A stretch of 64,000 nucleotides of DNA, taken from positions 40,394 to 104,393 of IMG/VR virus record IMGVR_UViG_3300047272_000250; one strand, written 5' to 3'. A program made the position numbers and the translations under genes. The notes under the pieces are model-generated. The model saw only the letters and a program-made list of their open reading frames with translations, was not told where the DNA came from and ran no database searches. Source of the stretch: a virus (taxonomy: Duplodnaviria > Caudoviricetes). This document shows positions 1 through 64,000 of this stretch, piece by piece. How positions within the stretch are numbered: position 1 is the first letter of the stretch; each line of letters starts with the position of its first letter.

Positions 1-778
1 CAGCTAAACCAATTGTGTCTTGGATTGGCGCACCAAGATCTGCAGCTAGGCTCTTTGCTAAAGCAGTTGTCTGTGTTCTAATTGCAGCAATCTCACCAGT
101 GGTTGCTCCACCGACATCTCCATAAACCTTTGCAAGTCTTGTGAGTTGCTTATCTACTTCTTTAAATGCTGTTGCAGCTGAAGCCGCAAACATTGTCAGT
201 GGTACTGTCAGACCAACTGTAAGCTGACGACCAGCCCACTGGGTATTCTTACCAAGATTAATAAGCTCAGTAGATACTCCCTGAATAGACTTTCCAATAA
301 TTTTAAATGTTTCGGCTTTAAGAGCCTTCATTGTTGCAGGGTCTAATCCGTCTAGTCCTGTGGGAGTAGATATAACATTTCTTGCTTGACCCTGTGGGCC
401 TACTGTTGTTGTGAGAACTGATCTCTGTAATCTAACCTGCTCTTCAGCAAGCTTTCTGATCATGCCTCTCTGGCCTTTAACCTGAGTATTAAATTCTCTA
501 AAGTAATCCTTTAGCTTTAATCTACCTTGGTCTAGGTGCTTTCCAAATTCTCTTGTCTCGTTTGTTACGTCTACAAAAGTAGAAGACCACATGCGGCTAT
601 TCTTCATACCCTCAATAAATTGTTTATTGAGTAAGTCTAATGAACCAAATGATGAGGATCCAAGTCCTTGCAACTGATTTTGTAGTACGCCAATTTCTGC
701 ATTAGCCCTTTTAATTTCACCGATTAGATCGGAGAAATTGGCATTAGCATTGAAACTAATTACTACTTGTTGCGCCAT
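1..778 (-). CDS. Tape measure protein, N-terminal part (runs off the window edge)
   Basis: Not in the ORF track. ATG at 778 reads MAQQVVISFNANANFSDLIGEIKRANAEI..., later NTQWAGRQLTVGLTVPL. Lies directly after the tail chaperone genes. Confidence 0.88.
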   Translation of the reverse strand, partial: MAQQVVISFNANANFSDLIGEIKRANAEIGVLQNQLQGLGSSSFGSLDLLNKQFIEGMKNSRMWSSTFVDVTNETREFGKHLDQGRLKLKDYFREFNTQVKGQRGMIRKLAEEQVRLQRSVLTTTVGPQGQARNVISTPTGLDGLDPATMKALKAETFKIIGKSIQGVSTELINLGKNTQWAGRQLTVGLTVPLTMFAASAATAFKEVDKQLTRLAKVYGDVGGATTGEIAAIRTQTTALAKSLAADLGAPIQDTIGLA

Positions 779-781
779 GTG

Positions 782-1488
782 TTAATTATCCCAGATTTCG
801 TATCCCAGACCCATTCCAATTCCAAATCCTTCTTCTCTCGCTAGAGAGCCTGAAAGGCTTGCTATGTCATTTGTCTCTGGATCGTCTCCTAGGGCTTCCC
901 TTCTTACATCGTCAAACGATTTGGTTTCCCCACCGCTTTCGCCGTCAAGATCAACACCCTGCATAGCTGCGAGGAACTTCTTATCCTCGTAGTCACGCCT
1001 GTTCATCTCTTCAACAGTAGCAATGAGCTCCGTTAACGATATACTTTCTTCTAGCTCTTGGTAATTTTTCCAAATACCTAAAAGAAAAACTTTTGCTTCT
1101 AAGGCAGCAAGATCAAGATCTTCCCAAGTCTGTGAGGACTTAGTTTTATTGGCTAGTTCTCCCCAACCATCTTGCTCGCTGCCGCTATCAAATTTGGGTC
1201 ACCAAGTTTGATTCCGCCGCAAACTTCCATAATTTTCCAAATTGTTGGAACATCAAGAGCACCTTCAAGTGCGTCTGGGTCTGAAGCTAAGTCTGGCAAA
1301 GTCCCTCTCAGGGCAATAGCGCTTGCTTTTAAAAATATATTAATTGCTTCGTCTTCGGTCTTAACGCTGTCTAGTCCTGCGACAACTTCCATAAATTCAC
1401 GAAGTGCTTTAATTGGGAGCGGCTTTAAAACAGCCTTATTCCCGTTTTGTAGTTCAATTTCTACGATATCGTATAGCTTGGTAGCCAA
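782..1488 (-). CDS. Tail assembly chaperone, G (1153-1488) and frameshifted GT form
   Basis: Sits between the major tail and tape measure genes. In-frame slippery CCCAAATTTG at 1189-1198; the -1 frame is open into ORF 782-1006. Confidence 0.85.
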
Positions 1489-1535
1489 TAGATGACCTCC
1501 TAAATAGTCCCTATTATTATACCAATAAACAGGTT

Positions 1536-1565
1536 AAAAAGACAAGGCCCCAGTTTCCTGGGGCC
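1536..1565 (-). terminator. Intrinsic terminator after the major tail gene
   Basis: Minus strand GGCCCCAG-GAAA-CTGGGGCC followed by TTGTCTTTTT. Confidence 0.8.
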
Positions 1566-1591
1566 AAGGCTTTAATTAATATAAAATTAAT

Positions 1592-2236
1592 TTAGTTCAG
1601 ACGATCTACGATCTTGCCGTATGCATCTGAGTATGATGGATCTCCCAAGAGACGGAATGTCACTGGGAAAAGTGTTGCTTCATTACGCTTCAATGAGTGT
1701 GATGATGATTCTACTGAAAGCACACGACGTGCATAGTAGATACGCTCACGGTCATTGTTATTTGTTGAAGTTCTAGGAGCGTTACCGACTGCTACGAGAG
1801 CACGTTCAGTAGGCTCTTCGTTCAAAGCACCGATACCAAGAAGAATTGATTCCTCTGCTGTATCTGCGCCTGAATATTGAGACTCCTTAAGACCGAACAC
1901 GATAAGAAGATTCTTAAGTGTTGCTTCGGTAAATGTTGTCTTGAGCATAACTCTCTGTGAAGACTTGAAGAGCTTTGCAACGTCGAGTTGCTGATCTACT
2001 TCTACCTCACCATAGGTTGGCTCATATGTAACTTCTAGACCATCAGATGTAAATCCTACGTTGTTCCACTTTGCGCTGTCAAGAGCCTTACCAGTTCCCT
2101 GGTTTACTGCATCGTTAAAAGAACCTGTTGTTGTTACTGCGAATGGATCTGGAATTGTATAGCCAGCTACAGTAGAATCTGACTTTGTAAGAAAGATATT
2201 TGCTGCGCCAATAATAATATTACGGGTTGTTGCCAT
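1592..2236 (-). CDS. Major tail (tube) protein
   Basis: VGFTSDGLEVTYEP...VDQ and FPVTFRLL motifs; strong RBS; own terminator; synteny. Confidence 0.85.
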   Translation of the reverse strand: MATTRNIIIGAANIFLTKSDSTVAGYTIPDPFAVTTTGSFNDAVNQGTGKALDSAKWNNVGFTSDGLEVTYEPTYGEVEVDQQLDVAKLFKSSQRVMLKTTFTEATLKNLLIVFGLKESQYSGADTAEESILLGIGALNEEPTERALVAVGNAPRTSTNNNDRERIYYARRVLSVESSSHSLKRNEATLFPVTFRLLGDPSYSDAYGKIVDRLN

Positions 2237-2316
2237 TTTTTATTTTTCACCTCCTCCTTTCGGATACTAGGGTTTGCGACATTTCCTCAAGACCAATAAT
2301 ACTTGATTCCTGGTTA

Positions 2317-2844
2317 TTACGCAAATCTCCCCTCCGTATTTAAATCTCTAGAATAGGAATACATAATTGCTATGTCTGCCTCTAGTCTCCCGTCCAGCTC
2401 CTCGGCTGGATTTGGGGAATTTGCCTCTGTTAGGGCAAAATAATGATACCTAAATGGACTATTGGTATTTAGGGTTTTAACGTACTTATTTAAGTCCTTA
2501 GCGCTTGCATCAAATCTTCTAAATAGGTCAACCATCAAATTAGTGATAGTCAAAACCTTTGAGAAGGAGTTTGAGTAAATTTTAAATGTTAATCTTTCTT
2601 CGCAGATCATCCAGTCTGTTCCATATCCAACAGTATCTAGGTCATAGACAATATATGGAAGTGGGTTTTCTCTATTTAGAACAAACTTGGTCTTGAAGAT
2701 ATCCTGCTCTTGAGTAGGCATAATTGGGACATATTGGACATTTCCATCTCTATAATCAGAAGCAAGCATAATGCCTTTATCCTGTAATTCCTGCCAAAGC
2801 ATCTTTCTAATTTCGTATACTGCACCTAATGCGTAATCAGCCAT
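2317..2844 (-). CDS. Probable tail terminator protein
   Basis: Immediately upstream of the major tail gene; PYIVYD motif; 175 aa. Confidence 0.6.
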   Translation of the reverse strand: MADYALGAVYEIRKMLWQELQDKGIMLASDYRDGNVQYVPIMPTQEQDIFKTKFVLNRENPLPYIVYDLDTVGYGTDWMICEERLTFKIYSNSFSKVLTITNLMVDLFRRFDASAKDLNKYVKTLNTNSPFRYHYFALTEANSPNPAEELDGRLEADIAIMYSYSRDLNTEGRFA

Positions 2845-3586
2845 TTATTTCTCCGTCCGCTTTGTACATTCTTGTGACTTGGTTAATATGTCTAGCAGAA
2901 TTCCCCTTTGCCATCTTAATAAATGTTGATGGCGTAGATCCTGTTGCTACAGACGACGGCATGTCCATCCCTGAAGCCTTCTGTGCCAGCTCTAAGCGCT
3001 TTAGAATGCCAGACTGTTCAATATCAGCAAGGAACCTTGCAGAGCTCTGAAACCTGCGTAGAGTCTTTGCGTAGGCACCCTTAACAAACTTTCCACCTGG
3101 GGATTTAATAACTACACTTCTAGACTTAGGGATAAATACTGGGTCGCCACTCTTTGAGTAAAAGAATAAGGCGTTTGCATTCTTTGCCTTAATTGTTACT
3201 GGCTTACCCTTTTCCATAATATCTGCCTTGAAGGTAAACTTATGTCGTCTCTTTGTTCCTGGAGTTAGAGGAACGAAAGTTCTTGATTGTCTAAAGTCTG
3301 AGCTAATTGCAATGACTCCTGGTTTATATGTAGATTCTATCTTCCATAGTCTTCCAGTTGGCTTACCTATCTGATTCCACTCATAAACATGGTGCATTGA
3401 TGCTGGGCTAAGTCTAGCCTCTTGGTCTATAAAAGAAGATAAGGATCTCTTGGCAATGCTAGCAAAAGCCTTGCCTATTTCAGTATTTACCATTGCATCT
3501 TTGGGTGCTTCTGCTACACCCTGCATATATGCCATAGAGTTATTGATTGCCTGTATTGCATTAGTCTTAATCTTAATTGAGGGCAT
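2837..3586 (-). CDS. Neck/tail completion protein (start probably MPSIK at 3586)
   Basis: Synteny; HHVYEW motif; the shorter start avoids a long overlap with the upstream gene. Confidence 0.55.
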   Translation of the reverse strand: MPSIKIKTNAIQAINNSMAYMQGVAEAPKDAMVNTEIGKAFASIAKRSLSSFIDQEARLSPASMHHVYEWNQIGKPTGRLWKIESTYKPGVIAISSDFRQSRTFVPLTPGTKRRHKFTFKADIMEKGKPVTIKAKNANALFFYSKSGDPVFIPKSRSVVIKSPGGKFVKGAYAKTLRRFQSSARFLADIEQSGILKRLELAQKASGMDMPSSVATGSTPSTFIKMAKGNSARHINQVTRMYKADGEING

Positions 3587-4004
3587 TTTGTATATCGCTC
3601 CTCTGAATTGTTGTCTCATATTCAAGGATCTGACCAAACCCGTCGATGATTGGGGTTGATCCAACGATATCAAATATAGTTGCGGGATTGCCAGATATTT
3701 CTGCCTCTTCCCATAGAACAAGTCCGTTTAGATCACGGATATTGCTAATCTTAGAATTGCGTGGGAGCTTGACCAAAGTCATGACCTTTAGAATTTCTTC
3801 TACCATGTATCTTGAATCTACAGTCTTGTCATTAGACGGACTTCTAACTCCAGATGAAATAATTGATTTAGCTAAGCATGGAAGAGTTTCAGTGTATATC
3901 CACTTTCTCTTTATCTCTCCGCTATTAGGGTCTTGATCTATTTGAACTCTATACAAATCTAATTGCATAGCGTACTTGGCTTCAACTACATATGAGCCTA
4001 TCAT
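3573..4004 (-). CDS. Probable head-to-tail stopper/closure protein
   Basis: Synteny after the adaptor; beta-rich, 143 aa. Confidence 0.55.
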   Translation of the reverse strand: MIGSYVVEAKYAMQLDLYRVQIDQDPNSGEIKRKWIYTETLPCLAKSIISSGVRSPSNDKTVDSRYMVEEILKVMTLVKLPRNSKISNIRDLNGLVLWEEAEISGNPATIFDIVGSTPIIDGFGQILEYETTIQRSDIQNALN

Positions 4005-4933
4005 TAGATTACCGCCATATTAGTAGACTTATACTCATCAAGGAGCTTATCTACGTAGAAATTACCTGTCCCTCTGAAAGCTAGCTTTGAGAATTGCATA
4101 TCGGTATCTCCAAATGAAACGCTGTTGACGTATCTGGCTCTCCAAATATTGTCCTTACCAAAATAATCTCTCATCAGCATAACTACAGCTGCCTGTACTT
4201 TTTCTGGTACGCTCTTGTATCCAAATACGCCTGTGACGTCATATCTATAGCCGCCATAGAAACTTCCAGTAGAAGGATATACGATATCTTTCTTTCCGCC
4301 CTCATTGATGTCGTCATCAGAGATGATTCTAAGAGAATGGTTTGTATCTGTAATTTCTACAGCATGACTAAATAGATTAATATTGTTTGTCTTATCAATA
4401 ACTACTTTATTGTTTTCCTTGATTACTGTGTAGGAGATTATTCTTTCTCCTAAGAAAAGAACATCTGCATCCTGCCCATAAGCTGATACAACTCTTTCCT
4501 TCTTACCAAAGTCTACGCCTGTGTAGTTCTGAACCATAAATCTAGCAAACTTTTCAGCATCTGCCACTTCATGGAACTTCATGTAGTTGGCTTCGCCTTC
4601 ATTACGACCTATGTGAAGCTTGGTGTAAACTTCAGCCAGGGATATATACGGAGTCACAACATTGTAGTAGTTAATGCTGCTCATAGCATTTCCGTCTACA
4701 GCATATGTCCATACAGCCTTAATCAACTTATCTGTCAATAGGTGATTATCTATAATACGGAATGCGTACTTTCCTTCATCGTTATCCTCTGGAAGAGCAT
4801 AACCACTTGTTAGTAGAACGTCTGTATCGCCATCGTAAATAGTAACTGTAGGATTTACGTCTGCCTCTCTGATCTCATCTTCAACGTATATGTCTAGATA
4901 GATATCTTGAGTCTGGCCTGTGTATAACTCCAT
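4004..4933 (-). CDS. Head-to-tail adaptor
   Basis: C-terminal GVFGYKSVPEKVQAAV...TGNFYVDKLL adaptor-like motif; downstream of the capsid gene. Confidence 0.7.
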   Translation of the reverse strand: MELYTGQTQDIYLDIYVEDEIREADVNPTVTIYDGDTDVLLTSGYALPEDNDEGKYAFRIIDNHLLTDKLIKAVWTYAVDGNAMSSINYYNVVTPYISLAEVYTKLHIGRNEGEANYMKFHEVADAEKFARFMVQNYTGVDFGKKERVVSAYGQDADVLFLGERIISYTVIKENNKVVIDKTNNINLFSHAVEITDTNHSLRIISDDDINEGGKKDIVYPSTGSFYGGYRYDVTGVFGYKSVPEKVQAAVVMLMRDYFGKDNIWRARYVNSVSFGDTDMQFSKLAFRGTGNFYVDKLLDEYKSTNMAVI

Positions 4934-4941
4934 TTATGCTC

Positions 4942-5334
4942 TTAGGAGTAGAACTCCTGAGCCTCCTTCGGCGTAGCAAGGCGGAAGCCCTGTTGAGTAT
5001 CAAAAATCTCTTGTGCCTTCTTCTCGGTCATCACAATAAATGGATTATCCTGAGTAAAAGTAAATTCATTAACATCGTATCTAGGGTTCATTCTTTCCAT
5101 CTTTACGAGGACCTGGCCCACCCCTGGAGTCTCTGGAGCTGACTTTGTAACACGCTCATCGACTTCTACTTCAGCCTTATCAGCCTCTGTAAACTTAGCA
5201 TACATATCGTAGCTAACGCCCTCTTCGGCTAGAAGGGCGATTAAATCTGCTTTATTCTTCGCTGTTTCGTGCTCTACGGCAAAGGTTTCAGCTACCTTAC
5301 GAAGCTCGTCGAGCTTCAAATTACTAAAAGACAT
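4942..5334 (-). CDS. Hypothetical head-associated protein with N-terminal helix-extension-helix-like motif
   Basis: LKLDELRKVAE...KNKADLIALL; own extended -10 promoter. Confidence 0.5.
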   Translation of the reverse strand: MSFSNLKLDELRKVAETFAVEHETAKNKADLIALLAEEGVSYDMYAKFTEADKAEVEVDERVTKSAPETPGVGQVLVKMERMNPRYDVNEFTFTQDNPFIVMTEKKAQEIFDTQQGFRLATPKEAQEFYS

Positions 5335-5382
5335 TATTTCTCCTCTCGTCTTTTCCTTCTAATTATAGCACCAATAATGACT

Positions 5383-5409
5383 AAAGGGGAGCCCTTTCGG
5401 ACCCCCCTA
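5383..5409 (-). terminator. Hairpin terminator after the capsid gene
   Basis: Minus strand AGGGGGGTCC-GAAA-GGGCTCCCCTTT. Confidence 0.65.
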
Positions 5410-5433
5410 TAGACTATTTAGTTGTGTTTGCTG

Positions 5434-6420
5434 TTATGCAGAAACCTTTACGTTCTTTACAACAACGAATGCCTCTGGATTCTCGATTGCACAACCTGTT
5501 CTTACGAACATTGTGTATTCGATTGTATCCTTCTTTGGCTTGAATTCACGGTAGACCTGAATCTCACGCTTTACACCAACAACTAGGTTGTTAGCGAATG
5601 TAAGATGGATGTCACCATGATCTCCTGTAGCACCTGAGTAATCGCCGTCCTTTGTCTCATCGATCAAAGGTACTTCAACTACTGGAATACCGAATGCGAA
5701 TGGAATTACGCCTCCTGGAGCACCTGCTGGACCATTTGGGTTACCACGGAGAATTGAAGACGCAATGTCTTCAGGAGTTCCGCCGTTACCGATTGTAGTC
5801 AAGTTGTATAGGTAGTCCTGTACCAAGTTAGAACCTGTAAAGAACTTAAGTTCATTACGGCGCTGCTTGTACTTACGTGGCATAGCCTTAATTGCACTGT
5901 TGAAAACTGCCTTAGAGATTACTGCACCGCCTGCGTTTACAACGTTTGCTGACTCAAGTGCTAGTGCACGGAATCCCTTAAACGCTGACATCAAACCAGA
6001 ACCTGTTCCAACACCGTTGATCAAAAGATCTTCGATATCGTTACCAGCCTGAGTTGCCATTAGGCGAGCAATGTGATCTTCAAGATCAGTTCCCTCGATG
6101 TTATCTTCAAGAGCTTCGCTTGAAAGTTCCCAGTCAAGACGGAGCTTCTTTGTTGTCAAAGAAATCTTTGTGAATGTGACTGCTGCATTAGCACCTGTTT
6201 GGGTTGCTTCTGTAGCTACTGTCATCAATCGTGTACCAACGCCAACCTTATCAATGTCTGCTGTGTTAGAACGCATGCGAACTGTACGAGCTGCACGGGC
6301 AAGGATGGTAGCATCGAACATGTAATCGATGAATCGGTTAGCCTGGTCTGTGTTAAGAAGACCACCATTTCCTGATCCAACGTTTGTAGTGTCTACTACT
6401 TTTTGTAGAATATCGCTCAT
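5434..6420 (-). CDS. Major capsid protein (HK97 fold)
   Basis: GGLLN..QANRFID, LTTKKLRLDWELSSEALEDNIEG, GIPVVEVP; position after the protease. Confidence 0.93.
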   Translation of the reverse strand: MSDILQKVVDTTNVGSGNGGLLNTDQANRFIDYMFDATILARAARTVRMRSNTADIDKVGVGTRLMTVATEATQTGANAAVTFTKISLTTKKLRLDWELSSEALEDNIEGTDLEDHIARLMATQAGNDIEDLLINGVGTGSGLMSAFKGFRALALESANVVNAGGAVISKAVFNSAIKAMPRKYKQRRNELKFFTGSNLVQDYLYNLTTIGNGGTPEDIASSILRGNPNGPAGAPGGVIPFAFGIPVVEVPLIDETKDGDYSGATGDHGDIHLTFANNLVVGVKREIQVYREFKPKKDTIEYTMFVRTGCAIENPEAFVVVKNVKVSA

Positions 6421-6453
6421 TTTATTTATTTCACCTCTTTCCTTTTTCTAGAA

Positions 6454-7776
6454 TTAGTAAATGTCACGGACGCTGAGGAAATGCCCGCCCCACTTATTGT
6501 TATTTTTTGTTATTTTAACATCTGACCCGTCCAGATCAGAAGACTTTTTGATTGCTGTTTCGCTCTCAACACCATCTACACGCTTCTCAACTGATGAGAT
6601 ATGTGCCTTGATATTATTAACGACCTCTGCGAGTTCGTTGTACTTTGTTGTAACTTCTGCAATCTTTGCATCAACCTGAGTAGTAAGATTAGATACTGCC
6701 TCCGCTGTTGCTGTTTTTGTAATTTCCGCTGAGAAGAATGCCTTCATGTCATCAAACATCTTTGCAAAATCAGTTTCTTCAACTTCTACTTCCGCTACTG
6801 GTGCGCTTGCTTCTTCAGCTGGCGCAGCTGCTTCTTCTGTAGGTGTTGCTTCCTCCGCTGGTGCTGCTGGTGCTTCCTCAGCATCTGCAGACTTTGTGAG
6901 TTCAGCTTCAGTTACCTCTTCGACGTTAGCTACTGCTTCTGCCGTTACTTCGTCCTGTGTTATTGTTGCTTCTGCCACAGTAACACCTCCTTCGGTATTT
7001 GAATTATTTTGCTCAGACTTTTCGACAGTCTCAGACAAAACACCTCTCGATTGCTTGTATGCATCAAGAATTCTGTTGATTTCGTTTGACTTATTTGTGT
7101 CAGATGTTTCTACCCAACCAATGTTCTCAAGAACTCTGTCTGTTGTTGGTGACTTAAATTCTGATTCCTTAGAAAGGAAAACTTCATCTGAAGTTGAATC
7201 ATAAAAAATGTTTTCTACTTGTACATCTGCTGCAATACCAGAAAATGTATTTCCGTCTGCAGTCTTCTGAATTGAAAAAATATTTGAAAGCTGATTTGCT
7301 GGATTGTCTACTAGTGAAAGTTCTGTAAGATCGTATTCCTTGATAACACGAATTGACTTATCCATCTCAGAGTTAAATTCATTATCGGTCTTCTTTACAT
7401 TCCCGCCGATTGAGAATCCTGAAAGAGTTCCATCAAGAACTTTCTCCCATGTATCTTGTGCGCCCTTTGAAACATATACGTCTACGAATATTCCGTTGTG
7501 CTCCTTGCCAGTCTTTTTATCGAAGAATGTTTCCTTGCGGAATGAAACCATCTTGCCTACTGCAAGTGGTGTGTGCATTTCACGGATGTTTCCACGGAAG
7601 TTTTCAAATGCTTTTGTTGACGCATCTGCGGCGACGATATCACCGTGCTGATCAATATTATCTAGGGTAGCAAAGCCAGAAACGAGTCTACGTTCTTTGT
7701 CGACTTTAGCGATAGGCATTGACAGTCTGAGACTATCCCCATCACTGTACCAATTTGATTTGATTATTTCAGTCAT
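6454..7776 (-). CDS. Prohead protease fused to scaffold
   Basis: RLVSGFA..DQHGDIV, REMH, LSGFSIGG, ELSLVDNPANQ protease motifs; acidic, coiled-coil C-terminus. Confidence 0.9.
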   Translation of the reverse strand: MTEIIKSNWYSDGDSLRLSMPIAKVDKERRLVSGFATLDNIDQHGDIVAADASTKAFENFRGNIREMHTPLAVGKMVSFRKETFFDKKTGKEHNGIFVDVYVSKGAQDTWEKVLDGTLSGFSIGGNVKKTDNEFNSEMDKSIRVIKEYDLTELSLVDNPANQLSNIFSIQKTADGNTFSGIAADVQVENIFYDSTSDEVFLSKESEFKSPTTDRVLENIGWVETSDTNKSNEINRILDAYKQSRGVLSETVEKSEQNNSNTEGGVTVAEATITQDEVTAEAVANVEEVTEAELTKSADAEEAPAAPAEEATPTEEAAAPAEEASAPVAEVEVEETDFAKMFDDMKAFFSAEITKTATAEAVSNLTTQVDAKIAEVTTKYNELAEVVNNIKAHISSVEKRVDGVESETAIKKSSDLDGSDVKITKNNNKWGGHFLSVRDIY

Positions 7777-7814
7777 AAGCTTATTTTAGCAACGTTTTTG
7801 TATAAATACCAAAA

Positions 7815-9392
7815 TCAGGGCGTAACACGCCCTTCTCCTTGTGGATTTCTAGCATTTCCTGGTGTATCAACTTGATTACCTTGTCTTTCTTGATCACGTC
7901 GTCTGTTACCAGTTGCTTGTGCTGTTGCTTCTGAAGCTTGCTGTCCAGTAAGCTGAACTGGCTCATCCCCACCAGATCTGCCAGCCATACCTAGTCTAGC
8001 ACGAACTTCATTAGGAACAATGACCTTCATTCTCAAATATCTTTCATCGATCTTTGACTGAGTGTCTTCATCTGTTAATGTTAATTCGTTGAACTTAAGT
8101 GTGAATGCATCTGTAAACTCTGCGATGATTCTATTGATCTTCTTTTCAAGATTCTTTTGTTCTGGTCTTGCAACCTGCTCCTTGAATGTCTTGTCTGCAT
8201 CTTTAGCTGCTGCAAGAGAGACGCCTTCTGGAAGTCCCAGCTTTGAAATTGGAACTCTATGTGAAATAAGAATTTCATCTCTGTTCATTCTACGGTATTG
8301 ATTAAATGATGAGTCTTGAACTCCTGATTCAACCGCTTCCATTTTGAACTCTACCTTATTACCATCTTCATCTGCAGGAAGTGGAATATAAAGTGATCTA
8401 TGATTCTTACCCTTAAGATTTGTCTGGAAGAATTCAAGCAACTTAGCTTCTGATGAACGGCTAAGTGTTGCACCCTTTACAGTAATGATATATCTTGGAA
8501 CCGCTTTGTTTTCAAAGTAGTCAAGGTTAAAGCGCTGTGCAAATTCATCTCCAGCTAATGCTGTCTTTGCTGGGATAATGTCTGGTACGCCATAATAGCT
8601 ATTATTTGGTGTGTACTTCTTTAGGTGAATAACTTCGTTTGGACGTGGATCATCTCCGATTGGATTTTCTGTTTCTGTGTCCTGGAAGTTTCTAAAGAAT
8701 GTGATTCTATTTCCAACGATTTGAACAAAGCCATCACGCTGCTTACGTACACGCATTGTAGTAGCAGGGATATGTCCAATAAATCCTATCTGTCCGTTTA
8801 CCTTACGGCCAATTTCAATAAAGCCATTTCCTGTTGCCTCACGGTCTAGGAATGCTTTTGTTAATGTCTCTGTGAATGTGTCTTCTTCATTCATCAATTC
8901 TAGTTGATCCTGAAGTTCTTCCTTCAGGCTTTCTAGTCTTCTTCTAAATGCAGCAAGCTTCTTCTGATCATCTCCGTATTCAGACATCTTCTCTTTTGTC
9001 TTACGTGTCTCAAGGAATTCATATCCGAGACCGACGATGTTTGAAGCCTTTGCATTACATGCAGCGAAGTGTGGTGAAGATACTTCGTAAATCTTTGCTA
9101 GGTAGTCTAGATTGTATGGAGGGGTAACAACATCCATGATGTCGTATCCCATAAGGATTTCTGTCTCGACCTTCTTTGATTCTGCACCGTCTTGTCCTCT
9201 TTGGAACTTCTGGAGAAGTCTTGTATTCTTTCTCTTGAAGTTTGGAGAGAAGCCACGATACTTAGCAATGTCTTCTGCCTTTGCATCAAATGGATCTGCG
9301 CTAGATTCTGTTTCTGATACTCCAAAGAATTCGCCAGATATTCTAGCGTGAATTTCTCTTGTGTTATCTTCGTCGTTAACTACGTCTGACAT
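7815..9392 (-). CDS. Portal protein
   Basis: EVIHLKKYTP..YYGVP, YFENKAVP, PNEVRARLG portal motifs. Confidence 0.93.
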   Translation of the reverse strand: MSDVVNDEDNTREIHARISGEFFGVSETESSADPFDAKAEDIAKYRGFSPNFKRKNTRLLQKFQRGQDGAESKKVETEILMGYDIMDVVTPPYNLDYLAKIYEVSSPHFAACNAKASNIVGLGYEFLETRKTKEKMSEYGDDQKKLAAFRRRLESLKEELQDQLELMNEEDTFTETLTKAFLDREATGNGFIEIGRKVNGQIGFIGHIPATTMRVRKQRDGFVQIVGNRITFFRNFQDTETENPIGDDPRPNEVIHLKKYTPNNSYYGVPDIIPAKTALAGDEFAQRFNLDYFENKAVPRYIITVKGATLSRSSEAKLLEFFQTNLKGKNHRSLYIPLPADEDGNKVEFKMEAVESGVQDSSFNQYRRMNRDEILISHRVPISKLGLPEGVSLAAAKDADKTFKEQVARPEQKNLEKKINRIIAEFTDAFTLKFNELTLTDEDTQSKIDERYLRMKVIVPNEVRARLGMAGRSGGDEPVQLTGQQASEATAQATGNRRRDQERQGNQVDTPGNARNPQGEGRVTP

Positions 9393-9721
9393 TATTTAAT
9401 CCCCGAATTTCTTAGAGCCTCTTTGTATTCACCAATGTCCAATGGATCTGGTGTAAGTCCCCACTTAAGTCTTGCCTTCTGTTCTTCATATTCCTCGTCA
9501 TTAATTTTTCTCTGACCAGAAAGAAATACTGCACTACCAGTTTCAATTCCGAAACCTTTGACAACCTCTGTGATTGCATCTACCTTAGTCTTGTCGCCTT
9601 TAAATGCAGCCACTGACAAATAGTTACCCTGGTCGTCTCCCACCCAGCGTCCGTCTGGCATCTGCCAGATATACACGCCTAGCGTGGTCTCTTCTAGAAC
9701 TGATGTTTTAATTGATTTCAT
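9392..9721 (-). CDS. Hypothetical protein upstream of the portal (leaderless)
   Basis: Stop overlaps the portal start; -10 TATCAT 6 nt before the ATG. Confidence 0.7.
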   Translation of the reverse strand: MKSIKTSVLEETTLGVYIWQMPDGRWVGDDQGNYLSVAAFKGDKTKVDAITEVVKGFGIETGSAVFLSGQRKINDEEYEEQKARLKWGLTPDPLDIGEYKEALRNSGIK

Positions 9722-9781
9722 ATAGCAATGATACCATCTTTTATGATAATATGCCAGGATTTGTCACAAGTAAGTACAGAT

Positions 9782-12070
9782 TTATGATCTTTGTAGGGCA
9801 TAGCGGTATGGAATAAGACCATAATCGATAATCTCTAGCCCAATATTGTCCGTAACCAAGGACTCTTGTGGATATCCAGTAAATGATTCATACTCGTTCT
9901 CTACGTCATACTGGTCTAATACATAGGCTGCCATAGCAAATACTCCAAGTGAAAGATCAGTTTGGTTTGCTCCCGTCGAATCTGACCCTACATAAATATC
10001 TGTTCCAGCGTTTATCTTTGAAGTAGAAGTTAGGACAACGTGGACCCAATCTCCAACCATAGCCTGATTGTCAAATATCTCTGAGCCATTTACGTACATC
10101 TTATTAAAGCCTGGGTGTTGCCAAGCTGAGCCATCCCAGTGCAAAGACTTCGATCCAGACTGAAGAATATACTTCGTTCCAGATAGAGCCTCGTTAATTT
10201 TAAATACAATAGTTATAGATTTGGTTCCATTAAATCCACCAGCATCTTGGTTTTTAGATTGAGACGGGATTGTGAGATAAGAATTACCAGCAAGTCTTAT
10301 TCCAGCCTGATCTATTCTGTCTAAGATTTCTACATCGTCATCAAATATGACAGCATTATCCTTATTGTGAATAGTGGCTACTTCATGAGAGTTCTCTGAA
10401 ATAACCCGCTTCATATCTTCACCGTAAACATAAAGTCCTAGGTTCTTCAACTTAGGAAGATCATTAACTGAATCATCTGTACTTAGCTTAATATTGATAT
10501 TATAAGTATTAACCTGATTTGTTGGATCATCTAAAAGTCCTGGCATAGAAGCAAACTTTGGCCAAGCCTGTCCGTTATTATATGTGACATAAATATTATC
10601 TGAGCTTGCTGTATAGAAAGCAAGAGATCCATCATAGTCATAGCTAGGAACGTATATAAGGCCTTCTGAGTACCCATACTGTGACCACTTAAGGTTTCCT
10701 GCCAACTTCAGTATAAAGTCGCTCTCAAGGCCGTATAGGGTTGCTGTTGGTGTGCTTTCTAGCTGTGTGCCAGACTTAATTGCAACCCATGAAAAATTAG
10801 TAGCTGAATAAATACTATTTACTCTACCAATATATGCTAAAGTAATTGAAGATAGATATGCAACCTCAGAATGAATATTAGATCCATTTAAGTAAATATT
10901 AATTGACCCTGACTTTAGATTAACAAGAACTTCATTCCATCCAGATATTGGAGATACTGTTGTTACTGTTTCTTGTCCATTGATTCCTATTACTAAGAAT
11001 CCCGCCGTATTTGAATAAACATATAGGCTTTGGGCAGAGTTTGAATTCTCTAAAGATAGGATTGCATATTCTCCAGATTGCTTGTAGAAGCTTGTGGCTA
11101 TTGCAACTCCAGTATCTGCTAGCTGGACTATGCTGGATACGTCAAGGTACTGTGATCCAGATAGGGCCAGGGAGTTTCTTGAGCCCACTGTTGAAAATGA
11201 CGGGGTGCCAGAAGATACCTTCTGATCATCGATATATCTAAGGGTAAGCTCATTCTTATCTGTAAATACAGAGTTAGTAAATTTGAATGACTGCCAGTTA
11301 TTTAAGAATGAGTAGGCAAGTACGCACTCATTATTATTAGGCATATAGTAGACCTGTGAGTTTGCTGTAAAGTAGTTACCTTTATTTAGGGACTTTCTAG
11401 AAAGATCTGAATGGTCAATAGCACGGGACTTATCAATGTTGTATCCATAGATAGCTACAGAGTCTATTGTTATATCATAGACATTTGATCCCGCCGTTTT
11501 AATTTTATTTGAAGTCTGGCTAAACGAGAACTCTCCATTAATTGAAGATGAGTACTTAGATGAGATATTCTTTCCATTTACAGTCAAGGAGATCTGGCTA
11601 GACGAGTAATTAGCAATTACATGATATCTGCGCTTCCAGTCAGGAACTTCATAGGAAACAAAATAGTCAGTATTTGGCTCTGGCTTAAAGTAGATCTTGT
11701 TGCCAGATACATAAATTCCATACTTATTACTAGCAATGTTTCCTAGAATAATTAGATCTTCTGATAAAGATGTGTCATTTGTCTCTAGTTTAAAGTATGC
11801 TTCAAGGGAGAATGCTTTTTGTTCCCGCCCCTTAGTCCAAATTCCAGGGGATCCTGGGAGAGTGTATTCAATGACTGCAGTAGAGTCTGTAAGTCTTGTT
11901 CCGTAAATTCCATTTGAGACTAGCGGGATAGCCTTATCAAAAATTGCACCTGAGTATGTGGCGTCTACGCCATAGCCTGTTGCCTCCGCCGCTATTCCTA
12001 AAGATGCATTATCGTCTAATGGCCAGTAAGAGAGCGGGCTTTGAGACATTATTATCTCTCTATATCCCAC
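9782..12070 (-). CDS. LamG/concanavalin-A-like virion protein
   Basis: PLSYWPLDD, FSLEAYFK, YHVIANYS, IDSVAIY LamG-type motifs. Confidence 0.7.
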   Translation of the reverse strand: MGYREIIMSQSPLSYWPLDDNASLGIAAEATGYGVDATYSGAIFDKAIPLVSNGIYGTRLTDSTAVIEYTLPGSPGIWTKGREQKAFSLEAYFKLETNDTSLSEDLIILGNIASNKYGIYVSGNKIYFKPEPNTDYFVSYEVPDWKRRYHVIANYSSSQISLTVNGKNISSKYSSSINGEFSFSQTSNKIKTAGSNVYDITIDSVAIYGYNIDKSRAIDHSDLSRKSLNKGNYFTANSQVYYMPNNNECVLAYSFLNNWQSFKFTNSVFTDKNELTLRYIDDQKVSSGTPSFSTVGSRNSLALSGSQYLDVSSIVQLADTGVAIATSFYKQSGEYAILSLENSNSAQSLYVYSNTAGFLVIGINGQETVTTVSPISGWNEVLVNLKSGSINIYLNGSNIHSEVAYLSSITLAYIGRVNSIYSATNFSWVAIKSGTQLESTPTATLYGLESDFILKLAGNLKWSQYGYSEGLIYVPSYDYDGSLAFYTASSDNIYVTYNNGQAWPKFASMPGLLDDPTNQVNTYNINIKLSTDDSVNDLPKLKNLGLYVYGEDMKRVISENSHEVATIHNKDNAVIFDDDVEILDRIDQAGIRLAGNSYLTIPSQSKNQDAGGFNGTKSITIVFKINEALSGTKYILQSGSKSLHWDGSAWQHPGFNKMYVNGSEIFDNQAMVGDWVHVVLTSTSKINAGTDIYVGSDSTGANQTDLSLGVFAMAAYVLDQYDVENEYESFTGYPQESLVTDNIGLEIIDYGLIPYRYALQRS

Positions 12071-12113
12071 GATACTCCTTTATTTATAGTATACCAATTA
12101 TAAGTGCTGAAGG

Positions 12114-13718
12114 CTAGAAAGTAATTGTTCCAGTTCCCGCTGTAAATCGATAAACTCTATATCCAGAGCGAGTTGGAGTGTCGTATGTTAATGTTCCAGG
12201 AATACTTGATATTGCTGGCATTGTATCTGGATATGCAACAATTACTACTCCAGAGCCTCCAGTACCACCTGGTCCAGCATCTCTAGAGCCTCCGCCACCG
12301 CCACCAGTGTTTGCAGCTCCATTTTGTGCATACTGAGTTGTACTTATTCCACTTCTATTATCATATCCAGCACCGCCGCCGCCTTGTCCACCTTGGCCAT
12401 GTCCAGCACTGCCGTCACCACAGCCACCACCGCCTCCTGCATAATAAGTTGCAGTTCCAGTAATAGAATATTGTTTTCCTATTCCACCATTTCCTCCAAC
12501 GCTTGGTGTTGCATTAGCTCCTGCTCCGCCTGCGCCTCCACCACCGCCGCCTGCCCAGCTGCCTTGATATCCAGTTCCTCCTGTAAATCCAAATCCTGTT
12601 GCGTCAGATGGAGATGTTTGAGTTGATACACCTGCTGCACCATTAGATTCTGCAGCTCCTCCGCCTCCACCAGATCCTCCAGGTCTGCCAGTTTGTGTAG
12701 TATATCCATCAGCTCCAGATGCTGGGTTATTACTGCCATGGCCACCGCCTCCACCACCACCAAGTGCCAATAGTGTTCCAAATACTGAGTTAGAGCCATA
12801 GCTTCCAGGTCTTGATCCACTTTGCTGTGTTGGTCCTCCTGCTCCTCCAGAGCCTACAGTAATTGTTTTAGTAGAAGATAGTGTAATTGGATATGATGCA
12901 GAATATACCAATCCTCCTGCTCCTCCGCCACCACCAACTTGTGAACCACCGCCGCCACCGCCTGCTACTACAAGGACTTCAATATTAGTAATGTTAGCTG
13001 TTAAGCTAAATGTTCTTGGCACAGTATTTGCACCATCTGTTGCATTTACTGTAAAAGTATATGTTGTATTTGTCGTGATATCTGGCAAAGTTCCTGAAAT
13101 TACTCCAGAGCTAGAATTTAAAGTAACTCCAGAAGGGAGGCTTGATCCGTTAGCCAATGCATATGTTATAGTGCTAGATTCTGGATCTGTTGCAGAAAGA
13201 GCAGATAAAGTTATGCTTAGTTGTTCATTAAATGTACCAAGGCTTCCTGCTGGTGTCTGCCAAATTGGGCTCTGATTAATATAAAGTGCATCTGGGAGTA
13301 ATCCAAAAAGATTAGACGTATTTGTAACCTTAATGTCATAAGGCTCGTATGCTGCAGATAGACCTGAAAACGTTGTAGTAATAGATACGATAGAGTTTAC
13401 AGTTGTTGAATTAGCATTTACCTCTACGCCATTTGTTCCAATTGCTGAAGCAATTGCCCCTGTTGAAAAATTTGTTCCTGTAATATCTAGAGTAGCTGAG
13501 CCTACTGATTCAAGATAGTTACCAGATACTGAAACTACACCAGGTGTCTCAGATACAATATTCTGCCAACCAGTATTTGTATAAAGTTCTAGACGCTTTT
13601 CTTCTCCATTTGAATACAGCTTACCTATACCTGCATTAGCTGGACGACCAGCATTATTACCATATGGAATTCCTCCACCAGTAATATCTGAGAATTTAAT
13701 TGTCATCCTAGTCTCCAT
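12114..13718 (-). CDS. Fibre/appendage protein: IPT plus Ig repeat plus glycine-rich domain
   Basis: SLPSGVTLNSSSGVISGT Ig repeat; VLVVAGGGGGG...GGSGVVIVAY glycine-rich domain. Confidence 0.75.
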   Translation of the reverse strand: METRMTIKFSDITGGGIPYGNNAGRPANAGIGKLYSNGEEKRLELYTNTGWQNIVSETPGVVSVSGNYLESVGSATLDITGTNFSTGAIASAIGTNGVEVNANSTTVNSIVSITTTFSGLSAAYEPYDIKVTNTSNLFGLLPDALYINQSPIWQTPAGSLGTFNEQLSITLSALSATDPESSTITYALANGSSLPSGVTLNSSSGVISGTLPDITTNTTYTFTVNATDGANTVPRTFSLTANITNIEVLVVAGGGGGGSQVGGGGGAGGLVYSASYPITLSSTKTITVGSGGAGGPTQQSGSRPGSYGSNSVFGTLLALGGGGGGGHGSNNPASGADGYTTQTGRPGGSGGGGGAAESNGAAGVSTQTSPSDATGFGFTGGTGYQGSWAGGGGGGAGGAGANATPSVGGNGGIGKQYSITGTATYYAGGGGGCGDGSAGHGQGGQGGGGAGYDNRSGISTTQYAQNGAANTGGGGGGSRDAGPGGTGGSGVVIVAYPDTMPAISSIPGTLTYDTPTRSGYRVYRFTAGTGTITF

Positions 13719-14095
13719 CCAAGAGTCGGACCAGTATATATTAATACCGCCGCTGCTTTATCTACGTCAATTATAGCATTTTCTGCTACCCCGTTAATAT
13801 TTTTATTATTACGGTTAATTATAATGTTATGTGTTCCCGCCGTTCCAGATGCATCAAACAACTGAACCTCGTCTCCTAGAGACGGGTTAGCAGGAAGTGT
13901 AATAGTTCTTTCAGATGAAGTGTCTACAAAGTAACGATATCCTGGTTGAGCAGTTATATCAGAAGATACAGATGCTGAAACTTCTTTTTTGCGCTGAATA
14001 AGGTCTGCCTGTGTTACATAATCTGGCGGGATAGCAGCCATTATGCCTACATTTACCCACTCAGTTCCGCTCCATACCTTAATTGTTTTAGCCAT
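13703..14095 (-). CDS. Short tail-fibre-related protein
   Basis: VDTSSERTITLPANPSLGDEV...RNNKNING domain shared with the C-terminus of 18023-19879. Confidence 0.65.
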   Translation of the reverse strand: MAKTIKVWSGTEWVNVGIMAAIPPDYVTQADLIQRKKEVSASVSSDITAQPGYRYFVDTSSERTITLPANPSLGDEVQLFDASGTAGTHNIIINRNNKNINGVAENAIIDVDKAAAVLIYTGPTLGWRLG

Positions 14096-14291
14096 TTATA
14101 GCACCCCACTTATTCATTGGACACGAGGAGTAGTCTACTAAAATCTTTGAGTTCATGTTGCAACCACACAAAACACATATATTTTCGTTAAGCTTATCGC
14201 AACCATTGCAGAATTCTGCTCTTTTTATAATTACATCTTCTCCTACAAAGCCAATCTCTCCTACATGGCTAGTATCTAAATTATTTAACAT
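14088..14291 (-). CDS. Small cysteine-rich (Zn-binding) protein
   Basis: CNGC, CVLCGC, CPMNKW. Confidence 0.6.
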   Translation of the reverse strand: MLNNLDTSHVGEIGFVGEDVIIKRAEFCNGCDKLNENICVLCGCNMNSKILVDYSSCPMNKWGAING

Positions 14292-16170
14292 ATATTGAAA
14301 ACGCCTCCGTTGAAGAATCTCCCCATTTTATTTCCCCATCACTTTGCTTTGAGTTAATTCCAGACATAAAGTGTAAATTTGTCCCAACATAATTAGGATA
14401 GAATCCCCAACATATAGGAGAGCCTAAGCCAGTTGGGAAAGCACTTGCTACGTTTGTATAGTTATGGTCTGAAATCCATTGGAAGTTTCCGCTTCCATGG
14501 GTACATCTACCTTGTGGGTCATTACTGTATGTGCAATAAAAACTATATGTTCCGTTATTATGTGGGTCTACAGACAAGGTGTAGTTTAGGGTAGGATCTA
14601 GGTCGGTACCCCATGCTGGTAGTGAAGATGTATATGTAAGCTTTCCAGTTCCTCCGCCATAGGCAAACAATGAGTCTCCAGCAGTACCATTTCCATAAAC
14701 TCTTTGAATTCCACAAGCTGAATTATTTGGAACTGCAAAATTTGTACCCCATTGAGTCCATGTTGTTCCATTATCACTATAATAAATTCCTGCAGCTCCA
14801 GTTCGTGAGCCGCCATTATATACAGAGTAGAAGTATGAACCTACTACAGTTTTTGGTGTTACAAAGTCATATGTGTACTCTGTTCCAGTTCCTGGGATAG
14901 ATCCGCTATCCGAACAGTTATCTGTAGTAAAATTAATAATATCTTGATCTGTTGTTGTTCCAGCTAACATAAGACCAATACGTGATGCACGAGGATAATG
15001 TGTTGATCCGTTTTCTACACGATACTTCCAATATCTATGAGGTGATGACGCATTTCCATTATTTGCTTTCATCAGAATACTATTTGTTGTTTGAAGTGCT
15101 GTTATATCTGCAGTTCTTAACTTACCAGGGGCCAAGTTATTTTCTGCTTCTATCCAGGCTCCATTTTCGTTAATAGAGCTAGCTGTAGACATTGAAGTAT
15201 TGTTGTTATAAGAAAGAGCTTTAACCCATCCTCCGCCATCTCTACTATTTATTACGTAGGCCTGGAAAGCATAAGAACCAGTTGGATTCAACCAGAATAT
15301 TCCATCAGTTGTTATTCCAAGATTGCGTATGGCTGTTCCGCTTGCAGCAGCTCTTGCTTGACTTGATCCATCAGCTAGCAACCTTGATACATTAAAAGAC
15401 CTAGATGAAGTATTTAATCCATCTGATGCTGTAACATTAAAGTTATACGTTGTATCTGATGAAATAGATGGAAACGTACCCGTAATGCTTCCAGTTGAAG
15501 AGTTTAACGACATCCATGGCAGTAAATCTGTTGATGAATATATCACCTGGGTTCCATCTGGGTCTGTTGCGGAAACAGAAGTAGATAAGCTAGATACGTT
15601 GGTTGATGTAGTAAGAATATTTCCACTTGCAGTATTCCAGTTAGGATTTCCTCCAGCATCTAAGCAATTTTCTAAAATACTAAACTGGCCGTCATTATTA
15701 ATAACCTTAACATCATAAGGTTCGTATGCTACTGGAAGATTTGGCGTAGTTGCAGATATTCCAGTCGAAGAAACATACGTTACTACCTGCGCTTCTCTTT
15801 CGACTAAATCTGTTCCAATGAATCTTACAACTGGACCAGTTTTAAAAGATGCCCCAACAATATTAACTGTAGTTCCAGCAACTGGAGCTGATGAAGGATT
15901 AATAGAAGCAACTTCTGGAGCAGGATCTTGAGACACCTTTTCCCATCCAGCTATTCTATATCCAATCAAAGCATTCAATGTTGTATCAAAGTATATGTCA
16001 CCTATTGATGGTGATGAAGGCCTATTTGCTGTTGTTCCTCTACCTACATGTCCGTTTGCTGCAGTCGCATGTGTTGAAACTGCAGCGGACACAGCAGCGG
16101 TAACCTCAGTATCAGTAGCAATAGCTGTGTTTGCTGATAGTATATTTGCTATATCTCTGGCTTTAGACAT
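14281..16170 (-). CDS. Fibre/appendage protein: IPT plus Ig repeat plus fibrinogen-like and carbohydrate-binding C-terminus
   Basis: Shared N-terminal RPSSPSIGDIYFDTT motif; TDGIFWLNP...DGGGW fibrinogen-like start. Confidence 0.7.
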   Translation of the reverse strand: MSKARDIANILSANTAIATDTEVTAAVSAAVSTHATAANGHVGRGTTANRPSSPSIGDIYFDTTLNALIGYRIAGWEKVSQDPAPEVASINPSSAPVAGTTVNIVGASFKTGPVVRFIGTDLVEREAQVVTYVSSTGISATTPNLPVAYEPYDVKVINNDGQFSILENCLDAGGNPNWNTASGNILTTSTNVSSLSTSVSATDPDGTQVIYSSTDLLPWMSLNSSTGSITGTFPSISSDTTYNFNVTASDGLNTSSRSFNVSRLLADGSSQARAAASGTAIRNLGITTDGIFWLNPTGSYAFQAYVINSRDGGGWVKALSYNNNTSMSTASSINENGAWIEAENNLAPGKLRTADITALQTTNSILMKANNGNASSPHRYWKYRVENGSTHYPRASRIGLMLAGTTTDQDIINFTTDNCSDSGSIPGTGTEYTYDFVTPKTVVGSYFYSVYNGGSRTGAAGIYYSDNGTTWTQWGTNFAVPNNSACGIQRVYGNGTAGDSLFAYGGGTGKLTYTSSLPAWGTDLDPTLNYTLSVDPHNNGTYSFYCTYSNDPQGRCTHGSGNFQWISDHNYTNVASAFPTGLGSPICWGFYPNYVGTNLHFMSGINSKQSDGEIKWGDSSTEAFSIYVK

Positions 16171-18038
16171 TACTTAATCCACATCCAAAGGTTTGTGTCG
16201 CTTCCCAAAGTTCCTGTTTGAGCATTCATATTGTAGGTTGCAGAGTCTCCGTAGACTTTACAGTTTGGCTCTGCTCCAATTGCTGAATTGTCGTCTGCTC
16301 CAAATTTAGTTTGTGCTTCATTACAGTCTTGTCCTGCACCTGTCGAAGAAGATCCCTGTGGAAGAATTGCAATTGATCCGTCGCCTGCAGCATTCCATCC
16401 AATTCCTGTTGCTGTACCATTGAGTCCATTCCACCAGTCACCCTGAATACCTTGTTTTGGTGCAGATCCACCATCGGAAAGGTTATTCCAAACTTGATTT
16501 ACTTGGTAAGAGTACTTTAAGTTATAAGAATGGCTAAATTGCTTCATAGATTCACGGAATGTCTCAACATAAACGTTGCTCTGGTTTTTATTTACTGTTG
16601 TTGACCAGTTAATATTGTTTGAGCTATCTGTTACCCACCATTGTCTCCATGGTGTTGCAGTTGATGCATAATGGTAAAAGTCTGCGCTAGTTGCACTTGC
16701 ACCAGAACTTGATATAGAAGATGAAACTTGAAATCTAACAAATTTTGTATCCATAGTTCCAAAGTTTGCGCTAAAACAATTTCTAGGAGTAGTTCCATCA
16801 AAGACGCCTCCGTCAGTTGTAGCCTGGATTGACCATCTAGATGCCTGGCTCCATGAGCCAACCAACATCCAGCCAGCCTTTCCAGTAGTTGGATCTACTG
16901 TTGAAAGATCAACGTAAACTTGCTTAGCTCCTTGACTTGTAGACACATAATAAAGACCGCTTGTTCTATATCCATAGTCCCAAAGCTCGACTCCGTTAAT
17001 AGCTGGTGCTGCTTGAGTTCCAATGTTTGGAAGCATGGTAAATTCTCTATCAATAGTGTTTCCGCCTGCATCTACAGCTCTTATTGTAAATACTTTTACT
17101 TCTTTTAATGTAGCTGTTCCAGATATAACACCAGTTTCTTGATCTAATGATAATCCAGTAGGAAGAGTTCCAGCAATGATTGAGTAGTCTATATCTGTTG
17201 ACTCAGAGTCAGTTGCTAATAAAGTTGTAGAATAAGCAGAGTTAACATTATAAGATGGCAATGTTGCTGATGTTGTCCAGTTTGGTGTTGTTCCTGCTGT
17301 AACCGCATTATTTAATATATGTAAAGATGATCCTGTTGGTCTAGTAATTCCTGGGTTTTCAACGATAACCTTGTAGCTGCCTAATGTTGTTGGAAAATTA
17401 TCTGGTCTAGTTACTATAAGAGAACTGGAAGAAGATCTTACTACTGATTTAGCAGCTCTTTCAACATTATCAGAACCCATAAAGTATACTGCTACGTTTG
17501 AGGCAAAATTTCCTCCAGATACTACAGTAGTATCGTCAATAGAGTTTAATGCTGTTGGTGTTACTGATGTAACAAAGGCTCCAGCAGTAATTTCTGCAGT
17601 TGTATTGGCTGCAGTAAATGTTGTTTTATAGCTAAAGGAAAGTAGATCTCCTTGAGTTCCGCCAACAATTACTATTTTATTAAAATTTCCTGTTGCGTTT
17701 AGGGATGGAGACTTAGTATATCCAACATTTTGACCAGCTGTATTGTATACATATATGTCATATGTTGCATCACCTAGAGATGAATTGATTGTATATGCAC
17801 CTTCAAAATATTCCTTTGTAAATGTAGCAGTTGTTATTGTTCCGCTAAGTGTTACGTTAAAGTCGTTTGCACCTGTTGCTGGAAGCCATCCAGATGCCGT
17901 ATAAATTTCTTGTACACCCAGTGTACCATTATAAAAGGTTTGACCAATTTGTGGGCTTGCTGGTCTCTCTGAGGTTGGTCCAAAAGGTACTCCACCTAAA
18001 CCAGATGTTCTAATATCTCCCATTATCCAACCTTCCAT
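16170..18038 (-). CDS. Fibre/appendage protein: IPT plus Ig repeat plus fibrinogen-like C-terminus
   Basis: RPASPQIGQTFYNGT; LPTGLSLDQETGVISGT; SGLYYV...VYVDL...GWMLV. Confidence 0.7.
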   Translation of the reverse strand: MEGWIMGDIRTSGLGGVPFGPTSERPASPQIGQTFYNGTLGVQEIYTASGWLPATGANDFNVTLSGTITTATFTKEYFEGAYTINSSLGDATYDIYVYNTAGQNVGYTKSPSLNATGNFNKIVIVGGTQGDLLSFSYKTTFTAANTTAEITAGAFVTSVTPTALNSIDDTTVVSGGNFASNVAVYFMGSDNVERAAKSVVRSSSSSLIVTRPDNFPTTLGSYKVIVENPGITRPTGSSLHILNNAVTAGTTPNWTTSATLPSYNVNSAYSTTLLATDSESTDIDYSIIAGTLPTGLSLDQETGVISGTATLKEVKVFTIRAVDAGGNTIDREFTMLPNIGTQAAPAINGVELWDYGYRTSGLYYVSTSQGAKQVYVDLSTVDPTTGKAGWMLVGSWSQASRWSIQATTDGGVFDGTTPRNCFSANFGTMDTKFVRFQVSSSISSSGASATSADFYHYASTATPWRQWWVTDSSNNINWSTTVNKNQSNVYVETFRESMKQFSHSYNLKYSYQVNQVWNNLSDGGSAPKQGIQGDWWNGLNGTATGIGWNAAGDGSIAILPQGSSSTGAGQDCNEAQTKFGADDNSAIGAEPNCKVYGDSATYNMNAQTGTLGSDTNLWMWIK

Positions 18039-19879
18039 CCATAAGTAGCTCCAGTATAAAGTAATGTATACCAGCCACCGTTATTGTCAATTATTAAATT
18101 GCCAGTCCCGCCATTTATTTTATTGCCGTTTCTAGCCACAGTTATATTATACGTTGAAGCATTGCCTGAAGCATCTACTAGCTGAATTTCATCATTAAGC
18201 GCAGGTGTTGCAGGAAGTGTAAGTGTAAGCGCAGAAGCTGATGTAACAAAATATCTTTTCTTGGCTACTAGGTTAGTATTAGCAGATATTGATAATGGGG
18301 CTACTGAAGTATTAGCTGCAAGAAGTGCATCTGTCTCTGCCTGTGTATATGTATCTACTGAATTAAAATTAGTTACTGTGATTACATCTATGATGTCCCC
18401 CGCCGCTGCATCTGCAGCCAATACGACTGTGTGCTCTGTAGGGGTTGTGTAGTCTGTAGTGCGAAGTAAAAGAATGCCATTCATAAATACTTGCTCGTAT
18501 CCAGGAATGAACTGCACGTCTACTGTAAAAGTGTCTTGTTCTGCTACAGCTGTGAATGTCTGGCGACGAATGATATTCTTATCAAATACGTCTACCTCAT
18601 CGTCTGAATCAATCCAGATCTGCCCTACTTCTGGAGATGTTGGAGCAGTTGTTTGATAGAGAGCACCTGGTTGTGTAGATGCATCAATCTGATCAATAAC
18701 GAAAGCTGTTGTAGCAATCTGTGTGCTATCTGTTCCTACCGCCGCTGTAGGGGCTGTAGGTGTGCCTGTAAGGGCGGGAGAAGCTAGAGGAGCCTTTGTC
18801 CCTAAAGCAGTAGTTACTGTAGCTGCAAATGAAGCATCATCATTAATAGCCGCTGCTAATTCATTTAAAGTATCTAGTGTTGCTGGAGCAGCATCTACAA
18901 TTGCAGCAGCAGCTGCTGAAGCAGCATTATCTGCATAAGTCTTTGTAGCAAGCAAAGAAGTATCTGCTATACCGTGAATATTAGTTGTATCTGAATCGTG
19001 TGCTGTTAAATTAGTTTGGACTGCCGCCGCAGATCCTGCGGGATCAAACAAGTTATCAATTGTCTGATTAGACCATTGCCCAGTAGTAGAGTTATATCTA
19101 ATTACTTGGTTGTTCTGCTTATTAGAAATAGCAACATCGTGAAGCTCATCTAATTCAAACCCGTTTTGAACCTTAACAAAGATAGATCCTGTATTTTGCT
19201 GTACTCTACCAACTATACCAAGAAATACTAAGTGGTTTGGGGCTGCTGGCTTATTGGTTAGCCCGAAAATTAATTGTCCTGGAGTTGATCCTAGCCATAC
19301 TGGATCTCCTGGTTGTGCTGTAGAGGTATCTAGTCCTTCTAGAAGACCCTCTGTTACTACCGTTCCAATTGCACCATTTGCGACGGTATCTTCCATAATT
19401 CCAAATGTCTTAGATGATGTTGACTCTGTTGTATTTGAAGAAAGAGAGACTCTTAGTTGTCCAGAAGCTCCAACTGCTCCAGATGCATATACTGCTTGAC
19501 CCTTGTTTAAGGTTGCTCCAGTATTATTTACAACTTCCTGAGAGATCTTATTGGCTGTCCCGCCAAGACCTGTGAGTATTACCTGATTTGATACATCATC
19601 GTATACTGCTGTAAGGTTAACGTGGTTAGCATGGGTAAATAAAGATGCTGAAGCATCCTGAGCCATCTCATTTGTATAAGTAGGATTTACCTCAAGCTGG
19701 GAAACACGGTAGTCTAAAGATGTAGTATTAGCAGAGCTATTAATTCCAACCTTAGCCTCTAGCGCTTCAATAGCGTCATTCGCATTAGCATGTTGCTGGG
19801 AATGCGATGGAGCGTCGGTGGGATCAGTACTGGCGGGATTCGTCAGATTGTCCAGGGAATTAGGGAAATTAGTAGCCAT
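18023..19879 (-). CDS. Tail fibre protein
   Basis: APATLDTLNELAAA and SPALTGTPTAPT...TQIATTAFV fibre repeats. Confidence 0.8.
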   Translation of the reverse strand: MATNFPNSLDNLTNPASTDPTDAPSHSQQHANANDAIEALEAKVGINSSANTTSLDYRVSQLEVNPTYTNEMAQDASASLFTHANHVNLTAVYDDVSNQVILTGLGGTANKISQEVVNNTGATLNKGQAVYASGAVGASGQLRVSLSSNTTESTSSKTFGIMEDTVANGAIGTVVTEGLLEGLDTSTAQPGDPVWLGSTPGQLIFGLTNKPAAPNHLVFLGIVGRVQQNTGSIFVKVQNGFELDELHDVAISNKQNNQVIRYNSTTGQWSNQTIDNLFDPAGSAAAVQTNLTAHDSDTTNIHGIADTSLLATKTYADNAASAAAAAIVDAAPATLDTLNELAAAINDDASFAATVTTALGTKAPLASPALTGTPTAPTAAVGTDSTQIATTAFVIDQIDASTQPGALYQTTAPTSPEVGQIWIDSDDEVDVFDKNIIRRQTFTAVAEQDTFTVDVQFIPGYEQVFMNGILLLRTTDYTTPTEHTVVLAADAAAGDIIDVITVTNFNSVDTYTQAETDALLAANTSVAPLSISANTNLVAKKRYFVTSASALTLTLPATPALNDEIQLVDASGNASTYNITVARNGNKINGGTGNLIIDNNGGWYTLLYTGATYGWKVG

Positions 19880-19906
19880 ACTTCCTCAATTATACCTCAG
19901 ATTCTG

Positions 19907-20617
19907 TTATTTATAGCTCTTCTTATTCCAGAACATATTCTTATAAGCCTCAAAAAATACAGATCTGACCGAATTTGAGCTCTTTAATGAATCTTTTGGA
20001 TCATCATTTATAGACATTTTCCAGTCTTCTCTTTTGAACGGGATTACCTGTGCTATCGGTGTTCCTGCTGGAATTATGATCTTTTCCTCTTTTGTATTAA
20101 CGGTAAAGGGAAAGTTTGTTACATCATGAAATGAATCAGAATCAATAATTCCTGGGAAAATATTAATAATATTATTTCTATGCATTGGTGGTAATATCAA
20201 AGATGAGTAACCTGGTGAAGTTTTTACTGCCCAAAGATTTAATAACTTTGGCACATATGTATGCCTATTATTAACACCTGGGTGCCCAGTAACTTGACCA
20301 GCACTATGTCCAACTATAACCTCTCCATAGTAAGGTGAGGTTACAAACTCATAAGAAATCCCATCCCATAAAATCTCTATATCGCAGTATGTCTTTAAAA
20401 GATAACCGCTAGATATGCTATCAAATACTGGCATGCATTTCTTTATGGTTGATAAGGTTTCACCTTTTCCAATGACAGCTTTATCTCCACCCATATAAGA
20501 TGAGATATTTTTATACCACTCTGGAATCTCTTTACTGGCTGGAACAGGAAAATATAAATCAGAGACTTTATCGCTTGTCTTAATAAACTCAATTTTTTTA
20601 ATATTATTTTTTTTCAT
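19907..20617 (-). CDS. Conserved phage hypothetical protein (beta-rich, dUTPase-like C-terminus)
   Basis: TIKKCMPVFD and PAGTPIAQVIPFKREDW motifs. Confidence 0.55.
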   Translation of the reverse strand: MKKNNIKKIEFIKTSDKVSDLYFPVPASKEIPEWYKNISSYMGGDKAVIGKGETLSTIKKCMPVFDSISSGYLLKTYCDIEILWDGISYEFVTSPYYGEVIVGHSAGQVTGHPGVNNRHTYVPKLLNLWAVKTSPGYSSLILPPMHRNNIINIFPGIIDSDSFHDVTNFPFTVNTKEEKIIIPAGTPIAQVIPFKREDWKMSINDDPKDSLKSSNSVRSVFFEAYKNMFWNKKSYK

Positions 20618-20625
20618 TTTATCCC

Positions 20626-20910
20626 TTAAATAAAGTGTTTGGTAATTGCGCCAATAGCCAGAATACTCCAGCCTACGTTAAAGTAGATAATAGTAGGCAA
20701 GGTCTTGACTGTAGAAGTAAGGATCAAGGCAATGCTGGAAACTAAGGCAAATATATAATACCACCAAAACTGGATTCCAAAAAGTAGCCCAGGAATGATA
20801 ATACTGAGCTTTGTGCTAAACGCCCAAAATTCAATTATATTTGTCTTAGTCCAGTAAGACCTTTGACCTAATTGCTTCGTTACTTCTAATATCTCTTTAG
20901 GAGTCAGCAT
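20626..20910 (-). CDS. Small membrane protein
   Basis: About three hydrophobic segments; coupled to the halogenase gene. Confidence 0.6.
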   Translation of the reverse strand: MLTPKEILEVTKQLGQRSYWTKTNIIEFWAFSTKLSIIIPGLLFGIQFWWYYIFALVSSIALILTSTVKTLPTIIYFNVGWSILAIGAITKHFI

Positions 20911-22489
20911 TATGGATATTTTCCTTCAGCCATTGATACATAGTAGGTGAAGCATCTGCTTCTTCCTGCCAAAGTTTACGGAATATATCCCATGTCTTCC
21001 AAGTCTCTTTACAGTATTCATAATAGTCAATACCGTCATAATGTTTCCATCTTTCTACGGTATGTTTATTAACAGGGAAATAATTTAGACCTGTAGCAAT
21101 ACAGTGAATTCCACCTAGCCCATCGTATCTCTGTCTATTAATATGAAGATCTGCTAGATCATTGAATCCAACAACAGTAGAAGGATCTAGGGCAGGCACC
21201 TGTGGCTGATACTCTTTTTCAGTGATAGCTCTCCAATACTCTGTATCAGTTCTATTAGAAAGAGCATAGTGCTGAGCTACAAACTCCTTGAATCCAAGAT
21301 ACTGTCTGCGTGTTGTAGCATTGTATGCATCTCGATCCCATTGAGTAATAGTTCCTCTGGAGAGAGTTTTTACTAGCTTGTCCAAGAACTCGTGGACTGT
21401 AAATAGACCATTAGATTCTAGTGGTTCAATAAATCCAGCAGCAAATCCAATAGCAACCACATTCTTTACAAATGTGCGTCTATGAATTCCTACCTTAAAC
21501 TTAATATAACGATATTCATAAGAGTCTACATCACGATTTGGATCATGGATAGTCATCTTGTCTGATCTTAGATGATTCTTGAATTGCTCTAGAGCTTCTT
21601 CCTTAGATACAAATTTATCGCTAAATACGTAACCTGTTCCAATGCGTTCCCAGGAAGGGATATTCCAGACCCAGCCATTTTCAATTGCAGTACAGTTAGT
21701 GTATGGTTCCATCTCCTTTTCCTTATCTGTATAAGGAATACGTGTAGCCCATGCGCTATTATTTGGAAGCATGTGCTCAAAGTTATCGAATGGCTCACCT
21801 AGTGCTTCTTCTAGGAGCATAGACTTAAATCCAGTACAGTCAATAAATAGATCTGCAGTTAACTTTTCTCCAGTAGTAAGAGTTACTGATTCAACCCCTG
21901 ATTCGCCCGTAGAGACTTCTGTCACTGTATCTGCAACTACTTTTACTCCACGAGGAATACAGTAGTTATTCTTTATCCACTGACCAAACTTAGTAGCATC
22001 AAAATGGTATGCAACATCTTGATTAAAGTTAAAGTTACCTAGCTTTCCTGACTCATTCCAAGATAGCTTGTTTTGCTCAGCCAAAGTAAGTGCTGGGTAA
22101 AAAGTACGAGCATAATCTGCTACGTCTAGATCTGGAAACTTAGCCTTCTTAACATACCAGTCATTAAGATCATTTACTGTTCCGTCTAGGAACACCTTGC
22201 CAAATGGATAGTGGAATCCACCAGCATCTTTCTTATAAAAATCTGTAAACTTAATAGACATCTTATATACAGCATCTGTTGCTGGCATAAAGTCTTTTTC
22301 ATCAATACCAATCCACTTTGCCCATCCAGTAATCCCGCCTAGTGTGGATTCTCCAACACCAATAATCGGATAATCTGGTGATTCAATTACAACAATTTCC
22401 TTATCTGGAAATGCTCTAACCATAGTAGCAGCGGACATCCATCCAGCTGACCCTCCACCAACAATAACAATCTTATTTAAATTAATCAT
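20897..22489 (-). CDS. Flavin-dependent (tryptophan halogenase family) halogenase
   Basis: GGGSAG, GVGEST, AVYKMSIKF (catalytic Lys), FIDCTG, WVWNIP, FIEPLES. Confidence 0.92.
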   Translation of the reverse strand: MINLNKIVIVGGGSAGWMSAATMVRAFPDKEIVVIESPDYPIIGVGESTLGGITGWAKWIGIDEKDFMPATDAVYKMSIKFTDFYKKDAGGFHYPFGKVFLDGTVNDLNDWYVKKAKFPDLDVADYARTFYPALTLAEQNKLSWNESGKLGNFNFNQDVAYHFDATKFGQWIKNNYCIPRGVKVVADTVTEVSTGESGVESVTLTTGEKLTADLFIDCTGFKSMLLEEALGEPFDNFEHMLPNNSAWATRIPYTDKEKEMEPYTNCTAIENGWVWNIPSWERIGTGYVFSDKFVSKEEALEQFKNHLRSDKMTIHDPNRDVDSYEYRYIKFKVGIHRRTFVKNVVAIGFAAGFIEPLESNGLFTVHEFLDKLVKTLSRGTITQWDRDAYNATTRRQYLGFKEFVAQHYALSNRTDTEYWRAITEKEYQPQVPALDPSTVVGFNDLADLHINRQRYDGLGGIHCIATGLNYFPVNKHTVERWKHYDGIDYYEYCKETWKTWDIFRKLWQEEADASPTMYQWLKENIHNADS

Positions 22490-22565
22490 ACATAACCTAT
22501 TCTCTAATAAAAAATCTCTCCATAAGTAGTATATACCTATTAAGAGATTCTTGTCAATCTAATAT

Positions 22566-22859
22566 TTAAATTTGTGGAACCATCTTGACCCAAGAAAGGT
22601 CAGACTCATTCCAGAAGTATGCAAAGCCATCATTAGGCTTTTCTGATGGAGCTGCCCATACATTATCTTCTAGTGTCCAAGAAGTATATGGCTTTGGATC
22701 AATAAATCTAGATATAGATCTATTGTATGTCCCACCAATCACTGCTTCACCAGTTGACTCTGTAGAAATAACTTCATTATCGTTCAAGGTATGATCTTCA
22801 TCTATAATTATTACATTTAATACAAGATCATTCTCATTTAAAACTGCTGCTTTTATCAT
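22566..22859 (-). CDS. Partner protein of glycine-rich fibre (cassette copy 2, gene D)
   Basis: AVIGGTY...PKPYTSWTL; paralog of 26879-27232. Confidence 0.6.
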   Translation of the reverse strand: MIKAAVLNENDLVLNVIIIDEDHTLNDNEVISTESTGEAVIGGTYNRSISRFIDPKPYTSWTLEDNVWAAPSEKPNDGFAYFWNESDLSWVKMVPQI

Positions 22860-23923
22860 GCGTAGTACCTCAAAACAATTCCCCCTTGAACTCCAGGTGT
22901 TTGTCCATCGTGATTAGAGTTTGCTCCCTGACCCCAGTTTCCAGCACCCTGTCCAGATGTTCCATTAATCTTAAGGTCATGGTTTGCCCCACCGCCACCT
23001 GCGCCATAAAACTGATAATCTATTTGAGATAAATGTCCTGGGCCACCAACACCTTGAGCATTTGCAGGTTGATCTGATGCAGCTCCGCCTGCTCCACCGC
23101 CACCTGCGCCAGCATGCTGAGATGATTGATTGATATTTCCACCTCTGAAACCATACCCAACTGCAACTGTTGGAGATGTAACTGTTGGAGATGTTTGTGT
23201 TGGGCTTCCACCAGTTCTATTTCCTCCAGTACTTCCATTAGATGCAGCACCTGAACCATTTCCTCCAGAAACACCATCATTTCTTGGAGCTGGACCATAA
23301 GCGCCACCAATTGCTGTTATAACCCCGTCTAAAACAGTGTTACCACCGTTTGAGTTATATGCTCCGCCTGCACCAATGCTCCAAGATGCCTGGTTATTTG
23401 ATACTGGGTAATAAGAAAGATTAACTACTCCACCGCCACCTCCTCCACCACCGTGGTGATGTGCTCCACCGCCACCTGCAATTACATTTATATCAATTAA
23501 AGGCATTGCAGACTTTGGCAAAATCCAAGGATTTGAAGTATTTGTTGTTGCAGACTTATATACATAAGCGGTATATTTAGAATTATAAAGCCAGTCAACA
23601 TATTTTGATCCTGGGTTTGCTAAATCTGTTGTTGTTTTTGGTGCTGCTTTATACAAAGAAACATAGTCATCTTTCATTGCAACAATCTGAATAGATGTAA
23701 AACTGTGAGAAACTGATAAGGTTTTACCTAGAGGTCCTCCTGTTGTTGTTCCTCCAATAAAATAAACATACCCAGTAGCATTATTTGATGAACTCATCAT
23801 ATAGTAACCAGCTGTGCCACCTTGCTGCCATGTTCTAGCATAGGTTTCCATAAAAATAGAAGCTATGTATGACATTCCTGGCATACCGCCGCCTGATGAA
23901 GGTACAAATGATTGAATTCCCAT
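22856..23923 (-). CDS. Glycine-rich fibre protein (cassette copy 2, gene C)
   Basis: Glycine-rich domain ending GGIVLRYY; paralog of 27229-28326; start MGIQS chosen by alignment with the paralog. Confidence 0.7.
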   Translation of the reverse strand: MGIQSFVPSSGGGMPGMSYIASIFMETYARTWQQGGTAGYYMMSSSNNATGYVYFIGGTTTGGPLGKTLSVSHSFTSIQIVAMKDDYVSLYKAAPKTTTDLANPGSKYVDWLYNSKYTAYVYKSATTNTSNPWILPKSAMPLIDINVIAGGGGAHHHGGGGGGGGVVNLSYYPVSNNQASWSIGAGGAYNSNGGNTVLDGVITAIGGAYGPAPRNDGVSGGNGSGAASNGSTGGNRTGGSPTQTSPTVTSPTVAVGYGFRGGNINQSSQHAGAGGGGAGGAASDQPANAQGVGGPGHLSQIDYQFYGAGGGGANHDLKINGTSGQGAGNWGQGANSNHDGQTPGVQGGIVLRYYA

Positions 23924-23924
23924 A

Positions 23925-24257
23925 TTATACGTCGAGCTCCGCTCCAAATACGTTGAATGATACTAGTCCAGATGATGACTGAACTGTAACAACGTCATTT
24001 TGATTAAGTGTAATTCCAAGATTAAGTGCTACTGATAGGTTTGATCCGACCTGAACATCATAGGCTAAATACATATCGTCTGTTAGTGTAGCTCCATCTG
24101 GGCGTACTGAAATTCTATATGTAGCAGAGTTTGCATCTCTATTTGCTACTGTAATACAGTTAATAATAGCGTCTTTTGTTCCGCTAACTGTGTAAATATC
24201 CCAGCTTGTATTAGCTGCTGGTGACTTTTGTCCTAAGACCTTATATCTAATTGCCAT
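23925..24257 (-). CDS. Small beta-rich virion protein (cassette copy 2, gene B)
   Basis: MAIRYKVLGQ...SFNVFGAEL; paralog of 28326-28661. Confidence 0.65.
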   Translation of the reverse strand: MAIRYKVLGQKSPAANTSWDIYTVSGTKDAIINCITVANRDANSATYRISVRPDGATLTDDMYLAYDVQVGSNLSVALNLGITLNQNDVVTVQSSSGLVSFNVFGAELDV

Positions 24258-24261
24258 GTGT

Positions 24262-24624
24262 TTATATCCCTACCATAAAGAATGAATGTAGCGATGATCC
24301 CGCTCCAGTTACCTGGTTTACAGCTGAGAGTTTTGCAGTTTCAATATCAGCTAAGGCAGTCGCTCTGTCTGCATTAACATCTGCTAAAGAATTTACTCGC
24401 TTAGTTTCTAATGAAGCTAAAGAAGTTGTCTTCTTTGTTTCAAGCTCTGTGATCTTATCTGCTGTCGCCTGAACAATATCATTTACACCTAAAAGCGTAC
24501 CTAGTTCGCCAAGTGCCTTGGCCATATAAATCATATCCTGGGTGTTCATAACCGTTGAGGATATGGCGCTTGTCATTTCTGACTTGAGCGCCTCAATCTG
24601 TACTGATAAACTATCGTATGCCAT
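24262..24624 (-). CDS. Coiled-coil protein (cassette copy 2, gene A)
   Basis: KRVNSLADVNADRATALADI is identical in 28663-29031. Confidence 0.65.
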   Translation of the reverse strand: MAYDSLSVQIEALKSEMTSAISSTVMNTQDMIYMAKALGELGTLLGVNDIVQATADKITELETKKTTSLASLETKRVNSLADVNADRATALADIETAKLSAVNQVTGAGSSLHSFFMVGI

Positions 24625-24662
24625 TCATAATCACCAACCTTAGTATATCACGAGTCATATTA

Positions 24663-25253
24663 TTAGATCCCCAATCCAAGCTCTAGGTTTAAAAGCCTAT
24701 TATTAAAGCCGTTTACTGTGGCTGTAAGAGACGCTAGTTGCGCTGCTACCTCTGCCGCAAAGTTTGGGTTATCATTTAAAGCGTCTGATAGTTCGCTGAG
24801 GGTATTAAGAAGGGCTGGGGCAGCACCAACAAGATTTGATATTGAGGTATCTGTATAAGTATTAGCAGATGATAGGGCATTAGCTGCTACGCTAGATGCA
24901 AAAGTTTGGGTAGCCAATAGGCTAGTGTCGACAATTCCATGAACTCCAGTAGTATCTGAATTATGAGTTGAAATATCTGAAGCTACTGATGTAGTTGTAG
25001 CTAGTACAGATGTATCTGCAATTCCGTGTACATTTGTAGTATCGTTATTATGAGTAGCTAATTCTGAAGCTAGATCAGAAGCAAGAATGTTTGCATAAGT
25101 AAGTAATGACCATGCTGATGTTCCATTGCCAATCTTAAACTTGTTAAGAGTAGTATCTAGTCCAATTTCCCCAGATTTTAATACTGGATTGAATGTAGCC
25201 CAATTAGCTGTTGTATCTCTACGGAGTCTATATGAAACATTTATTAGTGTCAT
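24663..25253 (-). CDS. Fibre protein with Mtd-N (major tropism determinant N-terminal)-like domain
   Basis: RRDTTANW..NPVLKSGEIGLDT..KFKIGNGTSAW. Confidence 0.75.
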   Translation of the reverse strand: MTLINVSYRLRRDTTANWATFNPVLKSGEIGLDTTLNKFKIGNGTSAWSLLTYANILASDLASELATHNNDTTNVHGIADTSVLATTTSVASDISTHNSDTTGVHGIVDTSLLATQTFASSVAANALSSANTYTDTSISNLVGAAPALLNTLSELSDALNDNPNFAAEVAAQLASLTATVNGFNNRLLNLELGLGI

Positions 25254-25456
25254 GCTGGATTTGCATCTCCCCCGTCAAATGAAATTCCCGCTGCCATTCC
25301 TGTAGTAATAACATCGCCATCATAAGTGTGTGTATGTTCAAAAACAATAGCTGGGTCTGTAAATAGTTCCCATACAACGCCCGTCCATCTCCAACGAATG
25401 CTGTTAGACTCGTAAGTTTGTCCAATTGCTGGATTGTTTGGGAATATTGTAGCCAT
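25250..25456 (-). CDS. Short fibre-associated protein (leaderless)
   Basis: FPNNPAIGQTY...WRWTGVVW; TATAAT 6 nt before the ATG. Confidence 0.6.
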   Translation of the reverse strand: MATIFPNNPAIGQTYESNSIRWRWTGVVWELFTDPAIVFEHTHTYDGDVITTGMAAGISFDGGDANPA

Positions 25457-25463
25457 AAAACTA

Positions 25464-26867
25464 TTATACCCTAGATGCGTATGAAGGAACAGATACCTGT
25501 GATTGAGTTTGTGCTACCAACCAGTACTGACCATCCTTTAGATAGTGTGCATACTGTGTAGCGCTTCCTGGTGTATAAGCTACACCTAGCACTGGAGTAG
25601 GTGCCCAGTATTGTGGGCTATATACTGGAGCTGGAAGGAATCCTGTTGCAATATATGCAGCCTTTGAATACTTCTTTCCATGCTGATTGTATAGATAGTC
25701 AGCGTCTTCAGTATATGTACGACCATTCATATCTCCCATTGTGTCAAATGCTGGGCCTTCTGAAAGTCCTACTGTCTTAAAATTCTTAATTGTTGTATAT
25801 GAGTTAGTTGCTGGATCATAATATCCAAACCAGTAATCAAATAGTGATTCTGATCCCTTATCTACAGCTGTTTGACGAGCTCCAGTAATATAAACCTTAC
25901 CCTGATATGAGAATGTGAAGATCTCTCCATATGATACCGACGGGAATCCAGGCATCTTAGCAATTGGAGACCATTCATTTGTAGTACCGTTCCACTTATA
26001 AGCAAGATTACCATAGTAGTAGCTTGTTGGAACGTTTGAAGTTTCTAGATATGCTTGTCCAAATGTATAGACATTTCCATCTCCAGGAGCATTCATAAGA
26101 ATATTCATTGTATTCAAAGAATCTGGGTATGCAGCCTTTGCTGTTTGGGTAAATGCATTTGTCGACATATCCTTTTGAATAAATGTTGTATACATTGTCT
26201 GGCTATGAGATTGAACTCCATTAGCAGAGTTATAAACTCCGCCGCCAATTATGTACATCTTATTATTTGTGTAGTCAAAAGCAAATGACGCTCCACGATA
26301 ATTATTTGAGTATAGATCCTGTGTTGCCATTGTGGTAGCATTAACGATCTTTCCAGCATAGTAAGCATTATTTGCTACATTGTATGTTGGGTAAGACCAG
26401 ATATAGTCTGTACCGCCAATATTGCGGCATGTAAGGGCATTTGTAAGGCTAGTTGCTGCCACTGTTGGCAGGGTTGGCGTAGGGCTAGAATTTGTATTAG
26501 AAATCAAACCTGATGAAACCACTGCATTTGAGTTTGCAGGCCATGAGATATAGTGATTATCTGAAACTAAAACTATCTTAGCAAAAGCCTTGCTTGGATT
26601 AAAGTTAAATGTTGTAGAGAAGCTGGGATTAACAAAAGATGAATCAATTATGTTTCCGTCGCCATCTAGAAGATTAATGTAAGTAACATTTGTAGGAGCT
26701 CCATTTGAGAAGTCAAGGCTATAAAGACCAGGACTTACAAGCATACCAACATTAAGTACAAATACCTGTTGGTTAATTGCTGCGCTATTTGATGGTGCTT
26801 TGAACGTCAAATTACCGCCGAGAGCGGGTAAGGAGTTCTTAGATACTAGATCTAGTGTTACTGCCAT
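25464..26867 (-). CDS. Kelch-like beta-propeller virion protein
   Basis: NKMYIIGGG, GNVYTFG, GKVYITG, YDPATNSY kelch-type repeats. Confidence 0.6.
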   Translation of the reverse strand: MAVTLDLVSKNSLPALGGNLTFKAPSNSAAINQQVFVLNVGMLVSPGLYSLDFSNGAPTNVTYINLLDGDGNIIDSSFVNPSFSTTFNFNPSKAFAKIVLVSDNHYISWPANSNAVVSSGLISNTNSSPTPTLPTVAATSLTNALTCRNIGGTDYIWSYPTYNVANNAYYAGKIVNATTMATQDLYSNNYRGASFAFDYTNNKMYIIGGGVYNSANGVQSHSQTMYTTFIQKDMSTNAFTQTAKAAYPDSLNTMNILMNAPGDGNVYTFGQAYLETSNVPTSYYYGNLAYKWNGTTNEWSPIAKMPGFPSVSYGEIFTFSYQGKVYITGARQTAVDKGSESLFDYWFGYYDPATNSYTTIKNFKTVGLSEGPAFDTMGDMNGRTYTEDADYLYNQHGKKYSKAAYIATGFLPAPVYSPQYWAPTPVLGVAYTPGSATQYAHYLKDGQYWLVAQTQSQVSVPSYASRV

Positions 26868-26878
26868 TTACTTCCTCC

Positions 26879-27232
26879 TTAGTCTTCTTTTTCTACCCAG
26901 CTATTAGATTCTTCATCCCATCGATAGTTAGGTCCTGGCTTTGGAATAAATTCAATCCAGGAAGTTGTTTCTTCATTCCAATGAAAATTTCCATCTGGTT
27001 TTTCAACTGGTGGATCATACTTCAATGTATCTTCATTTAATGTCCAAGAAGGATACGGAATATTTTCTACAAACTTACCCTTTTCCTCGACATATTGTCC
27101 ACCAATAAAAGCTTCATTTGTATCGTTAGATATTTTTACAAAGCTTCCTTCAAGTAAGCCTATCTGGCTATCTTCGCATTCAATAATATTTTCAACAATA
27201 TTTTCTAAATTAAGTTTTGCATATTTACTCAT
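26879..27232 (-). CDS. Partner protein of glycine-rich fibre (cassette copy 1, gene D)
   Basis: AFIGGQY...PYPSWTL; WNEETTSW repeats. Confidence 0.6.
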   Translation of the reverse strand: MSKYAKLNLENIVENIIECEDSQIGLLEGSFVKISNDTNEAFIGGQYVEEKGKFVENIPYPSWTLNEDTLKYDPPVEKPDGNFHWNEETTSWIEFIPKPGPNYRWDEESNSWVEKED

Positions 27233-28326
27233 GGTATATAGTACCTCACAACAACAGCTCCTGCGCCGCCGCCTCCGCCATCGTGATTGTGATGACCTCC
27301 TGACCCTCCGTGACCTCTTTGAGACCCATTATGAGCCCCCCAGCTTTCGTAATGCTGATTGTAACTTGATCCATGAGACCCAGTTCCAAAAGAATACAAA
27401 CTTGATGATATAAATGTATCGTCCCAGTGTGCAGATCCACCTTTTCCGCCGCCGCCAGAGTAGCCGTCTTGACCATTTCCGCCTGCGCCTCCGCCACCGC
27501 CACCTGCACCAGATCCTCCACCGCCACCGTTTTGTGACCCTCCAGAATAACCTCCAACTGACACTGGGCTTCCAGAAGTGCCTAATCCAGTAGAAGGTAG
27601 TTGTAGTAGGCCAGAACCACCAGCATGTCCAGCATCGTGACCTCCAGCTCCACCACCATTTACTCCATCTTGATTTCCATGATTTGCTCCTGGTCCACCA
27701 CCACGATGACCATGGTGAGCTCCGCCACTTCCGCCTTTAGCATAAACATTTCCAAAATATGTTGAGCCTCCTACGGCCCCTCTAGTTCCATGACTTCCGC
27801 CACCACCAATTGTTATCGATGTGGTTCCAACAGCTTGAAAAGCTGTAAGTTTTACAACTCCGCCGCCTCCGCCGCCGCCTCCACGATTGTTTCCTCCGCC
27901 ACCACCTGCTCCACAAATCAAAATATTAACTAATGGTAGCGCATTGTTTGGAAGAACAAAGTTACCAGATGATGTAATTACTGAAGGAAATGATGAAAAG
28001 TTTGCAAAAGGGTTTGGAAACTCTGTAGTTGACTTTACCTTTGCCTTATAAAGAGAAACCATATCATTTTGTGGTGCAATAATGTCAATACGTGTAAAGC
28101 TATGAGTAATATTAGCTAGCTTATTAAGGGCTACACCAGTTGTAGTTGACCCTACAAAGTAGGCATAACCATTTTCTTGATTTGTTGAATATAAAGCATA
28201 GTATCCAGGTGTGCCACCCTGTGTCCATGAACGATTATAAGTATTCATGTGAATAGAAGCAACATATGTCATGTTTGCTTGTCCTCCGCCACCTCCTGTG
28301 GCAGGTATAGTATTAAATCCTGGCAT
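27229..28326 (-). CDS. Glycine-rich fibre protein (cassette copy 1, gene C)
   Basis: Glycine-rich domain ending GAVVVRYY. Confidence 0.7.
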   Translation of the reverse strand: MPGFNTIPATGGGGGQANMTYVASIHMNTYNRSWTQGGTPGYYALYSTNQENGYAYFVGSTTTGVALNKLANITHSFTRIDIIAPQNDMVSLYKAKVKSTTEFPNPFANFSSFPSVITSSGNFVLPNNALPLVNILICGAGGGGGNNRGGGGGGGGVVKLTAFQAVGTTSITIGGGGSHGTRGAVGGSTYFGNVYAKGGSGGAHHGHRGGGPGANHGNQDGVNGGGAGGHDAGHAGGSGLLQLPSTGLGTSGSPVSVGGYSGGSQNGGGGGSGAGGGGGGAGGNGQDGYSGGGGKGGSAHWDDTFISSSLYSFGTGSHGSSYNQHYESWGAHNGSQRGHGGSGGHHNHDGGGGGAGAVVVRYYIP

Positions 28327-28661
28327 TAGGAATCAAGCTCCGATCCAAACAGATTAAATGCGATGCTAGTAGATGCTGCGTAAACTTCAACAATATCACC
28401 AGTTCCAAGAGTCATAGAGAGTTGTAGAGCTTGTGAAACTCCTCCTGCTGCTGCAGTATCATAGACAAGGATCTGCTTATCATTAGCAGCCGCTCCCTGT
28501 ACACGAACACGTACACGATATAGAATATCGTCTGCTGTTAAATTTGCTACAGTAAGAGATGAGCATACTGCTTCTTTACCTGTTGGGACAGCGTAAACTT
28601 GCGTCCATGCGTTATTTGCTGATGGAACAACCTGTCCTAAAACTTTATAATGAATTGCCAT
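28326..28661 (-). CDS. Small beta-rich virion protein (cassette copy 1, gene B)
   Basis: MAIHYKVLGQ...AFNLFGSEL. Confidence 0.65.
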   Translation of the reverse strand: MAIHYKVLGQVVPSANNAWTQVYAVPTGKEAVCSSLTVANLTADDILYRVRVRVQGAAANDKQILVYDTAAAGGVSQALQLSMTLGTGDIVEVYAASTSIAFNLFGSELDS

Positions 28662-28662
28662 T

Positions 28663-29031
28663 TTATATTATACTCCCTAAGAATAGTACATTGAAGTTAG
28701 TCGATGCACCGCTGATTTGATTTAAAGCTGTTGTTCTAGCAGAATCGATATCTGCTAATGCTGTAGCTCTATCAGCATTTACATCTGCAAGAGAGTTTAC
28801 TCTCTTAACTTCCATTGTAGACAACGCTGTTGTCTTAGCTGTATTTACTTCAGCAATTTTATCTGCTGTTGCATTTACAATATCATTTACTCCGAGCATC
28901 CCGCCCAAAGTCTCAAGTGCTGATGCTAGATAAACTAGATCCTGTGCTGTATATGTGCTTGCAGCAACGCTTGCGCCAATCTCCGACTTAATTGCGGTGA
29001 TTTCATTGGCTAACGAGGTATAGTCAGGCAT
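28663..29031 (-). CDS. Coiled-coil protein (cassette copy 1, gene A)
   Basis: Paralog of 24262-24624. Confidence 0.65.
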   Translation of the reverse strand: MPDYTSLANEITAIKSEIGASVAASTYTAQDLVYLASALETLGGMLGVNDIVNATADKIAEVNTAKTTALSTMEVKRVNSLADVNADRATALADIDSARTTALNQISGASTNFNVLFLGSII

Positions 29032-29255
29032 TACATCAACTCCATTTTATTCATTTTTAGTGCCATAGCAATTTGGTAACCCATTTTTTGCCATCCACCT
29101 TTTGTGTACTGCTCAAGTGTATCATGAGTGGTATTAAAATACAGGTCGCCGTGTCCAGGATTCTGTGGTCTTTCTTCTGCTGGCCCAACGGGGATTGCTG
29201 AAGCTGGAGCGGTAGCAGTAACGATTGAAGAAGCGCTAGCTACTCTGATGCTCAT
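29031..29255 (-). CDS. Short protein consisting of the shared fibre N-terminal motif
   Basis: GPAEERPQNPGHGDLYFNTT..LEQYTKGGW. Confidence 0.6.
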   Translation of the reverse strand: MSIRVASASSIVTATAPASAIPVGPAEERPQNPGHGDLYFNTTHDTLEQYTKGGWQKMGYQIAMALKMNKMELM

Positions 29256-29554
29256 GGTGTTATAACACCTGATATATGAAGCTTGACTCCTGCAGCATCT
29301 GCAAAGCCTGTGATCTGCAAATTCTGTGCAAGCACAGTACGCATATCCAAAATTAGTGTATCGTTAGCGGCAACGGAAATATCAGAAAGATATTCAACGC
29401 CATCAAATAAAATTGTAGCCGCTGTAGCTGTAGTAGCTGTATTAACAATAGAAATATTAGTTACTATAGCAGTCTTATTTGCGGGTACGGTATATAGAAG
29501 GGACGATGTTGTATTCGCCGTTCCTCTATAAAATTGTACTGGTGTATTTGCCAT
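29252..29554 (-). CDS. Small beta-rich virion protein
   Basis: LYTVPANKTAIV..ISIVN resembles the gene B family. Confidence 0.6.
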   Translation of the reverse strand: MANTPVQFYRGTANTTSSLLYTVPANKTAIVTNISIVNTATTATAATILFDGVEYLSDISVAANDTLILDMRTVLAQNLQITGFADAAGVKLHISGVITP

Positions 29555-29560
29555 AATCTC

Positions 29561-30277
29561 CTACAATGCTCCCATTATTATACCAATTTCAGCATCCAGA
29601 ACAGATGCCTTTGTTGCATTAATCTCATTATACACGGAAGTAGCAAAATCTGCATTATCTCCTATAGCCGCCGCAATTTCATTAAGAGTATTTAGGGCTC
29701 CTGGAGCCGAATCAATAACGTTTGATATCTGAGTATCAGTATATGCGTTTGCGGTTGTTATAGCCCCTGCTACGGCTGTTGCAGTGGCATCTACAGCTCT
29801 TTGAGCTGTGAAGTAAAGTCTTGTTGTTCCTTCTGAAAGGGAATCTGTTGTACGAGCTAGGAAATCTGAAGCAAAGCTAGAAGTTGTGTATGGTGTTACC
29901 CAAGTTGTATGATAATCATTTGATGATGCTTTTGCTGGAATCTGTCCAACTGTTCCGCCTGTTGGAAGTCCAGGACCTGAAGGTCCAACTGGACCAAATG
30001 AAACTTCTACCCAGTAGGTTCCATCATATGTATAAAAATGAACATTAACATTGTCAAACCAGAGGTCACCTTCATTAAAAGATTCTGGTGGTGTTACTCC
30101 AATATGTACAGCGGCTCCGCCGCCTGCACCTGCGCCTAGATCAATCCATCCTGTAGATGAATATACTCTGACTAAATTAGTTACTGAATTAAGGTAAAAG
30201 TCTCCAAGACGGGGATTAGATGGATCCGCTGCTAGACTTAGTGCGTTTAAGGGTACTAATCTTTTTAATGAAGACAT
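29561..30277 (-). CDS. Tail fibre-related protein
   Basis: GDLWFDN, short collagen stretch, APGALNTLNEIAAA. Confidence 0.7.
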   Translation of the reverse strand: MSSLKRLVPLNALSLAADPSNPRLGDFYLNSVTNLVRVYSSTGWIDLGAGAGGGAAVHIGVTPPESFNEGDLWFDNVNVHFYTYDGTYWVEVSFGPVGPSGPGLPTGGTVGQIPAKASSNDYHTTWVTPYTTSSFASDFLARTTDSLSEGTTRLYFTAQRAVDATATAVAGAITTANAYTDTQISNVIDSAPGALNTLNEIAAAIGDNADFATSVYNEINATKASVLDAEIGIIMGAL

Positions 30278-30286
30278 TTATTCCCC

Positions 30287-31591
30287 TTATCCTACTATTA
30301 CTACCTTGTATGCTCCTGATGCTGGTGCTACAGCAAATGTTAGGTTTACTTTTGCCTGAGAAGGTCTAGTAATTCCGCATTCTACATTTTCGTATGTATT
30401 TGCATCATAGACCTGAACTTGAACATCGTATGTATTCATATCGTGGCTTACATCTATTGATGTTGCTGAGCCATCTCCAACTGTTGCTACAAACTTCTTA
30501 GCAATTCCGTAGTAAAGGTTACCCTGTGAAATTGTCCATGTATCATCTGCTTCATTCCATAGAATTTCTACATCAGCATCAGTACCACGCTCTACACGGA
30601 TACCAGCATTAGCTATTGGCGATCCAGTTACGTTAGAGTTAAGGTTTACCTTATTATCTACAATGTTAACTTCTGATGTATTTACAGAGTTTACTGTACC
30701 TGTTACGTTTAGGTTTCCGCCAACAAGAAGGTCACCAGTAATGTTTACGTTATCTGGAAGTCCAATTGTTACGCTTGTTCCTTCTCCAGAAGTAGGAGTT
30801 ACTGTAACTTCACCAGATGTTCCAGTGATATTTGCTACATAATCTCCAGTTGTCTGTGTTCCAAGATTAACGTTCTTGATAGAGACTGCGCCAGATGATA
30901 CTGTAAAGTCTGCTGTTGCGAATGAAGCAACACCCTTATTAGTAGTAGTTGCATCTTCTGCAGCAATTGTAACTGTGTTATCTGTGACTGCAACATCAAT
31001 TCCTTCTCCGCCAGAAATCTGTAGTGATTCTGTTAGAAGAGAAATACCAGTTGTACCAGTATCTCCATTAATTGTAAGTGTTGTTGCTACATCTGCTTCA
31101 CCAGCCGCTGTTAGACGACCATAAGCATCTACTGTGAAAGTAGGAATCTTTGTTGCTGAACCATATGAACCAGCTGTTACACCAGTTGCAGGAAGTTCAA
31201 TATTTACTGCAGCAGTTTCTGTACCAGAACCTGTGACTGTAATTGTTGATCCAGTAGATGTAAGTGTTGCTACATAATTTCCTACTGTATCTGTACCTAG
31301 GGCAATGGAGTTCGCATTAATTGTGGCATTAAGCGTTACATTTCCATCTGTATCTGTTGTTGCGGTTCCTGATAGATCTCCGCCAAGTGTAATTGAAACA
31401 AGGCCAGTTGCCTGCCATGCTGTTCCATTGTAATAATAAAGTTTGTTTGTTGTAGAGTTAAAAAATACTCTACCCTTAAATACTGATTCTGATCCTGACG
31501 CTACTGTTGGATTCGAAAGCGCATTTTCAATGCGGAGCTTCTGAATCTCCAGACCCGTCATATCAATCGGGGTTAAAAATTTACGTGCCAC
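30287..31591 (-). CDS. Tail fibre/minor tail protein
   Basis: TGVTAGSYGSATKIPTFTVDAYGRLTAA and GIRVERG fibre motifs. Confidence 0.7.
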   Translation of the reverse strand: MARKFLTPIDMTGLEIQKLRIENALSNPTVASGSESVFKGRVFFNSTTNKLYYYNGTAWQATGLVSITLGGDLSGTATTDTDGNVTLNATINANSIALGTDTVGNYVATLTSTGSTITVTGSGTETAAVNIELPATGVTAGSYGSATKIPTFTVDAYGRLTAAGEADVATTLTINGDTGTTGISLLTESLQISGGEGIDVAVTDNTVTIAAEDATTTNKGVASFATADFTVSSGAVSIKNVNLGTQTTGDYVANITGTSGEVTVTPTSGEGTSVTIGLPDNVNITGDLLVGGNLNVTGTVNSVNTSEVNIVDNKVNLNSNVTGSPIANAGIRVERGTDADVEILWNEADDTWTISQGNLYYGIAKKFVATVGDGSATSIDVSHDMNTYDVQVQVYDANTYENVECGITRPSQAKVNLTFAVAPASGAYKVVIVG

Positions 31592-31617
31592 GTTTTATAT
31601 CTCCTAGGTTTTTTGAA

Positions 31618-32073
31618 TTACGACAGGTATGCCTTTCCAGAAAAACCTGCTGCAAAACTAATTATAACAGTGTTATCGTTCTGGTACTGGACATGCCCCT
31701 CGACTTGATTTCCGTTATTGTCAACTACGGTTACGTTGGGCTTGAAATTTAGCTTATGCATAGAATAAGGTATTGTCCAAGTCTCAGATGAAATTAGCTG
31801 CTCATACTGATAAACAGATTCTGGAAGGGTAAATAGGTCAACTGGAGTTCCCCATGAACCACCATAGGTCAATGGACCATACAGTTCATAGGTGTTTAGG
31901 TTGAGATAAAAATCTCCTGCTACTGCATTTGCTGGGTTGGTTGGAGACGGAGCCCCAAAACCATTGAGGATTGAATTACCTCTAGGGCCTGGCTGACCAG
32001 TATCAGAGATAATAACTTCATTCTCTGTTGTTGTAATGTCGATAATATTAGAATTATCAATATAGTTAACCAA
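31618..32073 (-). CDS. Minor structural protein with short collagen-like stretch
   Basis: GQPGPRG; GDFYLN; HKLNFKPNVTVVD. Confidence 0.6.
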   Translation of the reverse strand: MVNYIDNSNIIDITTTENEVIISDTGQPGPRGNSILNGFGAPSPTNPANAVAGDFYLNLNTYELYGPLTYGGSWGTPVDLFTLPESVYQYEQLISSETWTIPYSMHKLNFKPNVTVVDNNGNQVEGHVQYQNDNTVIISFAAGFSGKAYLS

Positions 32074-32419
32074 CTACTGTCACCGCCCTTGAAACTTCTA
32101 GCCATCCCTCAAGTAGTCTTGTTAGTTGCCCCGTTGGAATATATTCTATTACTAAGTCGTATGCTGACTTTGGATATGCAATTTTTGCTGTCTTATCTGG
32201 AGACAAATTAACATCTATTTTTCCAAGAAGCGGGGTAACAGTAATACCGTCACCTTGAGTAGCAGAAGCTAGAACTTTCTTTGACCCTGGAGCTGACTTA
32301 ACATCCATGTATACACGATATTGAGTTAGGTTAATAGGGTCTCCATCTGGATCCTTATAGACAATAGAGAATGTAAAATTAGTGGCCTGATCGACCTTCC
32401 AATTCTTAATTCCTGCCAT
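32066..32419 (-). CDS. Ig-like fibre anchor/baseplate-type protein
   Basis: DQATNF...PINLT.Y...YDL...RLLEG pattern; first gene of the fibre operon. Confidence 0.55.
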   Translation of the reverse strand: MAGIKNWKVDQATNFTFSIVYKDPDGDPINLTQYRVYMDVKSAPGSKKVLASATQGDGITVTPLLGKIDVNLSPDKTAKIAYPKSAYDLVIEYIPTGQLTRLLEGWLEVSRAVTVVG

Positions 32420-32463
32420 ATTTTATTACCTCCAGATAAATCAATTTTATCACGAAAGGGCTT

Positions 32464-34398
32464 CTAGCTGGATGATGAGGTCAGGTCAACAATTTCGCAA
32501 TTATCAGCGCTGCAAGCAAAGCTTTGTGAACCAGTAGTCATATCTTCCTTTTCGTAGAATGAAAGGTCTGACCAATTAATAGTTTGTGGCATCTTAGCCA
32601 AAAGCTCTTCGTACTCTTCCTTTGAGCATTCCTGGTATGGAGCCTGCTTATAAGTATGGTCTGAATGAGGAAGGAATGAAATTCCAGATACCTCATCAAA
32701 GTGCTTATATACCCAAGCTCCTACTTCCATCCATTCCTCTTCCTTTACGGAAACAGTAATAGAAGGCTTATGCTCACACCAAGCTCTCTGATAAACAAGC
32801 CAAGTATTGAGGTGTTCAATAGCAGTAAGATCATTTCTTAGAATTGCCCCTTCTGGAGCCTTTACTGGAAATGAGAATACAGTTGTTGAATCTGGCTTCA
32901 TTACATCTGGCTCATTTGGCACATCATATGCCTTCATGAGTTCTGTAAGTGGATCTTTATTATCTGCACGGACTGTGCGGATATAGTAATCTGAATGCCA
33001 TGGGTGCATTCCTGAAGAAACGCCAGTCAACTGAGAAACAGTTCCTGATGGCTTAACACAGGTAATAGCAGCAGACTCATTAATACCAATCTTGCCAGCC
33101 TCTTCAGAGTTGATTACACGAGCATACTCACGAAGTGATACTAGTGCATCTTCTAGCTTATTGATATCTTCTTTTCCAGACATGAACTTGTGTCCAAACT
33201 GTCCAGTAATAGAAACACCTAGTAGGCGCTCTTCCTCTGTATTGTCCTTCCAAATCTTGCGAAGGTACTTAAAGTCTGTAAGGGTTGACTGCCATGTTCC
33301 AAGAACTGTAGCAAGGCGTACCTTGTTTGAGATATCTTCCATTGTATCTTCTTCACGAATTACAACTTCTGACAAGTTACAGAACTGGTATGGGCGAAGA
33401 ATGATTTCTGAACATGGGTTAGTTCCGTACCAAATCTCTGGATCACGACGACCATACTTTGCTGCCTGCTTTTGTGCTGCTGCAACATTGTAGATACCAC
33501 GCTCTCCTGACTTTGAGTCATAGAGATTCTTCCACTCTGCAATAAACTGTTCCATTTCTGGACGACGAGAATATGCTACTGAATTATTTGAAAGTGCACG
33601 TTGTGGATTGTGCTCCCACCAGTTACCAGTCTTAGCATGTGCCATTTCAATATCATTAATATTTGAAAGAGAGATCATCGCAGAACGACGAACTCCACCA
33701 ACTACAACTACTTCACCAATCTTGCACATGATGTCATGGCACTCGATTGGCTTTAGGTTTCTTCCAAGAGAACCCTTGAAGATCTTAATTGTGAAATCAA
33801 AAAGATTAACTAGTGGCTGTGGACCTGATGAACGACCACCCATTGTCTTAAGTCTTGCTCCTGCTGGACGAAGCTTTGTTACATCAATAGTAGGAATCTG
33901 TCCTGACCATAGTAATGCAAGAAGTTCACGATAAGCCTTTGCCCATCCTGCTTTTGAATCTTCTACAGTAATAACTGTTGATGTCTTTTCCAAAGTCTCT
34001 GGGACTGCTGGAAGCTTATTGATGTACTTGTACTCTACTGAAAATCCAACACCAGTACCGCACATAAGAATATACATTGTCTCGTCAAATGAACGAGGTG
34101 AATCAACTGGAACAAACGAGCAGTTGTATCCTGGAACATGGTCTCTCTGTAGTGCTGGGCCAGCGGTCATAAGAGAACGCATTGATGGCATAACGCTAAG
34201 ATTAAGAACAGCATCCTTTACTTCTTGTAAAAGTTTTGCATCTGGCTTATAGGAAAAAGATTCTTCCAAATGGTTAGCCATGAAATTAAAATATCGATCA
34301 ACAGTCTCACCCCAAGATTCTCTGCGATTTTCTGAATCCATATATTTTGCATAACGTGATAGTGCAATGAATTCTTGGTAAGCTGTTGGTAATGACAT
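32464..34398 (-). CDS. nrdJ: Class II (adenosylcobalamin-dependent) ribonucleotide reductase
   Basis: YNCSF, GTGVGFS, GGVRRSA, TNPCSEI, CNLSE, VKPSGT, C-terminal CSADNC; no adjacent beta subunit. Confidence 0.92.
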   Translation of the reverse strand: MSLPTAYQEFIALSRYAKYMDSENRRESWGETVDRYFNFMANHLEESFSYKPDAKLLQEVKDAVLNLSVMPSMRSLMTAGPALQRDHVPGYNCSFVPVDSPRSFDETMYILMCGTGVGFSVEYKYINKLPAVPETLEKTSTVITVEDSKAGWAKAYRELLALLWSGQIPTIDVTKLRPAGARLKTMGGRSSGPQPLVNLFDFTIKIFKGSLGRNLKPIECHDIMCKIGEVVVVGGVRRSAMISLSNINDIEMAHAKTGNWWEHNPQRALSNNSVAYSRRPEMEQFIAEWKNLYDSKSGERGIYNVAAAQKQAAKYGRRDPEIWYGTNPCSEIILRPYQFCNLSEVVIREEDTMEDISNKVRLATVLGTWQSTLTDFKYLRKIWKDNTEEERLLGVSITGQFGHKFMSGKEDINKLEDALVSLREYARVINSEEAGKIGINESAAITCVKPSGTVSQLTGVSSGMHPWHSDYYIRTVRADNKDPLTELMKAYDVPNEPDVMKPDSTTVFSFPVKAPEGAILRNDLTAIEHLNTWLVYQRAWCEHKPSITVSVKEEEWMEVGAWVYKHFDEVSGISFLPHSDHTYKQAPYQECSKEEYEELLAKMPQTINWSDLSFYEKEDMTTGSQSFACSADNCEIVDLTSSSS

Positions 34399-34486
34399 TT
34401 ATAGATACTTCTCTCTACCCTCTTCGGGATTTAATTGATTTTTGGTTGAGTTACAATTCTATCATACAGATTTACAAGGGCTAAAG

Positions 34487-35461
34487 TCAAGTCAAATGTT
34501 TAAAAGCTTTTTCAGTTAACTTAATCCAGTCGTATTGCTCGTAAATCTTTGTTGTGTTTTTCAGGGCAGTTAGAGTATGGTCTCTATAACTGTTTATTGA
34601 ATCTAACATCAGAAGTTGAAGGTGTTCCATATCTGGCTCAAACATTTTTCCTGGATGCATTAAAGGCCAAGCAGAATCTTGTACTCTTGACTCTAACTTT
34701 AGAGTTATGAAATCTGAGTATGGTGCCCAAGCAGCTGTACAAATAGTTGGCATTGCAGTAGCCATTGCTTGAAGCGGGATAAAACCAAAGCCTTCTCCCC
34801 AAGATGGGTAAACCATAACATGATGATCATGCATTAACTGAACTAATTCATCATCACTCATCTGTTTAGTGATTAGTTTAATATTAGGATACTTCTCAAA
34901 TATTGGTTCAAAGTTTCCAAACATATCTCTTTGTCTAATTTGATGTGCTTCATTTGCTTTAATGGTAAGTTGATAGTCTGGGTTATTTCCAAATAGTCTA
35001 ATGAAGGCTTCTACTACCATATTCCCGCCTTTTCTTTCTGCGGGCTCTCCAATATGCAAGAACTTGAACTTGCCATCTACTCTACGGACTTTTGTATTCT
35101 TCCAAACATCATGGAGTCCATGCTGATAAGTCTTGATAGGAGCAGTTACTCCTGCTTGCTTGTACCAAGCGGAAATGAGAGGGGATGTAGACCATACCTC
35201 ATCACATCTATTCATATTCTCTAACCAATACATAGGAAGCTCAGTAGATTCCCAGGGTGTATAACCAATTGTGTATTGATCTTGTCTATTAAACTTATAA
35301 TGAATAGGTTGAATAAAGTTAAGTTGAAGATCAGCTTGAGGATTATTAAGCGTAACAAGGTGTCCTAGGCTCTGTAATGAGCTTACAACACCCATTCCAG
35401 CCTGGCCATAGCCTACTGTGGCATTAAAACCAGACTCAGATGAGTAAAAACTAATATGCAT
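34487..35461 (-). CDS. Glycosyltransferase (GT-B fold, family 4-like)
   Basis: RKGG and YPSWGEGFGFIPLQAMA motifs. Confidence 0.88.
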   Translation of the reverse strand: MHISFYSSESGFNATVGYGQAGMGVVSSLQSLGHLVTLNNPQADLQLNFIQPIHYKFNRQDQYTIGYTPWESTELPMYWLENMNRCDEVWSTSPLISAWYKQAGVTAPIKTYQHGLHDVWKNTKVRRVDGKFKFLHIGEPAERKGGNMVVEAFIRLFGNNPDYQLTIKANEAHQIRQRDMFGNFEPIFEKYPNIKLITKQMSDDELVQLMHDHHVMVYPSWGEGFGFIPLQAMATAMPTICTAAWAPYSDFITLKLESRVQDSAWPLMHPGKMFEPDMEHLQLLMLDSINSYRDHTLTALKNTTKIYEQYDWIKLTEKAFKHLT

Positions 35462-35520
35462 TTAAATCCTTCGCTTCAGAATATATTAAGTCTATCACAG
35501 GTATATTTTTTTTAAAATAG

Positions 35521-35549
35521 TTGACTGGGCTAGAAATAGCCGATAAACT
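35521..35549 (+). promoter_or_regulatory. Housekeeping-sigma promoter for a leaderless gene
   Basis: TTGACT-N17-TAAACT, ATG 6 nt downstream. Confidence 0.7.
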
Positions 35550-35555
35550 TATATA

Positions 35556-36194
35556 ATGAAAGAAAACCTAATTATAAAAGTAATTAGTATTTCACTCATA
35601 ATTGTATTAGGAGCTATCTTTACTCCTAGTATCAACTATAAGTATTATACTAAATACCCTTTAAAAAAGGTAAGTAACTTTGAAGAACGTATCTTCAAGT
35701 CTTCCCTAGAAGAAAAGAAGTACGCAAAGTTAAAAGAGGCTCTGGAAATTAAAAAAGCTAGAGATCTTAAACTTAAGCAGCTAAAGACGGCTAAGAGCCT
35801 TTCTGACACTGACCTTGCCATTTTGCTTTACTTGGTAGGCTTTGAAGGAAAAGCTCTTCAGACAGCTTGGGCAGTTGCAAAGAAGGAATCCAACGGACGC
35901 CCTTTGGCTTACAATGGAAATAGAAAGACTGGGGATAGTTCATACGGGATCTTCCAAATCAATATGATTGGAAATCTAGGTCCTGAGCGTCGTGCTAAGT
36001 ATGATCTATCAGACAATAAGGAGTTGTTTAATCCAGTGACCAATGCTTCTATTGCGTTTAAGATGACTAGCGGGGGAGACAATTGGTCTGCCTGGAAGGG
36101 TCTCACACCTAAGACAAAACAGTGGTTGGCTAAGTTCCCTACTGTTAGCGTCAAACCTTATGTAATGCCTGATTTGTCGGCACTAAAAGTTTGA
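35556..36194 (+). CDS. Membrane-anchored lytic transglycosylase (SLT/lysozyme-like)
   Basis: N-terminal hydrophobic helix; AVAKKES, SYGIFQIN, NWSAW. Confidence 0.82.
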   Translation: MKENLIIKVISISLIIVLGAIFTPSINYKYYTKYPLKKVSNFEERIFKSSLEEKKYAKLKEALEIKKARDLKLKQLKTAKSLSDTDLAILLYLVGFEGKALQTAWAVAKKESNGRPLAYNGNRKTGDSSYGIFQINMIGNLGPERRAKYDLSDNKELFNPVTNASIAFKMTSGGDNWSAWKGLTPKTKQWLAKFPTVSVKPYVMPDLSALKV

Positions 36195-36225
36195 CTTGAT
36201 TAAATCACAGTGGTAGAGTAGTTCT

Positions 36226-36435
36226 ATGGAAAATATAGATAATACTGGTGACGTAGACATTCGTGTAGTACGCAAATGGCTAAAGAACAGAGAATCAGTT
36301 TTCCATGGAACTTGCTCTAGCAATTATGTAGCTGGATTTGATGATGCAGTGTTTTTGACCTGCTTTGAATGTTCCGAAAAAATTTACATTGGACTAGATA
36401 CATACACGGTCATGAAGAGGGAAGTAAATGTCTGA
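36226..36435 (+). CDS. Hypothetical protein (leaderless)
   Basis: TTGACT-N17-TAGAGT-N6-ATG; CFEC. Confidence 0.6.
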   Translation: MENIDNTGDVDIRVVRKWLKNRESVFHGTCSSNYVAGFDDAVFLTCFECSEKIYIGLDTYTVMKREVNV

Positions 36436-36613
36436 AGAAAACGATAACATTTTACTTGGAATTTATATACAACTTTCCCGTGTTTATGATATGCTTGTAT
36501 TAATAGCGGATGGAGTAGGTAAGGGTGAAGAAGCCCTTGAAGTCAGAAACCTGCATGAGCAGGGAAAGATCCTAACTCCACCCCCATCATTAGTGGAGGA
36601 CGAGGATGCCTAA
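36428..36613 (+). CDS. Hypothetical protein
   Basis: Coupled ORF with RBS. Confidence 0.6.
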   Translation: MSEENDNILLGIYIQLSRVYDMLVLIADGVGKGEEALEVRNLHEQGKILTPPPSLVEDEDA

Positions 36614-36794
36614 GTATTTTGTTACTATCAACCTAGAAGTTGATATTCACAAGAGCGATAGTATTCATCACATAGTTGATTCATTCGACTTCGTAGGTCA
36701 AGCAGAGAATACAGAAATTCTTGATATTGACTTCGAGCTTGCAGAAGAATCATATATGGACGATGAAGACGACTCTAATGACGAAGATTTTTAA
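36606..36794 (+). CDS. Acidic hypothetical protein
   Basis: Coupled ORF with GAGGA RBS. Confidence 0.6.
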   Translation: MPKYFVTINLEVDIHKSDSIHHIVDSFDFVGQAENTEILDIDFELAEESYMDDEDDSNDEDF

Positions 36795-36810
36795 AACCAT
36801 ATAATCCGAT

Positions 36811-36850
36811 AAAAGAAAACCCCCTAGTGTTTAGCTAGGGGGTTCTTTCT
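36811..36850. terminator. Bidirectional terminator between convergent genes
   Basis: AACCCCCTAG-loop-CTAGGGGGTT flanked by A-rich and T-rich tails. Confidence 0.8.
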
Positions 36851-36860
36851 TATGTATTTT

Positions 36861-37673
36861 TTAAGACTTTAGTGCCTTAAATGTAATAGCATCTACGATG
36901 CCTGTTTCTGCAAGACCCTTGGACTTCTGGAAAGCTTTTACAGCCTTCTCTGTTCCTGGTCCGAAATCCCCGTCAGCTTTGAGTTTAAGGAGTGTTTGTA
37001 CGTTCTTAACGCCAGAACCCTTAGAACCCTTCTTAAGAGGTGTAAACGCTGCTGCAGGCTTTGCTACGGGAGGCTTTGGTGCAGCTGGCTTAGCTGCTTT
37101 TGCAGGTGCTGCAGGAGCATCAGATGATCCTACCTTAGATAGTAGTGGAACATTTTCTTCACCAGCATATACTGGACGTCCCCAACCTACTACTGCATTC
37201 ATAAGCTTTAGCTTATTATCCTTAACGTATGCACGAGTTTTCTCTACGCACATTCCGCCATTTCGCTGATCTCCCTTTGCAGTTCCTGAAGTGTTTCCTT
37301 CAATAACTTGAATAGTTCCGTTTCCGTTATTCTTTACGCAAAGACCTACGTGAGAAATTCGATTTACGCCATCATCTGGGAAATCGAAATAAATCCAGTC
37401 ACCTGGAGTAGGATCATCATTACGTGCATCTGCCCAACGATTATTCTTCTTGAAGAAATCTGCAGCTGCAACTGTTGATGCGCTCTTTGGATATTTCTTT
37501 GGATCTAGTCCAGAAGTGAATGCACACCATGAAACAAATGACTGGCACCATGGAAGAAAGTTTGCACCTGTCCACTTACCATATTTAGTTTCATTGTCTT
37601 TAGGACCTTCAATAGTCCCTACTTCTTTCTTAGCAATCTCAATGATTGCTTCTAGAGAACCCTTTGCTGACAA
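36861..37673 (-). CDS. Endolysin: CHAP amidase plus peptidoglycan-binding domain
   Basis: PWCQSFVSW, HVGL, IEGNT; Pro/Ala/Lys linker; DGDFGPGTEKAVKAFQ. Confidence 0.9.
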   Translation of the reverse strand: MSAKGSLEAIIEIAKKEVGTIEGPKDNETKYGKWTGANFLPWCQSFVSWCAFTSGLDPKKYPKSASTVAAADFFKKNNRWADARNDDPTPGDWIYFDFPDDGVNRISHVGLCVKNNGNGTIQVIEGNTSGTAKGDQRNGGMCVEKTRAYVKDNKLKLMNAVVGWGRPVYAGEENVPLLSKVGSSDAPAAPAKAAKPAAPKPPVAKPAAAFTPLKKGSKGSGVKNVQTLLKLKADGDFGPGTEKAVKAFQKSKGLAETGIVDAITFKALKS

Positions 37674-38003
37674 TTACTTCGCCGCCTTCTTAGCAACTGA
37701 CTTCTTTGCAGCAGTCTTCTTTGTTGCTGAGGCCTTAACAGCTGTGTCTAACTTCTTGGTAGCTTCTGATGCAACTGCTGTTGCAATACGACCAAATGCT
37801 GGATCCTTCTTGTTCACCCATCGTAGTGCAACTGGGACGAGTGATGCCCAGAGAGAGTTGGCAACTAGTAGCCATTCTCCATTGCCAAAATCAAGCGGGC
37901 TTGAAATATTAGAGGTTGCCATAACGATGCTAATAGCACCCATTACCTGACCAATTAGATTTCTAGCATATGACTCTAGCATTGCTTTTGTTTGTGTTGA
38001 CAT
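37674..38003 (-). CDS. Holin
   Basis: Two hydrophobic segments, basic C-terminal tail, directly upstream of the endolysin. Confidence 0.7.
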   Translation of the reverse strand: MSTQTKAMLESYARNLIGQVMGAISIVMATSNISSPLDFGNGEWLLVANSLWASLVPVALRWVNKKDPAFGRIATAVASEATKKLDTAVKASATKKTAAKKSVAKKAAK

Positions 38004-38166
38004 ATATATCTCCTTTTAAGTGTGTCCTTAGACACTTTTCATATCCATTGTATCACCAAGGAATGAAGAATGAGCCGTTTACGTGGACAATGCTCAGGTC
38101 CCTTATGCTCTAGCCAGCTATCCCCCCTGGGGAAAGTAATGCGTAGATGCACAATATAATTATAGC

Positions 38167-38583
38167 CTACTTAATTTTGATTTGTCTAGGCTTTTTCTCT
38201 TCTGGAATTTCACGCTTTAGGACGATATACAAAATACCGTCGCTGTAGTCAGCGGAATCTACTTCCCAGTATTCCCAAAGAGTAACTGTTTTAGTAAACT
38301 TACGAGCAGCAATACCCTTATGGATATATTTGACTTCCTCGTCAGTTTTAGATTTCTCTCCAGAAATAGTTAGGACACGATTTTCCATTTCAACCTTTAC
38401 TTCATTCTTGGTGAATCCAGCAAGGGCGAGTTCAAGGACTCTGGTATCCTCGTCGATTTCACGAATGTTGTATGGTGGATAAGTATCCTGGGGGGTCCAA
38501 GTGGAAGATGTTACTGTATTCCACATGTTGTCAATCAATTTAAACGGATCATATACTGAAACCGTATAGTTATTACCTGTCAT
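38167..38583 (-). CDS. Small heat-shock protein (Hsp20/IbpA family)
   Basis: YPPYNI, LALAGF, YIHKGIAARKF, DGILYIVL. Confidence 0.93.
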   Translation of the reverse strand: MTGNNYTVSVYDPFKLIDNMWNTVTSSTWTPQDTYPPYNIREIDEDTRVLELALAGFTKNEVKVEMENRVLTISGEKSKTDEEVKYIHKGIAARKFTKTVTLWEYWEVDSADYSDGILYIVLKREIPEEKKPRQIKIK

Positions 38584-38737
38584 TTTTTTTGCTCCTTTTA
38601 AGCGAGTTAGATTAGCAGCACCCGAAGCATGCTACTTATAAATATTATATCAAATAATTTATTTATATGTCCATATACCCGCCAGTGAAGTGCGCCGAAA
38701 ATGAGACCCCTAATTAAATGCCCTGTATAATAACTAT

Positions 38738-39100
38738 ATGAGCCTATATGATCAATTAACCCCAGTAGAGAAAGCCTACCATGATGCCTTGCTTTCAGTA
38801 GTAGATAAATTTGGGCCTTTTGATAAGGGCAGCGAATCAGTTTGGGTCGGATATGAAGATGGCTCTAATAATGAGAATGCAGCCATAGGAGTTAAGTGTG
38901 GCAATTGCTCATTCCATGTAGAGATAGAGGGAAGCTCAGAGCTAGGATGTAAAATCCTATCCTTTAATGTAGAGTCTAATGGATTATGTAGACTAGCTGC
39001 TATTCCAGATGGTCTAGTGAACGCCGAAAATGAGAGCGATAGCAATAATGACGATATGGACGATATGGATAAATTCTGGAATGGGAGCTTTATTAAATAA
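38738..39100 (+). CDS. Hypothetical four-cysteine protein (leaderless)
   Basis: CGNC...C...GLC; TATAAT 6 nt before the ATG. Confidence 0.65.
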   Translation: MSLYDQLTPVEKAYHDALLSVVDKFGPFDKGSESVWVGYEDGSNNENAAIGVKCGNCSFHVEIEGSSELGCKILSFNVESNGLCRLAAIPDGLVNAENESDSNNDDMDDMDKFWNGSFIK

Positions 39101-39486
39101 TGGCAATGTACACATATTTTACTAAAATCGATAAGGTCGTCGATGGAGATACGTGTGACGTATTTATCGACCTAGGATTTAATGTCTGGCATAAGGAAAG
39201 AATTCGTATGGCTGGAATTGATACGGCTGAAAAGAATACAGCCTTTGGAAAAGCTACTAAGAAATTACTAGTAGATACCATGGAAGGTAAGCTTGTAAAG
39301 CTTGTAGTTTCTAAGCCCGACAAATACGGCAGATACCTTGGCTATATCTATCTAGGGTCAGAAGTATCAATTAATGACCAAATGATCTCTAAGGGCCTTG
39401 CAAAGCCTTATGGCGGGGATTCTAAAGTTGGTCTATGGACTGAACAAGAGTTAGCTATAGATCATATAAGCGTTACTCTTCAATAG
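39100..39486 (+). CDS. Thermonuclease (SNase) family protein
   Basis: VVDGDT, RIRMAGIDTAE, DKYGRYLG. Confidence 0.9.
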   Translation: MAMYTYFTKIDKVVDGDTCDVFIDLGFNVWHKERIRMAGIDTAEKNTAFGKATKKLLVDTMEGKLVKLVVSKPDKYGRYLGYIYLGSEVSINDQMISKGLAKPYGGDSKVGLWTEQELAIDHISVTLQ

Positions 39487-39737
39487 GGGATATATCGCTA
39501 TATGTTTGAAGAGCTTCAAGAAGCTCTTTGGCTATCCCGTCGAAATCAATAGTTCCGTTATTAAAGTATTTTCCAGATTGGATACACTTTTGTAGTGTAT
39601 TTGCAATGTATTTTTGTTTATCCATACATATCACCTCTAATACAGTATAACAAATAATCAGTATTAGTACAAATACTATATATGCCCTGTTTATTTATAT
39701 ATTATAGAAATGTTAATAAAATTTTAAATTTGACTAG

Positions 39738-39812
39738 TAGGGATACTTGGATTTGAACCAAGAGTAGATTGCATATAAGACAATTGCTTTAACCAGATTA
39801 AGCTATATCCCC
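39738..39812 (-). tRNA. tRNA-Ile(UAU)
   Basis: Cloverleaf GGGGATA/TATCCCT; anticodon arm ATTGT-CTTATAT-GCAAT; T arm CTTGG-TTCAAAT-CCAAG. Confidence 0.85.
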
Positions 39813-40125
39813 TCGAATTTAGAGAGTGTATATTACTAGCGAGTAATATATAGCTAATATAGAGATCATAGATATTATAAATTTATTCTTATTATTCATT
39901 GTCTTTATCTCTTTTCTAATACTGAACTTCCAGATTTTTTGCATACAAACCCTATACCCTTTTAAGAAAAAACTTAAAAGATCCCCGAAATTGTCAGGTT
40001 ATAAATCCGCAATTCATCGGTTGAACCATAGTGGCCATGTAGCTTATCTGAAAGTAACACTTCCGTCATTTAGCACTTGGAGTTTAAACCCTTGATATTA
40101 TCTCCTAAAACTGTCCAAGGTTAAA

Positions 40126-40155
40126 ATTGTAACAGCAAAGAATTTTCTATGTCAA
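40126..40155 (-). promoter_or_regulatory. Leftward housekeeping-sigma promoter
   Basis: TTGACA-N18-TACAAT with TGT immediately before the -10. Confidence 0.65.
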
Positions 40156-40223
40156 CCCCGCCTGGTCCAAATTCATAAAAATGTTAACAAATTTCGTTTT
40201 TGTATCATTCGTCTTTTTTAAAA

Positions 40224-40239
40224 TCGAACAGGCGTTCGA
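40224..40239. promoter_or_regulatory. LexA (SOS) box, actinobacterial type
   Basis: TCGAAC-AGGC-GTTCGA, a perfect consensus match. Confidence 0.75.
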
Positions 40240-40308
40240 ATAGCGAGCACAGATGTGGGCTAAATCACATAGATAAATGTCCGAATTGTCCGTGTTGGTG
40301 CTTGAATT

Positions 40309-40330
40309 TGTCAGTCCCCTGTGTTATAGT
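40309..40330 (+). promoter_or_regulatory. RecA-NDp/PafBC-type promoter 1
   Basis: TGTCAG-TCCCCTGTGT-TATAGT. Confidence 0.8.
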
Positions 40331-40377
40331 TCTACTATAAGAAATTAGCAAATAGCTAATAAAGAAAGGAATTCAAA

Positions 40378-40590
40378 ATGAATTCACTAAATACACTAAC
40401 AGTAGTAGTAGAACCTAGCCACTCAATGGCTTCATCTAACACTAAGAATAATAATATCTTCCGCCTTGCTAATGGTAACTACATTAGCCGTATGGCTTAT
40501 GTTTATATGGTAGCCTCTGAGAATATGGTTTCTCACCGCTACCTAACACCTAACGAAAGTCGTTGGGTATTCGCTAATCGTGTGGCGTAA
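40378..40590 (+). CDS. Hypothetical early protein
   Basis: GAAAGGA RBS downstream of promoter 1. Confidence 0.75.
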   Translation: MNSLNTLTVVVEPSHSMASSNTKNNNIFRLANGNYISRMAYVYMVASENMVSHRYLTPNESRWVFANRVA

Positions 40591-40669
40591 CTCACACGAT
40601 AATAACTTGACTTTATCCAATCTAATCAATTAAACTTATACCATAACAAAAAGAATAGGAAATAAATAA

Positions 40670-40837
40670 ATGACAATAACTTACTCAATCTGGCAGGGTT
40701 CCCGCCTTCTATCAATCGACAATATCGCTAACGATATTAAAGAAATTGACCACTTAATGAATTCGCTAAATGCTAGCGACTTAGGCAAGAAAGTTAAATT
40801 CTCTGCCAACGTTCAAGGAATTAAGGTAACTAAGTAA
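40670..40837 (+). CDS. Small hypothetical protein (55 aa)
   Basis: MTITYSIWQGSRLL...; TAGGA RBS; below the track length cut-off. Confidence 0.65.
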   Translation: MTITYSIWQGSRLLSIDNIANDIKEIDHLMNSLNASDLGKKVKFSANVQGIKVTK

Positions 40838-41005
40838 ATGGGTTACGTTGAATTCTTTCGCCTTGATACTGATGGGGCTGGCTGGGTAGATTTATCTAAT
40901 GCCCGCCCTAGCGAATTGCTTGACCTAGAAATAGGGCTTGAGTTAGAGGGTAGCCCTGTGCTACCATTAAACGGAACTTTATTCTCTACACCTGAGAATA
41001 ACTAG
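40838..41005 (+). CDS. Small hypothetical protein (55 aa)
   Basis: MGYVEFFRLDTDGAGWVDL...; abuts the previous stop. Confidence 0.6.
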   Translation: MGYVEFFRLDTDGAGWVDLSNARPSELLDLEIGLELEGSPVLPLNGTLFSTPENN

Positions 41006-41195
41006 AAGAATAGGAAATAAAATAAATGGAAATAACATTAGAACTATCTAAATGGGGCTTTGGTCTTTACTCTCCTTGGTTTGGTATTGACCTAACTTGG
41101 GGCTTTATTATCACCGCTGGAATTGTTACCCTCGCTGTTAAGTTTCTTAATAAGCGTGGTTTATATTTCTCTAATAAGTTTAGAAAGGTTAAGTA

Positions 41196-41381
41196 ATGAT
41201 GACACGCAAGGACTACGTTAAAACCGCCGCAATTCTAAAAACACATTTTGAAAATAACCCGCAACTTTCTCAAGAAGTCTTCGAGGATTTAGTTGATGAA
41301 TTTTCTTTAATGTTTGAAGAAGATAACGAAAGATTTGACTCTGATAAATTTTTAGAGGCTTGTCTTCCTGATTTAGAATAA
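41196..41381 (+). CDS. Hypothetical early protein
   Basis: MTRKDY...DNERFDSDKFLEAC; GAAAGG RBS. Confidence 0.75.
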   Translation: MMTRKDYVKTAAILKTHFENNPQLSQEVFEDLVDEFSLMFEEDNERFDSDKFLEACLPDLE

Positions 41382-41402
41382 AAAAAATAAATAAATAAAA
41401 TT

Positions 41403-41430
41403 GCTGCGACGATCTCGCAGCTTTTTTATT
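41403..41430 (+). terminator. Intrinsic terminator
   Basis: GCTGCGA-CGATC-TCGCAGC-TTTTTT. Confidence 0.75.
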
Positions 41431-41509
41431 TTATAAATAAAAAAATAAATAGTTGAAATTTCAACTAAAAGCGGGCCACCCCGCTGTCGGGCGTGTCTGT
41501 TAAGAAACT

Positions 41510-41518
41510 TGTGGATAA
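41510..41518 (-). promoter_or_regulatory. DnaA box
   Basis: TGTGGATAA, the reverse complement of TTATCCACA. Confidence 0.65.
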
Positions 41519-41530
41519 CCCCTGAAAAAA

Positions 41531-41546
41531 TGTGATGTGATTCACA
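41531..41546. promoter_or_regulatory. CRP-family site
   Basis: TGTGA-TGTGAT-TCACA. Confidence 0.7.
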
Positions 41547-41585
41547 TTTCAAAATGTCCGATTTGTGGCATTACTGGTCAGTAGA

Positions 41586-41607
41586 TGTCAGACCCCCCTG
41601 CTATACT
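41586..41607 (+). promoter_or_regulatory. RecA-NDp/PafBC-type promoter 2
   Basis: TGTCAG-ACCCCCCTGC-TATACT. Confidence 0.8.
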
Positions 41608-41656
41608 TCTAGGTATAGAAAGTTGAGAAAGGTTCTCAAACTAGAAAGGAATTCAA

Positions 41657-41839
41657 ATGAATTCAAATGTAATAATCGAAGTATGTAAAACACATACACC
41701 TAATAAGTCTGCTAAGTCATTCCATAATGACACATGCTACACATTCTGCGAAGTTTGTGAAAACAATATCGAATCATGGTACATGGACTATGATTCAGAC
41801 CGCTTAAGCGGTTGGTCTTCATGGAAGGTTTCTAACTAA
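41657..41839 (+). CDS. Small Cys/His hypothetical protein
   Basis: GAAAGGA RBS; CKTH, CEVC. Confidence 0.7.
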   Translation: MNSNVIIEVCKTHTPNKSAKSFHNDTCYTFCEVCENNIESWYMDYDSDRLSGWSSWKVSN

Positions 41840-42303
41840 TGAATAAATTAAAAAATCAGATAGATGAAAATGAATTCTATCAAATCGTTGATGAAATGTT
41901 CTATTGCTGTGATGAGTCACAGTTTAGACACTATTGCAAAAAGCATACCGAACTAATGGGTTGCTACTATTGCGAATTTGACTATACACAAGAATGTGAG
42001 TGTAAATAAATGAAAGATTTATTTTGTAAAGGTTGCGATGAATTCGTAATTGAAATGTCCGAAGAGGAATCAGAATTTATTTCCGTCCTCTGCTCTAATT
42101 GTTGGGAGATATAAAATGGAAAAAGATATTTTTGGTTTTGCAGATGCAATTCAATTAGACCATTTAACAAAAGAAGAGTTAGAAGAAATTGCAATCATGT
42201 TAGGAATTAAAGAATGAATTTTTATCAAACGTTTTTCGTAAGCGGTAATGCATTGTTTTGGTTTTCAATGATCAATTTATTTATTGGTTTTTATTTATTT
42301 GTA

Positions 42304-42341
42304 AAAGAATAAATATGCAGAGCTTTGCATAAAAATGCGGG
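42304..42341. promoter_or_regulatory. Tandem ARG (ArgR)-like boxes
   Basis: AAAGAATAAATATGCAGA-gc-TTTGCATAAAAATGCGGG. Confidence 0.55.
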
Positions 42342-42398
42342 GCACCACGCATTCGGGCGTGTTGCAATTAAGACACGCCGATAAAACCCCATAAAATT

Positions 42399-42447
42399 TG
42401 TGAGATCGAACACAGTGTGATGTAGAACACATGTGACCTACACCACA
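42399..42447. promoter_or_regulatory. Three tandem CRP-like sites
   Basis: TGTGA-N6-ACACA, TGTGA-N6-ACACA, TGTGA-N6-CCACA. Confidence 0.55.
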
Positions 42448-42480
42448 AAGTCCCAAATGTCCGATTTATACCCCTCAAAA

Positions 42481-42502
42481 TGTCAGACCCCTCTGCTAGA
42501 AT
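42481..42502 (+). promoter_or_regulatory. RecA-NDp/PafBC-type promoter 3
   Basis: TGTCAG-ACCCCTCTGC-TAGAAT. Confidence 0.8.
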
Positions 42503-42733
42503 ACTATGTATAAAGATTAAAAAAGAAAGGTGGTCAAAATGACTACATTAACAGAAACTCTATTCAGCACTATCGTGCATGACTTTCACAATGGGGGAGT
42601 AAAATCCTCTTATGGGCTAGATGCCTACACACGCAAGGAAATCCTTGCTTATCTCTTACGCTCTAAAGGCTGTAATTGTATAAAATGTCTGTGATGTAAA
42701 TCACCCCGACACTTTGGGGAAAATCCCCCAAAA

Positions 42734-42755
42734 TGTCAGACCCCCATGCTAGAAT
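42734..42755 (+). promoter_or_regulatory. RecA-NDp/PafBC-type promoter 4
   Basis: TGTCAG-ACCCCCATGC-TAGAAT. Confidence 0.8.
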
Positions 42756-42787
42756 TGCTACCATAAACAAAAAGAAAGAAGGACAAA

Positions 42788-42991
42788 ATGTCAGCAAATG
42801 TTTATTCAGTTGAAAGCCTCTTAGTAGGTCAGGAATACTTTTCTAAGAGTGTTCGTGGAAAAATCGTAAGTGCAGAAAAGCACCCCCATGCAGTATGGTA
42901 TGAAGGTTGCGAAAGTTACCTTGTTGAAATCCGCCCGCAGTATGGAATTAAAAATACATACCGCACAATTGCCGTTAAGACTTCTAACTAA
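42788..42991 (+). CDS. Small beta-rich hypothetical protein
   Basis: GAAGGA RBS downstream of promoter 4. Confidence 0.75.
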   Translation: MSANVYSVESLLVGQEYFSKSVRGKIVSAEKHPHAVWYEGCESYLVEIRPQYGIKNTYRTIAVKTSN

Positions 42992-43601
42992 GAAAAGAGA
43001 AAAAATGATAAACGCAACAATTACAACTTACTCAGGCGATAAGAAAGTTATCCCTTTTCAAAATCGTGAAGCCGTTCAGAAATTCATTCAAGAATTACCT
43101 AAGCGACTTTCTAAAAACACTTCCGTATTCTTTGAGTGCGATATCTTTTCAATTTCAGGAACAATCAGAGGAGAAAAATAAATGGGACAATTAAAAGAAA
43201 TTATTGCCGTTGCTTGTGATGAGTGCGGTGGTGCAGGATTTTTATTTTGGGGCGATGAAAATAACTATGATGTAGAAACTTGTAATTGCGAATTTGATGA
43301 AACGGAGTTAATTTAATGTTGATGACTAATGGAGATTTACTAGCAATTATTATTGCGCTACTAGGTTTAACTGTTGCACTTGCTTATCAGTTTATTTTTA
43401 TCCGCCGACTAACGGAAGAAAATGAAATGCTATGGGAAAAACTAACTGATTTAATTAAAGAAAAAAATAAATAAATGGAAATTTTATTTTTAATCGGGAT
43501 GATCGTCGGCGCTGCATTTTTTATTCTTGCAGCTGTCGGTGATATCTTTTTTTAGTTGAACTTTCAACTAATTTAGACACGCCCGAGCGAGGCAGGCCGC
43601 C

Positions 43602-43622
43602 TGTGGATAACTCTGTGGATTA
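43602..43622 (-). promoter_or_regulatory. DnaA box pair
   Basis: TGTGGATAA-ctc-TGTGGATTA. Confidence 0.65.
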
Positions 43623-43629
43623 AGTACGA

Positions 43630-43645
43630 TGTGATTTTTCTCACA
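43630..43645. promoter_or_regulatory. CRP-family site
   Basis: TGTGA-TTTTTC-TCACA. Confidence 0.7.
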
Positions 43646-43682
43646 AAATTATTTACGACTTACCGACGGGTAGCCTAAAAAA

Positions 43683-43704
43683 TGTCAGTAAAGTCTGATA
43701 GACT
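43683..43704 (+). promoter_or_regulatory. RecA-NDp/PafBC-type promoter 5
   Basis: TGTCAG-TAAAGTCTGA-TAGACT. Confidence 0.8.
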
Positions 43705-43797
43705 TGTATTATTCACAACACGAAAGGGAAACTATGAACCTCGATGAATTCAAGGCACACGTTATCGCACAACGTGAAGCAAGCAAGGCAGAAGCCT

Positions 43798-43819
43798 TGT
43801 CAGTCCTATCCACTACAAT
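43798..43819 (+). promoter_or_regulatory. RecA-NDp/PafBC-type promoter 6
   Basis: TGTCAG-TCCTATCCAC-TACAAT. Confidence 0.75.
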
Positions 43820-43846
43820 TAAAGAAAAGAAAGAAGGTAAATAATA

Positions 43847-44062
43847 ATGGACTATCTCTACTCAGTTACTTGCACTTATGACGGAGACCGCTCACCACAT
43901 TGGGTTGGTCGCTATGACAACGCTATCGACGCAGTTAATTCTTGGAATAAGTTTGTTGATTGGGGTATGGCTAACGAATACTCTACAATAAATTTCTCAG
44001 AGCCTAATGGCAAAATGCACACAAAGATTTTTTATCGTAATGGAAATGTAGGTGGTAAGTAA
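43847..44062 (+). CDS. Hypothetical early protein
   Basis: GAAGG RBS; translationally coupled chain. Confidence 0.75.
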   Translation: MDYLYSVTCTYDGDRSPHWVGRYDNAIDAVNSWNKFVDWGMANEYSTINFSEPNGKMHTKIFYRNGNVGGK

Positions 44063-44268
44063 TGGTAGAACTAAAGCACTCGCTTAATTTTGTAAGCGAA
44101 ATAGATGAAACCTCTCGACTAGGTAAAATGCTAATTAGCCTGCCTGCGGATAAGCAAAAGGCTATGCTCGAAGATGCGTTAAAGGATGCAATTCTTCCTA
44201 CGCTACTTCCTGAACTTGAAAGAATTAACGAAGGTGCCTCATGGGCAATACTAAAGGTGGTTAAATAA
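44062..44268 (+). CDS. Hypothetical early protein
   Basis: TAATG coupling. Confidence 0.7.
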   Translation: MVELKHSLNFVSEIDETSRLGKMLISLPADKQKAMLEDALKDAILPTLLPELERINEGASWAILKVVK

Positions 44269-44543
44269 TGGGAAGCAATATGGCATATGACCTAGCAAGC
44301 GATGAACTAGGATTAGATTTGGAAGTGGCTATTGCTATGCACTTGCAGTCTAATCACTACCCGCCCGTTCCTACTTCGATGGTAGAACCTTGCATCGAAG
44401 CAATTGACGCATACTATGAAGAGGACTACAACAGAGCAATTCCTATGCCTGAAGGCGTATTCTATAAGGGAATGAAAACTGCACCAGCCTCAGCAATAAT
44501 CGAGCAACACCACTTATCAGCGTGGCTACCAGAGGAGTATTAA
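44268..44543 (+). CDS. Hypothetical early protein
   Basis: TAATG coupling; HLQSNHYPPVP, HHL.AWL. Confidence 0.75.
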   Translation: MGSNMAYDLASDELGLDLEVAIAMHLQSNHYPPVPTSMVEPCIEAIDAYYEEDYNRAIPMPEGVFYKGMKTAPASAIIEQHHLSAWLPEEY

Positions 44544-44691
44544 AATGGAAAACGAAAAAGTAAAACGTGTGCAGGAGTTGCGTCGCAGTAATGCTGCGAC
44601 TGCAATTCCGTCTAAGAAAAAATATAAAAGAAAAACTAAAAATAAAAAAGAAAAAATATTGCAATACTACAGCGATCTAGTATCACCATTC

Positions 44692-44729
44692 TTTAAATAA
44701 ATATGCAAAGCTCTGCATAAATATGCGGG
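44692..44729. promoter_or_regulatory. Tandem ARG (ArgR)-like boxes
   Basis: TTTAAATAAATATGCAAA-gc-TCTGCATAAATATGCGGG. Confidence 0.55.
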
Positions 44730-44765
44730 GCACCCCGCAGTCGGGCGTGTCTCTATTAAGGACAC

Positions 44766-44781
44766 TGTGATTTTTCTCACA
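44766..44781. promoter_or_regulatory. CRP-family site
   Basis: TGTGA-TTTTTC-TCACA. Confidence 0.7.
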
Positions 44782-44808
44782 AAATTTAGGGCGGATCTGA
44801 TTTGGAAA

Positions 44809-44830
44809 TGTCAGTCTAATTTGATAGTAT
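44809..44830 (+). promoter_or_regulatory. RecA-NDp/PafBC-type promoter 7
   Basis: TGTCAG-TCTAATTTGA-TAGTAT. Confidence 0.8.
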
Positions 44831-44858
44831 TAATATACCCGTTAAGAAAGGTCAACTC

Positions 44859-45581
44859 ATGACAAAATTAAAACGCTCTAATGATAGAAAGGTGGCTAAC
44901 CTTGTCACAAAAAACGGAAAGCAAGCAGCAATCGCTAACACATTCGGCCTACCTGCTGGAAAGAATTTCTCGTGCCCTGGTGCCACTAGTATTTGTGAAA
45001 GCGTATGCTACGCAGGCAAGCTTGAAAAGTTATTCAAGGGAGTAAAAACTAATCTCCTGCACAATTGGGACCTATTGAAGAATGCGGACCTGCAGGAAAT
45101 GTATACTCTTCTCTCAGAAATGGTTGCAGAATTTAAAGCTGAATGCGTTAAGAAAGACGCACCTATGCTATTCCGTATCCACTGGGACGGAGATTTCTTT
45201 AATGAAGACTACACACGTGCATGGCGCCTAGTAATTGAAGAACAGCCAGACATTCAATTTTGGGTTTACACTCGTGTAAAGTCTGCAGCACTCATCCTTA
45301 AGGATATCGAAAACTTATCTCTATATTATTCAACCGATGATGAGAATCTTCCAATTGCGACGGACCTAAAGCAAAACAGTGGTGTACGTCTTGCATACCT
45401 AGGTAAGACTTTCGCATTAACAGAAACTAAGATGAAAGAAATTACAGGAAAAGTTGGTGCACGGTGCCCTGAAAATAATAAATCAATTCCATTAATTTCT
45501 AGCAATGGGTCCGCATGCGTTTCTTGTGGTCTCTGCGTATACGGTAAGGCTGACATTAGATTTTCTGCAACGAAAAAATAA
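44859..45581 (+). CDS. GP88-like Fe-S/radical-SAM-related protein
   Basis: SCPGATSICESVCYA, FRIHWDGDFF, FWVYTR, C-terminal CP...CVSCGLC. Confidence 0.7.
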   Translation: MTKLKRSNDRKVANLVTKNGKQAAIANTFGLPAGKNFSCPGATSICESVCYAGKLEKLFKGVKTNLLHNWDLLKNADLQEMYTLLSEMVAEFKAECVKKDAPMLFRIHWDGDFFNEDYTRAWRLVIEEQPDIQFWVYTRVKSAALILKDIENLSLYYSTDDENLPIATDLKQNSGVRLAYLGKTFALTETKMKEITGKVGARCPENNKSIPLISSNGSACVSCGLCVYGKADIRFSATKK

Positions 45582-45737
45582 AATGATATATCTGATCATA
45601 CTTACTACGGTGGGAGTACTTGCCACTCCCGCCGTAGTTATCTCTTTACTTTATAATTCTGTAAATAAAAATTATAAAAAAGATTTTTAAAAGATGCGGC
45701 CCAGCTCGCTACTGGTGAGTATGTCAAATTACGGGCG

Positions 45738-45753
45738 TGTGATTTTTCTCACA
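45738..45753. promoter_or_regulatory. CRP-family site
   Basis: TGTGA-TTTTTC-TCACA. Confidence 0.7.
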
Positions 45754-45812
45754 CGATTTTACGGGGACAATTCGGACATTTTAACCATAATTAGGTATGT
45801 TCGATTAGTAAT

Positions 45813-45834
45813 TGTCAGTCAGGTCGTGTAGAAT
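45813..45834 (+). promoter_or_regulatory. RecA-NDp/PafBC-type promoter 8
   Basis: TGTCAG-TCAGGTCGTG-TAGAAT. Confidence 0.8.
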
Positions 45835-45864
45835 TATATTATCAAACAAACGAAAGGAAGCACA

Positions 45865-46014
45865 ATGACAACAACTCCAAAAATCGGGGAAACCTTCACA
45901 ACTGCTAAGTCTGGTGTATCAGGCAAGGTTGAGGAAGTAGTCAAGAACGCAAATGGCTCTTTGCGTGTTCGCCTCAATGTTGAGGGAACAGAACGCTGGA
46001 CAACAATCAAGTAA
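45865..46014 (+). CDS. 49-aa SH3/KOW-like protein
   Basis: MTTTPKIGETFTTAKSGVSGKVEEV...; GAAAGGA RBS; paralog of 46575-46757. Confidence 0.75.
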   Translation: MTTTPKIGETFTTAKSGVSGKVEEVVKNANGSLRVRLNVEGTERWTTIK

Positions 46015-46036
46015 GAAGGTTGGGGCTACTGGTAAA

Positions 46037-46058
46037 TGTCAGTAGCCCCTGCTACACT
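46037..46058 (+). promoter_or_regulatory. RecA-NDp/PafBC-type promoter 9
   Basis: TGTCAG-TAGCCCCTGC-TACACT. Confidence 0.8.
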
Positions 46059-46095
46059 TAAATATAACAACCCAAATAGAAAAGGAATAAATGCT

Positions 46096-46497
46096 ATGGC
46101 AAGAGCAATCTCAGTAAAGGTGGCAACACCAAAGGTAATCAAGGCTTTGGAAGCAAAGTTGGCAGATAGCAAGAGCGCAATCACCAACAATGAAAAGAAG
46201 CGTAAGGAATACGAGAAAACAGAAAAGGCTTGGGCTAAGGAAGTTGCAGACCTAGTATTCAAGCACATCTCAAAGGCAGAAGTTTCTGCACATGAGAACT
46301 ATCGTAATGAACTCAATGTAAATCTCACACTTCCAGCAGGAACAATCAAGTTGCCTGAGAAGCCTTCTATCGAACTTGAAAATGAACTTGGTCGCTATGA
46401 AGTTCAGGAAATCGAGAACGCAATTCGTATTCTCAAAATGACAGATGAGGACACAGTTAATGCCTCAACTTTCAAGTCAATCGCACAATATCTATAA
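46096..46497 (+). CDS. Hypothetical coiled-coil early protein (start MARAISVK)
   Basis: AAAGGA RBS before 46096; the track start lies inside the promoter. Confidence 0.75.
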   Translation: MARAISVKVATPKVIKALEAKLADSKSAITNNEKKRKEYEKTEKAWAKEVADLVFKHISKAEVSAHENYRNELNVNLTLPAGTIKLPEKPSIELENELGRYEVQEIENAIRILKMTDEDTVNASTFKSIAQYL

Positions 46498-46574
46498 TTC
46501 CCAATAGGGAACTCAACCTGAGCAAGTTGGAAAACTGCTCAACCAACCCACATAAAGAAAAGGAAAATAAATAA

Positions 46575-46757
46575 ATGGCACCAATTACAAATACAACAAC
46601 AGGTCGTTTCTATAAGAAGGGCGACACTTTCACAACAGGTAAGTCAGGAATTACTGGCGCAATCACAGAAATTATTTCTGTCCGTCCTAATCTAACTAAG
46701 TTAGGTTTGCAAACAGAAAATGGTTTGCGTTGGGCTATGGTAAAAATCGGCGCATAA
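46575..46757 (+). CDS. Small SH3/KOW-like protein
   Basis: GDTFTTGKSGITGAITEI; paralog of 45865-46014. Confidence 0.75.
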   Translation: MAPITNTTTGRFYKKGDTFTTGKSGITGAITEIISVRPNLTKLGLQTENGLRWAMVKIGA

Positions 46758-46760
46758 CTT

Positions 46761-46849
46761 TCATCGGGGGATGAATAACTACACGCAACACTAAGTGTAG
46801 TTGGGAGTCTAGGTTACCTTTCTTTCCTAGGCTCCCGCAAACCCGATGA
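46761..46849 (+). ncRNA. Candidate three-way-junction RNA with anti-Shine-Dalgarno loop
   Basis: Three stems of 8, 8 and 11 bp; loop TTACCTTTCTTT. Confidence 0.55.
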
Positions 46850-46856
46850 TCGTAGC

Positions 46857-46877
46857 TTATCCACAAAGTTATCCACA
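46857..46877 (+). promoter_or_regulatory. DnaA box pair
   Basis: TTATCCACA-aag-TTATCCACA. Confidence 0.72.
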
Positions 46878-46953
46878 GGCGCCCTGGGTCGCAAATTCGG
46901 ACATTTACGACATTAAGGAAAAATGCCTGAGATTGCCAGAATAATTAGACAGA

Positions 46954-46975
46954 TGTCACCCCAGTCTGCTAGACT
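46954..46975 (+). promoter_or_regulatory. RecA-NDp/PafBC-type promoter 10
   Basis: TGTCAC-CCCAGTCTGC-TAGACT. Confidence 0.75.
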
Positions 46976-47005
46976 TAATATATCAACCTAACGAAAGAAG
47001 GAATC

Positions 47006-48019
47006 ATGGCTCACAACCTAGAAGAACAAAATGGTCAAGTTGCTTTTGCATTACGTGGAAAGCCTGCTTGGCACAATCTCGCTAACAAAATTTTCGGCGA
47101 CGAAGAAATTGTTACAACACAGTCAATGCTTTCAGAAGCAAAACTTTCTAATTGGAATGTCCGCTTAGAAGCAATGGCAGACCACACGCCTGAATCTTAT
47201 CGTGATTCATCTGGCGCTCAATTAGTTCTTCGCACAAATCCATTTGACAATGGCACTGACGTGCTTTCTGTTGTCGGTTCTCGATACAAGGTAGTGCAGA
47301 ATGAAGAATTGTTTGCGTTTGCAGATAACATTCTTGACGGCGACGAATCTTGCAAGTGGGAATCTGCGGGTTCTCTAAAGAAGGGCAAAGTTGTATTCGG
47401 CTCTCTTACAGTTCCCCGCACAATGGTTCTTGACCCACAAGGTGCTAACGATGAGACAAAACTCTATCTAATCGTTTGGACATCACACGATGGTTCTGTT
47501 GCTGTTCAGGCTGCGATTACACCTGTTCGTGTAGTTTGCCAAAACACCCTTAACCTTGCAATGCGTAATGCAAAGCAATCTTTCAAGATTCGCCACACAC
47601 AGACAGCAGAAGGCAAAATTGTTGCTGCTCGTGAGGCTCTTGGTTTGACTTTCGCTTATGCTGATGAGTTTGAGAAGGAAATGCAAGCCCTTTTCAATGC
47701 GAAGATTACTGACAAGAAGTTTTCGCAAATCATCAACACACTTTACCCAAAGCCTGAGAAGGATTCTAAGGGTTCTCTAAAGAAGTGGGAGAACAAGGTT
47801 GTTCTCATTGACGAGTTGTATCACAACTCACCAACTAACGCTAACATCAAGGGCACAGCGTGGGGTGCGCTTAACGCTATGACTGAGCGCCTTGATTACT
47901 ATCGCACAGCCCGCACAGGTAATGGCGAATCTCTTATGTCTTCTGCTTCTGGTTTTGACCCAGTAATTACAGCAGAAAAAAATAAGTTAGCAAAACAAAT
48001 CTTGGCTCTGGCTAAGTAA
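47006..48019 (+). CDS. DUF932-family protein
   Basis: MAHNLE..PAWH, YKVVQNEELF, SHDGS, TPVRVVCQNTL, GTAWGALNAMTE. Confidence 0.85.
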   Translation: MAHNLEEQNGQVAFALRGKPAWHNLANKIFGDEEIVTTQSMLSEAKLSNWNVRLEAMADHTPESYRDSSGAQLVLRTNPFDNGTDVLSVVGSRYKVVQNEELFAFADNILDGDESCKWESAGSLKKGKVVFGSLTVPRTMVLDPQGANDETKLYLIVWTSHDGSVAVQAAITPVRVVCQNTLNLAMRNAKQSFKIRHTQTAEGKIVAAREALGLTFAYADEFEKEMQALFNAKITDKKFSQIINTLYPKPEKDSKGSLKKWENKVVLIDELYHNSPTNANIKGTAWGALNAMTERLDYYRTARTGNGESLMSSASGFDPVITAEKNKLAKQILALAK

Positions 48020-48025
48020 TAGGAG

Positions 48026-48050
48026 AGGGGGGCGAAAGCCCCCCTTTTTT
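48026..48050 (+). terminator. Intrinsic terminator
   Basis: AGGGGGGC-GAAA-GCCCCCCT-TTTTT. Confidence 0.85.
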
Positions 48051-48100
48051 ATTTGATCATTTTTTGATTTGACAAATCCAGCTTGATCGGGATGGGTCGC

Positions 48101-48116
48101 TGTGATTTTTCTCACA
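48101..48116. promoter_or_regulatory. CRP-family site
   Basis: TGTGA-TTTTTC-TCACA. Confidence 0.7.
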
Positions 48117-48153
48117 TTAAGTACGATAAGAAAAATCCCCCAGGATTTGTGGA

Positions 48154-48175
48154 TGTCAGTCGTTTTTGCTATAGT
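48154..48175 (+). promoter_or_regulatory. RecA-NDp/PafBC-type promoter 11 (leaderless whiB)
   Basis: TGTCAG-TCGTTTTTGC-TATAGT-N6-ATG. Confidence 0.8.
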
Positions 48176-48181
48176 TAATGT

Positions 48182-48397
48182 ATGACAGAAGAAAACCATT
48201 GGCAGTTTAAAGTAGCATGTGCTCCACAGGATTTTGATTTATTCTTTAGCAACGCAAAAGGTAAGCGGGCTCAGGCATTAGCCATATGTGGTAAATGCCC
48301 AGTCTCAAATGAATGTTTAAACCATGCGATAGAGAATAATGTAGAGCACGGGATATTCGGAGGAAAGACACCTGAACAGAGAAGGAAGATGAAATGA
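48182..48397 (+). CDS. whiB: WhiB-family transcription factor
   Basis: W...AC...FF...ICGKCPV..EC..A...GIFGG.T..QR. Confidence 0.92.
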   Translation: MTEENHWQFKVACAPQDFDLFFSNAKGKRAQALAICGKCPVSNECLNHAIENNVEHGIFGGKTPEQRRKMK

Positions 48398-48714
48398 ATA
48401 CCATTAATGAATTAATTAATGAAATCTATGAAGACAATTACTCACATCTAGAGTTTGAAGAGAATATGGGTGGGCTAGATTGTGATTGTAATATCCATAT
48501 GGTGCTGAATACTATTGCTACATACGCAGGAATCGAGGTTGGATAATGCTAGGTTATACTAAAGAGGATTTAGATCAAATGGCTAACTCTATTCATGACG
48601 CCAAGTTGTTCTATATACTAAATTCAGATGTCATTAAGGTTGATGAGGACCCTATTGTTGATGGCTTACTGAAAGCCCACGACTTTTTACAGGGACTATG
48701 GGCGGAGGGATATT

Positions 48715-48948
48715 TTGACTAAATCATCTCATTTCATAGAATATATGAAGTTACATGAGATTAGTCTATTACAAGATGCTGAAAAGCTTCAAGACCTTAT
48801 GAGTAATTATGAATATAACTACGATTCAGATGAATATAGAGAGTTAGAGATTGCTGATTATCATAATACTGGAGAACTAATTGCAACCCGCCACCTTTTG
48901 TCAGTGGCAACTGATATAATGAATTCCTCTAACGAAAGGTATGAATAA
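48715..48948 (+). CDS. Hypothetical early protein
   Basis: TTG start with GGAGG RBS; coupled to the next gene. Confidence 0.65.
   Translation: MTKSSHFIEYMKLHEISLLQDAEKLQDLMSNYEYNYDSDEYRELEIADYHNTGELIATRHLLSVATDIMNSSNERYE
48899..48920 (+). promoter_or_regulatory. RecA-NDp/PafBC-type promoter 12 (inside a CDS)
   Basis: TGTCAG-TGGCAACTGA-TATAAT. Confidence 0.78.
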
Positions 48949-49211
48949 TGGAAACTACTACTCTCCCGCCTCATCTGCAGCGAATGGTCAATGCAGGTGT
49001 CTCAGGACTAGACATCATGCATGGAGAACTAAAGAATCTAATGCTCATTGCTGAGCGGGACCTAGATATGGCTATCAAGGCTGAGGAAGAATCAGAAGAG
49101 GCTATGGATTCTATGGAACGCACACGTTGTGAGGGGGTTGTAGATACTCTCGTAGACCTGTACAATTTAACTTACCAACTATCATTTGCTATAGGAGATA
49201 AGAATGCTTGA
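48948..49211 (+). CDS. Hypothetical early protein
   Basis: GAAAGG RBS. Confidence 0.72.
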   Translation: METTTLPPHLQRMVNAGVSGLDIMHGELKNLMLIAERDLDMAIKAEEESEEAMDSMERTRCEGVVDTLVDLYNLTYQLSFAIGDKNA

Positions 49212-49524
49212 AGCAGAACGTCAGTCTCGTGTCCATAATACTCTTAAGGATATGTATAAACAACTAACCGAACTAGAGGTCTTCCCTTCTTTAGTTTGGA
49301 CTTGGACCTATGACATTATCAGGTCCTTTGAAAACGACTCTGATTACAAATTCTTGATGACAGAAGAACAGTGGTTTGATTTACTCTGGAACAACGTTGA
49401 TAAAGCAAACTTCTCATTAACTTACGGGGACGAGCAAATATATGAAGACATTCGTGATTGGTTGCTTGATAATGATGTTATGGTGGATGTGTTGGCAGGT
49501 GAAGAAGATTCGGGAGATGAATAA
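49204..49524 (+). CDS. Acidic hypothetical protein
   Basis: AGGAG RBS. Confidence 0.7.
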   Translation: MLEAERQSRVHNTLKDMYKQLTELEVFPSLVWTWTYDIIRSFENDSDYKFLMTEEQWFDLLWNNVDKANFSLTYGDEQIYEDIRDWLLDNDVMVDVLAGEEDSGDE

Positions 49525-49778
49525 TGAATAACTGTGATCAATGCTTCTATGGCACTTACACTTACTATAATGGTATGGATGAGAAACAAGAAATAGATTG
49601 TCCCTTCTGTGCTACCCGTGTTCCTAGTAATTGGAGACGTATGACAGAAGATCAAAAATCAACTTGGTTGAAATTAATTCCCAATCCAGATAAATAGCTG
49701 GTGCGGTTCCAGTCGCTGTCAATTTGTCGACATTAAGTACGATTTGTAAAATCCCCCAGAATCCTGTAGTATTAAGAC

Positions 49779-49970
49779 ATGACTGAAACTACCATGGAAT
49801 ATGTATTAAAAGTTGAAGATAGATGTGACAAGTGTCAGGCTCAGGCATTATACTTATGTAAGGGTGTATCTGGAGAGCTGATGTTTTGCCGCCACCACTT
49901 TAATGAAAACCAGGAATCACTAACCAATTGGGCTTACGAGATCGTAGACGAGTCCCAAAAAATATCCTAA
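49779..49970 (+). CDS. Small zinc-finger protein (leaderless)
   Basis: DRCDKCQAQA...GELMFCRHH; TTGTAA-N17-TAGTAT-N6-ATG. Confidence 0.75.
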   Translation: MTETTMEYVLKVEDRCDKCQAQALYLCKGVSGELMFCRHHFNENQESLTNWAYEIVDESQKIS

Positions 49971-50052
49971 ATAATTCCTATTTGGAATTGACAAATGCCC
50001 TGAGAATCAGGGATAATTAATATATCGGAAAACATATGGTGGGAGGTGTAAT

Positions 50053-50175
50053 ATGACAAAGCGTGAATATCTAGTATCTCTTGGACAAACTGTTGGTAAG
50101 CGAGGACGTTTCTCTAAGGAGCAAGTAGAACTTCTGAAGCAAGCAGAAGCCAAAGGTCAATCCTTTACAAAGTAA
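50053..50175 (+). CDS. Mini Lsr2-like protein (DNA-binding domain only, 40 aa)
   Basis: MTKREYLVSLGQTVGKRGRFSKEQVELL; GGAGG RBS; hairpin downstream. Confidence 0.7.
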   Translation: MTKREYLVSLGQTVGKRGRFSKEQVELLKQAEAKGQSFTK

Positions 50176-50241
50176 TTAAAAGGGAGGGGAGTTAAATCCC
50201 CTCCCACTAAATCCCTATAAGCACTCACAGAAGGAAGAACA

Positions 50242-51009
50242 ATGCCAAATTGGGTATACAACACATTAACAATTCAAGGTCCTAAGTCTGAGATTGATGC
50301 AATCAAAGATAGATTAAATAAGCCTTTTACACTGGCTCAAGAAACATACGGAATGGGTGACATTAGTTCATCAGGATTCCCGACCAAACTTACACAGGTT
50401 AGTTATTCTAATCCTGTCTTTGCATTCTTCAACATCCACTCATATAAGGATGAAGGTATTACTGACGAAGAGTATGCCTGTCAGCCAAAGCGTGATGGTG
50501 TAGATATGAAGGACCCTAATTGGTTTGCTAAGTCTGTTGAGTTTGCTAAAACTCAGAAGGATTGGTATTCATGGAATAATTCTAATTGGGGCACTAAATG
50601 GGATGTAGCAGTTCGTGATGAGGACGAGTATCCCAATACAGAACTAATTGAACATAAGTCAGAGGGCGAAGACCAATGGCTTGTCTACAAGTATGAAACT
50701 GCTTGGTCACCTGCCGTAACAATCTTAACTAAACTATCTAACTTAGTTCCTAACTCCGTGCTCACATTAGAGTATGAGGAGGAAACAGGTTGGGGAGGCG
50801 AGTATGAGATTATCCGTGGTGAAGTCAGAGAACTCATGGAGTATGAGAATCGTTGCTATGCCTGCCAATCTTTTGACTGTGTAGAGTATTGCGAGAACGA
50901 CTGTGGTGAGTTCTGCTCTAACTGTAATCAGGGCTCATGGCAGGACGAAAGTGCTATGGCAGAATGCGAAGAGCACAAGGTCTTACTCAAAGAGGAGGTG
51001 GAGGCATGA
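50242..51009 (+). CDS. DUF1281/YubB-like ferredoxin-fold protein with C-terminal Cys cluster
   Basis: MPNWVYN, DWYSWNNSNWGTKWD, YETAWSP. Confidence 0.72.
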   Translation: MPNWVYNTLTIQGPKSEIDAIKDRLNKPFTLAQETYGMGDISSSGFPTKLTQVSYSNPVFAFFNIHSYKDEGITDEEYACQPKRDGVDMKDPNWFAKSVEFAKTQKDWYSWNNSNWGTKWDVAVRDEDEYPNTELIEHKSEGEDQWLVYKYETAWSPAVTILTKLSNLVPNSVLTLEYEEETGWGGEYEIIRGEVRELMEYENRCYACQSFDCVEYCENDCGEFCSNCNQGSWQDESAMAECEEHKVLLKEEVEA

Positions 51010-51665
51010 AAAACAAATCATGGACAAAGTACACCTTTGCCTGTGATCCTGAAGAATGTGATACTTTAATTGAAGTAACATGTGATGACTATGGATTCCC
51101 ACTAGGTGTGATGCAAATCACATGTCCGTGTGGGCGCAAGCTTGACATCTTGTCAGTGGCCAATGCTACAATTGAATCAACTACTACAGAAGGAAACCAT
51201 ATGGAAACAACATCAACAATCGGCTCAGATGCATTGCACTCACCTGCAGTGGAGTACAACCCTAATCAATTAGTTACATATAAGGTCCTAAGTGGATACT
51301 CAGACCCTGAGTATAAAACGGACAAGGTAACATCCCTGGAATGGGACCTGCACAACGGACGTCAGTCACAAAAGCGTGTGGGCCTACTAGAATCAAACAT
51401 TAATTCAGTTAAAGAAATCATTACTGAATCATATGCTGAGTCAGAAGACCAAGAAACTTTGCGTTCAATCGCAGAGGCTTTGGGCATTGAACTAACCCGT
51501 ACAATCGAATGGAGCGCTACAATTGAGGTTAGCGGTACCATGGAAGTAGACCTCCTAGAGGACGTCGACATCGAGCAGGAAATCTATGACAATCTTTACG
51601 TAGATTCTCAGAATGGCAATATCGAAATCGGGGACACCGAAGTTTGTAACGCACACGAGTGCTAA
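51006..51665 (+). CDS. Hypothetical protein, with probable internal in-frame start at 51201
   Basis: GGAGG RBS before 51006; promoter 13 and GAAGGA RBS before 51201. Confidence 0.65.
   Translation: MKNKSWTKYTFACDPEECDTLIEVTCDDYGFPLGVMQITCPCGRKLDILSVANATIESTTTEGNHMETTSTIGSDALHSPAVEYNPNQLVTYKVLSGYSDPEYKTDKVTSLEWDLHNGRQSQKRVGLLESNINSVKEIITESYAESEDQETLRSIAEALGIELTRTIEWSATIEVSGTMEVDLLEDVDIEQEIYDNLYVDSQNGNIEIGDTEVCNAHEC
51151..51172 (+). promoter_or_regulatory. RecA-NDp/PafBC-type promoter 13 (inside a CDS)
   Basis: TGTCAG-TGGCCAATGC-TACAAT. Confidence 0.78.
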
Positions 51666-51738
51666 TCTAACATAGGGAGAGGTGGGGGGTTCTTGCCAGC
51701 CCCCCACCCAATATGATATTATCAAATAGACGAAAGGT

Positions 51739-52044
51739 GTGTGTATGGCTATCGGAGATAAGGATATTGACGAAAGCAAGTTAGCAGGACTAATCGAAGA
51801 TAGTCTTTCAGATGTGCGTTTTGACAAGATGAACTTTGCTTGGCATATGGGAAATAAATCTCCTCGTATCCAAAGAGAGTTTTGGGAATTGACTTATGCG
51901 TTTATTCAGGAAATGGCAGATTACTACAAGCGAGGCTTGGTAGATACTAAGCACTTAGCCGTAGCCCAAATGTGCTATGAAGTCAAGACCTTTATGGAAG
52001 GCGACTATGACAAAGACCAACTAGCCCTTGATTTAGGGCTCTAG
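51739..52044 (+). CDS. Hypothetical protein
   Basis: GAAAGG RBS; true start probably the ATG at 51745. Confidence 0.7.
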   Translation: MCMAIGDKDIDESKLAGLIEDSLSDVRFDKMNFAWHMGNKSPRIQREFWELTYAFIQEMADYYKRGLVDTKHLAVAQMCYEVKTFMEGDYDKDQLALDLGL

Positions 52045-52070
52045 GCAGCTCAGGTGATCGAGTTGACGGG

Positions 52071-52092
52071 TGTCAGTGGGACAGGCTATACT
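52071..52092 (+). promoter_or_regulatory. RecA-NDp/PafBC-type promoter 14 (leaderless gene)
   Basis: TGTCAG-TGGGACAGGC-TATACT-N6-ATG. Confidence 0.8.
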
Positions 52093-52098
52093 TAATAT

Positions 52099-52317
52099 AT
52101 GGAAATCTACGAAGAATACCCAGAAGGCGCTAGTGGAGAACGTTGGTCTGACCTATGTGAATACATAGAGGCAGTAACCAAAGAAGGCTCTACTATAAAA
52201 GAAATCATTGCTGAGAACCTACCTGAAATGCAGGGCAAGGACTACTCTCAACCTTTATCGTTTGATAACGACGAAGTTTGGGCTATACTAAAATGGTTAA
52301 ATAGAGACGGAGAATAG
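52099..52317 (+). CDS. Hypothetical protein (leaderless)
   Basis: ATG 6 nt after the -10. Confidence 0.7.
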   Translation: MEIYEEYPEGASGERWSDLCEYIEAVTKEGSTIKEIIAENLPEMQGKDYSQPLSFDNDEVWAILKWLNRDGE

Positions 52318-52318
52318 T

Positions 52319-52669
52319 GTGGGAGCAAGAACTAATTTCGTAATTAAGACAACCGAGAATGAGAATGAGAACATAGTTCTTTATTCACATTGGGGTGGGG
52401 ATAGCGGCGTACAGGATTTTGCGTGGGCTATTCAAAAGGCAATGCCACGTTATGGTGATACATCATACTTCACACGTATCTTAGTTTCATCATTGATTAA
52501 CGACCAATGGGATTCAGAAACGGGATTCGGTTTATATGTTGGACCCGTTACTCACGAAGAATCATACGAGTATAAAGAAATAGATTTAGTTAATGGTACT
52601 GTAACAATTGGCGACCATACTACATCAATCAAAGCATTCCTTGAATATCATCAAGGAGCTAGTGTCTAA
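52319..52669 (+). CDS. Conserved phage hypothetical protein
   Basis: MGARTNF...LYSHWGG; last gene of the island. Confidence 0.7.
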   Translation: MGARTNFVIKTTENENENIVLYSHWGGDSGVQDFAWAIQKAMPRYGDTSYFTRILVSSLINDQWDSETGFGLYVGPVTHEESYEYKEIDLVNGTVTIGDHTTSIKAFLEYHQGASV

Positions 52670-52914
52670 TTAAATAGACAACCCTTATCCCTGGACCTTC
52701 TGCCAGGGATAGGCGGGGTGAATCGCAAATAAAAATTACCCATTACGACGATGATCATAAATTCCCAGAATTTCCTTGACATTCATTATAGCTATAGGTA
52801 TAATCCATAGATCTATGTCGCAATATATCTAATTAGACATTACGACGAATGCAATAAATTCCCAGAATTTCTGGATAATTGCATAATGTCTACAAGGTTA
52901 TGTAGACTTATATA

Positions 52915-53058
52915 TTATCCTTTCTTCTGTGTTCTATTAACTCTCTTTACAGGAATAGACTTCTTATTCTTTCCCGCCTTCTGATCTCTTTTAAATTTAC
53001 TATTCTGAGCTGGCCCACGGCCAGCGGCGGAATCAGAAGTAACTACATTATTACTCAT
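52915..53058 (-). CDS. Small basic protein (47 aa)
   Basis: GGAGG RBS; MSNNVVTSDSAAGRGPAQNSKFKRDQKAGKNKK... Confidence 0.55.
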   Translation of the reverse strand: MSNNVVTSDSAAGRGPAQNSKFKRDQKAGKNKKSIPVKRVNRTQKKG

Positions 53059-53221
53059 ATATAAACCTCCCTATATACATAGTATATAACACTTGTAGAA
53101 ATATATCCATATTTTGTACATATTTAGATCAATATTAATATAAATATACATTATTATGATAGATTTATCTAACTTTATGATCAATTTTGTACCAATTTTG
53201 CCCTATTTTTATAGGGTTTTA

Positions 53222-53260
53222 TAGCCAAATATATCTCATATATTGAGATATATTTGGCTA
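53222..53260. repeat. Perfect 17-bp inverted repeat
   Basis: TAGCCAAATATATCTCA-TATAT-TGAGATATATTTGGCTA. Confidence 0.9.
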
Positions 53261-53996
53261 ATTATTGACAAGATCGATATGTCCATTATGTCCGATATGA
53301 GATATATCATCATATGAGATTATATGGAAAAGTATTGACATTACGATCCCTTTATGATAGGCGTTCAAATACCCATATATAATAACTATATACAACTAAT
53401 ACTGAATATATCATAATGTGCCCTGTATATGGGAATATTCACCACTTTACTCCACTATACTCCACATAGCCTAAAAAGCCTTACAAGGCTGATACAAGGC
53501 AGAAAAGGGAGGGGATAAGGAACTTTCCCTTGAAGCTATATCCTTGGCCTTAAAAGGCCTTATTGATAGCCGTAAGCTAAATCCTCTATATGATCAATAA
53601 AGGCATTACGTCTTATAATTAATATATATGTTATATGTAGTATATCTACTCTATAGATAAGGGCTATCTTCGATCTTCCCGCCCGAAATTTAAATTTATG
53701 TCTCGTATTCAGATCGAGCTTACGAATTGTTATTCGGCGATATCCGTATTTCATTGAGTGCACCATATTGAGTAGTCGCTCATAGTCTGGTGATTATCCC
53801 AGTAATCGATATTATTTTTAGATATCCCGCATTTTTGGCAAGTTTCCCATGTGTCATGGATTGGGGTCTCACTTTTCGGCTTCACTTAGTCGCTCCTTAT
53901 AAGGTGTTATAGGGTATATATTTAATTGATCTTAAGGTGTTATAAGACCTTATTCCCATTCTATATTATTAATAGATAGCCAGTCAAGATAATAAA

Positions 53997-54188
53997 CTAC
54001 CATTCTATTTCCTTAATAATTGCTAGAATAGTTGGACATGGAAATCCATGCTGACATGCAGCACAGCTATTATTGGTAAAGGAGCTCTCTGTAGAAGGCT
54101 TATGAAGCTTTACTACAGCCTTAAGAGCAAAGTGTGTAGTTGTATCTCCTAGGGTATTAATCTTATCTAGTAATTGATCATATGTCAT
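53997..54188 (-). CDS. Small Cys-containing hypothetical protein
   Basis: AVVKLHKP...CAAC...FPCPTI. Confidence 0.65.
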   Translation of the reverse strand: MTYDQLLDKINTLGDTTTHFALKAVVKLHKPSTESSFTNNSCAACQHGFPCPTILAIIKEIEW

Positions 54189-54494
54189 TTCAGGTGCCTT
54201 TCAATAATCTTAAATGTCTCTATCTTGTTATACTTTTCATCAGTAAAATCCCAGTCATTGGGTCTAGTATATTCAACTACTGCAATAAGGGCTTTAAGCA
54301 ATGGTTCTGGCTCCATCCAATTCCAGTGTCCAATCTTATCTATCATCTCATCGTGTGTCACCACTCAGCTCCAATCCAAAATGGACCCAAGTCAATACTC
54401 ATAGTCCATCGATCTATATGAAATCCAATTCCAAATGCCGTAAATCTACATCCAAACAATATAGTAAATTTACTATTGCTGTATTGCTTAACCA

Positions 54495-54701
54495 TTAGTA
54501 GCCTCCTAGGCATTCGTTCCTAGTATGATAAAGTCTAATCTTATTCATGGTCTTCTTATTAGGAGCATATAGTTCTTCTCCACAGCATGGTGCTTTTAGA
54601 TACCATTCCTTAGCAAAGAAGTCATATTTAAACCCGCTCTGATTCTTATACTTCTCCGCCACAAATTCAGCAAATGGATCAGGTATCTCTAGGTTAATCA
54701 T
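54495..54701 (-). CDS. Hypothetical protein
   Basis: Co-oriented ORF; CCGEELYAP, HTRNEC. Confidence 0.6.
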   Translation of the reverse strand: MINLEIPDPFAEFVAEKYKNQSGFKYDFFAKEWYLKAPCCGEELYAPNKKTMNKIRLYHTRNECLGGY

Positions 54702-55003
54702 TCTGAGCCTTCCATGCCTGAGCTAATAGGGCTTTGGCTAGCTTACTGTATTGTCTCATCTGATAATGATCCGCATCCTTGGCTTTATTCTTCCTGCGCT
54801 TCATCTGCTTACTGTGTCTTTTTTGGCTCATCTTTTTCCCATGTTAGTTTGCCGTCTTTATATACTGGCCAATATCCTAATGACCGCCAGTCCATACGCA
54901 TTATCTTTGGCTCGCTCATTTATGTTCCTTCATATGTCTAGCAAGGCTATCGTGTCCGAATATGCCCCATCGAAGGTCCCACTCTTTACCGCAAGTTGGG
55001 CAT

Positions 55004-55492
55004 TTAATTAATCTGCTCATCTTCTCGCTCCATGTCCATACGTATATCATCAATCTCAAATAATGAGATTTGACTAGAAGGATCTATATTCCCACCTATA
55101 TATCTTATCTCATTGATGAGCTTGAAGTCAATAGCTGTCTGAAGCATTTGCTCTGAATATGAGCCTGGCTCTGGTTCTGCTGAGAAATAAACTACATAAT
55201 AAATATCTGGATATCTACATTTAATTAAGGCAGCATTTGCTATAGCCTTCTTTACGTTATCTGTTCTTTTAGCTCCTGGACGTTTTCCATTCCCGTCCTT
55301 ACCGCCCTTAGCTTCCACATATTCCATGCTATCAGCTACAAAGTCGACTTCGCATCCCGTCCCTGGCATGAGGACATTCTCTGCGATCATGCGGAAGCCA
55401 CGATTTCTTAAATCGTACTTTACGATAGACTCGAAAATATCGCCTGATCTTTTGGACTCACCCTGGAATGTCATTACCTGATGCCTTATCAA
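55004..55492 (-). CDS. PD-(D/E)xK family nuclease
   Basis: GDIFE...EVDFV...YVEAKG. Confidence 0.65.
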   Translation of the reverse strand: MIRHQVMTFQGESKRSGDIFESIVKYDLRNRGFRMIAENVLMPGTGCEVDFVADSMEYVEAKGGKDGNGKRPGAKRTDNVKKAIANAALIKCRYPDIYYVVYFSAEPEPGSYSEQMLQTAIDFKLINEIRYIGGNIDPSSQISLFEIDDIRMDMEREDEQIN

Positions 55493-55645
55493 TACTATTT
55501 AATGTATCTTTATCTTGTGTTTGATTATCTAAGATTCGGTATAAATTGGCACAGGTTTTACATCCATAAAAGCTTACGCCTTTCTGAGTAATTAATTGGA
55601 GATCTTTAGACTCTGTAGGAGTCTTACAATGAGCACATATAGCCT

Positions 55646-55918
55646 TTACCATAACTCATCCAATTCAAATTCCGCCGCTTTCGGCGGCACAGGTGTTCCA
55701 CTTTCGGCTTCACTTTTCCAGCCCATATAAGACTTAATATATACTGCTGTATAGGCTAATGCCATAATAATAAATCCGTACTGATTAGTAGCTAATGCGT
55801 ATGCTATCCAGATAGCTTCATTGATGCATAGTACAAGCCATCCCCAGATAGTCTTTCTTCCTACAAAGAATATACCTGTAACGCCTATAGCGGCAAGTAC
55901 GTATGACCAATATCCCAT
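55646..55918 (-). CDS. Small membrane protein (PnuC-like fragment)
   Basis: Three hydrophobic segments; WGWLV..NEAIWIAY..QYGF. Confidence 0.55.
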   Translation of the reverse strand: MGYWSYVLAAIGVTGIFFVGRKTIWGWLVLCINEAIWIAYALATNQYGFIIMALAYTAVYIKSYMGWKSEAESGTPVPPKAAEFELDELW

Positions 55919-55927
55919 TATTTATCC

Positions 55928-56242
55928 TTAAATTAATCCCCACTCGATTTCTTTTCGAGCAATCTTATTAAGTATATCAGCTTTGATCGATATGTCCATC
56001 AATTCAAATTCCATATACGCTTCTAGCATTTGTTCGGCAGATACATCATCACCGAATGCTATCTGTTCCCCGCCATAACAGCCTACAGAAGTCCATAGAC
56101 GCCAGTCCTTGTGGAAGTTATCAAACTCTAGGTGCAGCATGTTCATGGACCAGCCACAAAGCTCACAGTCTTCATCAGAACCTAAGTCCCACTCGTAATC
56201 TTCGATATGACTGTAATCCATGTTATCCCTATACCCAATCAA
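55928..56242 (-). CDS. Hypothetical protein
   Basis: Co-oriented ORF; CELC. Confidence 0.55.
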   Translation of the reverse strand: MIGYRDNMDYSHIEDYEWDLGSDEDCELCGWSMNMLHLEFDNFHKDWRLWTSVGCYGGEQIAFGDDVSAEQMLEAYMEFELMDISIKADILNKIARKEIEWGLI

Positions 56243-56311
56243 ACTTATCTAAGTAGTCATCTATAGCATCATCAATAGTTCTATTGACGTCTGTTTCTTT
56301 AATGCATGCCA

Positions 56312-56449
56312 TTATCGTGCATTATTGGCTTTTGCGCCTCTATAACCCGTCTTTTTCTTATTCATTGATCCTGGAACTTTTTCCCCTGGCTTTGCTGCAG
56401 CAATTCTCTGCGCCAATGCCTTCTTGATCTTGTCGTGGTGCTTTCCCAT
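56312..56449 (-). CDS. Small basic protein (45 aa)
   Basis: MGKHHDKIKKALAQR...PGSMNKKK; coupled to the groES stop. Confidence 0.55.
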   Translation of the reverse strand: MGKHHDKIKKALAQRIAAAKPGEKVPGSMNKKKTGYRGAKANNAR

Positions 56450-56748
56450 TATTCTCCCCTTACTGCAAGTACGTGCTTGCTATTTACTAGTAAATACTTT
56501 TCCATATTCTTGCCTTCAATCTCGATAGCTGAATGCTCATTAAAGAATACAAAGTCCCCCACATTGATTCCGTGAATCTTGATAACATCTCCAAGGTAGT
56601 TCTGCTCTCCATCTCCCATGGCAATTACTTCTCCGACTGCTGGTCCGCTATCTGATAGCGATGCAGAAAGAACAAGACCAGACTGAGTAGTCTTATCTGT
56701 AACCTTCTCCTGCTTAACTAATAGGTTTGTTCCTAGTGGCTTAATCAT
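56449..56748 (-). CDS. groES: Co-chaperonin GroES
   Basis: MIKPLG..LLVK...TTQSGLVL, GEVIAMGDG, VGDFVFF; GGAGG RBS before 56748. Confidence 0.88.
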   Translation of the reverse strand: MIKPLGTNLLVKQEKVTDKTTQSGLVLSASLSDSGPAVGEVIAMGDGEQNYLGDVIKIHGINVGDFVFFNEHSAIEIEGKNMEKYLLVNSKHVLAVRGE

Positions 56749-56972
56749 TCTTCCTCCATGCTGTAGTAAGTACCCCAGCGTATTGCTGGCTTGTAAAGGG
56801 CATTTGAAACCTTTGCCCACATTGATCCATTTCTTTCATCCCACATGCATTTGGTTAAAGCATGATATGCCATAACCTCACAACGATTACCAATAAATCT
56901 AAGTAGTATATTATTGGTTCTTTCGTGCTTTACCCATGTAATCTTTTTCTTAGCCATTGTTTTCCTCCTCAA
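56745..56972 (-). CDS. Hypothetical protein
   Basis: Between thyX and groES; likely start MAKKK. Confidence 0.55.
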   Translation of the reverse strand: MRRKTMAKKKITWVKHERTNNILLRFIGNRCEVMAYHALTKCMWDERNGSMWAKVSNALYKPAIRWGTYYSMEEE

Positions 56973-57651
56973 AGACCACGCTATATGTGTAAGGAAACTT
57001 ATCTTTTGTTAGCGCCTTTACTGCTTCTGCGTATTCTCTTATCTCGTACTGAGCATCTGATGGCAGTCTTTGACCTAAGAAGTTTAGGATACCGTGTAGT
57101 GATACAGTCCATCTCCATCTTACATACATTCCATATGCTGGAAGGAATAGTCTAGCCTGCTCTGGTGCTATACCAGCTTCCATAGCCTTATCGTATAGTC
57201 CTTTACCCATCTCAGTAATGTCAAACAGTTTATTTGTAAACCACCCGCCAACTTCAGATTCTAGCGGTATACCAGAACCCTGCTTAGAGTTCTCTGGCTT
57301 TGATCGCCATTCTGTGCCCTTTGGTAAATAAAATTCTTCGTTCTCTGTTATGTATCTACGGGATGATTCATTCCACCCGTTCTGATCGTCTAGGTGTGTT
57401 GAGCCAACTGCATGCTTCCACCATTGACGTGCTACAAATAGTGGTGCATATACCTCAAATGTAATTGCTGCGTGTCTGAATGGAGAAGTATGTTCTTCAT
57501 TCCATAAGAACTTAATTAACTTAGCATCTCGCTCTGACATCTCTGCAGACTCTTTATCGTATGATACACGAGCAGCGTTAGCTATGGAAAGATCATTTCC
57601 AAGCGTGTCTACAAGTCTGACATAGCCCTTATCTAAAACATCTATCTTCAT
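56950..57651 (-). CDS. thyX: Flavin-dependent thymidylate synthase
   Basis: AARVSY, HTSPF, NESSRRY, EQARLFLP, AQYEIR. Confidence 0.93.
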   Translation of the reverse strand: MKIDVLDKGYVRLVDTLGNDLSIANAARVSYDKESAEMSERDAKLIKFLWNEEHTSPFRHAAITFEVYAPLFVARQWWKHAVGSTHLDDQNGWNESSRRYITENEEFYLPKGTEWRSKPENSKQGSGIPLESEVGGWFTNKLFDITEMGKGLYDKAMEAGIAPEQARLFLPAYGMYVRWRWTVSLHGILNFLGQRLPSDAQYEIREYAEAVKALTKDKFPYTYSVVFEEENNG

Positions 57652-57696
57652 ATAACTATCTTACACCTATTCTCAAGTAATTTCAATGGAATTTCG

Positions 57697-57767
57697 CAGA
57701 GTCTCTAGGAGTCGAACCTAGGCTTACCGCTTTGGAGACGGTAGTGCTTCCGTAACACTTAGACCCT
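57697..57767 (-). tRNA. tRNA-Trp(CCA)
   Basis: Anticodon arm ACCGT-CTCCAAA-GCGGT; T arm CTAGG-TTCGACT-CCTAG. Confidence 0.88.
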
Positions 57768-57897
57768 AAGTGATTAATAAGTCTACGAGCAGACTAACTT
57801 ATTAATCGTGATATATGAGGATTTACTATCGCCCGTTGTCCTCCAGTTGTCCCCGTCGGGAGTCAGTCTATACACCTGCAACTCAACCTTAATATCG

Positions 57898-57971
57898 TGC
57901 ATCAGGTAGGACTCGAACCTACAACCATTAGTTCCTAAGACTAACGCCTCTACCAGTTGGGCTACTGACGC
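57898..57971 (-). tRNA. tRNA-Leu(UAG) with short variable loop
   Basis: Anticodon arm TTAGT-CTTAGGA-ACTAA; T arm GTAGG-TTCGAGT-CCTAC. Confidence 0.88.
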
Positions 57972-57974
57972 AAT

Positions 57975-58101
57975 GCCAGCCACGGCTTTGGTTCTTAACC
58001 TAAACCACCTGCTGGCTGTTATACCTAGTCACGACCACAGAGCCTGTCCATGAGCCTGAACACCTTCTCAAGATGCAGGTGACGCCTATTCGGTATAACA
58101 G
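57975..58101 (-). ncRNA. Candidate structured RNA within the tRNA cluster
   Basis: 10-bp closing stem CTGTTATACC/GGTATAACAG, nested stems, own -10 TATACT immediately upstream. Confidence 0.5.
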
Positions 58102-58136
58102 ATCTTAGTATAGATTGTTCAGACCTATACTTCGAG

Positions 58137-58207
58137 AGCGGATGATGAGAATCGAACTCACCCCTTCTGCTTGGAAGGCAGAGGCACTACCAATATGCAA
58201 CATCCGC
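58137..58207 (-). tRNA. tRNA-Gly(UCC)
   Basis: GCGGATG/CATCCGC acceptor stem; TCTGC-CTTCCAA-GCAGA. Confidence 0.92.
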
Positions 58208-58208
58208 A

Positions 58209-58430
58209 TTAATCTTTCATATTCATATGATCTTGGATAACCCAACGCTTATACATCTCTTGGTTATCTGACCCACGGTAAACCTGACCTGTCTCCATAT
58301 CAATAAGAATCCATTTATCTGGAACTCTTGTATGAATAGATAGGTCTATAATCTCGTCATGTACCTTGACTTCTTCTCCGTCAAGGAGTTGTCTAGTAGT
58401 CTTCGTCATCGACATCAAATGCATCGCCAA
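58209..58430 (-). CDS. Conserved phage hypothetical protein
   Basis: HTRVPDKWILIDMETGQVYRG. Confidence 0.65.
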   Translation of the reverse strand: MAMHLMSMTKTTRQLLDGEEVKVHDEIIDLSIHTRVPDKWILIDMETGQVYRGSDNQEMYKRWVIQDHMNMKD

Positions 58431-58689
58431 TGTTTTTTAATGACTCGTTAGTCAATATAATTGCATAGACAGCAGCAGCTGTGATGGCAGTAACAATTCC
58501 CCCAAGAACTGCAACTTTCTTCATCTTCATCGAACCTTCTTCCCTCTAACTATGACATCGGATCCATTTTTCCATGCCTGATAGTATCCATCTGACTTTA
58601 CTTTAAGCTCACCAAATAACTTAGCAAGCTTTAGATATCTGTAGGAAATGTAAAGGTTAGCGACGATTAGGTATCCTATAATGAAATTG

Positions 58690-58989
58690 CTACTCATTTG
58701 GTCTTCCTGCATCTTCCCAGAACTTTTCTCGTCCCATTGAATCCGTTTCTTTAATTCTATCAGACTCATAGGATGGTTGTCCATAGCCTTCTGAAAGTAA
58801 ATAATTTGACAAAAGTATTGCTGGAGGAATTGGGTCCTGTGTTGTACCTAAAGCAGCCAGAACTCCTTGAACTAAAGAAGCTAACTCATTTCCATAAATC
58901 TTATAGTGGCATGCCTTAGCAGCCTCTGCAATTATCATTCTTGGCTCAAATGGTGGTGGCAAAGGAATATCTGACATACTTTTATCCAA
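58690..58989 (-). CDS. Hypothetical protein
   Basis: Coupled to the thioredoxin gene. Confidence 0.55.
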   Translation of the reverse strand: MDKSMSDIPLPPPFEPRMIIAEAAKACHYKIYGNELASLVQGVLAALGTTQDPIPPAILLSNYLLSEGYGQPSYESDRIKETDSMGREKFWEDAGRPNE

Positions 58990-59278
58990 ACAGCTTCTTG
59001 ACTGCTACTAGTGGGATAGCCCCAACATTTCTACCAGACTGCTCTGATCCATTATAAGCAATTAAAGTAGGAACGCTTTTAACCTCAAACTCTTGTGCAA
59101 CACCTGGCTCTTCATCAACATCAATCTTAATATACTTAATTGTAGGGTCTTGAGCAATAAGCTCATCAATAACAGGTGCAAGACGCTTGCATGGACCACA
59201 CCATTCAGCAGTAAAATGTACTAATGTCTTGTCGTTTGAGGATAGACTTTGATTAATTTGTTGCTTGGTCAGCTTCAC
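58982..59278 (-). CDS. trxA: Thioredoxin
   Basis: FTAEWCGPCK, VKSVPTL. Confidence 0.93.
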   Translation of the reverse strand: MKLTKQQINQSLSSNDKTLVHFTAEWCGPCKRLAPVIDELIAQDPTIKYIKIDVDEEPGVAQEFEVKSVPTLIAYNGSEQSGRNVGAIPLVAVKKLFG

Positions 59279-59453
59279 TAAGTGCTTTCTCCATCTCTTC
59301 TCTGAATGTGCTTAGCACAAATCCCGCCACCAAGGCGCAGTAGGATAGCTTCTGATCGTGCTCAACAAGATCAAGGTCCTTACCTCCGTATAGCTTTTCA
59401 AAAAGCTTCTGGGCTACCGTTGCTGCAATAACATCTAAATCGTCGTTAGTCAT
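59253..59453 (-). CDS. Hypothetical protein
   Basis: Co-oriented ORF with GGAG RBS. Confidence 0.55.
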   Translation of the reverse strand: MTNDDLDVIAATVAQKLFEKLYGGKDLDLVEHDQKLSYCALVAGFVLSTFREEMEKALSEADQATN

Positions 59454-59609
59454 TCTTACTCCATTTCACTATCTGTTGTAGGTTCTTAATCTTTTCTTCT
59501 AACCTAATATCCATCTCTATCTTTTTTCCTTCATTCATACCCTCATAAACAGAGAGCAATTCTTCAATTGCATTTGTCAGGTTTGACATGTGCTTTAGTA
59601 TGTCTTCTC

Positions 59610-60146
59610 TCATAGCGAATGGTAAATAAACGGTGGCTCGACACCCATTGTGTACTCTGCAGAGGCTGCCAGAGCCTTTAGAAGGCGTGTTTTAGGCGTT
59701 TTGATATGCTTTGTAGAGTGTAGGCTGCCTAAAGCATACTCTGAACCGCTACCGATAGAGAAGTAATTATCTTTGTACTCACCCATTTGGAAGTCGGTGT
59801 CCATGACAAAGATTCGTCCTTGAACACCAATGATTAGGTCAGCAATGTTTGTACTCTTCTCGTCAGATTCTAGAATAAACTTATTCTTATCTAAACAGTT
59901 TTGCACAGCTTCAACAAAGTCAATGCACATGATTCTCTCAAGATCCTTTTTAATCGGACGTGGTGGAATAAGATCATGCTTTAGAATTTGTCCCATTCTA
60001 AAACTGTTAGAGAATCCAATTAGATATTCATCAACAACAAATATCTTTGAATCTTTTCTCTTATGTACACTGTTTGAATCACTAGCAGCTGAATCTGCTG
60101 CCATATGAACTTTGCCGTTTTGGACTAACCCAACAATACAAGTCAT
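59610..60146 (-). CDS. HslV/proteasome-beta-like Ntn protease
   Basis: N-terminal MTCIVG..MAADS, KIF, SIGSGSEYALG. Confidence 0.82.
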   Translation of the reverse strand: MTCIVGLVQNGKVHMAADSAASDSNSVHKRKDSKIFVVDEYLIGFSNSFRMGQILKHDLIPPRPIKKDLERIMCIDFVEAVQNCLDKNKFILESDEKSTNIADLIIGVQGRIFVMDTDFQMGEYKDNYFSIGSGSEYALGSLHSTKHIKTPKTRLLKALAASAEYTMGVEPPFIYHSL

Positions 60147-60245
60147 TTCTGAACCCTTCCTGGTCTCATATAATAATACCCTATTTTTTGGTTCAGGTCA
60201 ACATTCTTGATATAATTGGGTATAACTAAATAGGGAGAGATTATA

Positions 60246-60593
60246 TTGTCAACTGACGCAACAATAACAGGCTTGATAGGCTTAATTGGCATCTTCCTAA
60301 CCTGGGTTTTGGCTAAGCCTAAGCAAAAGGCTGAGGTCACAGGCGTAATTTCAGAAGCTGCTAGCACATCTGTAGATACACTTCTTCGTGTAATGGAAGA
60401 GCTTAAGCTTGCTATGGATGATATCAAGGACACTAATGAGCTCCTAAAGTCCGAAGTTGATAAGCTTGTTGAAGAAAATATTCATCTTCAGGGTCAGATC
60501 AATGAACTTCATATACAAAACGAAAAGCTCTTGGCAGAGAATGTCAAGCTTCGTAAAGAAATCCATAAGATCACTTCTAATCTTTCTAAATAA
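60246..60593 (+). CDS. Membrane-anchored coiled-coil protein
   Basis: N-terminal hydrophobic helix, long heptad repeat; own promoter and GGAG RBS. Confidence 0.65.
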   Translation: MSTDATITGLIGLIGIFLTWVLAKPKQKAEVTGVISEAASTSVDTLLRVMEELKLAMDDIKDTNELLKSEVDKLVEENIHLQGQINELHIQNEKLLAENVKLRKEIHKITSNLSK

Positions 60594-60813
60594 TAATTTC
60601 GTTGGCGGTAATATCTTTACCGTGATATCTACGCTTAAGTATGTAGTCTCTTACCTTCTCGGATCCAAATTGGCGTCCTGCTAGAATAATTGACCAGCGT
60701 GGCTCATACTTTCCTTCAATACAAGCATCACACATAATTAAGTTAATATCGAATAGGTTAGACTTGACTGGTGTCAGTCTATGTTTTTGTTTACCACAAG
60801 AGTAACAAAGCAC
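60586..60813 (-). CDS. Zn-finger hypothetical protein
   Basis: CYSC...CDAC..EPRW. Confidence 0.65.
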   Translation of the reverse strand: MLCYSCGKQKHRLTPVKSNLFDINLIMCDACIEGKYEPRWSIILAGRQFGSEKVRDYILKRRYHGKDITANEIII

Positions 60814-61002
60814 TTAGTTCTCCTCTTCCCAAGGGTCTGGGTATTTAATTTCTTCGACTATATCAAATTCATCGTTCTCAAGATATGTCTCGAAAACTGT
60901 TTTATCTTTTATATATCTTACCATAGATACATGGGCTCCGTATGTGATTACTTCACCATGAACTTCTTCTGAGTGTATCCAGATCTTATCTCCACTGCTC
61001 AT
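60814..61002 (-). CDS. Hypothetical protein
   Basis: Coupled chain. Confidence 0.6.
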   Translation of the reverse strand: MSSGDKIWIHSEEVHGEVITYGAHVSMVRYIKDKTVFETYLENDEFDIVEEIKYPDPWEEEN

Positions 61003-61247
61003 TTCCCCGCCAGCCCTTCTAGGTCACATGGGACACCAAAAGATTCTACGATCTTGCGTAGCATGTTTAGGTATTCCATTATTGATATATGTTGCATATC
61101 GCTAAATTCTGCTATATTCTCCTCGTATACTCTTAAACTAAGCATACCTGGACGTTCTACAACAGAAACTTTTAGGTTCGGGTAAGGTGATTTAATTGAC
61201 TTAATAGCCTGAGCTATCTGAGTACTATATAGTTTTGTAGACACCAA
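60999..61247 (-). CDS. Hypothetical protein
   Basis: Coupled to whiB. Confidence 0.6.
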   Translation of the reverse strand: MVSTKLYSTQIAQAIKSIKSPYPNLKVSVVERPGMLSLRVYEENIAEFSDMQHISIMEYLNMLRKIVESFGVPCDLEGLAGK

Positions 61248-61548
61248 GAGTCTCCAACATTACTCGCCAATCTTCCTGAGATTTATGCATGTTTCTTGAT
61301 CGATCTACTTTTCCATTAGTCAAGTAAATTCCTCCCCATACACCAACCTCGCTACCATCAATACCTGCCTTGTGGCAGTATTTAATTACTGGGCATGATA
61401 AGCACATAGAATCAATTGTCTGTGCATGCACAGCATCTTCTTCATACTTATCAAAGAAATAATCTGTAGGCATACCATTGCAAGCTGCAAGGTCCTGCCA
61501 TCTGAAACTATTTTTATCTAGACCTAGTTTATCTAGTATTTCGGACAC
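61225..61548 (-). CDS. whiB: WhiB-family transcription factor
   Basis: WQDLAAC...FF...CLSCPV..C...GVWGG. Confidence 0.9.
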   Translation of the reverse strand: MSEILDKLGLDKNSFRWQDLAACNGMPTDYFFDKYEEDAVHAQTIDSMCLSCPVIKYCHKAGIDGSEVGVWGGIYLTNGKVDRSRNMHKSQEDWRVMLETLGVYKTI

Positions 61549-61786
61549 TAGAAGGTACCTTCCATAAGCCGCTGTTGTTTACAACAACACGCTTAGCAGT
61601 ACCCCATTGACCTTTATGGAACTTTCCATTTTTCTTAGACCAACCGCTTGGGTTATAAGTCCAGATAATTAAATCGTAGTTATCCCACCATACATTAGGG
61701 GTTTTTGATGCGTAGGATTCAGCCTTTGCTAGATCCATCATTGTGAATTTGAAGTCAGACATTAGTCTCCCTGGACAATTTATCAA
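61529..61786 (-). CDS. Conserved phage hypothetical protein
   Basis: WWDNYD...G.F..GQWG...GLWKVP. Confidence 0.6.
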   Translation of the reverse strand: MINCPGRLMSDFKFTMMDLAKAESYASKTPNVWWDNYDLIIWTYNPSGWSKKNGKFHKGQWGTAKRVVVNNSGLWKVPSSVRNTR

Positions 61787-61949
61787 AGCTAGAGTCCTTC
61801 TCCAGCTTAGCTCTTTCTCGTCTTTCTCTACTTAACATTATGTTGGCAATAACATCAAGCGTTCTGCTAATAACGCTTAACTCAGTTAAGATGCCTTGTA
61901 ATATTTTCTTCATATTAAATATAATGATACCAAAAGTATATAGTACTTG

Positions 61950-62324
61950 TCAAGAGTTTTTATGCTCTAAAACAGGTATATTATTCTTCTGTGCTGTCTC
62001 ACGGATCTTGGCTGTCTTAAAGTCCCGACCCTTATTGAATACAACTAAAATGTTAGGTGACTGGTCCAGGGCTTTTCTGATTCTCTCATCAAAGTCTGAA
62101 CTCTTAGCAGGGATAAATTCAGAGACTTTAAACCCTTTTCCAGATAGGAATGTCTTTGTCTTAGCAAAGTACGATCCAGCTAATTGCTCTGCGCCTTCTC
62201 TATCTAAATGAATAAAGGTAATATCTTTATCTTCTTTATCCATCTCTTGAATGAGAAGTGTAATCATTCTAGCAATGACCATTGGATCATCCCAATCCTG
62301 GGACCCAGTTACCCACAATTTCAT
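61950..62324 (-). CDS. YspA/SLOG-like protein
   Basis: LWVTGSQDW...GAEQLA...VVF...NIPV. Confidence 0.6.
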   Translation of the reverse strand: MKLWVTGSQDWDDPMVIARMITLLIQEMDKEDKDITFIHLDREGAEQLAGSYFAKTKTFLSGKGFKVSEFIPAKSSDFDERIRKALDQSPNILVVFNKGRDFKTAKIRETAQKNNIPVLEHKNS

Positions 62325-62332
62325 GTTATGCC

Positions 62333-63055
62333 TTAAGCAGTTGGTTCTGTAGGTGCAGCAGCTTCTGGTGTCTCTACAGCTGGCGCTGCAACTTCTGCAA
62401 CTGGTTCTGCTGGTGCCTCAGCAACTGGTGCTGGTGCTTCTACTGCAGGCTCTACTGGCGCTGCTGGTGCTTCTGCTACAGGTGCAGGTGTCTCTACTAC
62501 AGGAGCAGGAGTTTCAGCAACTGGTGCTGGAGTCTCTACTACTGGTGCAGGTGTCTCTGCTACTGGAGCTGGTGCTTCTGTAACTACTGGAGCTTCTACT
62601 ACTGGCTCTAGTGGTTCATCAAGCTCTTCTTCTAGATCAAGCGCAACTTCTTCATTAGAAGCTTGTGCCTGCTCTCTTCCTAGTTGTCCTAGGAAAGATC
62701 CATCCCAAATGGAAGTGCTCATCTTACTCATCCTCTTATTCTTAATAGATGCTGCTTTCTGACGAGACCAGGAATATCCTGAGTCTCCACCCCAAAGATC
62801 CCAGGCTACACGCCCAGGGCTTGGGAAACCTTCTTCACCAGAATTAAATCCAGTGGCTTTCTTATCAACTTCGTGTCTAGAGAAGAATGAATACATACGC
62901 ATTACTGTACTCTCGCTAAGAGATTCACCATTCACTATCTGATTTGCACGAGTCAAACCTATTCTTGTTCCTCCACGCTTTCCCTCTTTCTTCCATGCTA
63001 GGGCACGTCGAGCAGCGGACTTCATTCCGCTAGTTGGTGAGTATCCTTCAGCCAA
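62333..63055 (-). CDS. Probable head-associated protein with Pro/Ala/Glu repeat tail
   Basis: RMYSFFSRH...PSPGRVAWDLWGGD domain; APV(A/V)E(T/A)P repeats. Confidence 0.65.
   Translation of the reverse strand: MAEGYSPTSGMKSAARRALAWKKEGKRGGTRIGLTRANQIVNGESLSESTVMRMYSFFSRHEVDKKATGFNSGEEGFPSPGRVAWDLWGGDSGYSWSRQKAASIKNKRMSKMSTSIWDGSFLGQLGREQAQASNEEVALDLEEELDEPLEPVVEAPVVTEAPAPVAETPAPVVETPAPVAETPAPVVETPAPVAEAPAAPVEPAVEAPAPVAEAPAEPVAEVAAPAVETPEAAAPTEPTA
62395..62605 (-). repeat. Degenerate 21-nt coding tandem repeat (APVVETP/APVAETP)
   Basis: Repeated actgg(t/a)gc(t/a)gg... units visible in both DNA and protein. Confidence 0.8.
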
Positions 63056-63191
63056 TTTCTATCTCCTTCTCCAAACGATTTATAGGTGCATGTCCGTAAC
63101 ATAGAAAAAACGGAGTCCCATCCTTGAATGTTGAATATTCAATTAGGTACTCTGTTTTGCCACAGCTTAAGCACTCTTGCATATAATTATA

Positions 63192-63515
63192 TCACTTTTC
63201 TTCAAGTCCGTCTAGGTTATAAAAGCCCATCTCTAACAAGGCCTCTTCCCCCTCTGGACTGATATTAAATATAGCCTCTAGGTTCTCGTTATACTGCATC
63301 TCCACTAGACCCTTTTCATATAGCTCAAGCAATGAAGATTCTAGGTCCTCATGCATAACTTCAAGCATCTCTGGGCAGTATTCCTTCATCTTCTCTGAGT
63401 TTACCTTGAACATGATCTCCCCGTCACTAGCAACCCCGTCGACCTCTAGGGCTCCAACTTCTAGAAGATATTCGAATAACTCATTCTCTTCTTCATTACT
63501 TAGTTCTTCTGACAT
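63192..63515 (-). CDS. Acidic hypothetical protein
   Basis: GAAAGGA RBS; YLLEVGALEVDG...LYEKGLVE. Confidence 0.65.
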   Translation of the reverse strand: MSEELSNEEENELFEYLLEVGALEVDGVASDGEIMFKVNSEKMKEYCPEMLEVMHEDLESSLLELYEKGLVEMQYNENLEAIFNISPEGEEALLEMGFYNLDGLEEK

Positions 63516-63529
63516 GTAAATCCTTTCTG

Positions 63530-63601
63530 CGCCCCCGACTGGAGTCGAACCAGTGGCCTAAACATTAGAAGTGTTCCGCTCTTCCTCTGAGCTACGAAGG
63601 C
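63530..63601 (-). tRNA. tRNA-Arg(UCU)
   Basis: GAACA-CTTCTAA-TGTTT; T arm ACTGG-TTCGACT-CCAGT. Confidence 0.88.
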
Positions 63602-63606
63602 TTAGG

Positions 63607-63891
63607 TTATTCGACAAAGATGTCTACTAGGTTATTAGATCTTAGCCAATCAAATGTGGCCATTAGGTTTTCTCTTGAGTCGCAAGTTTCGCAACCATCA
63701 TATGGTCCGTATGGCTCAAAGCCTTCACGTACGTCTTCTTCGTCATATAAAAACATGGAGCACCCACGCATATGATCTTCAACAAATGTTTCTAGAGCTT
63801 TGGCTTGCTCCGTAGATAACTTAATCTCTTGCATTACTATGCTTTCTCTAGTAGTTATATTAAGTATAAGTATAAAAGAAGGGAAAGTCAA
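63607..63891 (-). CDS. Hypothetical protein (likely start MQEIK)
   Basis: Lies between tRNAs; DGCETC. Confidence 0.6.
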   Translation of the reverse strand: MTFPSFILILNITTRESIVMQEIKLSTEQAKALETFVEDHMRGCSMFLYDEEDVREGFEPYGPYDGCETCDSRENLMATFDWLRSNNLVDIFVE

Positions 63892-63925
63892 GAGCGGTGT
63901 GTGGTGGAACTCTTGACCCTCCCAG

Positions 63926-63998
63926 CGATCTCAAAGGGAAATTGAACCCTTACTTCCACTTCGACAGAGTGGTGTGCGTACCTCTACACTATGAGACC
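63926..63998 (-). tRNA. tRNA-Asp(GUC)
   Basis: GGTCTCA/TGAGATC acceptor stem; CCACT-CTGTCGA-AGTGG; T loop is one base longer than usual. Confidence 0.82.
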
Positions 63999-64000
63999 TT

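Follow-up and report, generated by a model that had tools for sequence, protein, structure and literature searches.

Which signals do the spacers between the small early genes of this phage carry, and what are they for? The first-pass annotation described eight of them as shuffled mosaics of host transcription-factor sites, forming either a sensor panel or a decoy array. The phage is a ~104-kb uncultured freshwater actinobacterial phage, distantly related to the Streptomyces BE1 phages. Our window is a 64,000-nt stretch of its 104,393-bp genome; word counts were compared with 100 Markov-1 simulated genomes, and the relatives comprised 80 or more IMG/VR contigs of related phages. The eight spacers are real non-coding gaps between small plus-strand ORFs, and they carry recurring words that are enriched above chance and spacer-confined. 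We consider it fairly probable that they are the control regions of about 12 near-identical early promoters, regulated by modular upstream words.

The strongest repeat had been missed: a core, TGTCAG-N7-TGnTAnnnT, with 13 matches versus 1.55 expected, 12 of them on the plus strand between 40309 and 52092 (the window holds 12 to 15 copies, all on the plus strand). Its distribution shows that each small-gene cassette begins with a rigid predicted promoter, made up of TGTCAG, 7 bp and an extended -10 (TGnTAnnnT) (Table 1). Across 80 relatives and the window, the N7 spacing occurs in 564 copies and all other spacings from N3 to N12 together in one; all matches except one lie on the plus strand. 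In 21 promoters the first ATG follows the -10 by 7-8 nt, and in most others by 21-40 nt; by sequence, WhiB and ORF 52099 would both be read from leaderless transcripts. We infer a transcription start 7 nt 3' of the -10. The core lacks a -35; the TGTCAG element lies at -28 to -23 instead, and a phage factor could be required there. T4 middle promoters combine a MotA box at -30, a placement comparable to that of TGTCAG, with a sigma-70 -10. They too have a conserved element ~10-12 bp upstream of the -10 in place of a -35, but here even the earliest promoters carry the element, at an invariant spacing. A MotA C-terminal domain was not found in the phage in a search run without a positive control.

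Upstream of this core, the most informative word is a CRP-type box. TGTGA-N6-TCACA (at most one mismatch) has 14 sites in the genome versus 4.3 expected, with 11 of the 14 in 40.2-48.2 kb and another at 51107; the exact 16-mer TGTGATTTTTCTCACA has 4 copies versus 0 expected. The identity of this 16-mer in four window boxes partly reflects recent copying. A logo from 385 unique sites in the family, TGTGAt..a.ATCACA, has a variable centre and fits the canonical CRP consensus, flanking T and A included. Distances from box to promoter cluster at 34, 44, 54, 64 and 74 bp. After sites were collapsed to 148 independent sequence clusters, 118 fell at 3-5 mod 10 (R = 0.66-0.68 for a period of 10-10.5, Rayleigh p ~1e-29), a spacing that, as far as sequence can tell, is a helically phased class-I activator geometry. 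A box lies at most 100 nt upstream in 235 of 433 unique promoters (54%); the remaining 46% do without one, so the box is not obligatory.

Table 1. Coordinates of promoters, words, repeats and terminators (positions in the window; a dot marks an unstranded feature).
Feature	Position	Strand	Remark
Promoter 1, TGTCAG-N7-TGTTATAGT	40309..40330	+	motif match
Promoter 2	41586..41607	+	motif match
Promoter 3	42481..42502	+	motif match
Promoter 4	42734..42755	+	motif match; short spacer absent from first-pass list
Promoter 5	43683..43704	+	motif match
Promoter 6	44809..44830	+	motif match; 5' of Gp88-family gene (44859-45581)
Promoter 7	45813..45834	+	variant: TG directly adjoins TAGAAT
Promoter 8	46037..46058	+	motif match; without upstream words
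Promoter 9	46954..46975	+	TGTCAC variant; 5' of DUF932 gene (47006-48019)
Promoter 10	48154..48175	+	WhiB ATG at 48182, 7 nt 3' of -10, hence leaderless
More family promoters (48899, 51151, 52071)	within 48899..52092	+	beyond first-pass range
Weak variant of promoter family	49833	+	
CRP-type box	40254..40269	.	55 bp before promoter 1
CRP-type box	41531..41546	.	55 bp before promoter 2
CRP-type boxes, three in tandem	42399..42447	.	at 42399, 42416, 42432
CRP-type box, 1 mismatch	42690..42705	.	44 bp before promoter 4
CRP-type box TGTGATTTTTCTCACA	43630..43645	.	53 bp before promoter 5
CRP-type box TGTGATTTTTCTCACA	44766..44781	.	43 bp before promoter 6
CRP-type box TGTGATTTTTCTCACA	45738..45753	.	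75 bp before promoter 7
CRP-type box TGTGATTTTTCTCACA	48101..48116	.	53 bp before promoter 10
CRP-type box	51107..51122	.	44 bp before promoter at 51151
DnaA-type box TTATCCACA	41510..41518	-	
DnaA-type boxes, two in tandem	43602..43622	-	second with 1 mismatch
DnaA-type boxes, two perfect in tandem	46857..46877	+	in 44-nt block, inverted copy of 43587-43630 (family I1)
Actinobacterial-type LexA box TCGAACAGGCGTTCGA, perfect	40224..40239	.	85 bp before promoter 1
GACACGCCCGA word	41487..41497	-	other copies: 42353 (-, 1 mismatch), 42372 (+, 8-mer only), 43576 (+), 44741 (-)
AAATGTCCGAWTT word	40275..40287	+	other copies: 41552 (+), 42455 (+), 45769 (-), 46894 (-)
Palindrome TAGTTGAA-N2-TTCAACTA	41450..41467	.	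second copy 43553-43570
65-nt block	42308..42372	+	copy at 44696-44760 (88% identity, family D7)
Intrinsic terminator	41403..41421	+	end of cassette 1
Other intrinsic terminators	45604-45638, 48018-48053		

Several further words named in the first-pass annotation also proved to be present. GACACGCCCGA has 4 sites and AAATGTCCGAWTT 5, each versus 0.24 expected and exclusively in spacers; 4 of the 6 perfect copies of the DnaA-type box TTATCCACA in the genome lie within spacers; and the TAGTTGAA-N2-TTCAACTA palindrome occurs twice. The single perfect LexA-type site, TCGAAC-N4-GTTCGA (0.07 expected), is kept in one orthologous spacer, with its centre changed. Two proposed inputs did not hold up. 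ARG-type TGCAT-N4-ATGCA (at most two mismatches) has 58 sites versus 76 expected, and both stretches called ARG boxes belong to one duplicated 65-nt block, which also contains a GC hairpin and the GACACGCC word. The supposed division word, TACT-N4-AGTA, failed the enrichment test, with 7 sites versus 2.8 expected genome-wide and only 2 in the region. The sensor reading is supported in part: it fits the phased CRP-type box, not ArgR or TACT-N4-AGTA. Some cassettes, not all, end in a terminator.

The words follow a grammar, and "shuffled mosaic" overstates their disorder. Membership varies between window spacers, and so, as had been described, does orientation, but the order of co-occurring words is constant: terminator or palindrome, GACACGCC, DnaA-type box, CRP-type box, TGTCCGA word, promoter. 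Across all family members the DnaA-type box precedes rather than follows the CRP-type box by 92:6, and GCCCGCAA does so by 73:0. The words are confined to spacers, within ~110 bp upstream of promoters, and are kept, with preferred positions, across at least 80 relatives. Among orthologues of the DUF932 promoter in 81 genomes, modules are flipped, lost or replaced, while the DnaA pair still precedes the CRP box and the CRP box the promoter. Stoperators of Cluster A mycobacteriophages are copies of a single word that a temperate phage's own repressor recognizes, and they are spread genome-wide. Like them, these are short asymmetric words repeated in actinophage intergenic regions and oriented with transcription; here, however, there are several words, all of them belonging to a single promoter class within one block, and the present phage showed neither a repressor nor an integrase. 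We take the words to be putative functional cis elements.

In the explanation that we favor, short putative protein-binding words stand in largely fixed order upstream of each promoter, and the CRP-type box would act as an activator site of class-I type. There a dimer of a CRP-family protein, most likely from the host, would bind one helix face, centred at about -54.5, -64.5, -74.5, -84.5 or -94.5, and help RNA polymerase; the cAMP or energy state of the host would in this way feed into early (host-takeover) transcription. Less securely, further host or phage inputs might come in through the DnaA-type boxes, the one LexA box, GACACGCC and TGTCCGA. The complete phage genome yielded neither a cNMP-binding domain nor a Crp-type HTH, a DnaA C-terminal domain or a sigma region 2, which makes a host factor a plausible binder. 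A host CRP of this specificity, and TTATCCACA as the host DnaA box, are putative assignments.

Class-I CRP promoters share the 16-bp TGTGA-N6-TCACA with variable centre and the helical-turn steps upstream of the core (PMC2844151). There the sites are centred at -61.5, -71.5, -81.5 and -91.5; in M. tuberculosis, whiB1 is activated by an actinobacterial CRP from -58.5 (PMC2844151). The centres predicted here (-54.5 to -94.5) differ, the phased centres being ~3 bp away from the E. coli class-I positions, and the core has TGTCAG and no -35. In marine cyanophages, NtcA-dependent promoters likewise put phage genes behind multiple sites for a global regulator of the CRP family that belongs to the host, read as exploiting a host nutrient-status signal (PMC3037559). 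Those sites are GTA-N8-TAC, overlap the -35 and are scattered genome-wide, whereas ours are CRP-type, upstream (class-I-like) and in one early block.

The nearest described early blocks are the terminal repeats of BE1 phages (~11 kb; Jay2Jay and others), T5 and SPO1, which resemble ours in being ~11-13 kb long, with 20-40 tiny same-strand genes and a separate promoter for nearly every cassette (PMC5764925). Our DUF932 protein is 55% identical to the product of a gene within the BE1 repeat, and an Lsr2-like gene is likewise common to both blocks; in the Jay2Jay repeat an ORF of similar size, the Lsr2-like gene and the DUF932 homologue follow one another in the same order. BE1 promoters differ (TTGTAt-17-TAGACT), and BE1 spacers lack TGTCAG and CRP-type and DnaA-type boxes; for the present phage, whose assembly is circular, a physical terminal repeat is presumed by analogy. 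CGGACA is ~5-fold enriched in the spacers of both the present phage and the Jay2Jay repeat, which points to a phage-lineage or pan-actinobacterial factor rather than a host-specific regulon.

That enrichment, despite very different hosts and in BE1 phages without CRP-type boxes, means that CGGACA may belong to a phage-encoded factor. It speaks for an alternative that we judge rather unlikely, in which phage-encoded regulators (small early proteins, WhiB, an Lsr2-like protein or others) use the words as operators to time an early-to-middle switch, with host transcription factors uninvolved. The early block encodes WhiB and ~35 small ORFs without assigned function, and the rigid TGTCAG, at the position of the T4 MotA box, hints at an accessory factor. 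GACAC is moreover the motif of WhiA, which cooperates with WhiB (PMC10243135). Against this, the promoter and words already stand before the very first cassettes and before WhiB, which would oblige the factor to enter with the injected DNA; searches of the early block turned up no HTH, sigma or CRP-like domain, and elsewhere in the phage there is one weak, sub-threshold sigma-r4-like HTH. The match of the CRP-type box to the canonical CRP consensus also speaks against it.

Could the spacers instead serve mainly in evolution, as recombination joints that shuffle cassettes, with regulation left to an ordinary promoter? The early block is hyperplastic, as are T4 promoter-terminator cassettes: all 80 of 80 relatives have DUF932, whereas many cassettes occur in 0-5 of them, cassettes are turned over and reordered, gene order differs between relatives, and composite terminator-plus-promoter spacers flank the cassettes. 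The PeSL (promoter-early stem-loop) cassettes of T4-type phages set a precedent: small ORFs of unassigned function, flanked by a conserved composite of terminator hairpin and early promoter, come and go and change order from one relative to another (PMC2839356, PMC4122927). The present composite adds CRP-type, DnaA-type, GACACGCC and TGTCCGA words with a positional grammar, and its promoter is not of the standard -35/-10 type. As the main role we think recombination improbable, since it leaves the 10-bp phasing, the variable centres between conserved half-sites of the CRP-type boxes and the conserved LexA box with its changed centre unexplained. It is compatible with, not opposed to, upstream control of early promoters, in which shared words and promoters may offer, as a side effect, short homologies for cassette exchange between relatives.

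The decoy array, with its suggested camouflage or stalling of injection, fares worse. Several consensus-like host sites do stand together in DNA that probably enters early, is probably present twice as a terminal repeat, to judge from BE1 phages (PMC5764925), and would gain sites with replication, so that host CRP, DnaA, LexA or other regulators might be titrated or the incoming DNA coated. A sponge needs no phasing, however, and the sites lie only just upstream of promoters and are helically phased; each genome copy offers only ~12 CRP-type and 5 DnaA-type boxes, and a CRP-type box at 54% of family promoters suggests per-promoter logic. We regard titration as very improbable.

Least credible is the view that all the spacers arose by duplication of a single one and have since decayed, their words being functionless: the 65-nt block, the 44-nt inverted block and the fourfold 16-mer speak for it, but it is contradicted by words that persist in relatives at 73-80% anchor protein identity while the surrounding sequence has diverged, by 385 distinct CRP-type sites with differing centres, by 10-bp phasing and by preferences of position and order. 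Some spacers, described at first as not copies of one another, are partial copies (families D7, D15 and I1).

The record describes a complete virus of 104,393 bp with a G+C content of ~40%, of which the window covers bases 40,394-104,393. Nearly all of its genes lie on the minus strand, except for a plus-strand block at ~40.3-52.7 kb of the window that holds ~39 ORFs, most of them tiny. The predicted WhiB, Gp88, and DUF932 proteins mark it as an actinobacterial phage, and the 40-aa Lsr2-type ORF of the block may encode a stand-alone dimerisation domain or belong to a split gene. Megablast against cultured phages gave no match to this phage. A WhiB homologue search returned two near-identical metagenome proteins only, the isolated Planktophila phages were not among the tblastn matches of WhiB to cultured phages, and genome contigs scanned with the phage WhiB, either by itself or in a small alignment, yielded no relative. 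A DUF932 scan of IMG/VR gave 217 related stretches, from which 80 loci with 73-98% identity were kept.

Coordinates of predicted genes, the candidate sigma-like frame, and the promoters of a non-homologous contig (window positions unless stated)
Feature	Position	Strand	Basis or description
Gp88-family protein	44859-45581	+	PF17338
DUF932 protein	47006-48019	+	family match
WhiB-like protein	48182-48397	+	family match
DUF7455 match	one small ORF within the plus block	+	
Lsr2 N-terminus-only match	50053-50175	+	40-aa ORF; first 39 residues of Lsr2-like phrog_6269, E ~1e-6
Sigma70_r4-like open frame	10123-10212 of the whole phage record (G000:C1), locus L204, outside the window and far from the block	minus	
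Promoters of short contig L177	1075, 1521, 2852 of L177	minus	TTGCAA-a-TGTCAGG-N6-TGTTAnnnT

The first-pass annotation had described the spacers of this block as mosaics of repeated words. Most of the words are real, and the strongest repeat, TGTCAG-N7-TGnTAnnnT, had been overlooked. It has 13 matches in the genome versus 1.55 expected (expected counts here and below are from 100 Markov-1 simulated genomes). Twelve are on the plus strand, from 40309 to 52092, and the sole match elsewhere is on the minus strand at 57518. The element is present in 80 of 80 loci (554 copies, all on the plus strand). Its spacing is rigid: a survey of the 80 loci and the window found 564 copies at N7 and a total of one at all other spacings from N3 to N12, with all but one match on the plus strand. 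This absolute rigidity is unusual for a promoter.

By its sequence, TGnTAnnnT is a predicted extended -10 element, and TGTCAG would be too near to it for a normal -35; there is hardly any information at the -35 position across the promoter family. The ATG codons of WhiB (48182; promoter at 48154) and of a 72-aa ORF (52099; promoter at 52071) lie 7 nt past the -10, so that both transcripts would be leaderless. Leaderless transcripts are common in Actinobacteria. Twenty-one promoters of the family have their first ATG 7-8 nt past the -10; in most others the distance is 21-40 nt. A start site ~7 nt past the -10 would place TGTCAG at about -28 to -23. Canonical TTGACA-17/18-TAnnnT promoters are also present in this phage (52776-52804, and 40155-40126 on the minus strand), which argues that the TGTCAG type is a separate promoter class.

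Three other readings of TGTCAG fared poorly. As the -35 of a downstream -10 it has no -10 at 17 bp, promoter 7 (of the ten between 40309 and 48175) excepted; a sigma-54-like element would have its spacing off by one, and TAnnnT is conserved; and a minus-strand promoter formed by CTGACA and the word TGTCCGA would have a poor -10. A k-mer search ahead of the minus-strand genes gave no clear late-promoter motif. Two short contigs (L177 and L150) whose proteins show no detectable homology to this phage have a variant in which TGTCAG directly follows a -35 at 17-bp spacing, with a conserved tgatttatcaag after the promoter. This hints that TGTCAG may be used beyond one phage lineage.

Upstream of these promoters, the key word is a CRP-type box. 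TGTGA-N6-TCACA with at most one mismatch occurs 14 times versus 4.3 expected, and 12 of the 14 sites are in spacers of the plus block (11 in 40.2-48.2 kb and one at 51107). The boxes are present in 80 of 80 loci (718 sites). The 385 unique sites of the family give the logo TGTGAt..a.ATCACA, in which the half-sites are conserved and the centres are many and different. Boxes start 34, 44, 54, 64, or 74 bp ahead of TGTCAG. After we collapsed the sites to 148 sequence clusters, 118 clusters fell at 3-5 mod 10, with a Rayleigh p of ~1e-29 and R = 0.66-0.68 across periods of 10-10.5 bp. Helically phased CRP-type boxes are an unusual feature of these promoters.

If transcription starts 28 bp past the first T of TGTCAG, the box centres would be at -54.5, -64.5, -74.5, -84.5, and -94.5. 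Class-I CRP activation operates from centres at -61.5, -71.5, -81.5, and -91.5, on one helical face, and an actinobacterial CRP activates whiB1 from -58.5 (PMC2844151). The phasing of the phage boxes at helical steps makes class-I activation a candidate mechanism; their centres, which depend on the predicted start site, are ~3 bp off the E. coli positions. We also note an extra CRP-type box with one mismatch at the stop codon of the first ORF (40581-40596), followed by a canonical-looking TTGACT-18-TAAACT promoter (40607-40636); its centre would again be at about -54.5.

The spacers had initially been interpreted either as a sensor panel, in which each cassette integrates host signals, or as a decoy array that soaks up host regulators. 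A decoy would not need its boxes phased to promoters, which argues against the decoy array. The sensor interpretation is partly supported, for the CRP-type box, with a host protein as its putative reader.

DnaA boxes typically come in clusters and in both orientations. The perfect 9-mer of the DnaA-type box, TTATCCACA, has four of its six genome copies in spacers and is present in 76 of 80 loci (309 copies). GACACGCCCGA (four sites) and AAATGTCCGAWTT (five sites) occur in spacers only, with 0.24 expected for each, and are found in 65 of 80 loci (151 copies) and 52 of 80 loci (65 copies), respectively. The spacer words include GACACGCC(CGA), AATGTCCGA, and TGTCCGA. When 8-mers were compared without bias between 700 unique promoter-upstream windows and 5,679 background chunks, the same words were recovered, along with others such as GCCCGCAA, CTTACGAC, and CCCTGAAA, the last of which immediately follows the DnaA-type box. 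Conservation in 80 loci and recovery in the 8-mer comparison argue that the words are selected elements, not remnants of one duplication. Two of the regulons originally proposed did not hold up in the enrichment counts. TGCAT-N4-ATGCA-like ARG boxes number 58 versus 76 expected genome-wide; two "ARG" stretches are a single duplicated 65-nt block (88% identity), whose palindrome is present in only one of 80 relatives. TACT-N4-AGTA, with seven sites versus 2.8 expected genome-wide and two in the region, is not convincingly enriched.

Nor are the words shuffled, as had been proposed. Where they co-occur in the window, their order is constant: LexA box or GACACGCC, DnaA-type box, CCCTGAAA, CRP-type box, TGTCCGA word, and promoter. 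Membership varies, and GACACGCC, the DnaA-type box, and the TGTCCGA word can each point either way. Across the family, the DnaA-type box is upstream of the CRP-type box in a ratio of 92:6, and GCCCGCAA is upstream of it in a ratio of 73:0. Order is free for GACACGCC versus CRP (80:55) and for CRP versus TGTCCGA (25:29), each word having preferred distances. Eighty-one genomes compared at the orthologous DUF932 promoter keep the order of DnaA pair (tandem or convergent), CRP box, and promoter. The CRP box is missing there in approximately one third of the genomes, including that of the window, where a TGTCCGA word takes its place. This is module turnover inside a grammar.

The LexA box is a special case. 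The window has a single perfect TCGAAC-N4-GTTCGA, of the actinobacterial/Gram-positive type, at 40224 (0.07 expected), and the orthologous first spacer of two relatives (L005 and L006) keeps both arms with a changed centre. The box starts 85 bp before the TGTCAG of promoter 1; on the other side, ~70 bp separate its near edge from the -35 of the divergent TTGACA-18-TACAAT promoter. It neither overlaps nor abuts the core promoter on either side, which is not a classical operator position. The divergent promoter, near-consensus and with a TG, belongs to a 565-bp divergent control region (39635-40199) that also contains a minus-strand tRNA-Ile(TAT) at 39737-39812. Rfam searches over 38-58 kb found tRNAs only.

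Which proteins might read these words? The complete phage genome has no cNMP-binding domain, Crp-type HTH, DnaA C-terminal domain, or sigma region 2. For the CRP-type boxes, the simplest candidate reader would thus be a host CRP-family protein, and for the TTATCCACA boxes host DnaA. The DnaA-type boxes have conserved extended flanks (GGGGGGTTATCCACAGC, ...ACCCCTGAAA), and so a reader other than DnaA is possible. The only HTH-like signal in the phage is a weak, sub-threshold Sigma70_r4-like match (E = 3.5e-4, 17 bits) in a 62-aa open frame, and the early ORFs yielded no other DNA-binding family. A search for the MotCF domain of T4 MotA found no match in the phage and none in any of the control genomes.

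CGGACA forms the core of the TGTCCGA word and shows ~5-fold enrichment in this phage's spacers as well as in the terminal-repeat spacers of Jay2Jay, a Streptomyces phage. Jay2Jay differs in having TTGTAt-17-TAGACT promoters, no CRP-type boxes, DnaA-type boxes no more frequent than by chance, and no TGTCAG. With hosts that differ so much, a word common to both phages suggests a factor of the phage lineage or a pan-actinobacterial one. The WhiA motif GACAC lies on either strand ahead of the -35, and WhiA cooperates with WhiB (PMC10243135). GACAC is ~4-fold enriched in the window spacers and the phage encodes WhiB, but the conserved word, GACACGCC(CGA), is longer (8-11 nt) than the WhiA motif, leaving WhiA/WhiB co-activation as only a lead.

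The block is hyperplastic: all 80 relatives have DUF932, ~51 have Gp88, many cassettes occur in 0-5 of them, and gene order varies from one to another. The cassettes are bracketed by terminators or GC hairpins together with the promoters in the spacers. PeSL cassettes of T4-type phages are likewise a terminator and early-promoter composite with variable small ORFs (PMC2839356, PMC4122927). At cyanophage NtcA sites the regulator is likewise a host CRP-family protein, as predicted here (PMC3037559). The architecture belongs to two familiar types: early promoter-terminator cassettes and, putatively, promoters of phages that depend on a host regulator. The closest cultured relatives of the DUF932 protein are the Streptomyces cluster BE1 phages (55% identity), in which the homologue sits within a ~11-kb direct terminal repeat (PMC5764925). 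In the terminal repeat of Jay2Jay, an ORF of similar size, an Lsr2-like gene, and the homologue of DUF932 follow in identical order. The location of DUF932 and this shared order place the spacers in the equivalent of an early block of the T5/SPO1/BE1 type.

In lakes, few bacteria are as abundant as the freshwater low-GC Actinobacteria, and to our knowledge essentially nothing is known about regulation in their phages. We offer one broad reading, which we consider rather unlikely in its entirety: a widespread freshwater actinophage family would tie its whole host-takeover block to host physiological state, through the non-canonical, rigid TGTCAG-N7-extended -10 and class-I cAMP-CRP, DnaA, and LexA sites combined promoter by promoter. 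Each early cassette would sense its own combination of energy, replication, and damage signals ahead of commitment, and an actinobacterial or phage factor would read TGTCAG. The family is common, as the 217 related stretches indicate, and its early block amounts to several hundred natural variants of one promoter design. These form a data set for asking (i) how phage early transcription couples to host cAMP-CRP, and (ii) what reads TGTCAG. Fixed order, 10-bp phasing, and module turnover at orthologous promoters together form a grammar whose direct predictions can be put to the test with reporters. Dense look-alike host sites can be explained as ordinary, if elaborate, promoter architecture instead of a decoy.

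Several further features of the block were observed. The ORFs at 45865-46014 and 46575-46757 are paralogous (36% identity over 44 aa, with the motif G-x-TFTT-x-KSG) and bracket a 133-aa ORF between Gp88 and DUF932. By eye, several CxxC-rich tiny early ORFs without a family match, at 41657-42009 and 43182-43316, have the look of zinc ribbons. Where the plus and minus gene blocks converge, there is an AT-rich non-coding stretch of ~850 bp (52700-53560; G+C 0.33). It contains the perfect TTGACA-17-TATAAT promoter at 52776-52804, with no ORF downstream, and a ~35-nt direct repeat, cattacgacga..aataaattcccagaatttc, with copies at ~52742 and ~52838. The stretch is a candidate genome end, origin, or small RNA locus.

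Follow-up and report, generated by a model that had tools for sequence, protein, structure and literature searches.

Three means of gene timing are known in lytic phages: polymerases of their own, sigma factors of their own, and proteins that remodel the host sigma factor. In the middle promoters of T4, a MotA box at -30 is combined with a -10 element and is read by AsiA/MotA 'sigma appropriation'. Other phages couple genes to the SOS response through LexA boxes, as in tum of coliphage 186 and rstA of the CTX phage. In Mycobacterium and other Actinobacteria, PafBC-dependent promoters are described under the term 'sigma adaptation' (PMC8635444, PMC11804915, PMC6789036); PafBC is activated by ssDNA (PMC11804915), and its promoter has the published form tGTCgg(N10)tA(N3)T, with a -26 element at -23 to -28 (PMC8635444). 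The author of a sequence-only reading of the phage DNA analysed here knew of no description of such promoters as a phage strategy, and our literature search likewise found no paper presenting them as one. Promoters of this phage appear to be built like the host type that PafBC switches on, so that the phage probably borrows the DNA-damage alarm of its host.

The window, which is the whole 64,000-nt stretch analysed, contained 16 matches to TGTCAS-N10-TANNNT against 1.65 expected (mean of 100 shuffles, maximum 6), and 0/100 shuffles reached 16. Fifteen of the 16 lie on the plus strand, all with TGTCA(G/C) as the box, and the remaining one on the minus strand. The sequence-only reading had listed 14 plus-strand copies, every one of which was found by pattern search at its correct coordinate, although a fifteenth, at 49833, had been overlooked. 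Across the whole 104,393-bp genome, plus-strand TGTCAG-N10-TANNNT is confined to one island of approximately 12 kb (window positions 40309-52092), and the only two minus-strand copies both fall within long ORFs. The 10-nt spacer, which had been claimed to be fixed, is indeed the preferred one: 14/30 plus-strand TGTCAG hexamers genome-wide have TANNNT at exactly 10 nt, with no more than 5 cases at any other spacing. The sites had also been placed just upstream of a ribosome-binding site or a leaderless ATG, and in 14/15 plus-strand sites a start codon does follow within 6-60 nt; a GAAAGG-type ribosome-binding site lies behind 12 of the 15, and at two sites (48154 and 52071) an ATG stands exactly 6 nt past the -10. 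By the ORF map, the island is oriented opposite to the rest of the genome, with minus-strand arms on both sides, and its genes include a Gp88-family gene, DUF932 and WhiB. Several of its promoter copies are preceded by hairpin terminators, and canonical TTGACA-N17/18-TATAAT promoters are present on its flanks. The individual features are as follows.

38738-52669, plus strand: island of about 45 small genes, holding all 15 putative promoter copies (ORF map)
40224-40239, no strand assigned: perfect match to the LexA (SOS) box of actinobacteria (TCGAAC-N4-GTTCGA); copy 1 lies 70 nt downstream
40309-40330, plus strand: copy 1, TGTCAG-N10-TATAGT, with extended TG and a TTGAAT -35-like hexamer at 17 nt; gene start 40378
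41586-41607, plus strand: copy 2, after a terminator at 41403-41421; gene start 41657
42481-42502, plus strand: copy 3; gene start about 42530
42734-42755, plus strand: copy 4; gene start 42788
43683-43704, plus strand: copy 5; ATG about 30 nt downstream
43798-43819, plus strand: copy 6, lacking TG before the -10; gene start 43847
44809-44830, plus strand: copy 7, upstream of the Gp88-family gene (44859-45581)
45813-45834, plus strand: copy 8, after a terminator at 45604-45638
46037-46058, plus strand: copy 9; gene 46096-46497
46954-46975, plus strand: copy 10, TGTCAC variant with TAGACA at -35; DUF932 gene (47006-48019) downstream
48154-48175, plus strand: copy 11, after a terminator at 48018-48053; leaderless WhiB gene (48182-48397), start 6 nt past the -10
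48899-48920, plus strand: copy 12, TGTCAGTGGC...TATAAT; gene start 48948
49833-49854, plus strand: copy 13, lacking extended TG and with no clear gene downstream; doubtful
51151-51172, plus strand: copy 14, TGTCAGTGGC...TGCTACAAT; ATG 51201
52071-52092, plus strand: copy 15; leaderless gene (52099-52317), start 6 nt past the -10
57518-57539, minus strand: match (57539-57518) within thyX (56950-57651), probably due to chance and outside the system

The arrangement recurred in related phages. A sample of 80 related loci gave 1116 forward copies of the motif versus 25 in reverse, and enrichment was restricted to the 10-nt spacer (1116 copies, compared with 1-107 for each other spacer in the range 6-15). 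The DUF932 ortholog was preceded by the motif in 49/49 loci checked, with varying sequence between boxes. An ATG stood exactly 6 or 7 nt past the -10 in 79/821 unique sites (approximately 10%, leaderless), against 0-8 at neighbouring offsets in the same sites, and 74 of the 79 begin an ORF of 40 aa or more; most non-leaderless sites have a Shine-Dalgarno-like sequence beginning 10-25 nt downstream. Read from the leaderless ATG positions, transcription is predicted to start 6-7 nt past the -10, and the sites have every appearance of true promoters, conserved in relatives. It is next to impossible that the repeats are functionless, whether as remnants of duplicated cassettes or as a product of chance: the region around the copies does consist of many small units of similar size, but the observed count was never reached in shuffles, the exact spacing is kept in 1116 copies across relatives, and conservation is limited to the box and the -10, with differing flanks and spacers, all of which contradict that origin. 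Among cultured phages, the nearest relatives infect Streptomyces (portal identity approximately 60%), in line with an actinobacterial host.

Comparison with known PafBC promoters supports the RecA-NDp identity that had been claimed for the motif, box and geometry both agreeing with tGTCgg(N10)tA(N3)T (PMC8635444), and by its form the phage class would be that of PafBC. Both kinds of site have a -26 box with an invariant GTC and 10 nt to a SigA-type TAnnnT, and most of the phage copies may likewise lack a -35. The same box is found at recA of a candidate host clade whose PafB-PafC retains the DNA-reading arginines. Agreement with the host-type recA promoter extends to positions outside the search pattern (T at -22, G/C at -21 and -20, C at -19, TG-C at -15 to -13). 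There are, however, three differences. The phage sites number approximately 15 per lytic-type genome and stand ahead of small uncharacterized genes, not repair genes; the fifth base of the box is mainly A (82%, with G in 18%, of 810 unique sites in relatives), whereas the published host base is G; and the phage -10 comes close to consensus and carries an extended TG, with a -35-like hexamer in addition at a third of sites.

Our preferred reading, which we hold to be somewhat better than evenly probable, is of a single promoter class of PafBC type, most likely read by the host's PafB-PafC, with PafBC boosting the promoters rather than acting as their sole switch; taken together with that reading, and with the same measure of confidence, the class would be common to a large family of uncultured actinophages of roughly 100-120 kb. 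Each site would comprise TGTCAG at -28 to -23, a 10-nt spacer and an extended -10 (TGnTAnAAT), and with these promoters the plus-strand island would fall into some 15 short units, of which several end in hairpin terminators. The host's own PafB-PafC heterodimer is the most likely reader: ssDNA-activated PafBC would be placed between the -26 box and region 4 of SigA, so that the housekeeping RNA polymerase could initiate in the absence of a -35. Likely sources of ssDNA would be injected or replicating phage DNA, and host DNA damage. The activator would be supplied by the host, with none brought by the phage. PafBC binding, the ssDNA trigger, early timing and the host we infer.

How far such promoters would depend on PafBC is suggested by their other elements. 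At the phage -10 the consensus reads TAtAAT, and 79% of sites have G at -14. Among relatives' sites, hexamers matching TTGACA at 4/6 positions or more, at 16-18 nt, were found in 36% versus 18% in the control, and at 5/6 or more in 18.5% versus 3.9%; 63% of sites nevertheless matched at 3/6 positions or fewer, and information content at -35 to -30 was low (0.03-0.46 bit per position). The phage promoters are accordingly predicted to be stronger than those of the host. Given this near-consensus -10 with its extended TG, and a -35-like hexamer in roughly one site in three, basal transcription is likely even without PafBC, SigA alone may read many sites, and PafBC is probably a booster and not the sole switch. 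The earlier statement that most early transcription had been put under a damage sensor may thus overstate dependence; a PafBC boost over basal SigA activity would fit just as well.

The same features would suit a tentative alternative, which we consider distinctly less likely, that these are ordinary strong extended -10 SigA promoters in which TGTCAG is a phage-specific spacer element for an unrecognised phage protein; this protein might be an activator comparable to MotA/AsiA of T4, or else a repressor closing down the island, and the likeness to the PafBC box would be convergent or incidental. Such an account is favoured by the excess of hexamers at the 5/6 level and by a -10 that is close to consensus and, in most sites, preceded by TG at -15/-14; the canonical promoters at the island's flanks could make the factor first, and most island proteins are without known family, which leaves room for a hidden DNA-binding protein. 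Against it, 63% of sites have no -35-like hexamer, and the box, its distance and the adjoining bases are those of the recA promoter of PafBC-bearing planktonic actinobacteria and of the published motif (PMC8635444); a phage factor would have had to evolve the exact site of a host activator. Nor was a helix-turn-helix, sigma or WYL family found in the genome and scanned island proteins. No WYL activator had been noticed in the window, and the proposed search for a phage-encoded one returned none in the whole genome; sigma-70 region 2 was likewise not found genome-wide. The phage has two WhiB genes, and no other DNA-binding family was found among scanned island and right-arm proteins; the scanned parts of the genome showed neither an integrase nor a repressor.

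The likeness to T4 middle promoters lies in a box between -35 and -10 that substitutes for the -35, a protein bridging that box to sigma region 4, and the timing of a gene block. T4, however, uses its own activator and co-activator and a remodelled sigma region 4, whereas the box here equals the site of a host activator, and no T4-type phage-encoded activator was found (no WYL, sigma or helix-turn-helix in the genome and scanned island proteins, small uncharacterized proteins aside).

The closest cultured relative, Streptomyces phage Jay2Jay (Samistivirus), showed no enrichment of the TGTCAG motif (2 matches versus 6 for the control). Its terminal-repeat cassettes resemble the island in comprising many small units, DUF932 among them, and every unit combines a terminator hairpin and a strong ribosome-binding site with a promoter whose -10 is TG-extended and of TAGACT type. 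The cassettes differ from the island in having a TTGTAT-type -35 at 17 nt (TTGTAT-N17-TAGACT in the equivalent region), an upstream CCCGGACA element and no TGTCAG box. Although its host genus does have RecA-NDp promoters (PMC5087735), the lineage does not need PafBC, and that equivalent cassettes are driven without the box is a further point for a phage protein as reader.

The two WhiB genes, Gp88, DUF932 and leaderless starts support an actinobacterial host, of which small rhodopsin-bearing planktonic actinobacteria are the likeliest type. The check for pafBC in the predicted host, which had been called for, found pafB-pafC in this likeliest host type, a candidate clade. A tandem WYL pair was present in 25/27 candidate-clade genomes; one such pair, of adjacent genes, scored 145 bits (PafB) and 103 bits (PafC) against M. 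smegmatis, and the recognition stretch RMFERDK is identical to that of M. smegmatis PafB, indicating that the DNA-reading R46 and R50 (M. smegmatis PafB numbering) are kept. Upstream of recA, [T/C]GTC[A/G]G-N10-TAnnnT was found for 25/25 recA genes checked in the clade (TGTCAG in 19), and the recA promoter of these genomes, reading TGTCAGTGGCgccTGcTACCTT, is almost the phage consensus. The box also stands ahead of leaderless genes at +6/+7 in this clade, and RecA-NDp boxes precede recA in named Rhodococcoides, Microbacteriaceae and Acidimicrobiaceae genomes too. The phylum does not have PafBC throughout: WYL was not found in 21/25 other small Actinomycetota genomes, mostly of low GC. No nucleotide similarity was found between the phage and candidate genomes. 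GC content is a poor guide to host, since cultured relatives are at approximately 50% (53% for the first 16 kb of Jay2Jay) and their Streptomyces hosts at approximately 72%.

Host-type genomes carry 5-14 box copies per 1.3-1.4 Mb, versus 4-11 for a control pattern, so that 15 copies in 12 kb equal or exceed a whole host-type genome; the host copies are grouped in small islands of leaderless genes. These two observations would be in keeping with an array that serves mainly as a sink, its 15 strong sites, multiplied by replication, drawing PafBC off host repair genes and islands and blunting the host response, with transcription of phage genes secondary. We regard this as very unlikely, as each copy is set and oriented for a gene, at a fixed distance to a start codon or ribosome-binding site, which a pure decoy would not need. 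An unlikely combination, to which we give a little more weight than to a sink as such, is that the host ssDNA alarm is used twice. PafBC would fire about 15 phage promoters once single strands were exposed at phage DNA ends or at replication forks; the multiplying array would then soak up PafBC, starving host repair genes and box-wired host islands; and phage WhiB, expressed from a leaderless PafBC-type promoter, would bind SigA region 4, at a surface that PafC also uses, and end the programme. That would be a temporal switch driven by a host activator with counter-defence built in, which to our knowledge has been described for no phage.

Under the preferred reading, of promoters boosted by host PafBC, a phage family appears to give a gene block to a host activator that senses ssDNA, itself a signal of phage replication. 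If true, this would be a new mode of phage gene timing, and would tie phage infection to the damage response that actinobacteria run independently of LexA; it would be relevant to very abundant, hard-to-culture lake bacteria, in which DNA damage by sunlight could alter the outcome of infection. An in-vitro system for M. smegmatis PafBC and pafBC mutants exist already.

Phages with LexA boxes resemble this one in that a host regulator's site wires phage genes to a DNA-damage signal; in 186 tum and CTX rstA that regulator is a repressor (LexA) and the setting prophage induction, whereas here the site is of activator type and is repeated 15 times. The phage does share with them a LexA box, the perfect copy at 40224-40239 being the only one in its genome, and in host-type genomes the same TCGAAC-N4-GTTCGA lies directly 3' of the -10 in the PafBC-type recA promoter.

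The window holds 16 copies of TGTCAS-N10-TANNNT where 1.65 would be expected; none of 100 shuffles gave more than six. The 14 plus-strand copies located by the sequence-only reading were all correctly placed, although a fifteenth, at 49833, had been overlooked; plus-strand copies genome-wide all fall within 40309–52092. A start codon follows closely behind 14/15 copies, and at two of them (48154, preceding WhiB, and 52071) the ATG lies 6 nt past the −10. Hairpin terminators precede several copies. Across the genome, TANNNT occurs at exactly 10-nt spacing after 14 of the 30 plus-strand TGTCAG hexamers. The window's single minus-strand match, at 57539, falls within thyX and was for that reason rejected as a promoter.

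The plus-strand copies all belong to an island of small genes in a phage record (104,393 bp, approximately 40% GC) that otherwise carries almost all of its genes on the minus strand; the window covers positions 40394–104393 of this record. The principal features are as follows, in window positions unless stated.

38167–38583, Hsp20 gene
38738–52669, plus strand, the island: about 45 small genes, including a Gp88-family gene, DUF932 and WhiB
39100–39486, staphylococcal-nuclease-like gene
39737–39812, 57696–58207 and 63529–63998, minus strand, six tRNA genes (Ile-TAT, Trp, Leu-TAG, Gly-TCC, Arg-TCT, Asp)
56950–57651, thyX
58982–59278, thioredoxin
61225–61548, second WhiB
minus strand, portal, protease, tail fibres, type II ribonucleotide reductase and CHAP endolysin
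first 40 kb of the record, minus strand, DnaE, primase, RecA and Cas4-like nuclease, of which, in whole-record positions (G000:C1), RecA at 12715–13716, the DnaE-type polymerase at 14392–17508 and the Cas4-like nuclease at 11058–11825

From gene content and synteny with the terminal repeat of Streptomyces relatives, we infer that the island genes are ‘early’. A nucleotide search with the island against cultured phages gave no match. At only 127 bp, the record's ‘direct terminal repeat’ has the length of an assembler k-mer overlap. It was rejected as a true repeat, an assembly overlap being more likely, and the record probably represents a circularised assembly rather than a genome with mapped ends.

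Related phages provided a much larger set of sites. A DUF932 protein query returned 217 relatives in IMG/VR, from which 80 loci (1.29 Mb) were kept, and in these the motif occurred 1116 times on the gene strand compared with 25 times on the opposite strand, with enrichment at the 10-nt spacer only. The profile of 810 unique sites read AAA-TGTCAG-T-S-S-C...T-G-c-TA-t-A-A-T, with almost no information at other positions. In 79/821 sites an ATG lay at +6 or +7 past the −10, compared with 0–8 at neighbouring offsets, and 74 of these 79 opened an ORF of at least 40 aa; most remaining sites had a Shine-Dalgarno-like sequence beginning 10–25 nt downstream. The motif preceded the DUF932 ortholog in 49/49 loci, with both boxes and the ribosome-binding site conserved and the inter-box spacer variable. 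This pattern is what a working promoter would leave, with its start site where a SigA-type −10 predicts, and the sites are almost certainly real promoters.

The published PafBC consensus is tGTCgg(N10)tA(N3)T, its upstream part spanning −23 to −28 with no −35, and GTC is read by the PafB helix-turn-helix through R46 and R50 (PMC8635444); PafBC is activated by single-stranded DNA (PMC11804915). The likeness to this motif proposed earlier is borne out, the phage geometry being exactly the same, and judged by form the phage sites are of the PafBC promoter class. The −10 is also near consensus, with G at −14 in 79% of sites. A −35-like hexamer at 16–18 nt was present in 36% of sites versus 18% in the control (in about 5/15 of the window copies), and at least 5/6 −35 matches were seen in 18.5% versus 3.9%. 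The phage promoters therefore look strong on their own, and the main rival explanation builds on this: SigA alone would drive transcription, and the box would serve an unrecognised phage protein. Domain scans found no WYL domain in the whole phage genome, extending the earlier claim that the window lacks one, no sigma-70 region 2 in the genome, and no DNA-binding family besides WhiB among the island and right-arm proteins scanned. We consider this rival rather unlikely. Host PafBC is the best explanation for how the sites would be read, and on balance a probable one; its effect would most likely be a boost above basal SigA activity, and an additional role of the sites as a PafBC sink is possible. 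The suggestion that such a strategy had not been described in phages agrees with our literature search, which found no paper linking PafBC or RecA-NDp to phage promoters, with the limit that its scope did not include a 2025 paper, cited in PMC12848934, about pafBC and resistance to mycobacteriophages; a search with a longer Streptomyces-type motif string gave unrelated primers only.

For host PafBC to be the reader, the host should possess it. WhiB, Gp88, DUF932 and leaderless starts indicate an actinobacterial host, and further markers did not narrow this. The phage WhiB, as a single-protein query over genome contigs, found no relative; a word-based homolog search gave two phage-like matches only; an A3 alignment locus search returned assorted Actinomycetota with no clear host; and DnaE and RecA compared with solved structures gave no host signal. 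Ribonucleotide reductase was rejected as a marker, its nearest Atlas clusters being viral. Phage Hsp20 matched nothing in 27 small genomes, island DNA had one 30-nt match in 25 candidate host genomes and hence no nucleotide link, and the strict pattern over 301 genomes of the phylum gave seven scattered matches. A RecA tree built for placing genomes gave no resolution. GC content is a weak guide, because Streptomyces relatives of approximately 50% GC (53% in the first 16 kb of phage Jay2Jay) infect Streptomyces of approximately 72% GC.

Candidates were chosen by genome features. A sample of the class yielded 51 rhodopsin-bearing genomes, including 23 single-contig genomes of 1.3–1.5 Mb, which we infer to be of acI (Planktophila/Nanopelagicus) type; two unpublished genomes listed with this sample, G332 and G334, carry no weight in any conclusion drawn here. 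In this candidate host type, tandem WYL frames occurred in 25/27 small rhodopsin-bearing genomes, which fits the expectation that the predicted host carries pafBC. In one such genome the first WYL protein matched PafB of M. smegmatis along its full length (145 bits, RMFERDK identical) and the adjoining protein matched PafC (103 bits). The box lay upstream of recA in 25/25 host-type genes checked, as TGTCAG in 19; a typical promoter is TGTCAGTGGCgccTGcTACCTT, followed immediately by a LexA box. At bases beyond the search pattern (T, G, G/C, C after the box; TG-C before the −10) host-type recA agrees with the phage consensus. Elsewhere, RecA-NDp boxes preceded recA in Rhodococcoides, Microbacteriaceae and Acidimicrobiaceae genomes. 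Counts give no measure of regulon size, because loose matches did not exceed the control, whether in host-type genomes (5–14 per 1.3–1.4 Mb versus 4–11 for a control pattern) or in whole-genome counts from low-GC genomes.

PafBC is not universal in the phylum, since WYL was not found in 21/25 small Actinomycetota genomes, mainly of low GC content, from the phylum sample (G010–G297). These were rejected as the planktonic clade, having no rhodopsin and mostly no WYL; recA genes of the small genomes lacking both WYL and rhodopsin are without the box. One small low-GC genome, an anaerobe with NrdD and PafB/PafC, has boxes upstream of recA, an AddB-like gene and DUF763.

Host-type genomes also contain islands of 10–25 kb with 5–6 TGTCAG-N10-TAnnnT promoters (L221, G547:C1:418500-432500; L222-L223, G515:C1:399500-427000), several of which precede leaderless ATGs at +6/+7. 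All phage proteins searched against these islands gave one weak match.

The nearest cultured relatives are Samistivirus-type Streptomyces phages (portal identity approximately 60%, DUF932 identity approximately 55%). The long terminal repeat of these relatives (compared in Jay2Jay, L220, positions 1–10500) is syntenic in kind with the island, with many small units and DUF932, and a long terminal repeat that has collapsed may account for the island here. Jay2Jay lacks the TGTCAG array (2 matches versus 6 in the control), its equivalent cassettes having instead TTGTAT-N17-TAGACT promoters with a hairpin and a CCCGGACA element upstream. An (A)TGTCCG element, or its complement CGGACA, resembling the latter lies 20–40 nt upstream of some TGTCAG boxes here (plus strand 40277, 40287, 41554, 42457 and 51122; minus strand 45779 and 46904), and in the relatives at approximately 6.5% of sites per orientation, compared with 1.4–1.9% expected per 90 nt.

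The only perfect actinobacterial LexA box of the genome, TCGAAC-N4-GTTCGA, lies at 40224–40239, with the first TGTCAG promoter 70 nt downstream of it and a divergent canonical promoter approximately 70 nt away, and overlaps neither core. LexA-like boxes (0–1 mismatch) occur near the first motif copies in 9/80 relatives' loci, and in host-type genomes the same LexA box lies directly downstream of the recA −10. Near-perfect TTGACA-N17/18-TATAAT promoters stand on both sides of the island (minus strand 40155, 38673, 38188, 53987 and 60201; plus strand 52776). The one at 52776 points towards 0.9 kb of AT-rich sequence devoid of clear genes (52670–53559), which could be an origin or a physical genome end.

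Phage-encoded RecA, DnaE-type polymerase and Cas4-like nuclease are makers or binders of single-stranded DNA, the PafBC signal. The promoter at 60201 (TTGACC-N17-TATTAT) precedes the gene for a 178-aa protein (59610–60146, minus strand) that matches the proteasome-subunit family PF00227 over its first 40 residues (E 1e-8), a curious match because the Pup-proteasome system has ties with PafBC.

Follow-up and report, generated by a model that had tools for sequence, protein, structure and literature searches.

What is the role of a compact, strongly folded 89-nt element that stands between two transcription units in the early region of an uncultured phage? The element occupies positions 46761-46849 (plus strand) of the window, the whole 64-kb stretch of DNA analysed here, which forms the right-hand part of a 104,393-bp IMG/VR virus record with direct terminal repeats. 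A sequence-only reading had described it as a three-way-junction RNA, derived from the 3' end of a message, whose exposed loop is complementary to Shine-Dalgarno (SD) sequences and would occlude ribosome-binding sites (RBSs) of early phage or host mRNAs while sparing leaderless transcripts.

The phage itself has a GC content of ~40%, and its window carries six tRNA genes (Ile-TAT, Trp, Leu-TAG, Gly-TCC, Arg-TCT and Asp), all on the minus strand, at positions 39737-39812 and 57696-63998. On the plus strand, ~50 small genes including GP88 (PF17338), DUF932 and a WhiB factor extend from 40.3 to 52.7 kb. The presence of WhiB and GP88, the distant DNA matches to Streptomyces phages (the only matches in a GenBank phage search, confined to the DUF932 gene) and an origin of the relatives almost entirely in lake metagenomes point to a phage of freshwater actinobacteria.

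The early block is organised as a chain of short units, each of which closes with a hairpin that is followed by a cassette of boxes, palindrome and promoter; the unit-end hairpins at 41403 and 48018 are canonical T-tract terminators. The division into many short transcription units appears to be made by copies of a phage-specific promoter motif, ATGTCAG-N7-TGnTAnnnT, which occurs 12 times in the window against 0.68 expected, with 11 of the 12 copies on the plus strand of the early block between 40308 and 51172 (for example at 41585, 42480, 42733, 43682, 44808, 46036, 46953 and 48153). The palindromes are perfect TGTGA-N6-TCACA sequences of the CRP/GlxR-type consensus (six against 0.07 expected, four of them identical, TGTGATTTTTCTCACA), located on the plus strand at 41531, 43630, 44766, 45738, 48101 and 51107, each ~45-75 nt upstream of a promoter motif; such a palindrome also lies upstream of DUF932 in 63 of 113 distinct relatives and is missing from the window's own DUF932 cassette. 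The boxes, TTATCCACA, agree with the DnaA-box consensus and are found upstream of early promoters at 41510, 43602 and 43614 (minus strand) and directly behind the element at 46857-46877 (plus strand). The ATG of WhiB (48182) stands only 7 nt past the -10 box TATAGT of its promoter motif (48153-48184, plus strand) without an SD, and the WhiB mRNA is probably leaderless. Across the phage the favoured leader sequences are AAGGA, GAAAGG and AGGAG, preferences that fit an actinobacterial 16S rRNA tail ending CCUCCUUUCU, a tail that is assumed for the host.

The MFE fold of positions 46755-46860 consists of exactly the three helices that had been proposed, each at its proposed place (-43.1 kcal/mol, z -6.53, with none of 200 shuffles as good). 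The closing stem P1 pairs TCATCGGG (46761-46768) with CCCGATGA (46842-46849). P2 is an 8-bp hairpin (46777-46802, pairing 46777-46784 with 46795-46802) with a 10-nt loop, L2, at 46785-46794, and P3 is an 11-bp hairpin (46803-46836, pairing 46803-46813 with 46826-46836) that includes one U46808.G46831 wobble and carries the 12-nt loop L3, TTACCTTTCTTT (46814-46825), with its anti-SD-like CCUUUCU. Between the helices lie J1/2, GGATGAAT (46769-46776), and J3/1, GCAAA (46837-46841), so that the junction measures 8, 0 and 5 nt (GGAUGAAU, none and GCAAA); since no junction base separates P2 from P3, these two helices probably stack coaxially. The G-U pair had been said to favour the plus strand, and the minus strand does fold less well (-36.1 kcal/mol, z -4.21), with an A.C mismatch in place of the wobble. 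Across both strands of the whole 104,393-bp genome, the 100-nt segment holding the element (-41.7 against a genome mean of -18.4, sd 5.4) ranks third in stability among all 100-nt segments; the two ahead of it are a site in the genome's left-hand part and the canonical terminator that follows DUF932. The element is present in a single copy, and no second one was found in the genome. At its 5' end, UCAUC-GGGG-GAUGA (46761-46774, plus strand) could form a local 5-bp hairpin in competition with P1; its GAUGA (46770-46774) occurs twice in clade A of the variants described below (at 46770 and 46845), which makes a folding intermediate or a switch possible.

Searches of known RNA families, as had been proposed, returned no family for this fold. 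Rfam 15 at the gathering threshold reported only the six tRNAs elsewhere in the window, and with E up to 10 the element's top score came from SNORD46 (15.4 bits, cutoff 40 bits, E 2.7), a match at noise level. Similarly, neither ARAGORN nor a tRNA covariance model found a tRNA or tmRNA cloverleaf at the element. The hammerhead, the twister-sister and the purine riboswitch resemble it in arranging three helices around a junction within 70-100 nt, but junctions of 8, 0 and 5 nt misfit both the hammerhead core (7, 3, 1) and the purine core, in line with the Rfam result, and the element follows a gene and precedes the next promoter instead of occupying a 5' UTR. Two coding interpretations were also set aside: a mini-ORF inside the element (ATG 46771, 7 codons), whose frame is broken in variants with a 1-nt deletion, and a minus-strand ORF at 46735-46866 (43 aa, TTG start), which was treated as spurious.

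The element was found only in one species-level phage cluster, in which ~45 contigs provide 14 sequence variants that fall into two clades, A and B. Exact-protein look-ups of p60, the 60-aa ORF that precedes the element, yielded ~40 further element-bearing contigs from many lakes, and p60 is at least 93% identical in every element-bearing contig found. Exact-pattern scans of IMG/VR with the top of P3 and with P1/J12 recovered one near-identical contig only. Near-identical contigs excepted, the element is missing from 80 IMG/VR and 80 metagenome loci picked via the DUF932 protein (73-82% identity), and it is absent from five near-complete relatives. Phages with p60 75-95% identical lack it as well. 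Two covariance models (R1 and R2) run over the 160 DUF932 loci, 29 loci of more distant p60 homologues and the five near-complete relatives gave no match outside the cluster, although models built from a single cluster are weak for remote homologues and do not prove absence elsewhere.

Within the cluster, the 14 variants show that the element is under selection as a plus-strand RNA structure, given the wobble intermediates, a two-sided pair change, a paired deletion and a register shift of P1. The covariation model that the sequence-only reading had called for bears out the fold: in a 25-row alignment 98% of cells pair, against 31-40% with slid partners, and the covariation score of 0.052 against 0.017 is reached by only 1 of 500 shuffles. 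The P3 pair 46808/46831 exists as U.G (6), G.U (4), A-U (2) and U-A (1), and both sides of the P3 pair A46806/U46833 are deleted in clade B. In the same clade P1 has shifted its register, losing an outer C-G pair (the second pair of P1, G to C) and gaining an inner G-C pair through a change in J3/1, and clade B sequences on their own adopt this junction too (-38.9 to -44.1 kcal/mol, z -5.4 to -7.1). Variable columns make up 7 of the 54 paired ones, and nearly all of the changes preserve pairing; the P2 stem is invariant except for one mismatch variant. The unpaired parts differ from one another, J3/1 varying most (3 of 5 columns, five events or more), followed by L2 (3 of 10 columns; ACT, TCT or TA-), with J1/2, invariant but for a 1-nt G insertion in clade B, and L3 as the least variable. 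The element is also more conserved than its surroundings: within clade A it differs by 2-4% against 13-18% at fourfold-degenerate sites of the flanking genes (p 4e-4 or lower for 2/89), and between the clades by 13-14% against 29-40%, again a significant shortfall, and flanking non-coding DNA is 10-17% different in most comparisons.

The position of the element had been taken to indicate a 3'-derived RNA, and it does lie in the 3' UTR of p60 (46575-46757, plus strand), whose stop codon is 3 nt ahead of P1. The nearest promoter upstream is the motif ATGTCAG-N7-TGCTACACT (46036-46058, plus strand); no phage-type motif occurs between 46058 and 46953, and a generic sigma-70 scan found no promoter directly upstream of the element. 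From the 46036 motif we infer a unit that runs from a 153-aa ORF (p153) through p60 to the element. As the first ATG of the 153-aa ORF (46036) overlaps the promoter motif, the real start of p153 is probably the ATG at 46096. The p60 product is hydrophilic, belongs to no Pfam or PHROG family and has homologues in 47 clusters. Together with a 49-aa gene (p49) and the 138/153-aa gene it constitutes a module (45865-46757) that changes its location among relatives (loci L163-L176 and L201-L204): it can lie ahead of DUF932, between DUF932 and WhiB, or ahead of GP88. The p49 and p60 genes are paralogues with a common GxTFTTxKSGxxG. The p60 leader contains a small hairpin, CCTGAGCAAG..AACTGCTCAACC, at 46517-46545 (plus strand), and one half of it, AACTGCTCA(A/C)C, is conserved upstream of p60 in most relatives.

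On the other side, the next promoter cassette opens 8 nt after P1 with the two direct TTATCCACA boxes at 46857-46877. These are followed by the DUF932 promoter (46946-46975, plus strand; TAGACA, 18 nt and TAGACT with TG), a motif that is conserved in relatives, and by the DUF932 gene (47006-48019, plus strand) with its canonical T-tract terminator at 48018-48053. Boxes precede the DUF932 gene in 100 of 113 distinct relatives, the second box being either direct or inverted; one direct and one inverted box are present in 72 of the 113 and two direct boxes in 25 (relatives L003-L162), and 9-mers that are independent of orientation suggest a protein that binds as a monomer and not a hairpin in the RNA. 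In relatives the first box is adjoined by GCCCGCA..TGCGGGG, a small hairpin that covaries.

What relatives carry in place of the element is simpler. In more than 100 of them one or two plain GC hairpins stand ahead of the DUF932 cassette, the more distant ones have a simple hairpin, GGGGGCTAG...CTAGCCCCC, with a stem like P3 after p60, and where p60 is 88-95% identical the hairpins behind it are followed by T-tracts and are canonical terminators. On this comparison the three-way junction looks like a lineage-specific elaboration of a 3'-end hairpin. A different hairpin, CTTGGGGCGGG...CCCGCCCC, with a conserved loop of ~24 nt (TTTGAACTGTGTAATCATCTAGAT), recurs at loci L035, L091, L097, L114, L155 and L169 (for example L169:1690-1740), and its occurrence after different genes in different relatives suggests that it is mobile or has been recruited repeatedly between genes.

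Because the element fills the slot that terminator hairpins occupy in relatives, its position would support a cis-acting 3'-end element as much as a trans-acting small RNA (sRNA). The explanation that we favour, at about even confidence, is that it acts in cis as a 3'-end, stability or insulator structure for the p153-p60 message. Once RNA polymerase has passed the p60 stop codon, P2 and P3 would fold and stack, and closure of P1 would then complete a compact and very stable knot. Such a knot could fix the 3' end of the p60 message and protect it by blocking 3'-to-5' exonucleases, might also serve as a weak pause or termination signal that works without a U-tract, and would shield the next cassette, with its TTATCCACA boxes and DUF932 promoter, from read-through. 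A likely by-product would be a stable piece of ~90 nt that exposes a CU-rich loop, and any base-pairing role of the loop would be secondary and putative.

The statement that the element is not a simple terminator stands. Its P3, with 11 bp, provides the GC-rich stem-loop that an intrinsic terminator places at the 3' end of a unit, but the U run behind the stem is missing: P2, P3 and P1 are followed by GGGAG, GCAAAC and TCGTAGC, with no T-tract behind any helix, just as had been claimed. Since this defining feature was tested and is missing, the element is not a canonical terminator, and a terminator scan that picked up the T-tract sites at 41403 and 48018 did not list it. Efficient intrinsic termination is unlikely for the same reason, in a phage that has canonical T-tract terminators at those two sites. 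Hairpins without a U-tract, described as 'I-shaped', have been reported at 3' ends in actinobacteria. Like these and like intrinsic terminators, the element is a GC-rich structure right after a stop codon at the end of a unit, but its architecture comprises three helices, including a stem that closes the junction, and a large loop that is conserved; it has no U-tract and its terminating activity is putative. The lambda sib site and the T7 RNase III sites, which belong to phage retroregulation and processing, are further intercistronic or 3' structures without a U-tract and set the stability of the upstream message in early phage transcripts; a stacked P2-P3 would resemble them in offering ~19 bp of helix. 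They differ in being long, irregular single hairpins cut by RNase III, the element having no known cleavage site. Stabilisation alone leaves the additional P1 and P2, the near-invariant 12-nt loop and the 8-nt J1/2 unexplained, since a plain hairpin serves in relatives, and the top-ranked complementarity of L3 to RBSs hints at an additional function.

In all variants L3 reads TTACCTTTCTT followed by T or A. It is single-stranded in the MFE folds of both clades and resembles the actinobacterial 16S tail, its CCUUUCU being equal to what we take to be the last 7 nt of that rRNA, the host tail being assumed and not read. The pattern that had been named as a refutation, conserved stems with a variable loop, is not seen, as 11 of its 12 bases are invariant over the 14 variants and the sole change is that of the last base, T (U) to A, in clade B. 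This near-invariance does not, however, reach significance when L3 (1 of 12 columns variable) is compared with the remaining unpaired columns (6 of 15; p 0.09, range 0.09-0.22), and the probability of at most one change in L3 lies between 0.02 and 0.27 depending on the neutral rate assumed. The complementarity to GAAAGG-type RBSs that had been claimed is strong. A perfect complement of at least 7 nt of L3 is found in 14 of 168 translation-initiation regions, nine of the 14 inside the same early block, which ranks L3 first among 995 hairpin loops of the genome, albeit post hoc, the loop having been singled out beforehand by the sequence-only reading; among 3000 random genomic 12-mers, one matched this count. 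The four RBS matches quoted earlier are real and stand 8-9 nt ahead of start codons on the plus strand (42522-42531, AAAGAAAGGT, the best, together with 40361-40369, 44844-44852 and 41182-41189). Predicted duplexes of L3 with these sites range from -13.0 to -9.8 kcal/mol, about equal to those of the assumed 16S tail on the same sites, and six or seven of ~ten GAAAGG sites continue with T, which fits L3 and not the assumed tail.

These properties lend some support to a trans-acting sRNA, a promoterless ~90-nt species cut from the 3' UTR of p60, whose L3 would pair with GAAAGG-type SDs of early phage and perhaps host mRNAs, compete there with the 16S tail and thereby lower translation of its targets. 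On balance we consider this model unlikely. Besides the non-significant conservation of the loop, the change in clade B is not matched at the candidate targets 40361 and 42522; the GP88 leader TAAGAAAGGT is fully complementary to the clade B loop. The element is absent outside one cluster though relatives share the RBS types, anti-SD-like loops are not enriched in the relatives' hairpins (10 against 12 SD-like, of 1089), sponging many RBSs requires a high copy number, and CU-rich loops in general would match purine-rich RBSs and leaders. The related model of an SD sponge or competitor, in which the junction RNA with its 16S-tail-like loop acts on GAAAGG-type RBSs and thereby favours the translation of other messages, leaderless mRNAs like that of WhiB among them, would make the element a phage-encoded mimic of the anti-SD sequence; it seems to us improbable. 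A literature search for a phage anti-SD mimic or an actinophage non-coding RNA of such a kind found nothing relevant. An actinobacterial precedent for the trans-acting mode is s-SodF of Streptomyces, a demonstrated transcript of ~90 nt that is processed from a 3' UTR and covers an RBS through one 19-nt conserved target match (PMC3919588). The element shares with s-SodF its length, an origin in the 3' UTR of a protein-coding gene, the lack of a nearby promoter of its own, the RBS complementarity and the actinobacterial setting (PMC3919588), but differs in a seed of 7-10 nt that matches many RBSs generically and is predicted from sequence alone.

The loop could also act closer to home, by pairing with AAAGAAAAGG in the p60 leader (46554-46563, plus strand; 9 bp with one bulge) and keeping the p60 SD covered up to the moment of 3'-end trimming, in the manner of hok and aapA. 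In the hok (fbi) and aapA type I toxin mRNAs a distal anti-SD takes part in long-distance 5'-3' interactions (PMC6733600), and an anti-SD-like 3' end on the mRNA of a small gene could likewise mask its own SD here. A single co-change of loop and leader is consistent with this: U to A in L3 coincides with A to T at 46554 in all seven clade B loci, and all clade A loci have A with U. In addition, the leader reads AAGAAAAGGAAAA in element-bearing phages against CGAAAGGAAA in relatives without the element. Nevertheless, we regard such fold-back as very doubtful, as the co-change is a single event on a single branch (chance probability ~0.1-0.2), the predicted duplex is weak and bulged at -6.4 kcal/mol, of which the co-change is worth only ~0.6 kcal/mol, and the altered base has an alternative partner in the first base of the loop, a pairing that would lengthen P3. 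The hydrophilic p60 is unlike type I toxins and no antisense RNA partner is known, so that on product and duplex alike the type I toxin-like class was rejected. Recognition by a phage or host protein, with L3 and J1/2 serving as a decoy, for instance by imitating the 16S 3' tail and so titrating a factor or a tail-acting nuclease, would account for the identity of CCUUUCU with the presumed end of the 16S rRNA, for J1/2 and L3 being the least variable unpaired parts and for an elaboration that exceeds the needs of a stabiliser; with no candidate partner, an assumed host tail and weak conservation statistics, we see it as a long shot. To an element that works as DNA, such as a cruciform, a recombination boundary or part of an origin near the DnaA-like boxes, we give hardly any credence. 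The two adjoining TTATCCACA boxes and a gene order around p60 that is shuffled among relatives, with breakpoints at intergenic hairpins, would suit it, but the boxes are kept in more than 100 relatives that lack the element, and wobbles (G.U or U.G) occur in P3 of 10 of the 14 variants and in P1 of one, each of which would be an A.C mismatch in DNA or on the minus strand. These wobble pairs disfavour both a DNA cruciform and a minus-strand RNA.

If the cis-acting reading is true, the element would be an ordinary, lineage-specific way of ending and stabilising a phage early message, and it would illustrate how quickly 3' structures can be rebuilt, a single phage species having turned a simple hairpin into a three-way junction. 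Should the loop have a function, it would represent a rare phage RNA that targets RBSs generically, in a group, the uncultured freshwater actinophages, with almost no known RNA biology. In that case one loop and a few leaders may offer a handle on SD competition in actinobacteria, with their mixture of leaderless and leadered mRNAs.
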